NCBI GenBank assembly: GCA_964455855.1 | Contig: CAYVYQ010000003.1 | Span: forward strand, 1 to 44,917 | Direction of reading: 5' to 3' | Source: an uncultured Gammaproteobacteria bacterium | GTDB lineage: Bacteria; Pseudomonadota; Gammaproteobacteria; Magnimaribacterales; D2472 | DNA: 44,917 nt | Part shown: positions 1 through 44,917 of the stretch, piece by piece | Layout: the number at the start of each line of letters is the position of its first letter | How positions within the stretch are numbered: the first letter of the stretch is position 1 | The notes under the pieces: generated by a model | The model's database searches: none | Told to the model about the DNA's origin: nothing | The model's input: the letters and a program-made list of their open reading frames with translations, nothing else | Made by a program: the position numbers and the translations under genes

Positions 1-27
1 TCTGATATTGCGCTTTTATAAATGTAT

Positions 28-2652
28 TTATCTACTTAATTTAAATCCAACATAAACCATGCGACCGCGTGGATCATGATGCTTAGGATCATAACTCCAG
101 TTAGCAGCGTCATAGACTAATGGGACCTCTTCATCAAAAAGATTTGTCACTCCTACAGACAATTTAAGCTCGCTATCACTCATCTGTATCGTGTATGAAT
201 CCATCAAATCTACAGTAAAGAATGAATCGATTTTTTGACTAAAGCCCCTAGATGTTGCGATAGCATCCAAAGGTCTAGTTGTCGAATAGTCAGTAGTATA
301 CCTTCCAAACAAAGCCAATGAATTATTCCCGCTTTCTAAGGCAGCATGAAATACAGCTTTTGTCTCAGGTAACGATCTAGCAAAATTATCATGATTGAAT
401 TTACCCACAACATCAACAGCTGATCCATTTAAAGGTATCTCATACTCAAACATGTGCATCATGTTTACACCAACTTGAGCTTGCCCCCAAGGTGTATCAA
501 AATCATAAGTTGATTCAAAGTCTAATCCGCTCGTGTTTACATAAGCAGCATTAAAGTACTTAGTCGTAACACCTGTTAAAGTTCCTCCAGTTGTTCTTTT
601 TACATCAGGATCATTTGGATTAGCGGCTACTTTTCCTTGTGCGCTTTCGATAGTAATAACATCACTGTATTCGATGGCCCAGTAATCTAATTTCATAGAT
701 AATTTATCTGTTGGTTTCCATATAGCACCGATATTCATATTATCTGATTCTTCAGGGTCTAAATTAGGATTATTTGCCTGAGCAATTCTTATGAATGTTG
801 TCCCGCCTTTAGGTGAACCGTCGGTATTGTAATCTTGGATGCCTTGCAACCCAATAGTGGTTGAGGTCAATTGAGCCAACGAAGCCTCTCGAAAAGAGGT
901 GCTAAATGAGGCTCTTAATGCAAGATTATCAGTAGCTTGATATCTAAATGATATTTTTGGATTAATAGAGCTATCTGTCTCTAAATCCTCATATCTTAGG
1001 GCGCCATTTATCTCTAATTTATCTGATGGATTCATTGATCCTTCAATGAAGACAGCCATGGCGTCTCTACTTGCATTACTTTCAAGACCGCCACCTAAGA
1101 ACAATAAATCAGCCGGGACTGTTATATTTCCAGCTGCATCAAATTGAGCAATTGATGATGCTCCTCGAGCAACATTAAATGTCTCGTCTCTGTATTGAAA
1201 ACCAGAAGCAATATCCATCCCGCCCCATTCTCCAGTGACAACAAAATCTAAGACAGCTAATTCAGTTTCAGTCCATGTTTGTTGAGATGTAGAAATCCAC
1301 TGAATTAAATCAGCTGAATTATTGGTTGGGGTAAATAAATCCCAAGTTTGATTACCAGAATTTCCACCATTGCCTTTAATGGCAGCGCTAAACCTTGATG
1401 TGCTTGTATCTGGTTGTTGGCCATAAAAATCTTCGCTACTCACGGTGTAGTGAGCGTCCCAATCAAAACCATTATCAAAATCACCTGATAATCCAATTGA
1501 GAATCTATCTGTTTCTATTTCCCTAGGTGCGTTTGGAGAAGGAAATGCAGAACCAAGTGCTCTTCCCAACCAAAGAACAGGAACAGCAAATGGACTTCCA
1601 CCTGTTCCAGGCATGATTGCGTTTGCTGGGCTTAAATATGATAAAGCAGGATAAGAAGGAGATTGAGGATTATCATTCACATCAATCGCAGTACTCATAT
1701 AGTCAATCTCCAAAGCATTACCATTTGCAAGTAATGTTTTAAAAGATCCATACATACTTTCATGATCTTCATCATTAACAACATTAAACCTAGGGCCATA
1801 AACAAAGCCACACCTTGAACCGCTAGCTTGAGGAATGAGAATTCCTTTATTTGCTACACAATTAGGATCTGGAACATTTTGAAAAGGTGTATATGTGCCT
1901 GCATATGGTCCAGATTCAACTGTATCAGGCCCAAACAATAAAAAACTTGTTCCAAGCCCACTAATTCCAAGTTGAGCTAAGCTAGGATCGAAATCTGCTC
2001 CAGACATTGGTGATCTATCAAGAACACTCGCAGCTAAAACAAAATTGGTGTTACCATTTTCTGCACCCCAGATCACACTTACTCTGTCGTCAGTTTGACC
2101 GCTTATATCTGCCTCTTGGCTGGATACCTCTAACTCCACTCCAGTAAAGTCTCTTCTAAAAATATAATTTACAACTCCTGCAACAGCATCGGAACCATAG
2201 ATTGAAGCAGCGCCCTCTTTTAAGACTTCTACTCTTTCAAGTGCAACAACAGGTATTGCATTGGTATTAACAAATGCACTCCCATCATTGGCCGTGGCAC
2301 CAGTTAATGTATGTCTTCGACCATCAACTAAAATCAAAGTTGAAGAAAGGCCTAAACCTCTTAGGTTTACATTGGATGTTCCTTGAGTTGCTCCTTGAGT
2401 AAATGAATCAGAATTATTTTCTGAACCCGAGTTAACAGACAAATTTCTTGTTATATCAGCAATAGAAGTTGCGCCAATATCTTCAATCGTTTCTCTATCA
2501 ACAATCTCAACCGGTGAAGCTCCATCAGTTGGACTTCCTTTAATATAAGAACCAGTCACCATGACCTCTTCTATATCTTGTCCAAATGACTCTAGAGAAA
2601 AAAAGCTTGCGCATAAAAATGCTACAAACCATTTAGATTTATACTTGTTCAT
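28..2652 (-). CDS. TonB-dependent receptor
   Basis: Signal peptide, TonB box-like EEVMVTGS, plug motifs NLRGLG..TLILVDGRR and ERVEVLKEGAASIYGSDAVAGVVN, C-terminal NLFDE...GRMVYVG; SD GAGGGG. Confidence 0.95.
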   Translation of the reverse strand: MNKYKSKWFVAFLCASFFSLESFGQDIEEVMVTGSYIKGSPTDGASPVEIVDRETIEDIGATSIADITRNLSVNSGSENNSDSFTQGATQGTSNVNLRGLGLSSTLILVDGRRHTLTGATANDGSAFVNTNAIPVVALERVEVLKEGAASIYGSDAVAGVVNYIFRRDFTGVELEVSSQEADISGQTDDRVSVIWGAENGNTNFVLAASVLDRSPMSGADFDPSLAQLGISGLGTSFLLFGPDTVESGPYAGTYTPFQNVPDPNCVANKGILIPQASGSRCGFVYGPRFNVVNDEDHESMYGSFKTLLANGNALEIDYMSTAIDVNDNPQSPSYPALSYLSPANAIMPGTGGSPFAVPVLWLGRALGSAFPSPNAPREIETDRFSIGLSGDFDNGFDWDAHYTVSSEDFYGQQPDTSTSRFSAAIKGNGGNSGNQTWDLFTPTNNSADLIQWISTSQQTWTETELAVLDFVVTGEWGGMDIASGFQYRDETFNVARGASSIAQFDAAGNITVPADLLFLGGGLESNASRDAMAVFIEGSMNPSDKLEINGALRYEDLETDSSINPKISFRYQATDNLALRASFSTSFREASLAQLTSTTIGLQGIQDYNTDGSPKGGTTFIRIAQANNPNLDPEESDNMNIGAIWKPTDKLSMKLDYWAIEYSDVITIESAQGKVAANPNDPDVKRTTGGTLTGVTTKYFNAAYVNTSGLDFESTYDFDTPWGQAQVGVNMMHMFEYEIPLNGSAVDVVGKFNHDNFARSLPETKAVFHAALESGNNSLALFGRYTTDYSTTRPLDAIATSRGFSQKIDSFFTVDLMDSYTIQMSDSELKLSVGVTNLFDEEVPLVYDAANWSYDPKHHDPRGRMVYVGFKLSR

Positions 2653-2703
2653 TTAAATTCCCCTCAATTTAAATTCGATTAATGATGCAGATGATCCTGC
2701 GGT

Positions 2704-2770
2704 TAAATATAAGTTACATCAATAATAGTTTTACTGCAAAGTAAATAAAATGTATAAATAAAAGTTACAT
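2704..2770. repeat. 16-bp imperfect direct repeat (TAAATA[T/A]AAGTTACAT) upstream of the TBDR
   Basis: 2704-2719 taaatataagttacat and 2755-2770 taaataaaagttacat, 15/16 identical, 51 bp apart. Confidence 0.6.
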
Positions 2771-3093
2771 TATTTGGGAGTTTGGCCTGTTCCTGGGTGC
2801 ACTATTTCACTGGGTGGGCTAGTTGTTGCATCAGCTGAAATTAAATTTGGCATGGATGAATCTGATATAGATTTTTTAAAATTTAAAATTTCTTTTGCAA
2901 TAAATTTGCAATTTAAATCTCTTTTTACAGCCTCTTCAATCATTAGCTTAAAATAACTGTCAGAAAAGGATTGTTTTTTGTAGATCATGCTATAGCACAG
3001 ACTTGGATCAGATCTTGATTCAATACTTGCTTTAAACTGAGTGGCTGAACAGCTGACAAGCAAGGCTATTAAAAAAAAGTTGAAGTATTTAAT
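2770..3093 (-). CDS. Hypothetical lipoprotein; probable start ATT at 3093 (ORF track uses TTG 3063)
   Basis: Frame extends upstream to (I)KYFNFFLIALLVSC, a complete lipoprotein signal with lipobox LVSC. Confidence 0.6.
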   Translation of the reverse strand: MKYFNFFLIALLVSCSATQFKASIESRSDPSLCYSMIYKKQSFSDSYFKLMIEEAVKRDLNCKFIAKEILNFKKSISDSSMPNLISADATTSPPSEIVHPGTGQTPK

Positions 3094-3108
3094 GGTTTTT
3101 GTATCTGT

Positions 3109-3648
3109 CTAAATCGTATGAGGAGCAGCAAAGAATTGATTGATCAGTGGCTCGAATGATTCCAAACTATCGGTCTCATAATCAGGATCAAATGCAGCTT
3201 GATCCCACTCGTCAGTAAATTCAGTTGCTTTTGCATACCATGACTCCTTCTCATATTGCTTGCGTAAGTCTTGCGGCTTACCCATGTAGTGATAGTAATG
3301 CTCTCCCTGAAAGTCTTGATGAGTGCGAATAATATGATATGCATCCTCGCTAACGTAGGGTTTTATCATTTCTGCTGCGATTTGACCATGATTGGGTACG
3401 TTTATTACCTTGCCGATATCATGAATCAAGCTTATCAGTATCATCTCATCATCTGCGCCTGCTCTTCTTGCCATTGTTGCAGTCTGAAGGGCGTGATGAA
3501 GTTGATCAGTGCCAAAGCCAAGAGTTAATGACTCGGCTTGTTTAAGCATTGAGAGTATTCTTTTTGGCATATCAAAAATATGTGGCATATGCTCTTCGCT
3601 AATATGTTGCCACTCTTCTTGTGTGCTCTGATCCATTCTTGTGAACAT
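3109..3648 (-). CDS. HD-domain metalloprotein (PhnZ-like / COG4341-type)
   Basis: QLHHALQTA, LIHDIG, NHGQIAA, THQDFQ and WDQ motifs; SD AGGTGA. Confidence 0.85.
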   Translation of the reverse strand: MFTRMDQSTQEEWQHISEEHMPHIFDMPKRILSMLKQAESLTLGFGTDQLHHALQTATMARRAGADDEMILISLIHDIGKVINVPNHGQIAAEMIKPYVSEDAYHIIRTHQDFQGEHYYHYMGKPQDLRKQYEKESWYAKATEFTDEWDQAAFDPDYETDSLESFEPLINQFFAAPHTI

Positions 3649-3740
3649 ATAATCACCTATAATTTAGTAAAGTACTTAATAAATTAACGTATTCAGAAGA
3701 AAAAAGGAATATATACTATTATTTAAAAAGGAGAATCTTC

Positions 3741-4124
3741 ATGAATAAAATTAAAATTTTTGTATATTTAGGTTTATTGCTTTTAAATCCTCTTTATTTG
3801 TCTGCCCAATCAGAGCAGGCAATAAAGGTAAATGAGGCCTATAAATATGTTGGCGAAACAAAAATTGTTTGTGGAAAAATCGTTTCAACAAAATATTTAA
3901 AAAGAGCTTCTGGGGGGCCAATATTTTTAAATTTTGGAAGAGACTATCCAAATCAACAAATGACAGGCTTGATCTGGTTTGGGAGATTTTCAGAGTATTT
4001 CTCGTATAAGCCAGAGAAATTTCTTAAAAGAAAAAATGTTTGCGTTAAAGGTTATATTTCTGAGTATGAAGGCAAGACTCAAATGGAAATAAGAACTGAG
4101 AAACAGATTAAATTAAAAGAATAA
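3741..4124 (+). CDS. Exported OB-fold (nucleic-acid-binding-like) protein
   Basis: Signal peptide; EAYKYVG..VCGKI, FLNFG..YPNQ, VCVKGYISEYEGK pattern; SD AAGGAG. Confidence 0.7.
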   Translation: MNKIKIFVYLGLLLLNPLYLSAQSEQAIKVNEAYKYVGETKIVCGKIVSTKYLKRASGGPIFLNFGRDYPNQQMTGLIWFGRFSEYFSYKPEKFLKRKNVCVKGYISEYEGKTQMEIRTEKQIKLKE

Positions 4125-4125
4125 T

Positions 4126-4563
4126 TTAAGTAAGCGTAAATTTTAAAACTGTATGAATTTTTGCTGCTTGATTTAAATCATCTGCCTGAGGGGTGCCATC
4201 TTTATTGAGTTTTATCTTTGCAAAATAAGCATCAACTTTATTATTAGTTACAAGGTCTCTCAGAGTATTTTCAACAATCCGGTTGTTATTAAACTCTAAA
4301 TCAATTTGACAATCTTGCAATTTACCCTTGAGCCAGATCTGAGTGTGAGTTATTTCTTTCAAGTTTCTCCACCAAATATTTGATCTCAATGTCACGCATG
4401 TATAAGAGGTTCCATGCTCATGGTAGCTAACAGGCACCAAATATTTTTTTCCAGATTTTCTACCCTTGAATTGAATAACAAGCACCTGATGGCTAATAAG
4501 GAAATGCATAGGAGATCTTGCAAGAAATGCAACAAATGGATTTATCAAGAACCAAAGATTCAT
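4126..4563 (-). CDS. Deazaflavin-dependent nitroreductase-like (DUF385, split beta-barrel) protein
   Basis: GRKSGKKYLVPVSY and WWRNL motifs. Confidence 0.7.
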   Translation of the reverse strand: MNLWFLINPFVAFLARSPMHFLISHQVLVIQFKGRKSGKKYLVPVSYHEHGTSYTCVTLRSNIWWRNLKEITHTQIWLKGKLQDCQIDLEFNNNRIVENTLRDLVTNNKVDAYFAKIKLNKDGTPQADDLNQAAKIHTVLKFTLT

Positions 4564-5261
4564 ACTTTTAATTCCATTACTTCGTATGCATTCTCAAGAA
4601 TTTTATTAGATTCAAGCATAACTTTATAAGCATTTTTATTTTGTGCAAATCTGATGGTCGAGCTTGGCTCTTCATCAATAAAGTGAAGAGCTGCTCCTCC
4701 TTCAATTCCATACATAAAATTAATAGACCCATCTTCAAGAAATTTTTGAGTTGCTGGGCGCCTTTCTGGCTCCTCGTCATAATGGGGTGCGCAACTACCT
4801 GGAATAAAGTTCATGCATTGCATCATCTTGAGTTCACTGGCCCAAGAATCAGTTAATCCAGCTTCAAACCAACAAATAGCTCCAGCACTGACACCGCTCA
4901 TCACAACACCTTGTTGATATGCTTTTTTTAAAATTAAATCTAAACCCCAATCTCTCCAAACAGCTAACATGCTTTTTGTATTGCCTCCCCCAACAAAAAT
5001 TGCATCTTGTTTTAAAATATGTTCTTCAAGTTCAATTGTCCTTTTAAAAAAACTAATGTGAGTGGGTTCACATTCAAGTTTTGAAAATACAGAATAATAA
5101 TTGACAATATACGGATCTAAATCTCCAGTAGCCGTTGGAATAAAACAAATCTTTGGATTCTTTTTTGCTGTTTGATCTAAAATAAACTGTTCGATTAGAT
5201 TTGATTCTTGGGTCCTACCAAAACCTCCTCCACCAATTGCAATTACTTGACGCATTTTCAT
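4560..5261 (-). CDS. pepE: Peptidase E (S51 dipeptidase)
   Basis: FIPTATGD, DAIFVGGGNT, nucleophile GVSAGA, APHY; start 5261 or 5255. Confidence 0.9.
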   Translation of the reverse strand: MKMRQVIAIGGGGFGRTQESNLIEQFILDQTAKKNPKICFIPTATGDLDPYIVNYYSVFSKLECEPTHISFFKRTIELEEHILKQDAIFVGGGNTKSMLAVWRDWGLDLILKKAYQQGVVMSGVSAGAICWFEAGLTDSWASELKMMQCMNFIPGSCAPHYDEEPERRPATQKFLEDGSINFMYGIEGGAALHFIDEEPSSTIRFAQNKNAYKVMLESNKILENAYEVMELKV

Positions 5262-5281
5262 CCCTGAGAGATATTAGATTA

Positions 5282-6877
5282 ATGAAATTTAGCCACAAAT
5301 ATATCATTATTGGCGCCGGAAGTGCAGGCTGTGTTTTGGCAAATAAGCTTTCAGAAAATCCTGACAACTCAGTTCTCCTAATAGAAGCTGGTCCAATGGA
5401 TAATTATTCATCAATAAAGATGCCTTTAGCTGCAAGCTCTTTATTTAAAAATAAAAAATATGGTTGGGGCTATGAAACTGAGCCGGAGAAAAATTTAAAT
5501 AATAGAACTATTAATTGGCCACGAGGCAAAACTCTTGGGGGAAGTAGCTCAATCAATGGAATGCTTTACATCAGAGGACAGGCTGAGGACTATCAGGAAT
5601 GGGAAAAAGCTGGAAACAAAGGATGGGGTTATAGAGATTTAATGAAATATTTTGTGGCACTAGAAAATAACCAAAATCACGAAGATCAGTATCATGGAAA
5701 TTTTGGCTCTCTCTGGGTTGAAACCTATGAACCTATTCTTGAGGCGTCTAGGTCTTTTTTAAATGCTTGTAAAAAATATGGGCTCACAAAAAATAATGAT
5801 TTCAATGGAGAGGATCAAGAAGGTTATGGTCGGTATCAAGTTAATATCAAAAATGGGCAGAGATTCAGTGCATCTGATGCTTTTTTAAAACCAGTATTAG
5901 ATCGACCCAATCTAGATTTATTAACTAATACTTTAGTTGAGAAGATTATTACATCAAATAAAAAAGCCATTGGTGTGAAAATTAAAAATAAAAATGGAAT
6001 CAATATCATTGGATGCACCTCTGAAATAGTTCTGTGCGGAGGAAGCATAAACTCTCCCCAAATACTTATGCTATCCGGTATAGGACCCAAGGAGAGCCTT
6101 CTCAATCACAATATATCAGTAGTTCAAGATTTGCCTGGTGTTGGGCAAAATTTACAAGATCATCTTACGGTTAATATCAGTTACAAAATTGATAAATTAA
6201 AAACCTTTAGCGAACTTATGAAGCCACTTGGAATGATCAAAAATTTATTTGAATTCTTTGCACAACATAAAGGGTTAATGACTTATCCTGCCTCAGATAT
6301 TGGGGTATTTTTTAAAACAAATGACAAGGTAAAAACTCCTAATGCACAAATTCATTTTGCTCCTGGAGCTGGAAAATATAACAAAAATGGTGCTATGAAA
6401 CCCTCATCAGGGATCACGGCTTCTGTCTGCAATTTGAGACCCAAAAGTCGCGGTCATCTTGAGCTTGCATCCTCCAATCCTTCTGATGCACCAAAAATCT
6501 TTGCAAATTACCTCGAGGATCATGAAGACATGCAATGGATGATAGAAGGTGTTGAGAAGACTCGAGAAATATTTCAAACTGCTCCCATGAAAGAATTGGA
6601 AGCCAAGGAACTACAACCAGGAATCAAGTGCATTAATAAAGCTGATATTGAGGCATTTATTAGAAATGAATCTTTGTCAGTGTATCATCCAATAGGTACT
6701 TGTAAGATGGGAGAAACCAAAGAATGTGTGGTTGATGATCAATTGAAAGTAAAAGGCATATCAGGGCTGAGGGTAGCGGATGCATCTATATTCCCAAGCA
6801 TCATTTCTGGCAATACAAATGCAACCTGTAATGTTATTGGGGCTAAATGTGCAGATTTAATTTTAAATAAAAGATAG
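5282..6877 (+). CDS. GMC family FAD oxidoreductase (choline dehydrogenase-like); start corrected to ATG 5282
   Basis: GAGSAG FAD motif, RGKTLGGSSSINGM, GQNLQDH, YHPIGTC, GNTNA. Confidence 0.92.
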   Translation: MKFSHKYIIIGAGSAGCVLANKLSENPDNSVLLIEAGPMDNYSSIKMPLAASSLFKNKKYGWGYETEPEKNLNNRTINWPRGKTLGGSSSINGMLYIRGQAEDYQEWEKAGNKGWGYRDLMKYFVALENNQNHEDQYHGNFGSLWVETYEPILEASRSFLNACKKYGLTKNNDFNGEDQEGYGRYQVNIKNGQRFSASDAFLKPVLDRPNLDLLTNTLVEKIITSNKKAIGVKIKNKNGINIIGCTSEIVLCGGSINSPQILMLSGIGPKESLLNHNISVVQDLPGVGQNLQDHLTVNISYKIDKLKTFSELMKPLGMIKNLFEFFAQHKGLMTYPASDIGVFFKTNDKVKTPNAQIHFAPGAGKYNKNGAMKPSSGITASVCNLRPKSRGHLELASSNPSDAPKIFANYLEDHEDMQWMIEGVEKTREIFQTAPMKELEAKELQPGIKCINKADIEAFIRNESLSVYHPIGTCKMGETKECVVDDQLKVKGISGLRVADASIFPSIISGNTNATCNVIGAKCADLILNKR

Positions 6878-6879
6878 TC

Positions 6880-8550
6880 TCATTCCTGAAAAACCACCTT
6901 ACCACCAACAACCGTTAATACATTTTTTGATTCTAGAATCTTGGCTTCAGGAATAGTCATCAAATCTTGATCAAAAATAGAAAAATCGGCCAGTTTACCA
7001 ACCTCTATCGTTCCCTTAACATTCTCTTGAAAAGAGGCAATTGCAGGCCATATTGTAAACATCTTTAAAGCCTCAAACCGAGTGAGTCTCTGATCAAGAT
7101 TCCATCCATCAGCATGATATCCATCAACATCTTTTCTAGTGACAGCAGCATAAAACTCTATTCTTGGATCACCAATCTCAACTGGTGCATCTGTTCCACC
7201 TGCAATAATTAAACCCTGATCAATAAGATTTCTCCATGCATATGCATTATCAATTCTATCTAGCCCCAACCTTTCGACTGCAAAATGCAAATCACCAATA
7301 GCATGCGATGGCTGCATCGAAGGAATAATTTCTAATTCAACAAAACGCTTTTGATCGATGGGCGTAATATTTTGTGAATGCTCGATTCTCCATCTAGGGG
7401 AATCTATAAACTGCTTACTTTTTTTAGCTTGATCAAAAGCTTCTTCATACCAATCGAGAACTACTCTATTACCATGATCTCCAATAGCATGTGTTCCAAT
7501 CTGTATACCTTTGCTTAAGGCTTTAGATAACCTAGGTTTTGTGTCTTCTGCAAGAAAAATAAAAACGCCTTTACCATCATAATCACTATACTTTTCCAAT
7601 AGTGCTGCGCCGCGTGAACCTAGAGCCCCGTCAGCATACATTTTTATAGCTCGAACAGTTAAAAAATGGTCAGGGTCAATCATTGGACCATTTTCAATCA
7701 AACGATCCGCGGGTTCTCCATCGCTCACCATAAAATAAACTCTTTGCAGTAAATCATTCTCAGATTTAATTTCCTGCAAAATCGAAATATCCTCAAAGGT
7801 ACCTCCAGGTACATGTATTTGAGTCCAACCCAGGCTTACATTCCTTTGAATGCCTTGCAGGAATGCCTCTTTATCATTAGCTCTGGTTAATTTAGGTATA
7901 AGATCTGAGATTAAGTTCATAGCCATATCAACCAATAAACCAGTTGGCTCTCCATTTTGATCTTTTTCTATAAAGCCTCCTTGTGGATCTTGAGTCTTTG
8001 AATCTATTTTTGCTAACTTTAAGACTAAACTGTTTACTACAACAGCATGTCCATCGGCTCTTTCTAAAACAATTGGGTTATCTGGAGAAAAAACATCTAG
8101 ATCCTGCTTGGTTGGGAATCTTTTTTCCGGCCAAACTTTATCAATCCAACCTCGACCTATAACCCACTCTCCAGGATTCTTTTTTGATAAATAGTTTTCT
8201 ACAACTTTCAAGGTTTCACTTAATGAGGAGATTCCTTGTAAATTGAGGGTTAGTTCTCTATAGCCAATTCCCTTAAGATGAGCATGAGCATCTACGAATC
8301 CTGGAAACACATAACTACCGTTTAAATTTATAACTTTTGCTCCAGAACAAGCTAAATCATTATCTGATAAAGAGCTTCCAACATAAGTAATGTTGGAGTC
8401 TTTTGATGCGATGGAACCAAAAAATGAATCTTCGGCATTTCCAGTATAAATATTGCCTTCATGAAGAATCAAATCTGCTTCAATGCATTGAATAGCTCCC
8501 AATAATACTGGAGCATTGATGCTTGTTATAAGAAGAAAAAGTCTCAACAT
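6880..8550 (-). CDS. Metal-dependent amidohydrolase (YtcJ-like, Amidohydro_3), probably exported
   Basis: PGFVDAHAH, THAIGD, RIEH, GGTDAP, GKLADF; hydrophobic N-terminus. Confidence 0.9.
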   Translation of the reverse strand: MLRLFLLITSINAPVLLGAIQCIEADLILHEGNIYTGNAEDSFFGSIASKDSNITYVGSSLSDNDLACSGAKVINLNGSYVFPGFVDAHAHLKGIGYRELTLNLQGISSLSETLKVVENYLSKKNPGEWVIGRGWIDKVWPEKRFPTKQDLDVFSPDNPIVLERADGHAVVVNSLVLKLAKIDSKTQDPQGGFIEKDQNGEPTGLLVDMAMNLISDLIPKLTRANDKEAFLQGIQRNVSLGWTQIHVPGGTFEDISILQEIKSENDLLQRVYFMVSDGEPADRLIENGPMIDPDHFLTVRAIKMYADGALGSRGAALLEKYSDYDGKGVFIFLAEDTKPRLSKALSKGIQIGTHAIGDHGNRVVLDWYEEAFDQAKKSKQFIDSPRWRIEHSQNITPIDQKRFVELEIIPSMQPSHAIGDLHFAVERLGLDRIDNAYAWRNLIDQGLIIAGGTDAPVEIGDPRIEFYAAVTRKDVDGYHADGWNLDQRLTRFEALKMFTIWPAIASFQENVKGTIEVGKLADFSIFDQDLMTIPEAKILESKNVLTVVGGKVVFQE

Positions 8551-8558
8551 TAAAGTTG

Positions 8559-9296
8559 TTAAGCTTCTTGTGCAGTTGGTCTTATTACTATCTCATTGAC
8601 AGAGACTCCAGGGTCAAGTTGCAGAGCATATATTATAGATTCAGCTACTCTTTCGGCTGGTTGAGCAATATTACCAATCCCTCTATTCATTAATGCTTCA
8701 AGCATTGATTCATCTTTAATAGAAAATGCCAACTCTGTTTTAAAAGCCCCAGGATAGATACAAGTTACTTGAATTTTTCCTGAAGATTCTAATCTCAAAC
8801 CTTCAGAGATAGCTCTAACAGCATATTTTGTTCCCGAGTAAACTGCGCTTCCTGGCATTACTCTTTTGCCTGCCACAGAGGAAATATTAATTATTTGGCC
8901 TGACTCTCTAGCAAGCATATGCGAATAGACTGAATCAATTCCGTATAAAACACCTTTAATGTTTACATCTATCATATGGTCCCATTCATCTGTTCTGCCT
9001 TTTTCAAGCAAAGACAGAGGCATTACTCCAGCATTATTCACCAAAGAATCAATTCTCCCGAAGGTTTCAATACCATGTTGTGCCAGTGCATGCATCTGTT
9101 CTTTTGAAGTAACATCTGTAGCTTTATAGATAGCAGAGTCAGCACCAAGTTCGTCGCATAACTCTTTTAATTTATCCTCTCTACGAGCCCCTAAAACTAC
9201 TTTTGCACCTAATGCAACGCACATTTTTGCAGCCTCTTTACCAAAACCAGAGCTAGCACCTGTGATCATGACTATCCTATCTTTTAAACCATTCAT
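8559..9296 (-). CDS. SDR oxidoreductase (NADP-dependent type)
   Basis: TGASSGFG, NNAG, YSGTK; basic ARR after beta-2. Confidence 0.92.
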   Translation of the reverse strand: MNGLKDRIVMITGASSGFGKEAAKMCVALGAKVVLGARREDKLKELCDELGADSAIYKATDVTSKEQMHALAQHGIETFGRIDSLVNNAGVMPLSLLEKGRTDEWDHMIDVNIKGVLYGIDSVYSHMLARESGQIINISSVAGKRVMPGSAVYSGTKYAVRAISEGLRLESSGKIQVTCIYPGAFKTELAFSIKDESMLEALMNRGIGNIAQPAERVAESIIYALQLDPGVSVNEIVIRPTAQEA

Positions 9297-9986
9297 TTAT
9301 TCTCTCCCTAAAATTTCATGCTTTTTATAATAACCTATAATCCGTTGTTTCCACTTGTCTGTATAGCTTGCAAATTCTTTATTTTGTACAAGAAACTCTT
9401 TGAATAAAAGATCGCGATCTACCATTAAAATTGCAATAGATTCAATCTTAGTTTCATACATAACATTATGCGCGTTAGCATAAGCAGCACCTTGTAGAAA
9501 ATAATCTTCTATCCAATCTTTCCTTTTTATTTTTTTTGCTGTTTTAAAATCAATGATTGTAGGCTTGCCTTTGAAAATCCCGATACAATCTGCTGTTCCA
9601 GCATACAAACCATCAACAACTAAGCCCGATTCAAGACCCCACACTTCCTCAATATCTCCTAAACAGTCATCAATAAATCTCTTCGCAATCTGATGCGCCA
9701 TCAAGCCCAGTCTATCCTCAGTAAATTGCTCCCAATCAAGACCATTTAGATAGTTTTCAATAGCCAAATGAACGGCTGTTCCTATTGTCGTTGCCTCATC
9801 AACAACCTCTCTGGCTGTTTTGGGGCCTACCCTTCTCTTCCATGCATCTATCCCAGAGTGATCTCCGGTTGCTGAAAGTATTGTTGTGACAGATGGCACA
9901 AGATTTTCTTTAGAATCTCGATAATAACGAACATCATTTTTTTCAACACGTTCAAGTGCTGGGTATTCAAACAATTTGTTAATCAT
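9297..9986 (-). CDS. PD-(D/E)XK exonuclease, MGME1/phage exonuclease-like
   Basis: PSVTTIL, GTAVH, YAGTADC, IIDFKT, LQGAAY motifs. Confidence 0.85.
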   Translation of the reverse strand: MINKLFEYPALERVEKNDVRYYRDSKENLVPSVTTILSATGDHSGIDAWKRRVGPKTAREVVDEATTIGTAVHLAIENYLNGLDWEQFTEDRLGLMAHQIAKRFIDDCLGDIEEVWGLESGLVVDGLYAGTADCIGIFKGKPTIIDFKTAKKIKRKDWIEDYFLQGAAYANAHNVMYETKIESIAILMVDRDLLFKEFLVQNKEFASYTDKWKQRIIGYYKKHEILGRE

Positions 9987-9992
9987 TATGAT

Positions 9993-10754
9993 TTAATTGA
10001 TGGATGAGCCGCCATCTACAGAAATGACCTGCCCTGTTATAAAGGAGGCCCTGTCTGATAAAAGGAATGATACGAGTTCACCAATTTCTTCTGGCTCACC
10101 AATTCTTCGTAACAGAGAAGATTTTTCAAGCATTTCTTTTGCTTTTGGCTCAGCCTCAAAATATTTTATTACGCCAGGAGTGTTAATCGTTCCTGGTGAA
10201 ACAGCATTTACTCTAATTCCATTTCTAGCAACTTCCTTGGCAACAGATTGAGTAAGGTTATTTACAGCTGCTTTGCTTGCTGCATATATGGAATTAAAAG
10301 CATAACCCCTGATAGCTGAATTAGAAGAAATATTAACTATGGACGCAGGAAGTGATTGTTCTTTTAAGAATATGATCTCAGCTTGCAGGCATTTCCATAA
10401 TGATGTGAAAGTTAAATCAAGTGTCGCTTGCACATCCTCAAGTGAATAATTTTCAACTGGCCCTAAGCCTTTTGATGAGGCTGCATTATTACAAATACAA
10501 TCTAGTTTATTAAATGTAGATAAGGTTGCTTCAATCATTGATTGGATAGCATTGGTATCAGTTAGATCTGCTTCAAAACTTGCTGCAGAATTTGGAAATA
10601 GTGTATTTATTTCCTTGGTTACCCTCTCAGCTGATTGTTTATTTAAATCTACAATCATGATTTTTGATCCATGCGAAGCTAAAACTTTGGCAATACCCTC
10701 TCCAATGCCTTGGCCGGCTCCTGTGACTATAGATACTTTGTTTTCTAAATCCAA
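9993..10754 (-). CDS. SDR oxidoreductase (NAD-dependent type)
   Basis: TGAGQGIG, YAASK, RVNAVSPG, ITGQVISVDGG; TTG start with AAGGAG SD. Confidence 0.92.
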   Translation of the reverse strand: MDLENKVSIVTGAGQGIGEGIAKVLASHGSKIMIVDLNKQSAERVTKEINTLFPNSAASFEADLTDTNAIQSMIEATLSTFNKLDCICNNAASSKGLGPVENYSLEDVQATLDLTFTSLWKCLQAEIIFLKEQSLPASIVNISSNSAIRGYAFNSIYAASKAAVNNLTQSVAKEVARNGIRVNAVSPGTINTPGVIKYFEAEPKAKEMLEKSSLLRRIGEPEEIGELVSFLLSDRASFITGQVISVDGGSSIN

Positions 10755-10755
10755 T

Positions 10756-11676
10756 TCAAGCTCCTTTTAAATGATTAATTAAAAATTTTAAAACATGATT
10801 ATAGGTTGTGATTCTGTTGGTTTCATTAAGTGTTTCATGTCTCGCTCCGTCAACGAGGTAGAGTTCTGATTTACATTCATTTTCCATCAAACATTTATGT
10901 AATTTGCTAGTCCCTTTTCCCATCGCGCCCACAGGATCATCAGAGCCAGAAAAAACTAGAATAGGAATATTTTTTTTAATCAATGATAAATTTTTTTGAT
11001 CAAAAACTAACTTAATGCCCTCAATAAGATCAGACCATAGTTGATTAGTGACAACAAAACCACACAAAGGATCGTTTGTATAATCCTCTACCCTTTCTGC
11101 ATCTTGAGATAGCCAGTCATTTGGAGTGTTGGTATTTTGGAATCTTCCATTAAAGCCACCAAAAATTATTCTATGCAACAAACGGCTATAACCATTCTTT
11201 CCAAGTCTAAACATTTCTATTTTAAGCAATAGTTTCTGCATAAAAGTCTCAGAAGGATTGGGGTAACTTGACCCAGAAAGCATTGCAGCATCAAAAAGGT
11301 TTTTTTGTTGCAGTGCTGACAAACCTATCCATGAACCCATGCTATGTCCTAAAAGAATTTTTGGTATATTGGGGAATCTCTTATTTGTATCTGCATGTAT
11401 ATCAAGTAAATCATTAACAACTAAATTCCATCCATCCTCTTGATCAAAAAAACCAATTTTATTTTCAAATATTCTTTCGCCATGCCCACGATGATCGTGA
11501 ATGACTACATGAAAACCATGCAGATTCAAAAAATTTATAAACTCTTGGTATCTACCTTTGTGCTCAGCCATGCCATGAGATATTTGAACCAATCCAAAGA
11601 TTGAATCCCCTCTTGATTGATAAAGCTCAAAATGCAAGTTTGAGTTAGGATTTGTATCTAATGCTATTTTTTCCAT
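10756..11676 (-). CDS. Alpha/beta hydrolase, lysophospholipase/monoacylglycerol lipase family; start corrected to ATG 11676
   Basis: HGMAEH, DHRGHG, GHSMG nucleophile, ARHE. Confidence 0.9.
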   Translation of the reverse strand: MEKIALDTNPNSNLHFELYQSRGDSIFGLVQISHGMAEHKGRYQEFINFLNLHGFHVVIHDHRGHGERIFENKIGFFDQEDGWNLVVNDLLDIHADTNKRFPNIPKILLGHSMGSWIGLSALQQKNLFDAAMLSGSSYPNPSETFMQKLLLKIEMFRLGKNGYSRLLHRIIFGGFNGRFQNTNTPNDWLSQDAERVEDYTNDPLCGFVVTNQLWSDLIEGIKLVFDQKNLSLIKKNIPILVFSGSDDPVGAMGKGTSKLHKCLMENECKSELYLVDGARHETLNETNRITTYNHVLKFLINHLKGA

Positions 11677-11710
11677 ATAACTATAAAATAACATGTATTG
11701 GGGTAAAGAC

Positions 11711-12823
11711 ATGCAAGATATATATATTTCTGGAACAGGTATTTGGACACCACCACACAAAGTCTCAAATGAAGAACTTGTTAAATCTTTTAATACTTAT
11801 GTTGAACTTTACAATGCTGAGAATTCAAAGGAAATTGAATCTGGCTCTTTAAAGGCATTAGAACCCTCTTCATCAGAATTTATAGTTAAAGCCTCAGGAA
11901 TACAAAATAGATACGTAATAGAAAAAGAATCCTTACTTGATCCAAAACGCATGAAACCAATGATTGGGGCAAGAGATGATGACTCTTTATCAATTTGCGC
12001 TGAAATTAGCGTAATTGCAGCAAAACAGGCGCTTGAAAATGCAAAATTATCCCCCTCCGATATAGATGCAGTGATAGTTTCTACTGCGAACCTTCAAAGG
12101 GCTTATCCGGCAATTGCCATTGAGGTTCAAAATGAATTGGGCATTGAGGGTTATGCTTATGACATGATGGTTGGTTGTTCTTCCACAACTTTTGGTATCA
12201 GTAATGCCTATTCTGATATAGCATCGGGCAAAGCATCAAAAATATTGGTGATAAACCCTGAAATCACTACCGCACACAATAATCTTAAAAACAGAGATAG
12301 TCATTTTATCTTTGGTGACGTTTGCACAGCTGCAGTTATCGAAAAAGATTCTCAGTCACCAAATAGATTCAAGATATTAAATGCAAAATTGAAAACTCAT
12401 TTTTCCAACAACATAAGAAATAATTTTGGTTTTATGAATTTCATTGAAGACAAAAATTATACAGATGAGGAGCTGCTGTTTGTTCAAAATGGTCGAAGCG
12501 TGTTTAAAGAAGTAATGCCAATGGTTACAACTTTAATTAGTGAGCATCTTGAAGAAAATAATCTATTGCCTGATGAGGTTGAACAATATTGGCTCCATCA
12601 GGCAAATATAAATATGAACACCTATGTTGTAAAAAAACTTCTAGGTGATGACTTTCCACCAGAGAGAGCTCCAAACGTTCTTGATGAATATGCAAATACT
12701 GGCTCAGCGGGATCCCTGATTTCATTCCATAAATACAATTACTTAAAAGCGGGACAAAAAGGAATCATCTGCTCATTTGGCGCAGGATATTCTATTTGCT
12801 CAATTTTAGTAGAAAAAGCATAA
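11711..12823 (+). CDS. fabH: Beta-ketoacyl-ACP synthase III (long, PA3286-like FabH)
   Basis: Cys in VGCSS, HQAN, YANTGSAG, CSFGAGY; RDSHFIFGD. Confidence 0.9.
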   Translation: MQDIYISGTGIWTPPHKVSNEELVKSFNTYVELYNAENSKEIESGSLKALEPSSSEFIVKASGIQNRYVIEKESLLDPKRMKPMIGARDDDSLSICAEISVIAAKQALENAKLSPSDIDAVIVSTANLQRAYPAIAIEVQNELGIEGYAYDMMVGCSSTTFGISNAYSDIASGKASKILVINPEITTAHNNLKNRDSHFIFGDVCTAAVIEKDSQSPNRFKILNAKLKTHFSNNIRNNFGFMNFIEDKNYTDEELLFVQNGRSVFKEVMPMVTTLISEHLEENNLLPDEVEQYWLHQANINMNTYVVKKLLGDDFPPERAPNVLDEYANTGSAGSLISFHKYNYLKAGQKGIICSFGAGYSICSILVEKA

Positions 12824-12827
12824 AGAA

Positions 12828-13259
12828 ATGAAATACCTTTTGCCGTTTTTGGTTATTGTGACCTCGGTAATAGGATCTCTAGCAAATATATATATTAACT
12901 CAGATGACTGGTATAGCAGTCTAAGCAAGAGTCCGCTTAATCCTCCTAGTTTTGTTTTTGGAATTGTCTGGCCAATACTATATGCATTAATGGCTTTTAT
13001 TGCATATAAGCTAGCACATAAAATAGCGCCTATATTTATTATGCAACTAGTTTTAAATGCAGCATGGTCATGGATATTCTTTTATTTTCATGCCCCATTT
13101 ATTGCACTTTTGGACATTGGTTTGTTGATTTATTTAAATCAGAGAATATTAATGATAATTAAGACCGAATCAATGACGCTATATTTTCTTTATCTTCCTT
13201 ATATCTTATGGCTATCATTTGCAGCATTTTTAAATGCTTCAATTGTTTTTCTGAATTAA
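12828..13259 (+). CDS. tspO: TspO/MBR tryptophan-rich sensory protein
   Basis: WYSSLSKSPLNPP, FGIVWPILY, LNAAWSWIFF, PYILWLSFA. Confidence 0.92.
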   Translation: MKYLLPFLVIVTSVIGSLANIYINSDDWYSSLSKSPLNPPSFVFGIVWPILYALMAFIAYKLAHKIAPIFIMQLVLNAAWSWIFFYFHAPFIALLDIGLLIYLNQRILMIIKTESMTLYFLYLPYILWLSFAAFLNASIVFLN

Positions 13260-14518
13260 AAAATACCTATAACAAGGCCAGTCATGCAAGAAGCAAGGGT
13301 GGCTCCAATCAACGCTTTGATTGAAACTTTGATCAAGTCATTCTTTCTTTCTGGTGCCATTGCGCTAATTCCTGAAACCAAAATTCCAACAGAAGAGAAA
13401 TTAGCAAAACCACACAACGCATATAAAGTAATTAACTTTGATCTATCTGATAAGGCATCAGGCTCTATGTTTGCAAGAGCTCCATAAGCAACAAATTCAT
13501 TAAGAGCTGTTTTAAGACCAAGCAACTCAGCAGAAGCTAAAGTTTCTGAAAGAGGCACTCCCATTAACCATACAATTGGAAAAAAAATGTAACCAAGGAT
13601 AAGTTGCAAAGAAAGGTCAGTAATTCCAATCCAGCCCCCTAAAATCCCAAGTAAAGAATTTAATAAAGATACCAAAGCAATAAAAGCAATAAGAATTGCT
13701 CCAACATTTAAACAAATATCCAGGCCATCTCTCGTACCTCTTGTAATAGCATCCATTGAGCTGTCATATACCTTGGGAACAGAATTGCCATCAAAATTAG
13801 TAACTTCTGCTGAGGGAATCATGATGTTTGCATACATGATGGCAGCAGGAATGGATAATATAGATGCTGAAACTAGATGCTGAATTAAATTAATATCAGG
13901 AAATTGAGGAGCCAACATTGACACCAAAGCAATCATGATGGAGCCAGAAACAGTAGACATTCCAGCCGTCATAAGAATTAATAATTCTTTTTCACTCATC
14001 TTGGATAGATAAGGTCTAACCAACAAAGGGGCTTCAACTTGACCCATAATGATATTGGCAGTGGCGCCTAGTCCAATGGGACCACCAATATTAAAAAGTT
14101 TTTCAAAAATTTTTGAAATAGCTCGAATGATAAGTGGCAAGATATTCCAAAACCAAAGTAAAGCAGAAAGACTAGATATTACTATGATTAAGGGCAATAT
14201 TTGAAAAGCAAAAATCATAGAGTTGCCAGTGCCCGAGCTTTCAAACGGCGATGTTGAACTATTGCTTAAATAACCAAAAACAAACTCAGCTCCTTCTTGT
14301 GTGGCAGCTTGCAAAGCAGTTACGCCCTCAGAAAGATAAGCAAAAATCTGCACTATGAAAGGAATTTTTAATAATGCAAAGGCTAAAATAATTTGCAGTA
14401 TTATGGCTGCAAAAATATGCCGATAATTTATTGATGATCTATTTTGTGAAAATGGAATGGCAATACAAACTAAGCCAACGAAGCCAATAATAATTTGAAA
14501 TAGCGAGGTAATCGTCAT
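13256..14518 (-). CDS. nupC: CNT family Na+/nucleoside symporter
   Basis: FAFQILP, MGQVEAPL, NEFVAY, YALCGFANFSS. Confidence 0.93.
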   Translation of the reverse strand: MTITSLFQIIIGFVGLVCIAIPFSQNRSSINYRHIFAAIILQIILAFALLKIPFIVQIFAYLSEGVTALQAATQEGAEFVFGYLSNSSTSPFESSGTGNSMIFAFQILPLIIVISSLSALLWFWNILPLIIRAISKIFEKLFNIGGPIGLGATANIIMGQVEAPLLVRPYLSKMSEKELLILMTAGMSTVSGSIMIALVSMLAPQFPDINLIQHLVSASILSIPAAIMYANIMIPSAEVTNFDGNSVPKVYDSSMDAITRGTRDGLDICLNVGAILIAFIALVSLLNSLLGILGGWIGITDLSLQLILGYIFFPIVWLMGVPLSETLASAELLGLKTALNEFVAYGALANIEPDALSDRSKLITLYALCGFANFSSVGILVSGISAMAPERKNDLIKVSIKALIGATLASCMTGLVIGIF

Positions 14519-14521
14519 AGC

Positions 14522-15427
14522 TTAGTATAACTTAATTGCTCTTAGTCTTTCCTCTAAAAAATCATGTGCGCTGATAGATTCAGGGGAATCATCAACTATA
14601 GAACAAAGCTCAATTTCTGGAGAAGGATGCAGAAAAAAAGGCATGCTATATCTAGATGCTGATGAGCTGGCATTATGATCTACCACCCTATGACTGGTAC
14701 TTTTAAGTTGAGATCGTGTAACTAATTGCATCATATCTCCAATATTACATACGATGGATTTGCTTTTTGCCGCTATAGGAATCCAATCACCCTCAGGATT
14801 TTGAACTTCTAATCCAGACTCCTCAGCTCCCACCAATAAAGTGATTAAATTAATATCCTCGTGTGCACGTGCACGCAAAATATTTGAAGAATCAACAACA
14901 GGCGGATAGTGAATCAAGCGTAATATAGAATTTCCTTTTGTCGCCCAGGAATCAAAAAAAGAGGGTTCCTTATCTAAAATTACAGCTATTGCACTAAGTA
15001 CTTTTAGGCCAAGCATGTTGAGTTGATTAAATAATATATCGAACTGAGCATTAAAATCTGAGATTTCTAAAACTGAGATATTTTCAGATATTCTCGAATC
15101 ATAGGAATCATCAACCATCGGGCCATGATGCCAAAATTCTTTTAGATCGGGAGTAGTTTCACCAACAGCAGTTTCTTTGCCGTATGGAGTATAACCTCGT
15201 GCCCCAGCTTTTTCGGGATGAGCATATGTTTGTTTTACAGCATCAGGGAGTGCAAAAAAATCCTTGCTTAATCTATAACTTGATTGAAGAACTTGATCAG
15301 CTATTCCATGATCGGTAATAGTAAAAAAACCATGAGTAGTTAATGCTAATTTCAGCTCAGCAATTGTCTCAGCATCTCTTTGCTCGATATCAAGCATTGA
15401 AAATGCAGGAATGGTGTTAAATGACAT
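14522..15427 (-). CDS. 2-oxoglutarate/Fe(II) dioxygenase, isopenicillin N synthase-like
   Basis: RGY, DLKE, HED (HxD), HRV, RYS motifs. Confidence 0.92.
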   Translation of the reverse strand: MSFNTIPAFSMLDIEQRDAETIAELKLALTTHGFFTITDHGIADQVLQSSYRLSKDFFALPDAVKQTYAHPEKAGARGYTPYGKETAVGETTPDLKEFWHHGPMVDDSYDSRISENISVLEISDFNAQFDILFNQLNMLGLKVLSAIAVILDKEPSFFDSWATKGNSILRLIHYPPVVDSSNILRARAHEDINLITLLVGAEESGLEVQNPEGDWIPIAAKSKSIVCNIGDMMQLVTRSQLKSTSHRVVDHNASSSASRYSMPFFLHPSPEIELCSIVDDSPESISAHDFLEERLRAIKLY

Positions 15428-15440
15428 AATTCATTTTATC

Positions 15441-15470
15441 AAAAAAAAGGACGGTAAAGACCGTCCTTTT
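15441..15470 (-). terminator. Rho-independent terminator of the Oar-like TBDR
   Basis: Minus strand AAAAGGACGG-TCTTTA-CCGTCCTTTTTTTT, 17 nt after the stop codon. Confidence 0.9.
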
Positions 15471-15487
15471 AATAATATTAGATCCTC

Positions 15488-18400
15488 TTAGAAAGAAAAC
15501 TTATATGTGAAGCCTAGTTGAGCTCTCCATATGCTATTTACAGCTGATTTTCTAATCTCCTTAGGATTGTTTGGATTAAATCTAAATGCATAATCTGCGC
15601 CACCTCTTGAATTAGGGTAGATATATTTAGAGAAGTCATCACTCATTTGCATATCCAAAACATCCACTGTTCCAGTGTAACTACCATACTCAATCACACC
15701 TTTGTCAGAATCAATTAAGTTTAATAAATTCTCTATTCCTAAACTAATAACAAACTCATCATCTGCTCTAAACCCAGGAAGGATTTGTGTAATTTTTAGA
15801 TCTAAAGTTGTTTGCCATGGGTATTCAAATACACCTGTTGGAAGTATCTGACCTGCATATGATTTTAAACCAAGTTGGTTATGTAAAAGATCAAGAACCT
15901 CGTTAGCTACAACTAGGTCTGGAGCTCCATTGCATGAACCCCAACATACATTTGGATCAGTCAAACCTGATGGGATATATAAAAGATGTGCACTGTCATC
16001 ATTAAGATTATTTTCATAACCAAATGCGCGAGTTTGATAACGTGATATTGATCTTTCAAATGTATCCCAAGTATAGGTACCTGGTAAACCAGACTTTCTT
16101 TCAAAGAATAAATTGAAAGTTGTTGGCTTATCAGCTCCAAAGAAATAATGTGTGGAAGACATAGTTGCAAACAGTCTATGCTCTGTTTCATAAATAGATC
16201 GTCCAGCAGTTCTATTATTGAAATCTGAGGCAGCATATTTTCCATAGCTTGAGTTTGCTGTAGTCGAAGCCATACCACTTAACTCATCGATATTTTGATT
16301 TGTATAACCAATAGAAAATGAGCCATCCCCATCATTGAAGAATCTTGAGAATGCAACAGATATTACCTGTCTTTCTCCACCACCTTCATTGTAAAGGCCT
16401 CCTTTATAGGTACCTCTTCCACCAGTTTGGTTGTAAATTGGTCTGCCATCAGGCGCTTTTAAAGCAGGAACCAACGGCTGATCGCCGCTTAATGGAGAAC
16501 CATCGATAATCTTATAAAGGGCTTCTTCTTGCTGAGAATGCAAGTAAGTAGCTGTCATCATCCAATCTCCTATTTGTCTGTCATATGTCAAGTTAAGAGT
16601 TTTGGTTTCAGGCCACTCAAAACTAGGGGCTATGAAATTAATCACAGCATCTGTAAGAGGAGCGTTTTGGATTGCAGTCCCTACACAGCCAGGCAGAGTA
16701 GAAGTAACGTTAGTTAGTGGATCACACCCTGGTGCATTTGCTCCATTATAAGCAGCGATTCTAACTCCATCATTAGTATATGCATTTGAAATCCAAACAG
16801 TAGGCAATTTAGATGAGAAAGTACCATATAAACCTTTCAATGAGCTGACATCATCAATCTCATACTCAAAACTAAATCTATAATTCAAAAGATCAGTTCC
16901 AGCAATACCGCCGTTTGCAAATCCATAAGCATCAACAAAACCTTGATTAAGAGAAGGTGCATCATCAGAATCAAACTCGTCATATCTTAAGCCGACTAAG
17001 ACATTCAATTTGTCTGAAAGCTCTATTTCATCTTGAATATATAGCGATGTTAGATCATATTTGAAGATAGCCGCACCCCCAGCTTCTGTTAGGTCTCTTG
17101 AGTTATTATGAAAAAATGATGTTGCTGTCTGACTTTCATATCCAGAAATTCCATCAAATGAATATGATCCATTTTGAGCAACAATAAATACATTATATAT
17201 ATCCCACTCTTTTGTTTCATAACCAGCTGTCCATTTATGGTTATCATCATAGTAAGTAAGCTTAGCCTTAAAGAAACTATTTTCAGTATCTAGAGCATTT
17301 GCACTTCTAAAGATATCTGGACCTAGTTCACACGAGATTCCTCTCGCTCCACAGTTATCAATCTCAAATGATGGTAGGTTTTGCCCTACTGGGGACATTT
17401 GAGATGTTTTTTGTGTTTTTGTTGAATAGCTGATTTCTGTGATCAAATCATCAGACCAGTTGGAAACAAGTAAAAAACCATCAGTTTCTGTATTTTCACC
17501 TTTTTGATATTCAGCTGAAGAAAAATTAAAAGTTCCATATGAGCTATTAGCTCCATTTAACTTCGAGCTTTCAACCTCTTTGTGATTCAGTGTTAACCGA
17601 TGATTATCCGTGATATTGATATCAAGCCTAGCAGTCATAAATTCTTGCTCAGATTGATTGCTTGAGGTGTATCCAAGAGGATCAAAACCATACTTATCCT
17701 TTGTAATCTGTCTAATTTGATCTACCTCAGCAACTGTAATCCCTTGCTCGTTTGGAAGACCAGAGCCAATAGGACCGTGAGTAATAGGTTTGTTGATTGA
17801 AGCTTCTTCATATGTAACATAGAAGAAAGCTTTGTCTTTGATAATTGGTCCGCCAAATGCAAAACCTTCTGAAGTATCATCTAAATCAAAGGAATACTCA
17901 TCTCCGGCAGATTCATCACCCATGAATGAGTCGCCTCTATCATAGGAAAATAATTCACCAGTAAATTCATTAGTTCCAGACTTAGTGATGACCTCAATAA
18001 CACCACCTCTAAAGCCTGAGTATTCAACAGAGGCTGGAGCAACTTTCACTGAGAGCTGCTCAATTGCATTAAGTGATATAGGGCTTCTTTGAGCTGGATA
18101 GCCATTGTCATTCAGACCAAAATCGTCATTGAAGGAAGTTCCATCTACTCTTAGATCATTGGTTCTAGGATGTGCACCAGCAATTGAAATTGCCTCATAA
18201 TTATCCTCAGCATCATCCAATGAAACCATAGGATTTAATCTTATAAAATCTTTAAGATCTCTGTTTACCGAAGCATTTTGTTCTATATCTTTTGCAGTTA
18301 AGGCTGTGCCAAATCCATAACCTGTATTTAGTGCTGTGCCTGCGCTCGCAACCACAACAACCTCATCGATAGACTCCAAAACAAAATTTAATCTTTTGGT

Positions 18401-18697
18401 ATCACCAACAATTAAAGTTATGCCTGCTGTAGTTTCTGAGCTATAAGCGCTAGATTGGACGCTAACCTCGTATGGGCCGCCAGGCTTAAGACCACCAGCA
18501 TTATAACGACCATTTGCACTGGTTGTTCTTGTGACAGTGGTATCTGTTGGAGTGTAAGTAACGCTAACAGTGGCGCCGCTAACTGGTGTCCCAGCTCCGT
18601 TTGTCACGGTACCTGTAATATCTGAAGTAAGCTCCTGACCAAATGCTGGAATAGCAATTAGGGCAGCAACCATGAAAAAGTTACGCAATGATTTCAT
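15488..18697 (-). CDS. TonB-dependent receptor, Oar-like, with N-terminal carboxypeptidase-regulatory-like domain
   Basis: ITGTVT..G..VSGATV, GLKPGGPYEV, ITKSGTNEF; terminal Phe. Confidence 0.93.
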   Translation of the reverse strand: MKSLRNFFMVAALIAIPAFGQELTSDITGTVTNGAGTPVSGATVSVTYTPTDTTVTRTTSANGRYNAGGLKPGGPYEVSVQSSAYSSETTAGITLIVGDTKRLNFVLESIDEVVVVASAGTALNTGYGFGTALTAKDIEQNASVNRDLKDFIRLNPMVSLDDAEDNYEAISIAGAHPRTNDLRVDGTSFNDDFGLNDNGYPAQRSPISLNAIEQLSVKVAPASVEYSGFRGGVIEVITKSGTNEFTGELFSYDRGDSFMGDESAGDEYSFDLDDTSEGFAFGGPIIKDKAFFYVTYEEASINKPITHGPIGSGLPNEQGITVAEVDQIRQITKDKYGFDPLGYTSSNQSEQEFMTARLDINITDNHRLTLNHKEVESSKLNGANSSYGTFNFSSAEYQKGENTETDGFLLVSNWSDDLITEISYSTKTQKTSQMSPVGQNLPSFEIDNCGARGISCELGPDIFRSANALDTENSFFKAKLTYYDDNHKWTAGYETKEWDIYNVFIVAQNGSYSFDGISGYESQTATSFFHNNSRDLTEAGGAAIFKYDLTSLYIQDEIELSDKLNVLVGLRYDEFDSDDAPSLNQGFVDAYGFANGGIAGTDLLNYRFSFEYEIDDVSSLKGLYGTFSSKLPTVWISNAYTNDGVRIAAYNGANAPGCDPLTNVTSTLPGCVGTAIQNAPLTDAVINFIAPSFEWPETKTLNLTYDRQIGDWMMTATYLHSQQEEALYKIIDGSPLSGDQPLVPALKAPDGRPIYNQTGGRGTYKGGLYNEGGGERQVISVAFSRFFNDGDGSFSIGYTNQNIDELSGMASTTANSSYGKYAASDFNNRTAGRSIYETEHRLFATMSSTHYFFGADKPTTFNLFFERKSGLPGTYTWDTFERSISRYQTRAFGYENNLNDDSAHLLYIPSGLTDPNVCWGSCNGAPDLVVANEVLDLLHNQLGLKSYAGQILPTGVFEYPWQTTLDLKITQILPGFRADDEFVISLGIENLLNLIDSDKGVIEYGSYTGTVDVLDMQMSDDFSKYIYPNSRGGADYAFRFNPNNPKEIRKSAVNSIWRAQLGFTYKFSF

Positions 18698-18797
18698 AAT
18701 TTCCCTCTAAAAAATTAAAATAAAGACGATTATGCAATTCTATACTTGTTTTACTCTGAATAAAAGGAACAATTAAGCAACATTTAATAAAATTTTT

Positions 18798-20042
18798 TTA
18801 AACTTTTATCGATGTAAATTTTGTATAGTCATGAAGGGCTTCAGGGATAGCAATCGTGCTTTTTTGATCAAAATTATTTTCAATAACTGCTATCAAAGCT
18901 CTTCCTGCTGCAAGTGCTGATCCATTAAGAGTATGGACCAATTTTGAGGTTCCCCCCTCTTTAAATCTAATTTTAGCTCTTCTGGCTTGAAAGTCAGTGC
19001 AATTTGAGCAAGATGAAATCTCTCTGAATGTTTCTTGGCTGGGTATCCAAACCTCTAGATCATATGTTTTGGCAGCAGAAAAACCTAAGTCTCCAGTACA
19101 TAATTCTACTACTTGATATGGAAGATTAAGCTCCTTTAGGACCGTTTCAGCATTGGAGGTAAGATTCTCTAGAGCCTCAAAGGATTTTTCAGGATGACAA
19201 ATCTGAACTAACTCCACTTTCTCAAACTGATGTTGGCGGATTAGCCCCTTAGTATCCTTGCCGTAACTACCTGCTTCTGATCGAAAGCAGCTGGTATGAG
19301 CTGAGAGCTTGAGTGGAAATGCTTTCATATCAAGAATTTGATCCCTATACATATTAGTTAAGGGGACTTCAGCGGTAGGAATTAAATAGTAATCATCAGT
19401 TAGCTGAAATAGATCCTCGGAAAATTTTGGTAGTTGGCCAGTTGAAGTCAAAGACTCAGAATTAGCTACCATTGGTAAATAATGTTCGGTATACCCATGC
19501 TCCTCAGCTTTATCAAGCATGAAGGCTATTAAGGCACGCTGCAATTTAGCTATTTGTCCGATTAGCACTGCAAAACGTGAGCCTGCTAAGAGGTTTGCTG
19601 ATTCTGTGTCAATCATTGAAGTAATCTCAAGATGATCTTTACCTTTTAAAATCTGTGGTTCTCCATAATCTCTTATTTTGATATTGTTTTCTTCGCTGGA
19701 ACCATTAGGAACAGAGTCAGCAGGTAGATTAGGAATATCTAGTAAAAATTCTTTAAGGCTTGATTGAATGTCATTCAATTTACTTGAGCATTTATCAAGC
19801 TCAGTCTTAATGGTCTCAATCTTGGAATTGAGAGCAGGATCATCCTTGCCCTCTTTTTTAAGCAATCCATATTCTTTTGAAAGAATATTGCGTTTGGCTT
19901 GAAGATCTTCAGTTTCAGTTTGATGCTTTTTTCGCTGAGCTTCTAAACGTTCATATGATTCAATATTAAAATCATAGTTCCTTGACTGTAAATTTTTTGC
20001 AACCATCTGAGGATCATCTTTTATTAAATTTGTATCAATCAT
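18798..20042 (-). CDS. serS: Serine--tRNA ligase
   Basis: LIPTAEVP, FRSEAGSYG, RQHQFEKVE, EISSCSN, HTLNGS. Confidence 0.98.
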   Translation of the reverse strand: MIDTNLIKDDPQMVAKNLQSRNYDFNIESYERLEAQRKKHQTETEDLQAKRNILSKEYGLLKKEGKDDPALNSKIETIKTELDKCSSKLNDIQSSLKEFLLDIPNLPADSVPNGSSEENNIKIRDYGEPQILKGKDHLEITSMIDTESANLLAGSRFAVLIGQIAKLQRALIAFMLDKAEEHGYTEHYLPMVANSESLTSTGQLPKFSEDLFQLTDDYYLIPTAEVPLTNMYRDQILDMKAFPLKLSAHTSCFRSEAGSYGKDTKGLIRQHQFEKVELVQICHPEKSFEALENLTSNAETVLKELNLPYQVVELCTGDLGFSAAKTYDLEVWIPSQETFREISSCSNCTDFQARRAKIRFKEGGTSKLVHTLNGSALAAGRALIAVIENNFDQKSTIAIPEALHDYTKFTSIKV

Positions 20043-20046
20043 TTGT

Positions 20047-20412
20047 TTAAGTAGTTTTAAATAAAGAATAAGCTAAAAATGTTCCTATCAGACATGAAGC
20101 GATCGATGCTACAACATAGATCAAGGCATTTAATTCCTTACCATTATATAGCAATTCAATTGTTTGCTGGGAGAAGGCAGACATGGTTGTAAAAGAGCCA
20201 AGAAATCCAATAATCAAAAAGAAATAAAGATTAGATTTGAAATCTGAGATTTGAGCCATAGCAATACCAATACAAAAACATCCAATAAAATTAACAAGCA
20301 TTATCCCAGTTGGAAACATAATCAATGAAGAATGTTTCATCAAATCATTGAGGAGGTATCTTAGAGGAGCTCCTAAAGCTCCGCCAAAAGCTATTAAAAA
20401 AAACTTTGTCAT
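20047..20412 (-). CDS. crcB: Fluoride channel Fluc/CrcB
   Basis: GGALGA..RY, VNFIGC, GFLGSFTTMS; position before serS. Confidence 0.93.
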   Translation of the reverse strand: MTKFFLIAFGGALGAPLRYLLNDLMKHSSLIMFPTGIMLVNFIGCFCIGIAMAQISDFKSNLYFFLIIGFLGSFTTMSAFSQQTIELLYNGKELNALIYVVASIASCLIGTFLAYSLFKTT

Positions 20413-20918
20413 AATGGCGTAAGTTCTATTCCATGCTCTACTCCAATGGAGTCTTTATATCGAATAAGATTTAATTTGTTATCTAAAAAAGAGAACGAAA
20501 TTAAATCAGAGCGATTTGTTGAAATAATCTGAAGAGTTGAATCGTCAATCTGGTTTATTGAATATCCTTTAGCGCTTTCATCTATCCCATCAATTAGAAT
20601 GTTAAGAAAAAAGTTATCGATATCATTAATATCAATGATTTGTTTTTGATCTAAAAATACATCATGAATTTCAAGCTTGCCATCCTCAACTCGATAATTT
20701 TCTTCAAACGGAGTTAACACATTAACCGTAACACCTGTCTTGTCAAAAAAGATTTTTCCAGTGGAAGTTTCAATCTTCAGGTCCGATTGGTTGAGTGACC
20801 TCTCAACAAATGAATAATTTTTTTTTAACTCGTTATTAAGTAAGTCTGATGGGTTTGAAGAGGCAGCAGCAAATACTGAAAAATTAAAAGTAAGTATTAA
20901 AAAAAATTTCGTAATCAT
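20409..20918 (-). CDS. lolA: Outer-membrane lipoprotein chaperone LolA (divergent)
   Basis: Signal peptide, beta-rich sequence, directly downstream of ftsK. Confidence 0.7.
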
Positions 20919-23245
20919 TGCTGCTTTGGAACCAAGACTTCTCGACTACCGTTGCTGCCCATTTCAGATACTAAACCTGCCATCTCCATTGCCTCGATAA
21001 TTCTAGCTGCCCTGTTGTAGCCAATCCTGAGTTTTCTTTGTACTGCAGATATTGAAGCTCTTCGAGATTCTATGACAAAACTTACCGCTTCATCATAAAG
21101 CTCATCATTTTCATCAGAGGAATCAGAGTTATCTCCATCAGACCAACCTGGAATTGGTCCTGTCTCTTGTAATTCAGAGGTAATCTCTTCTAAGTAATTT
21201 GGCTCAGATTTCTGCTTCCAACTATCAACAACTCTGTGAACCTCATCATCACCAACAAATGCTCCATGAACTCTCTCTGGCACACCTTGACCAGCTGGTA
21301 AATACAACATATCGCCAGCACCAAGAAGCTGCTCGGCTCCCCCTTGATCGAGAATGGTCCTTGAATCAATTTTTGAAGATACCTGAAAAGCAATTCTGGA
21401 TGGGACGTTAGCCTTGATAAGTCCAGTAATAACATCCACCGAGGGTCTCTGTGTTGCTAAAATTAAGTGGATGCCAGCTGCTCTTGCCTTTTGAGCAATC
21501 CTTGCGATTAAATGCTCTACTTTCTTGCCAACAATCATGATCATGTCTGCAAATTCATCGACAACAACAACAATTGAGGGTAATTCCTCTAGCGGTATCT
21601 CCTCCTCTTCATTAAAAGGGTCTAGTAAAGGTGTGCCAGCCGCGTTAGCCTCAGCTACCTTTTGATTAAAAGCTGTCAAACCTCTAACACCCATTTCTGA
21701 CATTAATTTATATCTTCTATCCATTTCAGCAACGCACCACCTAAGCCCATTGGATGCGTCGGTCATATCAGTAATAACAGGAGTGAGGAGATGCGGTATA
21801 CCTTCGTATACTGAGAGTTCTAATATTTTTGGATCTATCATAATCAAACGTACTGCTTCTGGATCAGACTTGAACAATAGACTCAGCAACATAGCATTTA
21901 AACCAACAGATTTTCCTGACCCGGTTGTACCTGCTACAAGCAAATGAGGCATTTTTGCCAGATCAACTACTATTGGTTTTCCAGCTATATCATGACCCAG
22001 TGCCATAGATAAAGGCGAACTAGAGTTATGGAAAGTTTCAGAAGAAAGAATTTCTGTCAGTCGAACCATCTTTCTGTTGGTATTAGGTATTTCGATACCA
22101 ACAACTGATTTTCCTGGAATTACCTCAACCACCCTAACGCTCATGACTGCAAGAGATCTTGCTATATCTTGAGCGATATTTGTAATCTTGCTAGCCTTAG
22201 TGCCTGGAGCAGGTTGAATTTCAAATCTAGTTACAACTGGCCCAGGAATAACAGAAACAACTTTTGCCTCAACTCCAAATTCTTGCAGCTTAATTTCAAG
22301 CCTATCTGCCACTTCATCGAGCTGCTCTTTCGTAAGGGATGAGCCATCATCCAGCACTCTATCAAGAAGGTCTGTTGAGGGCATCTCTGAATTTACATTT
22401 TTTTCTTTAGGCTTGTAAACCGTTGATGTAGCCACTGATTCACTTTTAGGTGTGTCAGTTTTTGGTAACGGTTTAGAGACCTCTTGTGATTTAGTTTGTG
22501 TTTGAACTCCAGCTTGAGTTGATTTAGGTAGATTTAATTCCCTGGGTTTAGGCTCAATAACAGAACGTTCAACTAAGGGCTCATCCTTAGATTTAAGTTT
22601 TGATAAATCAATAGATTTCAAAGCATTAAGTAAGAATTTAAGCAGCCGAGTAAATTGAGCGCTAATCTCCAAAATTAGATATCTAGCTCCATTGCCAAGA
22701 GCATCAATAATGGATAACCAGGAGAATGAAAAGGTTAAAGAGATCGATACTAAAAAGAAAATTACTATAAAAATTAGAGAGCCAACAATTCCAAAAATAT
22801 TTGAAAGATTAGTAAAGATCAATGCACCCACCAGGCCGCCAGATGAAGATTGAGGAAAATAATCACCAGAATAATAAAATTCACACAATGCAGAAAATGA
22901 AGAAAGCAAGACAAGTGCTGAGGTAACTTTAATAACTTTATGAGTGTTATCAGATGGTTGATAAAAAAATAACTGCTTCACAGCAACAAATGACATAACC
23001 AACAAAAATAAATATGCACCTATGCCAATAACTGAAAATAAGGCATCAGAAAGATAAGCCCCAAAAGGTCCACCAAGGTTTTCTATTGAGCCAGATAGTG
23101 AACTGATTGATGAGAGACTTGGATCAAGTGAAGAATATGAAACAAGTGATATAAAAATATATAAAACTGAGCCAAGGCAAAAAAATGCAAAAACATTTTT
23201 CAGGGTGCCAGCTGATAAATTTGATTGCTCTGGTTTTTTAACGAT
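20915..23245 (-). CDS. ftsK: DNA translocase FtsK; start extended to a probable ATC at 23245
   Basis: Walker [18 protein letters not shown], gamma domain IGYNRAARI; frame stays open upstream of TTG 23005 and encodes SY..DPS...[12 protein letters not shown] of the FtsK membrane domain; AGGAG at 23256-23252. Confidence 0.95.
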
Positions 23246-23303
23246 GATTAACTCCTGTTATCGATATTATATTGAGATATAGCTTATTTAGTATAAAAGA
23301 TAA

Positions 23304-24272
<969 letters not shown>

Positions 24273-24404
24273 TTACTGACCAGAAACCCAGAAAACCATA
24301 CCGACAACAAAAACTGCTATAAGTATTAGCGCAACCCTTGAATCTGATTTGCTGTCTTCGTTAGCCTCTCTTGAATCAAAATATTCATCATATTTATCTG
24401 ACAT
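24273..24404 (-). CDS. Small membrane protein, 43 aa (not in ORF track)
   Basis: MSDKYDEYFDSREANEDSKSDSRVALILIAVFVVGMVFWVSGQ; GGAG SD; starts 2 nt after the acuI stop and fills the gap to trxB. Confidence 0.75.
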   Translation of the reverse strand: MSDKYDEYFDSREANEDSKSDSRVALILIAVFVVGMVFWVSGQ

Positions 24405-24406
24405 AA

Positions 24407-25390
24407 TTATTCTCCATGTGTTAAAACTACTCTACCTTGTTGACCGCCCTTTAAAATAAGATCAATCTCTTGTTGTAAATTTTCTTTTGTAACAATCTTT
24501 ATCATTGGCGATAGGTCTAACTTCCATTCGTCAGCAAATTTTTGCCAAATACTGCTTTTAAAATCTATTGCTGATTCAGCCGAATCAATGCCGCAAAGTG
24601 AAATACCCCTTAAGATAAATGGAAATACTGTTGTATTGACTTCGATACCAGCAACATTGCCACAGCATGCAACAACACCATGAGGTGAAATTTGAGGAAG
24701 CATTTTACTCAACACATTGCCGCCAACTGTATCGATGGCACAGGAAAACAAAGGTCTTTCCATGGCTTTAGAAGGAGCCTCCAAATAATCATCACGCATG
24801 ATGACATTAGCAGCGCCAATTGATTTCAGAAACTCAACAGAAGAAGATTTTCCAGTCAATGCAGAAACCTCTTTCCCTAGCTTCGACATAAGCATCACGC
24901 CTATTGAACCAACTCCTCCAGTTGCCCCTGATACCAAAACAGGCAGGTCTGACTCATTTGAAGATTCGAATATTTTTAATACGCTGGCTGCAGCAGTTAA
25001 GCCTGCAGTACCTATGGACATAGCTTCTAAGTTTGTTAAGTTGTCTGGTTTTTTGACGACCCATTCAACTGGTACATTAATGTACTCTCCGAAACCACCT
25101 GGAGTATTCATACCCATATCATAGCCAGTCACTATGACTTCATCTCCCTCAGTAAATTGCAAAGAGTTGCCGTCAGAAATAACTCCTGCAGCGTCAATCC
25201 CTGGAACAAATGGATAATGCCTTGTCACTCCTTTATTGCCAGATGCAGATAATGCATCCTTATAATTTAATGAGGAATGAGATACTTTTATTTGAACAAA
25301 ACCATCAGCTGGCTTTTCAAGCTCAAGTTCAGATATTGAGGCAGAAAACTCACCCTCAATCTCCTCAACATAATATGCTGAGTATTGCAT
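24407..25390 (-). CDS. acuI: YhdH/AcuI family acryloyl-CoA reductase (MDR)
   Basis: SSLNYKDAL, PGIDAAG, GTAGLTA, GATGGVGS, FPFILRG, GIDS. Confidence 0.88.
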   Translation of the reverse strand: MQYSAYYVEEIEGEFSASISELELEKPADGFVQIKVSHSSLNYKDALSASGNKGVTRHYPFVPGIDAAGVISDGNSLQFTEGDEVIVTGYDMGMNTPGGFGEYINVPVEWVVKKPDNLTNLEAMSIGTAGLTAAASVLKIFESSNESDLPVLVSGATGGVGSIGVMLMSKLGKEVSALTGKSSSVEFLKSIGAANVIMRDDYLEAPSKAMERPLFSCAIDTVGGNVLSKMLPQISPHGVVACCGNVAGIEVNTTVFPFILRGISLCGIDSAESAIDFKSSIWQKFADEWKLDLSPMIKIVTKENLQQEIDLILKGGQQGRVVLTHGE

Positions 25391-26160
25391 TATCTTGGCT
25401 TCATTCTCATGGCAGAATCAAGCCTAATGGTTTCACCATTTAGATAAGTGTTTTCAACTATGTGTGCTGCCAAATTACCAAATTCAGATGGAATACCAAA
25501 TCTATGAGGAAATTGAGTTGATTCAAGCAAAGGGTCTCTTACTTTTTCTGGAGCCATTTTCATTAAAGGCGTGTCAAAAATACCCGGTGCAATGGTGTTA
25601 ACTCTGATTCCGTGTCTTGCAAGATCTCTCGCGGCAGTAAGAGTTAAGCCAATCACGCCAGCTTTTGATGCGCTATAGGCTGATTGTCCAATTTGCCCTT
25701 CATACCCTGCGATGGAGGCAGTGTTAATGATTACGCCTTTTTCACCATCTTCTCCAGCTTCATTTTTATCCATAAGTTCAGCAGCCAAACGCATAACATT
25801 GAATGTTCCAACTAAATTTAAATCAATAATAAATTTAAAATGATCCAAAGGATGAGGTGCGTCTTTACCAATAATTCTTGCGCCATATCCAGTTCCAGCG
25901 CAGTTAATTGCAACGTGCAATTTACCAAAAGCTTCTTTGATTTTTGACATTGCATCCATGACAGGCTGCTCTTCCATAATATTCGTATTAATGTATTTAA
26001 CATTATCGTTGCCAAGTTCATCACATATAGCTTTTGCATTATCGTCATTGATATCCAGAATCATGACTTTTGCACCCTGAGATACAAAGTGTCTAGTTGA
26101 TGCTTCACCCAAACCTGATGCGCCACCTGTGATTGCTATAACTTTATCTTTTAGTTCCAT
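25390..26160 (-). CDS. 3-hydroxyacyl-CoA dehydrogenase type 2 (HSD17B10-like SDR)
   Basis: TGGASGLG, GQIGQSAYSASK, YLNGETIRLD. Confidence 0.9.
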   Translation of the reverse strand: MELKDKVIAITGGASGLGEASTRHFVSQGAKVMILDINDDNAKAICDELGNDNVKYINTNIMEEQPVMDAMSKIKEAFGKLHVAINCAGTGYGARIIGKDAPHPLDHFKFIIDLNLVGTFNVMRLAAELMDKNEAGEDGEKGVIINTASIAGYEGQIGQSAYSASKAGVIGLTLTAARDLARHGIRVNTIAPGIFDTPLMKMAPEKVRDPLLESTQFPHRFGIPSEFGNLAAHIVENTYLNGETIRLDSAMRMKPR

Positions 26161-26237
26161 TTAATCTCTCCTAATTGAACAAGAATTATACCTAGCTATT
26201 TAAAAAAATGATTGCATTAGAAGTTGAAAAATCTAAT

Positions 26238-26253
26238 TGGCACAATAATTGCA
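26238..26253 (+). promoter_or_regulatory. Sigma54 -24/-12 promoter of porin-glnK-amt
   Basis: TGGCACAATAATTGCA, GG-N10-GC. Confidence 0.8.
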
Positions 26254-26293
26254 TTAACAAATATGTAACTTCATAAAAATTATAGGAGAAATT

Positions 26294-26884
26294 ATGAAAA
26301 GATTATTATTACTAGTGGGTATGCTTGCTATGCCCTCGTTTGCAGCCGTAAGTGCAAATGTAGCATTTGCTTCAGATTATGTTTGGAGAGGCATGACACA
26401 AAGCGACGGTCCTGCTATTCAAGGTGGTTTTGATTTTGAAGCAGAGTCTGGTTTCTATGCTGGTATCTGGGGTTCAAATGTCAATTTCAATGATGGTGCT
26501 GGTAGTGAATTAGACTATTACGCAGGCTATGGCTTTTCACTTGGTGATGTTGGCGTTGATATTGGATACATAGCTTTTGATTATCCTGAAAATGAAACCG
26601 GTCTTGATTTTGAAGAAATTTACTTAGGCTTAAGTTTTGGAGACTTTGGATTAACCCTAGCTTCTGGTCAAGATGGAGCACCAGATTACACAGAATTTTC
26701 ATATGCATTCGGTCCTGTATCTGTTGCCTATGGCGAATATGATGATTATGGAGATAACACAACTATCAGCTATGGGTTTACTTGTGGCTCATTTGATTGC
26801 GGTATTACTGCATATGATTTTAGTGATGGGGGATATGGTGCAGATGAAGATGGCATATTCTTCTCAATTTCTGCAAGCCTATAA
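26294..26884 (+). CDS. TorF-family putative porin (TIGR02001-like)
   Basis: Signal peptide; SDYVWRGMTQS, PAIQGGFD, GFYAGIWGSNV, ELDYYAGY; usual position before glnK-amt. Confidence 0.88.
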   Translation: MKRLLLLVGMLAMPSFAAVSANVAFASDYVWRGMTQSDGPAIQGGFDFEAESGFYAGIWGSNVNFNDGAGSELDYYAGYGFSLGDVGVDIGYIAFDYPENETGLDFEEIYLGLSFGDFGLTLASGQDGAPDYTEFSYAFGPVSVAYGEYDDYGDNTTISYGFTCGSFDCGITAYDFSDGGYGADEDGIFFSISASL

Positions 26885-27226
<342 letters not shown>

Positions 27227-27240
27227 TTAAGGAGATTAAT

Positions 27241-28521
27241 ATGGAAGAAATGAAATTTGCATTAGATACTTTCTACGCAATTATGTCAGGAGCATTGGTC
27301 ATGTGGATGGCTGCTGGATTTACCATGCTTGAAGCAGGCTTAGTCCAAAAGAAAGATGTTTCTGAAATCGTCACTAAAAACCTAGGTTTGTTTTCTATAG
27401 CATGCGTCATGTACCTTGTTTGTGGTTTTGTTCTCATGTACCCCGCTGAACCTGTCCTTGCTATCTCTGGTGGATTAGATGAGGCTGGTGAAGCTATTCT
27501 ATATGGAATCTTACCTGCCATCGGAACATCCTGGGGTCTTAGCACTGACATGCCTCTTGAAGAAATAGGTATGGCTTATGCGATGGATTACTCCCAGCAA
27601 GCTGACTTCTTTTTTCAGGTGGTGTTTGTTGCAACTGCTATGTCAATTGTTTCAGGTGCTGTAGCTGGAAGAATGAAGTTAATACCTTTCTTTATTTTTA
27701 CAGTTATCCTGACTGCGTTCATATACCCTGTTCAAGGATACTGGAATTGGGGTGGTGGTTTTTTAAGTACCCTTGGTTATTCTGATTATGCGGGCTCTGG
27801 CACAGTTCACCTTCTTGGTGCTGCTGCAGCGCTGGGAGTTGTAACTTTGCTTGGTGCTAGAAATGGAAAATATGGCTCAGACGGGTCTATCAACCCTATG
27901 CCAGGATCTAATATTCCTTTAGCTGCTTTAGGTGTTCTTATCTTATGGCTAGGTTGGTTCGGTTTTAATGGTGGTTCAGAGCTTGTAATTAGCGATGAAG
28001 CAAGCGCAATTGCTGTTAGCCAAGTTTTCATGAACACAAATATGGCTGCCGCTGGCGGTGTTATTGGTGCTCTAGTTTTAAGTTTAGCTCTCACTGGAAA
28101 AAGTGATGTCACAATGGTGATTAATGGAGCTATTGCTGGATTGGTAGCTATAACTGCTGGACCAAGCGCTCCAAGTGGAGGAGAGTCAGTGATTATTGGT
28201 TTTCTTGGTGGGTTATTGGTCTATGCATCGATTCTTTACTTTGACTCAAAATTAAAAATTGATGATCCAGTAGGCGCAATATCAGCTCATGGAATCGTGG
28301 GTATCTTTGGGGTGATGGTGGTTCCATTCACAAATACTGAAGCAACATTTTTAATGCAATTTATAGGTGTACTATCTATTGCTGGATTTGGTTTCATTGC
28401 AAGTTACGGAGCTGTCTATGTAATTAATATGTTTATGCCTATCAGAGCAACAGATGAAGAGCAGGCCTTGGGGCTTGACGCTTCTGAAATTGGAGTTGAA
28501 GCATATCCAGAGTTTAAATAA
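27241..28521 (+). CDS. amt: Ammonium transporter (Amt, non-AmtB subfamily)
   Basis: MAAGFTMLEAG, FFQVVF, DYAGSGTVH, GWFGFNGGS, DDPVGAISAHG. Confidence 0.96.
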   Translation: MEEMKFALDTFYAIMSGALVMWMAAGFTMLEAGLVQKKDVSEIVTKNLGLFSIACVMYLVCGFVLMYPAEPVLAISGGLDEAGEAILYGILPAIGTSWGLSTDMPLEEIGMAYAMDYSQQADFFFQVVFVATAMSIVSGAVAGRMKLIPFFIFTVILTAFIYPVQGYWNWGGGFLSTLGYSDYAGSGTVHLLGAAAALGVVTLLGARNGKYGSDGSINPMPGSNIPLAALGVLILWLGWFGFNGGSELVISDEASAIAVSQVFMNTNMAAAGGVIGALVLSLALTGKSDVTMVINGAIAGLVAITAGPSAPSGGESVIIGFLGGLLVYASILYFDSKLKIDDPVGAISAHGIVGIFGVMVVPFTNTEATFLMQFIGVLSIAGFGFIASYGAVYVINMFMPIRATDEEQALGLDASEIGVEAYPEFK

Positions 28522-28533
28522 TTAACTCTTCCT

Positions 28534-28564
28534 GATAACCGCCGACATCCAGTTGGCGGTTATC
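28534..28564 (+). terminator. Stem-loop after the first amt (probable terminator, weak U tail)
   Basis: GATAACCGCCGAC-ATCCA-GTTGGCGGTTATC, 13-bp stem with one G-U pair. Confidence 0.7.
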
Positions 28565-28565
28565 T

Positions 28566-28623
28566 TGCATCCAACCGGTGCACAAAGTTTAAGACGCAAC
28601 TTAAATTTCCCCAAAATAGTTCA
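28566..28623. promoter_or_regulatory. NtrC-type binding sites
   Basis: TGCATCCAACCGGTGCA (28566-28582) and weaker TTCCCCAAAATAGTTCA (28607-28623) versus consensus TGCACCA-N3-TGGTGCA. Confidence 0.65.
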
Positions 28624-28640
28624 AAATAGCCATTATAAGT

Positions 28641-29032
<392 letters not shown>

Positions 29033-29047
29033 AAAATAGGAGAAAAA

Positions 29048-30334
29048 ATGAAATTATTTAATATCTGTCTTGTTATATTTACCACCCTTCTTTCTCCAAC
29101 GCTGCTCTCGGCAGAGATTAACTCTGGAGACACAGCATGGATTCTTACAGCTACTGCCCTAGTTCTGTTTATGACCCTTCCAGGGTTGGCGCTATTTTAT
29201 GGTGGGCTGGTAAGAAATCAGAATATTTTGTCTGTTCTTATGCAGTGCTTTGCTATTTGCTGCATCGTGTCTGTTATTTGGGTCATCTACGGTTATAGCC
29301 TAGCTTTTACGGGTGCTGGCTCCATTATTGGTGGGACTGATGCCCTTTTCTTATCAAGCCTGATGAGAGAATCTGCTTCAGGCACTTTGCCAGAGAGTTT
29401 ATTTGTTGTATTCCAAATGACCTTTGCAGTGATTACCCCTGCGTTAGTTGTAGGAGCATTTGCAGAAAGAATGAAGTTTAGTGCCATGTGTATATTTACT
29501 GTACTTTGGGTAACTTTAGTTTACTTGCCAGCCTGCCATATGGTTTGGGGCGGCGGTTATCTTGGAAGCATAGGGGTTATTGATTTTGCAGGTGGATTAG
29601 TGGTTCACGCTACTTGTGGAATTGGTGCTTTAGTTGCTGCAATGATGCTGGGACCAAGAAAAGGTTTTCCTGGAGGATCACTTGTGCCTCATAACAGACC
29701 AATGGTAGTAATGGGTGCGGCTATGCTTTGGGTAGGATGGTTTGGATTTAATGGTGGAAGCGCTGTTGCCGCAGACTCTAGTGCCGCTATGGCTATTCTT
29801 GTTACTCACATCAGTGCAGCTGTTGGAGCTTTGACTTGGATGTCAGTGGAATGGATCAAAACAGGTAAGCCAACAGTTGTAGGTATAGCCACCGGCATGG
29901 TTGCCGGGCTAGCCACGATAACTCCTGCATCTGGAACAGTTGGACCTCAAGGTGCATTATTGATTGGATTATTGGCTGGTTTGGTTTGTTTCTATGCAAC
30001 TCAACTAATTAAAGGTTACTTTAAAATTGATGATTCTTTAGATGTTTTTCCAGTTCATGGAGTTGGGGGTATCTTAGGAATTCTCATGCTAGCTTTTGTT
30101 GGGAAGCCAGATGGATTCCTTGGAGCAGGAGCAGCTGGATTTGATCCAAGTGTCTTTGAACAATTTATGATTCAACTTCAAGGTGTTGTGGTTATATGCG
30201 CTTGGACTCTTGTCTTTTCTTGGATTGCCTTAAAGATTACATCATTCATGGCTGATTTAAGAGTGAGCGATGAAAATGAACACGAGGGTTTAGACTTAAC
30301 TGAGCATAACGAAAGTGCATATCACACGAACTAA
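29048..30334 (+). CDS. amtB: Ammonium transporter AmtB
   Basis: Signal peptide, SGDTAW, PGLALFYGG, DFAGGLVVH, GWFGFNGGS, DDSLDVFPVHG. Confidence 0.97.
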   Translation: MKLFNICLVIFTTLLSPTLLSAEINSGDTAWILTATALVLFMTLPGLALFYGGLVRNQNILSVLMQCFAICCIVSVIWVIYGYSLAFTGAGSIIGGTDALFLSSLMRESASGTLPESLFVVFQMTFAVITPALVVGAFAERMKFSAMCIFTVLWVTLVYLPACHMVWGGGYLGSIGVIDFAGGLVVHATCGIGALVAAMMLGPRKGFPGGSLVPHNRPMVVMGAAMLWVGWFGFNGGSAVAADSSAAMAILVTHISAAVGALTWMSVEWIKTGKPTVVGIATGMVAGLATITPASGTVGPQGALLIGLLAGLVCFYATQLIKGYFKIDDSLDVFPVHGVGGILGILMLAFVGKPDGFLGAGAAGFDPSVFEQFMIQLQGVVVICAWTLVFSWIALKITSFMADLRVSDENEHEGLDLTEHNESAYHTN

Positions 30335-31461
30335 GTTGATTGTATTTGTCTAATAACGGGATTGGCGTATTGCTCTAATAATTTAGATCGAGCGCCTGTC
30401 TCCAATGATTGGACTCTTTGATTCAGTTCGGTTTCTGCCTGAGTAATCTCCTCAGCATCGAATGTCTCTTGAGTAAAATCTAAACCCATTAATTTACATG
30501 CTGCATAATTAGATGCATGCAGTTTGTAGTTTGTAAGTATCGACTGAGATATTTTATTTGAGATCATCTGATAACCATCATCCTCAGCGAATATCATTGG
30601 TTCTGATAAATTAATAGTTACATTGCCTTTGAAACCAGTGATGCCATTGGCAATACTTTTAAGATCCTCATCTTTTTCTTTTAGGTACTCACTATTTGCT
30701 TGCAATAAATCTAATTCCCTAGCTTTCAATTGATCATTAGGATCATATTCATAAGAAATTGACACTGGTACCACTTTTAGAGTGTTGAAATAGTGAGCTT
30801 CATGTTGTGATTTTCTCTTACTGAGATGAATCATTTTTAACAGAGCAGGATCGGTTTCATCAATACCATCTTTTGCCCTGCCCTGTTTTTGAGCAATCCA
30901 TACAGATGTATTATCTTGAAATATACTTTGATGAATAAATTGTGAAGCAAGTGACAAGCCTGAATATATTTCTTTTTTAGTTCCACCAGATCGTTGAATA
31001 ATAAAACTTTTATTTAATCGAAATAGATCTGAAGCCCAGGTTTCTTCCATGAGATTATTGCCGACTGCAATATTGAAGGTCTTAAAACCAGATTTATGTA
31101 GATGAAGAGCAAGCAAAGCTGCATCCAAGGAAATATCTCTATGATTTGAAATATATAGATAATTGTCATTTTTATTTAATCTCTCTAGACCATTTACTTT
31201 GAATGATGCAATGGACTCTTTCACAACCTTTTCCATCAAATCTTTAAATATCATTTGATAGTCATCGATTGTTTGAATGTTTTTTATTTGAGAAGTAAGG
31301 TTTCGTTTAACAAAAAATTTTAAAAAAGGTGCTTTTGAGAGAATTCCTGGAAACTGCAATCCTATTAAAGCCTTTAAAACTGATGAATTATTAGCAAGTG
31401 ACTGAAGAACTTCAGCTACTTCAGCATCAGTGTAAGGTCTAATGTTTTTAAAGGGATCCAT
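30331..31461 (-). CDS. Glycerolipid acyltransferase (LPLAT)
   Basis: NHRDISLD (HX4D), GNNL, WIAQKQGRAKDG, PVSISYEYDP. Confidence 0.9.
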   Translation of the reverse strand: MDPFKNIRPYTDAEVAEVLQSLANNSSVLKALIGLQFPGILSKAPFLKFFVKRNLTSQIKNIQTIDDYQMIFKDLMEKVVKESIASFKVNGLERLNKNDNYLYISNHRDISLDAALLALHLHKSGFKTFNIAVGNNLMEETWASDLFRLNKSFIIQRSGGTKKEIYSGLSLASQFIHQSIFQDNTSVWIAQKQGRAKDGIDETDPALLKMIHLSKRKSQHEAHYFNTLKVVPVSISYEYDPNDQLKARELDLLQANSEYLKEKDEDLKSIANGITGFKGNVTINLSEPMIFAEDDGYQMISNKISQSILTNYKLHASNYAACKLMGLDFTQETFDAEEITQAETELNQRVQSLETGARSKLLEQYANPVIRQIQST

Positions 31462-31465
31462 TGCA

Positions 31466-32755
31466 TTAAGCTAGAAGCTGGATCATGACTCCTGCCGCAA
31501 CTGCAGAACCAATTACTCCAGCTACGTTTGGACCCATAGCATGCATGAGTAAAAAGTTTTGAGAATCATTTTCAAGACCTACTTTATTGACAACTCTTGC
31601 AGCCATTGGGACTGCTGAAACGCCAGCAGCACCAATCAGAGGATTGATTTTATTGGAGCTCAAAATATTCATTAGTTTTGCCATTAAAACACCTGAAGCT
31701 GTTCCGATTGAGAAAGCTATTATTCCCAGCGACAATATTCCCAGGGTTTCAGGAGTAAGGAATTGATCAGCGGCTAGTTTTGATCCAACGGCTAAGCCTA
31801 AAAAGATTGTTACTATGTTAATAAGTGAGTTTTGAACAACTTCACTTAATCTCTCAACAACCAAAGACTCCCTCATTAAATTTCCAAAACAGAACATACC
31901 TATAAGCGGCGCTGCACTGGGTAACATCATGCCAACTAGAAAAACCAAGATGATAGGAAAAATTATTTTTTCTTTTTGGGAAACTTCTCTTAATTGGACC
32001 ATTTTGATGGTTCTTTCAGTTTTGGTGGTCAAGAGCCTCATGATTGGAGGCTGTATCAAAGGCACTAATGCCATGTATGAGTAGGCTGCAACAGCAATTG
32101 CCCCCAAAAGCTCGGGAGCTAATATTGAAGAAACGTAAATTGCAGTTGGGCCATCTGCTCCTCCAATAATTCCAGTTGCAGCAGCTTGCTTTAAGGTGAA
32201 GGAAACAACTCCCAGCTCATTTAAAAGCAAAGCGCCAATTACAGTTGCAAAGATACCAAATTGGGCTGCAGCACCTAGTATTAAAGTTTTGGGATTTGCT
32301 AGCATCGGGCCAAAATCTGTCATAGCTCCTACACCCATAAAAATTACCAAGGGCGCAACCCCAGAACCAATGGCTACTGAGTAAAAAGTATTTAAAATTC
32401 CTGCCTTATATCCAAGCTCTGCAGCGTATTCATTTAATAGCCATAACTGAGAATGAGAAGCTGTTTTAAGAAAAGTAGTTAAGGATTCAGCATCACCAAG
32501 CGCGACCAAACTCAACGCTCCGGCTAATTCCTCTGAATTTGAAAAATAAATTAACTTCTCTATTGGGCTGAGAGCTAGACCAATTTCAGGTATGTTGGTA
32601 AGTATTGCGCCAAATCCGATAGGCAAAAGTAACAAGGGTTCAAATTTTTTACTGATAGCTAAATACAAAATTAAAAGGCCCACTAAAAGCATAATTGATT
32701 GCCCAAGACTTAAGCTGAAAATACCTAAGCTTGAAAATATAGCTTCAAAATTCAT
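31466..32755 (-). CDS. oadB: Na+-translocating oxaloacetate decarboxylase beta subunit
   Basis: [44 protein letters not shown]. Confidence 0.96.
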
Positions 32756-34509
32756 TAGTTAATAATTTCAAATAGAGGATTTCCAGGTTTAACTGTATCG
32801 CCAGGCTGAACATATATTTTGCCGATAACTCCAGTTGTGGGAGCTTTTATTTCTGTTTCCATTTTCATGGCTTCTAAAATAAGAACGGTTGAATCCATAG
32901 CAACAGATTCTCCCTCTGAGGCAATCAGTCTAAAGATATTTCCACCCAATGGAGCCTCAATTACTGTTCCAGATCCAGCCGGACTAGCTGGAGAGGATGA
33001 AACTTCTTTCGTTGCTGAGCCATCATTAATTGTTACTGAATTATCTGCCTTTAATGTTACTGAATATTCCTGATCATCAACTGTAACCAAATACGAAGCA
33101 TCGCTTAGCTGAGTAATCTCCATTGGCTCAGACTCAAAGTAGTCTAAATTATCAGCATTCTGTAAATAATTAAGTCCGATTTCTGGAAACATCACATAGA
33201 TGAGTATGTTTTCATCAGAGGCTTCAGCCAAAATAGCTTTATCAGCAATAGCTGTTTTAAAATCTTCTGCAGACGATTGAAAATCTTCATTAAGGAGATC
33301 AGCCGGTCTGCATGTAATTACCGCACTCTCACCGATGGCTTGTTGCTGTAAGTCCTTGTTTACTGGCGCAGGCGTTGCACCATACTCCCCTTTGAGCAGA
33401 GACTTCACCTCATTGGTAATCGTTGAATACCTAGAGCCAGATAATACATTTATTACTGATTGAGTGCCGACTATTTGAGACGTTGGCGTTACCAGTGGTA
33501 TGTAACCTAGCTCCTGTCTAACTTTAGGAATTTCTTGAATAACTTCATCAAACTTATCAATTGAATCCTGCGCTTTAAGTTGATTTTCAAGATTTGTTAA
33601 CATCCCACCAGGAACTTGTGAAGCGATAATTCGAGCATCCACTCCTCTGAGTGAACCTTCAAAATTCTTATATTTCTTTCTAATTGCCTGAAAATGCTCA
33701 GCGATTGGTATTAACTTATCAAGATCTAATTCGGTTTCTCGATTTGTTCCATCAAGAATACTGATCATTGTTTCGGTTGGAGTATGCCCATATGTCATAC
33801 TCATTGAGGAAATTGATGTATCAATATTGTCAAGCCCAGCCTCAATTGCTTTTACACCTGTTGCAACTGAAAAACCTGTAGTTGCATGACAATGGAGGTG
33901 AATAGGAATTTCAAGCTCCTCTTTAAGTCTTGAGACCAACTCAAATGCAACATATGGCTTTAATAAGCCAGCCATATCTTTTATTGCCAGAGAATGAGCG
34001 CCCATATCTTGAATCTTTTTTGCAAGATCTACCCATAAATCAATTGTATGAACAGGGCTGGTTGTATAGGATATTGTGCCCTGAGCATGACCTTCTGCTG
34101 CAATAACAGCTTGTAATGCCTGATGCATATTTCTTGTATCGTTTAAAGCGTCAAATACTCTAAAAACATCAACACCATTCTTTTTTGAGCACTCAACAAA
34201 TTTATTGACCACATCATCTGAGTAATGTTTATAACCCAATAAATTCTGACCTCTTAGGAGCATCTGCTGAGGAGTATTAGGCATCATGGATTTAATTTTT
34301 CGAATTCTTTCCCATGGATCCTCACCCAGGTATCTAATGCATGAATCAAAAATTGCGCCGCCCCATGATTCGACAGACCAGAAACCAACATCATCTAAAT
34401 TCTTTAAGGCAGCTTCCATGTCATGGTATCTAAATCGAGTTGCAAGCAAAGATTGATGAGCGTCTCTTAAAACCACTTCTGTAACGCCAATTTTTTTAGA
34501 TTCTGTCAT
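32755..34509 (-). CDS. oadA: Oxaloacetate decarboxylase alpha subunit
   Basis: [27 protein letters not shown], biotinyl motif EAMKM. Confidence 0.96.
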
Positions 34510-34742
34510 GCTCTCATGCCTCCAAGAACTTCTTTGATAATCTTATGATGGGTTTCATTCTTAATCTGAACCGATGAGTTGCTAGCATTGTGGCTTAGTC
34601 CATTATCTTGAACGGATGATGAGAAAAATACCCTCAATATATTGACTGAAATAATTAACAACACTAAAAAGGTAAAAACAATAACCATGCCAGTTAAAAG
34701 CAGGTTAATGCCCTCTTGTATCAGGATGTCTTGCTCGATCAT
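34506..34742 (-). CDS. oadG: Oxaloacetate decarboxylase gamma subunit
   Basis: GMVIVFTFLVLLI single TM helix, His-containing tail, overlaps oadA start. Confidence 0.85.
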   Translation of the reverse strand: MIEQDILIQEGINLLLTGMVIVFTFLVLLIISVNILRVFFSSSVQDNGLSHNASNSSVQIKNETHHKIIKEVLGGMRA

Positions 34743-34816
34743 ATTTATCAATATTTGTAATTCAACTATTTGAATTGAACTTAGTGATTTTACACCAATC
34801 TAAGTACAATAATAAA

Positions 34817-35557
34817 ATGAGCATGCATCCTTATTTAAGCCAATCGGGGGTTTCAATTTCCGCTCACAGAGGTGGAAGCGAAGAAGCGCCTGAAAATACC
34901 TTGGAATCCTTTAGTTATGCTATAGAGCTGGGCTCTTCATACATTGAAACAGATGTTCAGTTATCTGCTGATGGAATTCCATATATCTTTCATGATGATG
35001 ATCTAAGCAGACTTTTAAACATGGACGTGACCTTCAATTCTCTTCATAGTGAGCAGATTGACCAATTAAAACTATTTGCATCCTATCAAATTCCAAAACT
35101 GGAAACGGCGCTTACCCAATTTCCGAGTGCACTGTTTCAAATTGATCTTAAAACAGATGAGGTTGTGCTCCCAGCAATGAATGTTATAAAAAACTTGAAT
35201 GCCTTTGATAGAATTTGCATAGCTAGTTTTAGTAGCAACAGACTCCAAAAAGTAAGAGAGGAGTTTCCTGAAACATGTCTCTCGATGGGTCCAAAAGAGA
35301 TTTTAAAACTTTTATTAGCCAGTTTTGGTTTTTACAATCAAAAAGTCCCAGGAGACTGTTTACAAGTTCCCATCTACCACTTCGGCATCAAGCTAGTGAC
35401 CAAAAGATTTGTAAAGTATGTTCAGAGCATTGGTCTGAAAATTCATGTTTGGACAATTAATGATGAAAATACAATGAGAAAATTAATTGATCTTGGTGTG
35501 GATGGAATTATTACCGATAAGCCAAAACTATTAAAAGAGCTCTTGTCTACAAATTAG
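34817..35557 (+). CDS. Glycerophosphodiester phosphodiesterase; start corrected to ATG 34817
   Basis: AHRGG, PENT, IETDV, FHD, VWTIND, GVDGIITD. Confidence 0.93.
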   Translation: MSMHPYLSQSGVSISAHRGGSEEAPENTLESFSYAIELGSSYIETDVQLSADGIPYIFHDDDLSRLLNMDVTFNSLHSEQIDQLKLFASYQIPKLETALTQFPSALFQIDLKTDEVVLPAMNVIKNLNAFDRICIASFSSNRLQKVREEFPETCLSMGPKEILKLLLASFGFYNQKVPGDCLQVPIYHFGIKLVTKRFVKYVQSIGLKIHVWTINDENTMRKLIDLGVDGIITDKPKLLKELLSTN

Positions 35558-36578
35558 CGGCGGGCTTCTCAGCAACAATTCTCCAATTTAAATCAGCGAT
35601 CTTGGCTTTTTCTGCATCTGTCCATGATTGACCGCCGGTTTGTAATAAATCCAAAGACTCTTCTACCCAAGCAGGAATTAATTTTATGCGCTGAAAAAAT
35701 CTAATCACTTTTCTAACTCTTAAAATTAAATCGCGTTTTTGCTCACATATAGGCCATGCAGGGCTCTTAGAGGGAGCTGATAAAAGGATCTTAAACCCAG
35801 CCCTTTCAAGGGCCTTGCATACATCTTCGGGGTACATAGACTGAGTAGCAGCAAGGGTTGGAAGATATTTCTTATGAAGGTTGGCATGCTCCTCATTGGT
35901 CCAATCAAAATATGGTGAAAGCAAGTATTCTGAGCAAGCATACCTTGAGCCAGGCTTTAACACTCTAAACATTTCTTGCGCGCAACTATCTAACTCCTCT
36001 TTTTTAAAGAACGGCCAAACCGCTTGAAATGAAAAGCACCCATCAAAACTTTCTGAATCATATTCCAGAGGCTTATGATGATCGCCAACCTTAAAATGCA
36101 ATCGATCACTCATATTGGTTTCTTTGGCCCAATCATCTGCATTTTCTATCTGATTTGGATCAATGTTGTATCCTGATACTTGGCCACCAGTCAGAGAGGC
36201 AAAATAGTGAGAAATTCTTCCTCTTCCACACCCCATATCTAATAAATGAGATGAATCTGGGCTACTTAAATTTAATTCAGTTAAGAGTGCTTGCTCACAA
36301 AGCAGCTGATTGCCATAAAGGCCGAGTGAGTCATCAAGCTGAGGAGGAATATACAGTTTCTCTAAATCAAAAACTGACAGCATATTGTTTAAAACTTTGT
36401 AGTAAGCAGCAACAGCTTTTGTTTCATCCTCTGTTTGGGTTTTTACACCATCCTGCATACTCTGAAAAAATTTATATGCATCAATACAAGCTTGCTTATC
36501 TTCCTTTGATAAAGTGATCAGTCTTTTGATGCCAATAAAAGATGTTTTAATTCTGTACCAATTCATAAAATAAATCAT
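35547..36578 (-). CDS. Class I SAM-dependent methyltransferase (sterol/lipid methyltransferase-like)
   Basis: LLDMGCGRG, SFDG, FRVLKPG; start 36578 or 36566. Confidence 0.85.
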   Translation of the reverse strand: MIYFMNWYRIKTSFIGIKRLITLSKEDKQACIDAYKFFQSMQDGVKTQTEDETKAVAAYYKVLNNMLSVFDLEKLYIPPQLDDSLGLYGNQLLCEQALLTELNLSSPDSSHLLDMGCGRGRISHYFASLTGGQVSGYNIDPNQIENADDWAKETNMSDRLHFKVGDHHKPLEYDSESFDGCFSFQAVWPFFKKEELDSCAQEMFRVLKPGSRYACSEYLLSPYFDWTNEEHANLHKKYLPTLAATQSMYPEDVCKALERAGFKILLSAPSKSPAWPICEQKRDLILRVRKVIRFFQRIKLIPAWVEESLDLLQTGGQSWTDAEKAKIADLNWRIVAEKPAANL

Positions 36579-36622
36579 ACACCTAAAAAATCAATCAAGT
36601 TTAGAAAGTAAATTTTATTTAA

Positions 36623-36862
36623 CTAGGCAGATCGATGCTTTTTTACTTCATTAAAAATATCTTTTATGTCATTTAACGATAAAGGTTTTGAAGTTTTTAG
36701 AATTTTAGATATCTTGTAAAAAGGACTAAGTTTTATTAGGTCTTCATGAACCTTATTAACTTGTGCATTGATATGATTTAGATACTCAGGAGTGGTTTCA
36801 CCCTCTTTCTGATCTCTTATTTTAGGCAAGTTTTTCTTGAGGACTTCAGATATATCTTCCAT
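36623..36862 (-). CDS. Hypothetical protein, 79 aa; start corrected to ATG 36862
   Basis: ATG overlaps upstream TAA (TAATG coupling). Confidence 0.55.
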   Translation of the reverse strand: MEDISEVLKKNLPKIRDQKEGETTPEYLNHINAQVNKVHEDLIKLSPFYKISKILKTSKPLSLNDIKDIFNEVKKHRSA

Positions 36863-37050
36863 TAATTTTGAAGAAATTTCGAAAAAATTTTTCTTGCAAA
36901 AATATACATTGGAATAATGATGCATGAGGTGATAAAGACCTCTAACCAAGTATTGAATTGTAAAAGATTTCGAATGAAGCCTGCTAAAAATAAACTTACC
37001 AAGCCCAATAAACTATAAAGAATAATTGAGTTACGACTGAAGAGATTCAT
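36862..37050 (-). CDS. Small two-helix membrane protein
   Basis: 62 aa, two hydrophobic segments, coupled to both neighbours. Confidence 0.6.
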   Translation of the reverse strand: MNLFSRNSIILYSLLGLVSLFLAGFIRNLLQFNTWLEVFITSCIIIPMYIFARKIFSKFLQN

Positions 37051-38287
37051 TGGTACTTTTAACCTTTAAAAGAATTATGGCGCCCATGATAAACAGTGCA
37101 GCAATAGGTATCAAGCCATATCTTGTATCTTGAAAAAAAGTAACAAAAATTGCAACGAGTGCTGGTCCCATGAATGCGCCAGCACGCCCAAACATATTAT
37201 AAAATCCAAAATATTCACCAGATTCATCTTGCGGTATCAAGGTTGCATAATAACTTCTTGAGATCGATTGAATGCCGCCTTGAATGGCCCCAACCATTGA
37301 AGCAAGAATATAAAACTCGATAGCATTTGAAAGAAATGCAGAGTATCCAATCACAATGAGGTAAAGAGAGATTGTAAAGAGCAAAGTATTTTTATCACCA
37401 AATTTATAAGCAAACTTTGACCATAACAAAGTGGTCGGAAAAGCTACAAATTGTACTAAGATCAGCGCAATGATTACGTCGCTGCTAGGCAAGCCTAGAT
37501 TTAAGGCAAAATCAGCTGCCATTGCCATGATTGTATGAACGCCATCAATGTATAGAAAAAAGGCTAATAAAAATATAAACACATTTTTCTTTGCTGAAAC
37601 CGTCTTTAAGGTATTGAATACTTTGGTATAAGCAAGCTTAAAATGAGAGCCAGGAAGATTTGCTCCTTTATCTTGAATTTTTAAAAGAATAGGAATCAAA
37701 AATAAAGTCCACCAAACGGAGACACTTAAAAAAGACCATCTAACGGCATCGGCGACACTGGAAAGTCCAAAAAACTCAGGTTTAATTGTCATGGCTGCAT
37801 TGATAAGGAATAGTAAACCTCCGCCAAGATAGCCGAATGCAAAACCATAACTAGATATTCGAGCGATGTTACTTTCATTTGAAACTTGAACCAGCATCTT
37901 ATCGTATAAAGTGTTGCCGGCTGCAAAGCAATAATTTGCAATACCAAAAAATATTAAAGCCTGAAGCCATGAGCCTGCTGGAATAAAATACAACACAGCA
38001 ACAGAAATAATAGATATCGCCCCAAACCCGGTAAATAATATTTTTGTTGTTCTGGAGACATCAGTTAACGCGCCAATGAATGGCGAAGTAAACAAGAGAA
38101 CAAGATTAGAAATTGTTAAACCCCAACCAAGATAGGCGGTTTTAACTTCAGCTTCGAGTCCAGATGCCCAGAAATCATTAAAAAAAATTGGGAAAAAGGC
38201 AGCAATTACAGTTGTGGCAAAAGCAGAATTTCCTCCGTCATAAAGAATCCATGCCTTGGCCTCTGCTGAAAGTTTAGCTTTGCTCAT
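37031..38287 (-). CDS. MFS transporter, UMF1/Atg22-like
   Basis: AWILYDGGNSAF, GFAFGYLGGG, SISRSYYA, EYFGFY; start MSKAK at 38287. Confidence 0.9.
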   Translation of the reverse strand: MSKAKLSAEAKAWILYDGGNSAFATTVIAAFFPIFFNDFWASGLEAEVKTAYLGWGLTISNLVLLFTSPFIGALTDVSRTTKILFTGFGAISIISVAVLYFIPAGSWLQALIFFGIANYCFAAGNTLYDKMLVQVSNESNIARISSYGFAFGYLGGGLLFLINAAMTIKPEFFGLSSVADAVRWSFLSVSVWWTLFLIPILLKIQDKGANLPGSHFKLAYTKVFNTLKTVSAKKNVFIFLLAFFLYIDGVHTIMAMAADFALNLGLPSSDVIIALILVQFVAFPTTLLWSKFAYKFGDKNTLLFTISLYLIVIGYSAFLSNAIEFYILASMVGAIQGGIQSISRSYYATLIPQDESGEYFGFYNMFGRAGAFMGPALVAIFVTFFQDTRYGLIPIAALFIMGAIILLKVKSTNESLQS

Positions 38288-39299
38288 ACCAGCATTGATT
38301 ATTATCAAGAGATTTTTTAATTAAGCCCCTATAAAACAAGCAATTTAAATGGCCTAAAGATTCTCCAGTTGCCATAATTAGATTGGTATCATCTATTTCC
38401 CTTTTGAATAAGACGTCAAAAACATCAACGGCTCGCTTTGGAGTTTTAAGGACAGCATGAAGCTTTTCTAGTGATTGCTCATGATGATTGATGAGAGTAT
38501 TTAATCTTTTATGCGCACCAATAAAAGGTCTTCCATGGGCAGGCAAAACCAAAACATCTTCAGGTAATTTTTCAATCAGTTTATGACAAGAAGAAATCCA
38601 ATCCTCCACTGGGTTCGCAGCAGGTTCTGTAGGAAAAGTGCCAACGTGTGAGCTGATAGTTGGCAACAATTGATCGCCACTTATGAACATATTTAATTCC
38701 TTGGAAAAGAAACATAAGTGCTCCATTGTGTGCCCTCGTCCTTCTATAGCCACCCAATCAATCCCATTGACTTGAATAACATCATCCTCTTTGAGTCGAT
38801 TATATGATTGAGGTAAAGGGTGAATAATGGACCCAAAAAAACCAAATCTTTCTGTAAAGGCTTTGATCTGCCCTTCTGTCATTCCAGCTTGAGTATAAAA
38901 ATCTATCGCTTCATGAGGAACGTTGTCACCCGTATCTGCTGATAACATTCGACACTGGAGATAATCAGTTCTGCTCATACTGAAGGTGGTGTTATATTTC
39001 TTTACAAACCAACCAGCCATTCCAATATGGTCTGGATGCATGTGTGTGACCACAACATCTTTTATTGATAGTTTTTCTTGCTCTATCAAATTAACCCAAG
39101 CATTTTTAGTGTCATCAAGATGCATGCCAGTATCAACTAAAGTTAGGTTGTCTTGAGTGCCTAGACCCCAGAGATTTATGTGATTCAAAGACATAGGCAA
39201 AGGCATTCTAATCCAACGAACATGTTCATTGATGGCGTGCAAAGTTCCCGATTGTGGAACCACATCAAGCGGAAAAGTTAATCTTGTTTCTGAATTCAT
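38274..39299 (-). CDS. MBL-fold metallo-hydrolase
   Basis: VDTG, THMHPDH, GHT, SGDQ, PAHG. Confidence 0.92.
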   Translation of the reverse strand: MNSETRLTFPLDVVPQSGTLHAINEHVRWIRMPLPMSLNHINLWGLGTQDNLTLVDTGMHLDDTKNAWVNLIEQEKLSIKDVVVTHMHPDHIGMAGWFVKKYNTTFSMSRTDYLQCRMLSADTGDNVPHEAIDFYTQAGMTEGQIKAFTERFGFFGSIIHPLPQSYNRLKEDDVIQVNGIDWVAIEGRGHTMEHLCFFSKELNMFISGDQLLPTISSHVGTFPTEPAANPVEDWISSCHKLIEKLPEDVLVLPAHGRPFIGAHKRLNTLINHHEQSLEKLHAVLKTPKRAVDVFDVLFKREIDDTNLIMATGESLGHLNCLFYRGLIKKSLDNNQCWYEQS

Positions 39300-39337
39300 A
39301 ATTGATTATGGAAATATTAGATGGTTATACTAAGCAA

Positions 39338-39439
39338 ATGAATGATGATGCACAAACGATAAAAAGCTTAGGACTATTTGTTTTAGGCATAGGTGGGTTA
39401 GTTTTTGTACTTGGCATTGTAGCTTATTTAATTATTTAA
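39338..39439 (+). CDS. Small membrane protein, 33 aa (not in ORF track)
   Basis: MNDDAQTIKSLGLFVLGIGGLVFVLGIVAYLII; TATACT 6 nt before ATG; fills the intergenic gap. Confidence 0.65.
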   Translation: MNDDAQTIKSLGLFVLGIGGLVFVLGIVAYLII

Positions 39440-40046
39440 CCCTTAACTTTCCAGGCTTTGAGTCTCGACGTAAAGCCTTCAAAAACGAATCAGCCTCCAC
39501 AGGCTCAGCTACGTCGTTATCACGTATATATTCGCTGCTCCAAAACTCTTTCCAAGATGGAAATAAATCATGAAAATATCCTTCATAATTTTCCTGGCCT
39601 GGCCAACGCATTTTTTGATCGCCAAGCGGCGGTTTGTTTAAGTCGGTTGCATACCAATACATCGGCAGTCTTTTTTTAAACAGCCATCTTCCATTAACTC
39701 TCTTATAGGTATCCCAATACAACATTTGCATAATCACCCATTCAGTCTCAGTTTCATGCTCATTCTTTGAATAGACCAATCCAATGGCAGAATCAGGAGA
39801 ATCAAAATCTATAATATGATTTCCAATATGATGCGAGGTGCCAGTGAATTGATCCCTAAATGTTGCATCAGCCCATTCTTTTAATGCTTGCCTGCCAGCG
39901 CCATCTTTTCCGACTCTTACATCGGGGACAAATAAATTAACGTGCATATCTAAATCACGCATGTCTAAAGTAACAGAGTACTTTGCGGCAAGCTGCCTAA
40001 TCTCGTCCAAAGACTCAAGTCTATCTAACCTTTCTTCAATGCTCAT
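39432..40046 (-). CDS. NTF2/SnoaL-like protein (BaiE/LinA-type fold)
   Basis: RLDRLESLDEIRQL..KY...LD, TSHHIGNH, YWDTYKRVNGRWLF. Confidence 0.85.
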   Translation of the reverse strand: MSIEERLDRLESLDEIRQLAAKYSVTLDMRDLDMHVNLFVPDVRVGKDGAGRQALKEWADATFRDQFTGTSHHIGNHIIDFDSPDSAIGLVYSKNEHETETEWVIMQMLYWDTYKRVNGRWLFKKRLPMYWYATDLNKPPLGDQKMRWPGQENYEGYFHDLFPSWKEFWSSEYIRDNDVAEPVEADSFLKALRRDSKPGKLRVK

Positions 40047-40049
40047 TAA

Positions 40050-40388
40050 TTATCCTGGAGGCCACTGCAAAGGTCTGCCGCTTAACAGGTGAAGGTGAAG
40101 ATGAAAAACGCTTTGCCCAGCCTTAGCTCCATTATTTGTAACAAGTCTAAAGGTTTCATCTAACCCAAGGTCCCGAGCGACCTCTCCTGCAACCCACATT
40201 AAATGACCAAGAAGCTCTTTGTCTTCCTCTGATGCATCTGAAAGTTTAGGTATTGGTTTTTTAGGAATAATTAATAAATGTGTAGGGGCCTGCGGATTAA
40301 TGTCTTTAAAGACAAGAGATAGATCATCCTCAAAAATAATATCTGCGGGAATTTCTTTGTTAATAATTTTAGTGAAAAGTGTTTCCAT
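40050..40388 (-). CDS. hinT: Histidine triad nucleotide-binding protein
   Basis: [24 protein letters not shown]. Confidence 0.95.
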
Positions 40389-40392
40389 AAAT

Positions 40393-40581
40393 CTAAATAA
40401 GAAATCGAATCAATCTAAAACCTACATAAAATACACCAGTAGTGATGCCTAATGCCAAAACAATCAACAGTAAGTCTCTCAGAGATTTTAAAAATTTTCC
40501 TTCAGGGGAATTTTTTAATAGTTGTTGCACTAAAAATAAAAGCGCAACAATGGATAAGAATAATATTATTAATGTAATCAT
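40393..40581 (-). CDS. Small two-helix membrane protein
   Basis: 62 aa, two hydrophobic segments, tightly packed in the operon. Confidence 0.6.
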
Positions 40582-40583
40582 AA

Positions 40584-41090
40584 TTATTTAAATATAGAGC
40601 CTACTGATACCACAAGCAAGGCTAGAGCAATGGCCCATAATGTACAAGCTATGACATCAGCCACATAAAATCTTTTTAACCTTAAATCAGTAATTCCTAG
40701 TAAAAAAGGAACTAAGGGACGTATTGCTGGGATAAATCTTCCAACCAAGACAGTATAGGGACCAAAACGTTCTAAAAATTCTTGGGTTTTATTAATTGGT
40801 TTTTGGCGTTTTTGCATAAACTTTGAGCTTAGAAGGCGTGGACCAATAGATTTTCCAACTAAAAATCCGCATACATCACCCACGTGCGACCCAAGCAAAG
40901 CAATACCGCAGATCCAAGGGAGAGTGAGCAATTCAATGTTGTAAAGGTAAATGCATAGAGAAAAAAGAACAGCGCTTGGCATAAAGCTTCCAGTAATAAT
41001 CATTGATTCCATAAATCCAAAGAAAAAAACGAGCACCCACCCATACTCAGGGTTAGTTTCTAAAAAGAGTTGGATTCTTTCAAAAGACAT
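40584..41090 (-). CDS. DedA family membrane protein
   Basis: FMES...G.FMP, GDVCGF, GRFIPAIR. Confidence 0.9.
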   Translation of the reverse strand: MSFERIQLFLETNPEYGWVLVFFFGFMESMIITGSFMPSAVLFSLCIYLYNIELLTLPWICGIALLGSHVGDVCGFLVGKSIGPRLLSSKFMQKRQKPINKTQEFLERFGPYTVLVGRFIPAIRPLVPFLLGITDLRLKRFYVADVIACTLWAIALALLVVSVGSIFK

Positions 41091-41092
41091 GA

Positions 41093-41836
41093 TTATTTAT
41101 TTTTTTTAGCAAAAAATTTTTCTACTGCTTTTATATTATCCTCTGAGCCAAATAGCTTTTTCATAGCTGCGGTTTCCATGGATCGAGATTTAGCAAGATC
41201 TTCTTGCATGAATGCTTTCAATATAGCTTTAGTTTCAATGATTGAACTCAGTGATTGTTCTTTGAGCATATGAGCGTATTTATTTGCCTCATCGAAAAAA
41301 TCCTCGCCAACATATTTAGCTAAACCTAGCTCATGATATCTATTGCCATCTATTGGCTGAGATTCAAATAACAGTTGTGCGGCTTGTTGATACCCTAGAG
41401 ATTGAAAAAGCAAAAAAGAACTGCCCACTTCAGGAGCCAATCCCAAATCAGAAAATGGATATTTAATCTTTGCATTTGGAGCAATGAAGACAGCATCAAA
41501 ATGCAAAAGAATTGTTGCCCCGCCTCCTACAGCTGCACCCTCAACGGCTCCAATTAATGGCTTTTTAAAATTAATCAATGCATCAATACATGTTTCAAAT
41601 GGCTCTTCATACTCAGCACCACCATCTCCCATCATGCTGCTTAAATCAACACCGGATGAAAAAGTGTTTGAAGATCCTGTCACTACTACTGAGGAAATAT
41701 CTGGATCGTCACTGGCAGAATTTAATGCGTCTCTAAAAAGACCCCATAATTCTGCATCAAATGCATTTTTCGTCTCAGGACGATTAAATATAAGGGTGCG
41801 AACACCCTCATTGGTTTCTACTAGAAGTTTGCTCAC
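41093..41836 (-). CDS. Enoyl-CoA hydratase/isomerase
   Basis: NRPETKNA, FSSGVDL, GAAVGGG, LGLAPE; GTG start overlapping upstream TGA. Confidence 0.9.
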   Translation of the reverse strand: MSKLLVETNEGVRTLIFNRPETKNAFDAELWGLFRDALNSASDDPDISSVVVTGSSNTFSSGVDLSSMMGDGGAEYEEPFETCIDALINFKKPLIGAVEGAAVGGGATILLHFDAVFIAPNAKIKYPFSDLGLAPEVGSSFLLFQSLGYQQAAQLLFESQPIDGNRYHELGLAKYVGEDFFDEANKYAHMLKEQSLSSIIETKAILKAFMQEDLAKSRSMETAAMKKLFGSEDNIKAVEKFFAKKNK

Positions 41837-42630
41837 TTTCCTTTAAAGTTTGGTTTTCTTTTTTCAGCAAATGCTGTCAATCCTTCCATCATGTCTTCTG
41901 TAGAAAAAATTGGTTGGCCTATTTCAAGTTCTTTTTCTAAAGCCTCAGCCTCTGTATAACTTTCATCAATCTCACGTAGTGATTTCACAATAGCTTGAAT
42001 AGATAAAGGAGCATTTTCACTAACAGTTTCAGCAATCTCCATAGCTTTTTCTAATGCACTTCCATCTTCTACAACGTGACCAATCAAACCAAATCTTAAG
42101 GCTTCGTCGGAAGAAATTCGTCTACCAGTTAATAGGGCCTCAGCCGCAAGAGTGTATGGAATTTGTCGTCTCAGTCTTACAGTAGAACCACCTAATGGGA
42201 ATAGGCCTCTGAGTGGTTCTGATAAACCAAATACTGCGCTTTTGCCGGCAACTCTGATATCAGTTCCTTGTAAAATTTCTGTGCCACCAGCAAGGGCAAA
42301 GCCTTCAACGGCAGCGATGATTGGTTTAGTTGGTCTGTTATGTCTAAGCAAGGATTGCCAATGTAAATCAGGAATCTCCTTAAGCTTTTCCATCATATCA
42401 GAATCTTCATTACCATCTTTCATGGCACTTAGATCGGCCCCAGAGCAGAAGGTTCCTCCAGCACCGGTTAGAACTGCGCATCGCAAGTTAGGATCTTCAT
42501 CAAGCTTTCTCCAGGCTTCATAAATAGTTACAAGCATGCCTGGGCTCAAAGCATTCCGTTTTTCAGGACGATTAAGTGTGATCACCATAATGTGACCTTT
42601 TTCTTCTACTATTGCGTGATCTGTATTCAT
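41833..42630 (-). CDS. Enoyl-CoA hydratase, EchA19-like
   Basis: FCSGADL, AGGTEILQGTDIRVAG, GLFPLGGSTVRLRRQIPYT; adjacent to ltp3/ltp4-like genes. Confidence 0.88.
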   Translation of the reverse strand: MNTDHAIVEEKGHIMVITLNRPEKRNALSPGMLVTIYEAWRKLDEDPNLRCAVLTGAGGTFCSGADLSAMKDGNEDSDMMEKLKEIPDLHWQSLLRHNRPTKPIIAAVEGFALAGGTEILQGTDIRVAGKSAVFGLSEPLRGLFPLGGSTVRLRRQIPYTLAAEALLTGRRISSDEALRFGLIGHVVEDGSALEKAMEIAETVSENAPLSIQAIVKSLREIDESYTEAEALEKELEIGQPIFSTEDMMEGLTAFAEKRKPNFKGK

Positions 42631-42643
42631 AAAGCTCCTCTAA

Positions 42644-43792
42644 CTAGTCAAGTGATGATGATACTATCCACATAGCAAAAAATTGTGCAGCACCGCCGTA
42701 TGCATGACCCATTGCAACTTTAGCATCTTCAACTTGATGGTCCTCTGCCAATCCCATGACTTGAAGTGCAGCCTCACCAAATCTAATCATCCCTGATGCG
42801 CCAATTGGATTAGAGGATAAAACTCCACCAGACATATTAAATGGAAGCTCGCCATCAATTGCAGTTGCATCTTTATCTGTTAGCTTCCAACCTTCCCCTA
42901 AATCACAAAATCCGAGGTTCTCTAACCACATTGGTTCATACCAGGAAAATGGGACATAAATCTCAGCACAATCAATTTCATTAAATGGATTGCTAATACC
43001 CGCTTGATTGTAAATATCTTTTGCGCAATCAATTCCAGCTTGAGGATTTACTTCATCCCTTCCAGCTGACAAAGTGCCTTCTGATCTGACTGCCATACCT
43101 TTAATCCATGCAACGTTTCTTGAACCAACTTGATCTTGTGCAGTAATAACCATCGCACATGCACCATCGGAAGATGGGCAGCTTTCAAGATAGCGCAAAG
43201 GCTCCCAGAGCATAGGGGTGTCACTTACCATTTTTTCATCGATACCAGGAATGTGGAGATGAGCTAATGGGTTTTTTAGTGCATTTTGACGATCCTTGGC
43301 TGCGACTTTCCAACCAATATGTTCAGGTGCCTCATATCGACGAATGTATTCCCTAATGAAAGGAGCAAAGTAACCACCGGCTCCAGCATTTATATGCGGA
43401 GAGTATGGATATCGAGGAGATAAAGCCCATGTCGCATTGGATTCAGATTGTTTTTCAAAAGTCACTGTTAGCACTGTCTTAAACTGGCCTGAGCAAACAT
43501 GCGATGCAGCAATCACTGCGGTGCTTCCCCCAACACTGCCAGCGGTGTGAACTCGCAACACAGGCTTGCCCACAGCTCCAATTGCATCAGCTAAATATAA
43601 TTCGGGCATGATGACGCCTTCAAACATGTCTGGTGCCTTGCCTAAGATCACTGCATCAATAGCATCCCATTCAAGGTTGGCTGCTAGCATTGCATTGTCA
43701 ATGGCCTCTCTTACCAATCCAGCCATGGAAACATCACGTCTCTTAGCATCATATTTTGTCTGCCCAACGCCTATTACTCCTGCTTGAATCAT
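42644..43792 (-). CDS. ltp3: SCP2-type thiolase-fold protein, Ltp3-like
   Basis: GKAPDMFEGV, RVHTAGSVGGST, EKQSESNA, EIYVPFSWYE, GGVLSSNPIGASG, GHAYGG. Confidence 0.85.
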   Translation of the reverse strand: MIQAGVIGVGQTKYDAKRRDVSMAGLVREAIDNAMLAANLEWDAIDAVILGKAPDMFEGVIMPELYLADAIGAVGKPVLRVHTAGSVGGSTAVIAASHVCSGQFKTVLTVTFEKQSESNATWALSPRYPYSPHINAGAGGYFAPFIREYIRRYEAPEHIGWKVAAKDRQNALKNPLAHLHIPGIDEKMVSDTPMLWEPLRYLESCPSSDGACAMVITAQDQVGSRNVAWIKGMAVRSEGTLSAGRDEVNPQAGIDCAKDIYNQAGISNPFNEIDCAEIYVPFSWYEPMWLENLGFCDLGEGWKLTDKDATAIDGELPFNMSGGVLSSNPIGASGMIRFGEAALQVMGLAEDHQVEDAKVAMGHAYGGAAQFFAMWIVSSSLD

Positions 43793-44844
43793 TTTTGTGC
43801 CTCTAGGTGGACTAGCATGTTGTGTTGAAGACAGGGACCAGAAGTTGCGTGAGCCAAGCCATGAGTGAATTGATTATCTTTAAGTGATTCATAGGTCTTG
43901 CCGATTGCATCAAGCCCTGCACACATCATTACGTTTCCAACCAATGGGCCGCCTGAAAGATTGGTTGGAACATCTTGAAGATTTAATAAAGATTTTAAAA
44001 AAGGTAGTTCATGACTAAACTGGGTGTGTAATTCGGCAACATCAAACTTTATATTTTTTAAATTTAATTGGTTCATTGAAGCTTGCAAAGTATCAGAGGT
44101 AGCAAGATTCCTAGAGCCTAGGTTTGATGATTCAATTCTGTGATCAATGCCCTCTATCCAAATAGGATGATCTGTAAATTCATAAGCTTTTTCTTCTGAT
44201 GCAATAATCATCGCAGAGGAACCGTCTGAAATTGGTGGGCAATCTAACTTATTTAATGGCGAAGATACCATTGCATTCTTTAAATAATCTGACTCATCAA
44301 TTAGATCAGTGATTAAGGCGTTCTTATTATTTTTTGAGTTAGCCCTTGCTTCAATGACTGTCGCGAGCATTTGCTCTGAGGTAATGACATTTTGATCAAG
44401 CAGAACTCTGGCTTGCAGAGCCGCTAAACTAACTCGGTCAGGCCATAAAGGAGAAATATAGTATGGATCCATTTGAAGGGAAATAATTGCATCCAAATCT
44501 CCGGGAGATGATTTCCCAAACCCATATATTAGGGCTGTCTCAGCATCACCCATTTGAATTTTTAGCATTGACTCATACATGGCCCATGCTGCATCCATTT
44601 CTACGTGAGATTCTTTTATTGGTGGATTGGTTTGAATGGCAGACAAACCCTCCACAAAAGCAAAAGCCGCTCCTTGTAGATAATCACAACTGCCAGAGCA
44701 GGTAAAATCAATGTCCTTTTGGCTGATACCCAAATTATTAAACAGCTGATGCACCACCGGCATGATGAGTTCAACCTCATTCAACGCTCCTGCATTTTTT
44801 AATATTGGATGTTGAGCATACCCAACGATAGCGACTCTTTTCAT
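43789..44844 (-). CDS. ltp4: Thiolase-fold lipid-transfer protein, Ltp4-like
   Basis: FTCSGSCDYLQG, PPIKESHVEMDAAWA, GFGKSS, AHATSGPCLQHN. Confidence 0.85.
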   Translation of the reverse strand: MKRVAIVGYAQHPILKNAGALNEVELIMPVVHQLFNNLGISQKDIDFTCSGSCDYLQGAAFAFVEGLSAIQTNPPIKESHVEMDAAWAMYESMLKIQMGDAETALIYGFGKSSPGDLDAIISLQMDPYYISPLWPDRVSLAALQARVLLDQNVITSEQMLATVIEARANSKNNKNALITDLIDESDYLKNAMVSSPLNKLDCPPISDGSSAMIIASEEKAYEFTDHPIWIEGIDHRIESSNLGSRNLATSDTLQASMNQLNLKNIKFDVAELHTQFSHELPFLKSLLNLQDVPTNLSGGPLVGNVMMCAGLDAIGKTYESLKDNQFTHGLAHATSGPCLQHNMLVHLEAQK

Positions 44845-44917
44845 GATTCTTGGAACCTCAATGTTGCAACATCTACATCTGGTTCATCGATAGGAGCAAA
44901 CCATTTAATATTTTCTA
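44841..44917 (-). CDS. Partial CDS (3' end), probable Zn-ribbon/OB-fold DUF35 partner of Ltp3/Ltp4
   Basis: ...ENIKWFAPIDEPDVDVATLRFQES*, TGA overlaps ltp4 ATG; position and tail resemble the OB-fold gene preceding ltp4 in actinobacteria. Confidence 0.55.
   Translation of the reverse strand, partial: ENIKWFAPIDEPDVDVATLRFQES

Follow-up and report, generated by a model that had tools for sequence, protein, structure and literature searches.

The ftsK gene of the SAR86 lineage examined here, which belongs to an abundant group of marine Gammaproteobacteria, appears to be devoid of a canonical start codon, and the likely explanation is that its translation begins at an AUC codon (position 23245, or less probably the AUC three bases upstream) and yields a 776-residue FtsK whose synthesis would be low and responsive to IF3. 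This reading is drawn from comparative sequence analysis and its parts are of unequal strength. Initiation at one or other of two adjacent ATC codons, argued from exclusion and from conservation, is highly likely, and initiation at 23245 in particular is probable. Which of the two codons is used, with what residue the protein begins, and whether its output is low and depends on IF3 are points that we infer, rather than read, from the DNA.

Locus and Reading Frame

The window, that is, the whole stretch of 44,917 nucleotides that was analyzed (G+C about 37%), carries on its minus strand an ftsK frame that extends from stop to stop over 20915..23257 (780 codons). Downstream of ftsK lie a 169-aa ORF, for which no family was found in Pfam or NCBIfam, and then crcB and serS; the upstream neighbor is the divergent trxB (Table 1). 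Residues and codons of FtsK are numbered here from the ATC at 23245. Read along the minus strand, the start region consists of TATAAT (23271-23266), 5 bases, TAA (23260-23258) and then CAG GAG TTA ATC ATC GTT AAA AAA CCA. An earlier note on this DNA had described TATAAT, AGGAG and, six nucleotides on, the ATC at 23245, as well as a frame open from 23257 to the TTG at 23005 with no ATG, GTG or TTG; the sequence agrees on both points, and the peptide quoted in that note is the translation of the ftsK frame. The TTG at 23005 (codon 81) is thus the first canonical start after the upstream stop and would give a protein of 696 aa, the next one in frame being the ATG at 22996.

Taken alone, the lack of a canonical start over 84 codons is nothing rare. 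ATG, GTG and TTG account for 706 of the 14256 in-frame codons of the window's genes, the probability of such a run is P = 0.014, and empirically 276 of 10603 stretches of 84 codons are of this kind. What goes beyond chance is the position of the run at the 5′ end of ftsK, the conserved domain that begins inside it and its maintenance in relatives. The offset of 84 codons between the stop and the first start is also the largest among the window ORFs of at least 90 aa, the runner-up being 36. A second hidden non-canonical start was not found among the window ORFs, as no other offset exceeds 36 codons and the NCBIfam coverage suggests no other truncated N-terminus.

Table 1. Features of the ftsK start region and its surroundings, in coordinates of the window. 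"17 listed genomes" denotes the window and the 16 close relatives among the matches listed.
Feature	Coordinates	Strand	Remarks
ftsK as proposed	20915..23245	-	776 codons from ATC 23245; stop 20917-20915; based on open frame, Pfam domains and coding-type conservation
FtsK_4TM membrane domain, residues 15-184	22694..23203	-	Pfam PF13491, E = 5.6e-32, profile positions 4-171 of 171
TTG, codon 81, first canonical start for a gene caller	23003..23005	-	Inside the second hydrophobic stretch
CTG, codon 15	23201..23203	-	Rejected as start: CTG 6, TTG 4, TTA 4, CTA 2, CTT 1 (17 listed genomes)
ATC, proposed initiation codon (second of tandem pair)	23243..23245	-	Invariant in 17/17 listed genomes; 6 nt after AGGAG
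First ATC of the pair, alternative start or conserved portion of the spacer	23246..23248	-	Invariant in 17/17 listed genomes; 3 nt after AGGAG
Shine-Dalgarno core AGGAG	23252..23256	-	Invariant in 17/17 listed genomes; two of the three following bases vary
In-frame TAA closing the frame upstream of ftsK	23258..23260	-	Read from the sequence
TATAAT, -10-like hexamer	23266..23271	-	Within the invariant block ATATCTCAATATAATA
trxB, divergent neighbor	23337..24272	+	NCBIfam TIGR01292, 384.9 bits (cut-off 343.45); shares a 91-nt conserved intergenic region with ftsK

Domain Organization of FtsK

The upstream codons had been assigned in the earlier note to the N-terminal membrane domain of FtsK, an assignment that the Pfam match confirms: FtsK_4TM scores 111.2 bits against a cut-off of 23.1, which holds only with a start at or near the ATC. 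The remaining domains expected of the family are also present, namely FtsK_alpha (PF17854, residues 288-388, E = 2e-32), the FtsK_SpoIIIE ATPase motor domain (PF01580, residues 396-603, E = 2.4e-75) and FtsK_gamma, the C-terminal winged-helix domain that reads KOPS (PF09397, residues 712-772, E = 1e-26). Hydrophobic stretches occupy residues 14-40, 63-95 and 136-183, and a start at codon 81 would leave FtsK without its first helix and part of the second (about two membrane helices).

The domain order (4TM, linker, alpha, motor, gamma) is that of the canonical gammaproteobacterial FtsK of the E. coli type, from which the SAR86 protein differs in a much shorter linker and in a start at ATC instead of ATG. 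The E. coli ftsK gene itself starts at ATG and has an SOS-inducible promoter. The NCBIfam model PRK10263 (E. coli-type FtsK) matches only residues 279-773, and the cut-off of the E. coli-type FtsK equivalog NF007615 was not reached (715.5 vs 1566 bits) because the linker is short, the protein having 776 aa against a profile of 1355 positions. The failed cut-off, judged from these lengths, is attributable to the short linker and is no argument against the identity of the protein as FtsK. Its closest protein relatives are labeled SAR86 cluster or Gammaproteobacteria bacterium.

The Start Region in SAR86 Relatives

Species-representative genomes were scanned with the first 230 residues of FtsK, which returned at least 18 loci. 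Sixteen of them (L001-L016) belong to SAR86 single-cell genomes or metagenome-assembled genomes (MAGs) with 64-85% identity over the N-terminal part, and two (L017 and L018) are distant, with 41-45% identity. The 17 genomes referred to below are the window and L001-L016, these being among the matches listed.

The arrangement AGGAG-NNA-ATC-ATC-G occurs in 16 of the 18 loci among the matches listed, in addition to the window, and AGGAG together with AATCATCG is invariant in all 17 listed genomes. The core of the earlier note, that ftsK starts at an ATC behind a strong Shine-Dalgarno (SD) sequence, is thus supported by an ATC in 16 of 16 relatives among the matches listed; the inspection of orthologous ftsK 5′ ends that the note had proposed returned ATC, and not ATG, GTG or TTG, in every one of these close relatives. 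The two distant loci have an ATG start, and GGAG is missing from the 90 nt that precede it. Going by these alignments, the weak codon and the strong SD sequence occur together in the sampled genomes among the matches listed. A quick maximum-likelihood tree of 19 FtsK proteins unites the 17 ATC genomes in a single clade (SH-aLRT 100), parted by long branches from L017 and L018, the mutual placement of these two outgroups being unreliable.

Each of the 17 listed genomes has a stop in frame at a distance of 1-5 codons upstream of the second ATC, and none has a canonical start ahead of the ATC pair. In L011, L012 and L014 a TAA abuts the first ATC, so that only the ATCs or later codons can initiate there. 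The first canonical start downstream varies in position among the 17 listed genomes: it is a TTG at codon 10 in six, an ATG at codon 12 in one and a TTG at codon 15 in three, and in the remaining seven it is found at codons 69, 73, 81, 89, 89, 111 and 113. The window and six further genomes (codons 69-113) accordingly have no canonical start between the upstream stop and the conserved coding sequence, and in the other ten the first one, at codons 10-15, is still downstream of conserved codons. No position downstream of the ATC pair is start-capable in all 17 listed genomes, and all 17 frames are intact over 766-777 codons. It counts against the ATC reading that a start at codons 10-15 in those 10 of the 17 genomes would still give all four helices, so that a downstream start is possible there.

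Shine-Dalgarno Sequence and Leader

Six nucleotides separate AGGAG from the ATC at 23245, which puts this near-cognate codon at the working distance of an SD sequence. Among the 42 window genes other than ftsK only seven have a full AGGAG, at 4-7 nt from the start, a range into which the 6 nt of ftsK falls, and an SD-like core of any kind was seen in 15, leaving 27 without one; the starts in this comparison are assumed to be the first canonical codon. The argument from spacing is weakened because only 15 of the 42 genes have an SD-like core and because their starts are assumed.

The TATAAT hexamer would place the 5′ end of the ftsK mRNA near 23259, with a leader of about 13-15 nt. A promoter and terminator scan of 23150-23450 gave two promoter-like sites against 1.5 expected, neither of them the TATAAT at 23271-23266, which was not called, no -35 hexamer having reached 4 of 6. 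No element was detected by an Rfam scan of both strands over 22900-23500, in which the best match (SAM-II, plus strand, 18 bits against a gathering threshold of 44, E = 0.97) is regarded as noise, and the RNA of 23262-23186 folds with -10.3 kcal/mol (z = -0.20), giving no sign of a structured leader. A small out-of-frame ORF, which opens with a TTG some 60 nt upstream and closes with a TAA that overlaps codons 2-3 of ftsK, was considered as a coupling device and rejected: genomes with GCA as codon 2 (L008 and L009) lack the TAA, and its TTG sits upstream of the -10-like hexamer.

Selection on the Upstream Codons and on the ATC Pair

The 17 full-length ftsK genes were aligned (pairwise protein identity 0.77-0.99, median 0.84). 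Over codons 2-80 the numbers of invariant bases at codon positions 1, 2 and 3 are 48, 61 and 5 of 79 in the 17 listed genomes, and over codons 2-14 they are 6, 8 and 1 of 13. This pattern indicates that codons 2-80 are translated and are under purifying selection on the protein, beginning right after the ATC pair; the same codon-position signature excludes the readings of ftsK as a pseudogene and of the upstream open frame as an untranslated leader.

The behavior of the ATC pair is of another kind. Elsewhere in the alignment of the 17 listed genomes, 35 internal columns are Ile throughout, of which one keeps an invariant codon (ATA) and none an invariant ATC, ATC being the rarest Ile codon (148 of 1016). 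Of the degenerate conserved columns in this alignment 17 of 487 keep one codon, and invariant fourfold-degenerate sites number 0 of 166. The ATC is hence conserved among the orthologues beyond synonymous drift (17/17 listed genomes), and two adjacent invariant ATCs set against drifting Ile codons point to a constraint other than the coding of Ile. The 91-nt trxB-ftsK intergenic region is itself unusually conserved in the 17 listed genomes (invariant positions, 48 of 91; mean identity to consensus, 0.93), more so than synonymous sites, and another constraint, for instance an operator or a longer pairing with 16S rRNA, could thus be behind some of the invariance of the ATC pair. For the first ATC in particular, the reason might be that pairing with the 3′ tail of 16S rRNA continues past the core SD. 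A further observation is that all 17 listed genomes use AUC, to the exclusion of AUU and AUA, for which a simple weak-start model gives no reason, because AUU and AUA perform similarly in E. coli.

Alternative Interpretations

The reading closest to the preferred one places initiation at the first ATC (23248), with a protein one residue longer and the second ATC as a constrained second codon. It would account for the invariance of both ATCs in the 17 listed genomes and for the frames of L011, L012 and L014, which open exactly at the first ATC, and the many window genes without an SD-like core (27/42) suggest that spacing rules may be loose; we nevertheless regard it as unlikely, since AGGAG would then be only 3 nt away, less than in any of the seven window genes with the full motif, and since in the public protein of a more distant relative, P0096, this position is occupied by Asn and the following one by Ile, a reading made at the protein level only. 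A start farther downstream, at CTG 23203, TTG 23005 or ATG 22996, with the upstream open frame as an untranslated leader, has in its favor that the TTG is the first canonical start, that gene callers picked such sites in relatives (calls of 762, 720 and 693 aa) and that CUG is a near-cognate codon with 1-2% activity in E. coli (10.1101/063800). It is hard to reconcile with the coding-type conservation that runs through codons 2-14 and 2-80 alike, and codon 81 falls within a hydrophobic helix, so that FtsK_4TM profile positions 4 to about 70 would be lost. The CTG, which the earlier note had named as a site where initiation might map instead, is a variable Leu codon across the 17 listed genomes, being CTT, CTA or TTA in seven of them. 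Initiation at any of these downstream sites is considered very improbable.

Two further readings dispense with initiation at ATC as the reason for its conservation. That AATCATC is kept mainly as a nucleic-acid element (to bind a regulator, for example, or to lengthen the pairing with the 3′ tail of 16S rRNA), with initiation only incidental, would fit the contrast between the many invariant intergenic positions and the absence of invariant fourfold sites in the 17 listed genomes, as well as the exclusive use of AUC over AUU and AUA. The conservation is, however, patchy in the manner of a translation start: AGGAG and the ATCs are constant, but the bases that separate TATAAT from AGGAG vary, and so do two of the three that follow AGGAG. 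Some start codon is needed and no other candidate exists, and neither an Rfam match (the best hit being on the other strand) nor a stable fold was obtained; this reading is accordingly given a low probability, below that of a start at the first ATC. The suspicion that the ATC stems from faulty sequencing or assembly, or that ftsK is a decaying pseudogene that has lost its ATG, arises because ATC is one base from ATG and the window is a single sequence. It is practically dismissed by the identity of ATC-ATC in 16 independent assemblies (single-cell genomes and MAGs) among the matches listed, by the 17 intact frames of the listed genomes, by the four FtsK domains found and by the strong purifying selection.

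Public Annotation

The ATC is not the start in any of the 25 public ftsK protein records that were compared. Most of them are shorter by 4 to 83 residues, often without one or two membrane helices; records of 762 aa begin at codon 15, others at codons 5, 6, 10, 12, 31, 43, 58 or about 70, and many are shortened to 747, 740, 734, 720, 708 or 693 aa. The expectation in the earlier note that gene callers would truncate ftsK is borne out by P0079, a cluster of 84 member sequences (693 aa) that begins at the ATG of codon 84 and is 99% identical to the window protein where it aligns with the first 260 residues of the query, and by the records starting at codons 15, 31, 43, 58 and about 70. P0096, which is 65% identical where it aligns with the same 260 residues, is instead extended, its call having been placed at an ATG farther upstream, and reads through the ATC site; the Asn and Ile found at the first and second ATC positions are, again, read from the protein.

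A Model for ftsK Initiation

The preferred reading, initiation at AUC 23245, can be set out as follows. The invariant AGGAG would recruit ribosomes to ftsK, and initiator tRNA (fMet-tRNA) would pair with AUC 23245, a near-cognate codon, or, less likely, with the AUC that lies three bases ahead of it. The predicted product of 776 residues would open with a short Lys-rich cytoplasmic tail, after which the four membrane helices begin. AUC being a weak initiator against which IF3 discriminates, FtsK synthesis would be set low and would respond inversely to IF3 activity, rising when IF3 is limiting, and the strong SD sequence may partly offset the weak codon.

These steps lean on studies of E. coli. 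In one of them, initiation at AUC amounts to 1-2% of that at AUG (0.02-3% with other constructs), AUC, AUU and AUA perform similarly as starts, and the product initiated at AUC carries an N-terminal Met (10.1101/063800). A second source describes the rejection of non-canonical start codons by IF3 and gives an AUU or AUC start as the target of infC autoregulation (PMC5499595). Whether the AUC start serves to keep FtsK low is a matter on which the arguments appear evenly balanced. A more specific version, in which the invariant AUC and the invariant SD sequence form a dedicated IF3-sensing switch tying the supply of FtsK to the translational state, is put forward as a speculative extension of the same analogy and is rather doubtful.

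Comparison with Known Systems

ATC is already listed as a bacterial start codon. To our knowledge, conserved and selectively maintained non-canonical starts are confined in bacteria to very few genes, chiefly infC. In E. coli the non-canonical start of pcnB may serve to keep a potentially harmful enzyme scarce. Like ftsK here, pcnB is a gene other than that of IF3 with a non-canonical start; it differs in the codon (AUU there, AUC in SAR86 ftsK), in the gene concerned and in the known breadth of conservation. The start-codon study in E. coli counts pcnB, which encodes poly(A) polymerase I and starts with AUU, as one of two confirmed non-canonical starts of E. coli (10.1101/063800).

The infC gene, which encodes IF3, shares with ftsK a non-canonical AUH start conserved across species, and its output follows the IF3 level since IF3 disfavors initiation at this start (PMC5499595). 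The product of ftsK is, in contrast to that of infC, a DNA translocase of cell division and chromosome segregation, so that no autoregulatory loop arises. The infC gene is absent from the window. A search of open-access papers and preprints brought up no description of a non-canonical start for ftsK or in SAR86.

Significance

A cell-division gene that keeps AUC throughout a SAR86 clade, as judged from the matches listed, is brought to light here in an abundant marine lineage, and the stop directly ahead of the ATC pair in three genomes makes the comparison an unusually clean one. For this ftsK, predictions of FtsK domains and topology in marine gene catalogs will be wrong. The locus also offers a putative case in which an organism with a streamlined genome sets the level of a DNA pump, anchored in the membrane and potentially harmful, through translation. 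If the IF3 switch were true, ftsK would be the second conserved member, after infC, of a regulon controlled by IF3 through the start codon, in the setting of a streamlined marine bacterium with few transcription factors.

Gene content around ftsK

The features of the window other than trxB and ftsK include two large outer-membrane proteins, two consecutive nitrogen-related gene pairs and an ORF adjoining ftsK (see table). The second TonB-dependent receptor-like protein carries an N-terminal carboxypeptidase-regulatory-like domain. The ORF downstream of ftsK, in the position that lolA occupies in many Gammaproteobacteria, gave no match in Pfam and NCBIfam searches. The two ammonium transporters are an AmtB-like protein in one pair and, in the other pair, a member of the "marine subtype" that scores 553.7 bits with TIGR03644. 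The second P-II ORF is called from TTG 28652; since its profile match begins only at residue 15, the true start is probably the ATG located 14 codons into the called frame.

Features of the window other than trxB and ftsK
Feature	Coordinates	Strand	Remark
TonB-dependent receptor-like outer-membrane protein	28-2652	-	large, first of two
TonB-dependent receptor-like outer-membrane protein	15488-18706	-	large, second of two, 1069 aa
ORF	20409-20918	-	169 aa; ATG overlaps ftsK stop
P-II nitrogen regulator and ammonium transporter	26885-30334	+	two consecutive pairs

The trxB-ftsK intergenic region

Among the window and the 16 SAR86 relatives that share AGGAG and ATC-ATC at ftsK, 48 of the 91 positions separating the divergent trxB and ftsK genes (23246-23336) are invariant, compared with none of the 166 fourfold-degenerate sites of ftsK; synonymous sites are thus less conserved than this intergenic region. 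The region contains the inverted repeat AAGATA-N17-TATCTT, a candidate site that might be recognized by a regulator. Some 48 nt before the second ftsK ATC, the window lacks one nucleotide that the 16 relatives have. On the trxB side, a plus-strand TATAAT (23325-23330) is retained in the 16 SAR86 relatives among the matches listed (as its reverse complement in the alignment). Because this element lies only 6 nt ahead of the trxB ATG (23337) and no Shine-Dalgarno (SD)-like core was found upstream of that codon, the arrangement points to a trxB mRNA that is leaderless or almost so.

SD use and the start codon of ftsK

SD use is sparse in the window: taking the first canonical codon of each gene, as called, as its start, an SD-like core occurs within 13 nt in 15 of 42 genes and the full AGGAG in only 7. 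In two distant SAR86-like relatives (L017 and L018), ftsK starts with ATG (around position 2470-2500), FtsK has a shorter N-terminal tail, and GGAG is absent from the 90 nt preceding the ATG. A long branch of the FtsK protein tree parts these two outgroups from the 17-genome clade, and it is on this branch that sequence comparison places the switch between an ATG without SD and an ATC with a strong SD.

Follow-up and report, generated by a model that had tools for sequence, protein, structure and literature searches.

Gene content of the contig end

The window (the whole stretch of DNA that was analysed, 44,917 nucleotides) is an entire contig from a 73%-complete genome of SAR86, a group of abundant ocean bacteria and a host that fits the streamlined gammaproteobacterium assumed in the first-pass annotation. 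Its end carries a series of minus-strand genes that overlap or lie at most 13 nt apart: the C-terminal part of a second DUF35 gene (44841..44917), an Ltp4-like thiolase-fold protein (43789..44844, an ORF of 351 aa), an Ltp3-like thiolase-fold protein (42644..43792, 382 aa), an EchA19-like enoyl-CoA hydratase (41833..42630, 265 aa) and a second crotonase-fold protein (41093..41836, 247 aa, Pfam ECH_1). The ltp3 gene directly follows ltp4 and what is probably a DUF35 pair. The two thiolase-fold genes share a 4-nt ATGA overlap (43789-43792), indicating translational coupling, and the GTG start of the second crotonase overlaps the echA19 stop. With E-values from 1e-111 to 1e-192, chance is ruled out.

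The open frame 5' of ltp4 (44915..44841, the last 24 codons and a TGA that overlaps the ltp4 ATG as ATGA) runs off the contig end. Its 24 aa are the same as the last 24 of a protein of 166 aa from a sister SAR86 genome (locus L003), in which both the DUF35 OB-fold (PF01796) and the zinc ribbon (PF12172) are present, so that the probable DUF35 gene proposed ahead of ltp4 can be accepted as such. In this sister genome the operon is complete and consists of a CasG-like acyl-CoA ligase, a DUF35 protein without a zinc ribbon, a DUF35 protein with a Cys4 ribbon, Ltp4, Ltp3, the EchA19-like hydratase and the second crotonase; its two DUF35 genes encode 151 and 166 aa, while the window itself holds only 24 codons. 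We searched for the operon head and the rest of the DUF35 gene across the 73%-complete assembly and did not find them.

The order DUF35-DUF35-Ltp4-Ltp3 was kept in all 73 related loci with enough upstream flank, which come from Gammaproteobacteria and Actinobacteria. We also considered whether the split DUF35 pair could be a peculiarity of SAR86 and rejected this, since 53 of 75 loci have separate DUF35 genes and 22 a fusion, with both forms in both phyla. In a Mycobacteriales locus whose Ltp3 orthologue shows 67% identity, the neighbouring genes encode a FadA5-type steroid thiolase (669 bits vs a cut-off of 515), EchA19 and a PRK07798-type ligase (719 vs 543). The description of the module as actinobacterial-type is therefore borne out by its NCBIfam families, its EchA19 likeness and its gene order alike. 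The contig end most likely holds the distal genes of a SAR86 operon whose actinobacterial orthologue is the Rv3521-ltp4-ltp3 and echA19 module.

We also scanned positions 38000-44917 for regulatory sites. There were 13 promoter-like sites (17.8 expected) and 2 terminator-like sites (5.7 expected), and both scans were uninformative. Metatranscriptome contigs from 4 runs of 4 studies covered 30, 26, 22 and 17 of 30 bins over the same positions at an identity of at least 95%; being assembled contigs, they carry no strand, ends or expression level and may include carried-over DNA. A VTT/DedA-family membrane protein (40584..41090, minus strand, 168 aa; Pfam VTT_dom on the L003 orthologue) begins 2 nt past the second crotonase. 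Its gene adjoins the module solely in the SAR86 loci L003-L005 and L007; it is possibly co-transcribed with the module, of which its membership is uncertain.

Thiolase-fold proteins and crotonases

The Ltp3-like protein matches Thiolase_C_1 (PF22691) and Thiolase_N (PF00108) in Pfam, and scores above the curated cut-off of NF006180/PRK08313 (637.9 bits vs 514), a family that we take to be typified by Rv3523. It is 63-72% identical to orthologues in other phyla. In an alignment with 7yvy, 6hsj and 6esq, which are true thiolases, Gly85 of HTAGSVG stands in the place of the nucleophilic Cys, Y279-V-P-F in that of the HDCF motif of SCP2-thiolases, and Asn328 in that of the GHP His. All these positions (G85, Y279-F282 and N328), together with H82, are invariant across 13 homologues.

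The Ltp4-like protein has no Pfam match and misses the cut-off of the "lipid-transfer protein" family NF005924/PRK07937 by 5 bits (414.3 vs 419, over residues 1-350 of 351), a family presumably typified by Rv3522; the Ltp4 orthologues of Zhongshania and Actinocorallia score 495 and 492. We assign it by synteny as a diverged Ltp4 orthologue. Compared with 6esq, the three-residue Cys loop is deleted between M83 and D84 of SHVEMD, the HDCF position reads H273-T-Q-F, and the GHP His is again Asn, by a weak alignment. Both observations of the first-pass annotation on these genes, namely two adjoining thiolase folds devoid of the nucleophilic Cys (Gly85 in one, a deleted loop in the other) and an Ltp3-like protein with NP in place of the GHP His and a YVPF Tyr (Asn328 and Tyr279), were thus reproduced by alignment.

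Databases name such proteins "acetyl-CoA C-acetyltransferase" and "lipid carrier protein", and the fold is that of a thiolase. However, the assumption that the two proteins are ordinary 3-ketoacyl-CoA thiolases is scarcely credible: besides the lost nucleophile, where Ltp3 has Gly85 and Ltp4 a deletion, Pro in Ltp3 and Gln in Ltp4 take the place of the acid/base Cys of HDCF, and Asn that of the GHP His in the former and, by the weak alignment, also in the latter. We thus rejected this reading on the catalytic residues. Since the Cys positions are lost and a Tyr occupies the first position of the HDCF motif, an aldolase rather than a thiolase is suggested. Outside SAR86 the median identity of Ltp3 is 67%, compared with 44% for Ltp4 and 48 and 42% for the two DUF35 proteins. 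Because of this higher conservation, we consider Ltp3 the probable catalytic retro-aldolase subunit, with Tyr279 of YVPF in the active site, and Ltp4 probably a non-catalytic partner.

The hydratase passes the cut-off of NF005864/PRK07799 (369 bits vs 316), presumably typified by Rv3516, and lies below that of the equivalog NF051848 (347.3 vs 400), as do the EchA19 orthologues of Zhongshania, Actinocorallia and a Mycobacteriales MAG. Its nearest solved relatives are EchA19 chains (6wyi, E 1.7e-82; 4f47, E 9.7e-82), and the next family reaches 203 bits vs 280 for the EchA19 structures; an EchA19-like hydratase after ltp3, as previously annotated, is thus a sound assignment. For the second crotonase no NCBIfam model scored above its cut-off. 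Most Cellvibrionales loci have a crotonase 33-39% identical to it at 3-6 kb downstream of their ltp3; the SAR86 protein may act as a hydratase, isomerase or decarboxylase.

Steroid genes and the candidate substrate

A steroid-nucleus cluster is present on another contig (C2) of the same genome. It encodes FadD3 (693 bits vs 657), FadA6-, EchA20- and IpdF-type proteins above their cut-offs, IpdAB-like CoA transferases, HsaC- and HsaD-like proteins, HsaEFG and a KshA-like oxygenase. By this gene content the genome would qualify as that of a 9,10-seco steroid degrader. The further steroid genes that the first-pass annotation had suggested looking for are therefore found in part: the nucleus cluster, including HsaC- and HsaD-like proteins, is there, and neither KstD nor HsaAB was recognised in the 73%-complete assembly. 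On three other contigs (C15, C27 and C33) an NCBIfam scan at E 1e-60, which was too strict, gave no steroid-specific names. Carboxyltransferase copies, relevant to the proposed C28 carboxylation, come no closer to the steroid genes than about 85 kb, and none could be assigned.

Among 151 genomes of the SAR86 order, Ltp3 was present in 15 and FadD3, a marker of steroid C/D-ring degradation, in 15, with both in 13. Of the 21 genera, the same 5 contain the two genes and FadD3 is in none of the other 16, although related genomes are not independent and the co-occurrence may come down to two to five lineages. In the class-wide sample only 1 other genome of 399 scored had Ltp3, too few for a co-occurrence test. 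A CYP125-like P450 was rejected as a specific marker, as it occurs in 90 of the 151 genomes (16 of 21 genera) and is not tied to Ltp3.

Most phytoplankton sterols are alkylated at C24, and an alkyl branch at the beta carbon blocks ordinary beta-oxidation. We judge it somewhat probable, from sequence evidence, that the module encodes a Cys-less retro-aldol lyase complex with a hydratase for branched sterol side chains, and we infer C24-alkyl phytoplankton sterols to be its likeliest substrates. The ligase would activate a steroid side-chain acid to its CoA thioester and, after desaturation, the EchA19-like hydratase would yield a beta-hydroxyacyl-CoA with the alkyl branch on the beta carbon. 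The thiolase-shaped complex (Ltp3 as the catalytic part with Tyr279 as base, Ltp4 as a degenerate partner, and two DUF35 proteins) could then cut the C-C bond by a retro-aldol reaction, and the products would feed the steroid-nucleus pathway encoded by the same genome. The ltp3 and ltp4 genes of Rhodococcus rhodochrous were reportedly the subject of work by Wilbrink in 2012. According to passages of a review, Ltp3 and Ltp4 function in C24-branch removal and are genetically required for it in Rhodococcus (PMC6678751). Our literature search found no assay for any enzyme of the Ltp3/Ltp4 family from any organism. The reading is also weakened by the ligase, which is CasG-like and departs from the PRK07798 type that neighbours ltp3 in Cellvibrionales and Mycobacteriales.

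The module might alternatively act on beta-branched acyl-CoAs that are not steroids, for instance those of isoprenoid, phytol-derived or hopanoid-type acids, as part of a broad lipid beta-oxidation of SAR86. It lies among unrelated genes on a different contig from the steroid-nucleus cluster, the Zhongshania module is flanked by housekeeping genes, and the CYP125-like P450 is widespread irrespective of Ltp3. Parts of PMC11582366 also describe a heavy investment of SAR86 in beta-oxidation and the presence of phytanoyl-CoA dioxygenases, which would suit such a role. We nevertheless regard it as unlikely, given that FadD3 is found in 5/5 Ltp3-bearing genera and 0/16 others, that actinobacterial orthologues sit in steroid clusters, and that the nearest solved relative of the hydratase is EchA19.

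Branched sterol side chains, which we favour, have also to be weighed against another steroid step for the same enzymes. This could be another retro-aldol cut or all of them, for example removal of the C17 side-chain stub, or cleavage of C24 bile-acid-like acids activated by the CasG-like ligase. In the relatives searched we found neither an Ltp2/Sal-type aldolase nor a ChsH-type hydratase, and no Ltp2/ChsH marker domains were found elsewhere in this 73%-complete genome. The two DUF35 genes of the operon account for every PF01796 match in 4 of 4 relatives. Among the PF22691 matches there is no Ltp2/Sal-type protein; the one match besides Ltp3/Ltp4 comes from a single genome (listed as both G001 and G046, at the same coordinates) and is a thiolase of the PRK06289 type. 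The Ltp3/Ltp4 module is the only DUF35-thiolase system found in these relatives, and in each of them just one small MaoC protein scores above its family cut-off. The last side-chain step as known therefore cannot be pieced together from these genomes; as neither Ltp2/ChsH nor Sal/Shy was found in them, the side-chain route seems to differ from the textbook one. The best family of the ligase is the steroid-24-oyl-CoA synthetase CasG, and the SAR86 branch of the Ltp3 tree is long (0.55). All this would agree with a different step. However, the CasG match is under its cut-off (548 bits vs 750), and the 63-72% identity of Ltp3 to the actinobacterial orthologues, with an invariant active site, argues for an unchanged substrate. 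Those orthologues presumably coexist with Ltp2. A different steroid step is, in our opinion, improbable.

A more far-reaching proposal goes further than the branched-side-chain reading and strikes us as quite unlikely. Ltp3/Ltp4, two free-standing DUF35 proteins and two crotonases would be the sole steroid side-chain aldolase system of the nucleus-degrading SAR86 genera, a stripped-down route without Ltp2/ChsH or Sal/Shy by which an abundant clade of the surface ocean would mineralise C24-alkyl phytoplankton sterols and form a sizeable, unmeasured algal-sterol sink.

If the branch-removing aldolase is real, some SAR86 genera could use whole algal sterols, beyond hormones or bile-acid-like steroids. 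Such a capacity has a bearing on an older view of sterol degradation as confined to Actinobacteria, as it appears in parts of PMC4810484 and PMC5790920. The sink had been called little-described, a wording that does not hold, as steroid catabolism in SAR86 was already published in 2016 and 2024, judging by passages of PMC4810484 and PMC11582366. Our finding thus refines published predictions and opens no new field.

Relation to known modules and steroid aldolases

The closest counterpart is the actinobacterial set of Rv3521 (a tandem DUF35 protein), Ltp4 (Rv3522) and Ltp3 (Rv3523) with EchA19 and FadD19, which shares the four-gene order, the NCBIfam families, the Cys-less folds and a nearby EchA19-type hydratase, with an Ltp3 identity of 63-68%. 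Soil actinobacteria require this set for trimming the additional branch of plant and algal sterol side chains. The SAR86 version differs in the CasG-like ligase at the operon head, the second crotonase joined into the operon, an Ltp4 slightly below the family cut-off, and the lack of Ltp2/ChsH in the relatives searched. In the Ltp3 tree the sister clade of SAR86 is Cellvibrionales, and their joint gammaproteobacterial clade has an SH-aLRT of 98. Modules from marine members of this order (Zhongshania, Halieaceae, Spongiibacteraceae) likewise have EchA19 and a second crotonase downstream, but differ in a PRK07798-type ligase after ltp3, in a CaiB-type protein and, in Zhongshania, in a fused DUF35 pair. 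Cellvibrionales genera include isolates reported, in the part of a preprint available to us, to grow on cholesterol (bioRxiv 10.1101/775916).

Among solved enzymes, the Ltp2-ChsH2(DUF35) steroid aldolase (PDB 6ok1) is, like the predicted SAR86 complex, a Cys-less thiolase-fold aldolase that binds a DUF35 domain and has Tyr first in the HDCF-equivalent motif. It is, however, a homodimer with YDHF and a second Tyr (Tyr344), while SAR86 has YVPF and, by spacing, Asn328 in the second position; the partner of SAR86 Ltp3 is a degenerate paralogue, and the sequence similarity reaches only E 2e-13. The Sal-Shy bile-acid aldolase of Comamonas testosteroni is, from sections of PMC12329534, a proteobacterial enzyme for steroid side chains that has a DUF35 partner and uses a Tyr as base. 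The same sections give Tyr294 of Ltp2 (YDHF) and Tyr302 of Sal (YDCY) as the catalytic bases, and Tyr279 occupies the corresponding position. Sal differs in having Tyr302 with Cys304 and a DUF35 domain fused to a MaoC hydratase, whereas SAR86 has a crotonase-type hydratase and free-standing DUF35 proteins. SCP2-type thiolases and DUF35 complexes (archaeal thiolase/HMG-CoA synthase, BbsAB) have the same fold and likewise combine a thiolase-like protein with DUF35, but retain the catalytic Cys and perform thiolysis or condensation. The active site of YVPF and Asn is thus unlike both solved steroid aldolases, and the SAR86 operon offers a compact, AT-rich form in which the Ltp3/Ltp4 complex can be studied.

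Gene layout and family assignment of the module

The SAR86 draft genome G000 (73% complete, 0.04% contaminated) has 86 contigs that total 1.09 Mb, and the window is its entire contig C3. At the right end of the window, on the minus strand, we found the tail of a DUF35 gene (44915..44841; 24 codons and a stop, with the frame open to the contig edge), followed by open reading frames for an Ltp4-like protein of 351 aa (44844..43789), an Ltp3-like protein of 382 aa (43792..42644), an EchA19-like protein of 265 aa (42630..41833) and a second crotonase of 247 aa (41836..41093), all on the same strand. In this order the genes overlap at ATGA twice, then stand 13 nt apart, then overlap at GTGA, and a gene for a VTT/DedA membrane protein begins 2 nt past the second crotonase gene. 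G+C content reaches 43.5% at 42001-44000, over ltp3 and ltp4, versus 34-41% in the remaining window; the difference could stem from a foreign origin or from strong constraint on the amino acids.

The Ltp3-like protein passed NCBIfam NF006180/PRK08313 (637.9 bits, cut-off 514), and the EchA19-like protein passed NF005864/PRK07799 (369 vs 316). The Ltp4-like protein matched NF005924/PRK07937 'lipid-transfer protein' from end to end at 414.3 bits, below the cut-off of 419, and gave no match in a Pfam search. We take these models to be typified by Rv3523 (PRK08313), Rv3516 (PRK07799) and Rv3522 (PRK07937). On the EchA19 equivalog the hydratase scored 347 bits and missed the cut-off of 400; its closest solved relatives are the EchA19 chains 6wyi and 4f47 (E ~1e-82, 280 bits), with the next family at 203 bits. 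In a Mycobacteriales MAG, the Ltp3 orthologue is 67% identical, and its gene is surrounded by those for a FadA5-type 'steroid 3-ketoacyl-CoA thiolase' (669 vs 515), an EchA19-type hydratase and a PRK07798 ligase (719 vs 543). These steroid-gene surroundings back the assignment of the module to Ltp3, Ltp4 and EchA19.

Open reading frames, family matches and alignments confirm what the first-pass annotation had observed, namely adjacent thiolase-fold genes lacking the nucleophilic Cys, preceded by a probable DUF35 gene and followed by an EchA19-like gene. Its reading, a capacity to use side chains of C24-alkyl sterols or other branched lipids, is supported as to the identity of the module; the substrate and the complete pathway we infer.

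Downstream of the module (37031-41090) lie VTT/DedA, HIT, SnoaL_4, MBL-fold hydrolase and ATG22/MFS transporter genes, and these five adjoin it only in the SAR86 loci L003-L005 and L007. Elsewhere, the window carries two tandem pairs of P-II (GlnK-type) and ammonium-transporter genes (26888-30334), a GMC oxidoreductase gene (5201-6877) and a TspO/MBR protein gene (12828-13259). Cholesterol oxidases belong to the GMC family, and eukaryotic relatives of TspO bind cholesterol. A biotin enzyme of the Na+-translocating oxaloacetate-decarboxylase type is encoded by its alpha- and beta-subunit genes (31466-34509), and nothing links it to side-chain carboxylation.

Operon head, conservation and possible origin

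The missing operon head was seen in L003, a SAR86 contig of 214 kb whose DNA is 90% identical to the window over 8 kb. Upstream of ltp4 it encodes a 554-aa acyl-CoA ligase, a 151-aa DUF35 protein without zinc ribbon and a 166-aa DUF35 protein with a Cys4 ribbon, to whose C-terminal end the 24-aa tail in the window is identical. The best family of the ligase is CasG (steroid-24-oyl-CoA synthetase; 548 bits, under the cut-off of 750), and on PRK07798 it scored merely 185 bits; this CasG-like ligase is of a different type from that of other taxa with the module. The ligase and DUF35 genes of the operon head were not found in the remainder of the G000 assembly (73% complete).

Scanning one genome per species, we confirmed at least 596 relatives and analysed the best 80 loci. 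The order DUF35-DUF35-Ltp4-Ltp3 was present in 73/73 of those whose flank upstream of ltp3 measures 2.2 kb or more, a count that omits 7 loci with shorter flanks. Among the same best 80 of at least 596, an EchA19-like gene (at least 45% identity) lay inside the fetched flank in 35/80, and the DUF35 pair was split in 53/75 loci and fused in 22/75. Median identity outside SAR86 in this set was 67% for Ltp3, 44% for Ltp4, and 48% and 42% for the two DUF35 proteins, a contrast that fits one catalytic subunit (Ltp3) and three structural ones.

The Ltp3 tree was a quick maximum-likelihood one (86 rows, SH-aLRT support only, rooted on 5 long-branched Ltp4 rows). In it, SAR86 (support 100) is sister to Cellvibrionales within a single gammaproteobacterial clade (98), which joins Mycobacteriales and Frankiales within actinobacterial diversity (87). 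The topology, weakly rooted and sampled, fits an actinobacterial origin of the module. The module at locus L015 is of the Halieaceae type, with an Ltp3 that falls inside Halieaceae in the tree, and the MAG it comes from is labelled Cryomorphaceae (Bacteroidota); a binning error is likelier than a transfer.

Residues replacing the thiolase catalytic site

Ltp3 residues were mapped by alignment to the true thiolases 7yvy, 6hsj and 6esq. The position of the nucleophilic Cys is Gly85, the HDCF motif of SCP2 thiolases is replaced by Y279-V-P-F, and Asn328 stands at the position of the GHP His; none of these varies across 13 homologues (68-92% identity). In the Ltp4-like protein the Cys-bearing loop is deleted and HDCF is HTQF; going by a second, weak alignment segment, Asn304 would stand where thiolases have the His. 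According to the accessible part of PMC12329534 (2025), the base of Ltp2 is Tyr294 of YDHF and its acid Tyr344, Sal uses Tyr302 and Cys304 of YDCY, and SCP2 thiolases have HDCF at the same place. By these motif positions, as far as that part describes them, Ltp3 therefore retains the base Tyr, with Pro at the third motif position. By spacing (+49), the Asn of Ltp3 is inferred to take the place of the second Tyr in Ltp2 and of Gln in Sal. As speculation, the invariant His82 might be a candidate general acid.

Steroid genes and RNA-library contigs in SAR86

Another contig of G000, C2, carries at ~24-45 kb (L099:6114-7888, L100:251-19036) a steroid-nucleus gene cluster (C/D-ring and meta-cleavage). 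It encodes an HsaC-like extradiol dioxygenase, two CoA-transferase subunits (IpdAB-like), an EchA20-type crotonase (445 vs 280), a nitronate-monooxygenase-type protein, an acyl-CoA dehydrogenase pair, a FadA6-type PRK07801 thiolase (644 vs 591), an IpdF-type PRK07831 SDR (382 vs 336), a P450, an HsaD-like hydrolase (181, missing the cut-off of 400), HsaE/G/F-type genes, a KshA-like oxygenase, two AsnC regulators and a FadD3-family ligase (693 vs 657). The KshA-like oxygenase (L100:15258-16556, C2:40898-42196) is encoded by two genes, one for a Rieske protein of 145 aa and the other for a KshA_C protein of 281 aa. Between them lie stop codons (TAA and TAG) and a ribosome-binding site (AGGAGA); the KshA_C frame is 281-286 aa also in three further SAR86 genomes.

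Among 151 SAR86-order genomes, G000 included, we found the Ltp3 orthologue in 15, FadD3 in 15 and both in 13. Two have Ltp3 without FadD3 (88 and 94% complete) and two FadD3 without Ltp3 (86 and 90%). Across the 21 genera, the two genes turned up in an identical set of 5, and families f3 (0/40) and f4 (0/30) yielded neither. Since related genomes are non-independent, this co-occurrence is a pattern, not a statistic. Of 399 other genomes scored in an evenly drawn sample of the class, 1 had Ltp3.

Some results speak against the reading. A CYP125-like P450 (top PDB match CYP125MRCA, E 2e-82) occurs in 90/151 genomes and 16/21 genera, and because of this wide spread it says little on the module. 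In 4/4 relatives, PF01796 matched the two DUF35 genes of the operon only; Ltp3 was the sole PF22691 protein in 3/4 distinct relatives, and each genome searched had one small MaoC protein above the family cut-off. The additional PF22691 protein of the sister genome G001 is a PRK06289-type thiolase adjoining a carotenoid-cleavage-type dioxygenase. These PF01796, PF22691 and MaoC searches in the 4 relatives therefore found no Ltp2/ChsH or Sal/Shy system, which leaves the known last side-chain step unaccounted for. On contig C1 of G001 (L104:3072-9659), the PRK06289-type SCP2 thiolase, an acyl-CoA ligase, the carotenoid/lignostilbene-cleavage-type dioxygenase and a thiolase stand side by side, in what may be an apocarotenoid degradation locus.

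In the accessible portions of earlier reports, a testosterone/cholate pathway was described in 3/3 SAR86 drafts (Bergstrand 2016, PMC4810484), and side-chain beta-oxidation as widespread in SAR86, with cyp125 homologues present and complete ring degradation in few genera (Freel 2024, PMC11582366). The term ltp3 does not occur in the text of either as available; ltp3, ltp4, echA19 and DUF35 are absent from the 12 of 14 Freel supplementary files searched, where fadD19 is present, and 'Ltp' and 'SAR86' from the available text of Holert 2018 (PMC5790920). A literature search on ltp3 with steroid and Proteobacteria found none on marine bacteria. The route proposed in PMC6678751, in the part available, runs from C26 oxidation through CoA activation, desaturation, C28 carboxylation and hydration to Ltp3-Ltp4 cleavage, and isolates of Zhongshania, Halieaceae and BD1-7 grow on cholesterol according to the available part of Holert 2019 (bioRxiv 10.1101/775916).

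The stretch is present in six RNA runs. Contigs of four metatranscriptomes from four studies, at ≥95% identity, cover 30, 26, 22 and 17 of 30 bins over 38000-44917. Such assembled contigs carry neither strand nor level and may derive from carried-over DNA. Some span the ltp4/ltp3, ltp3/echA19 and echA19/crotonase junctions.
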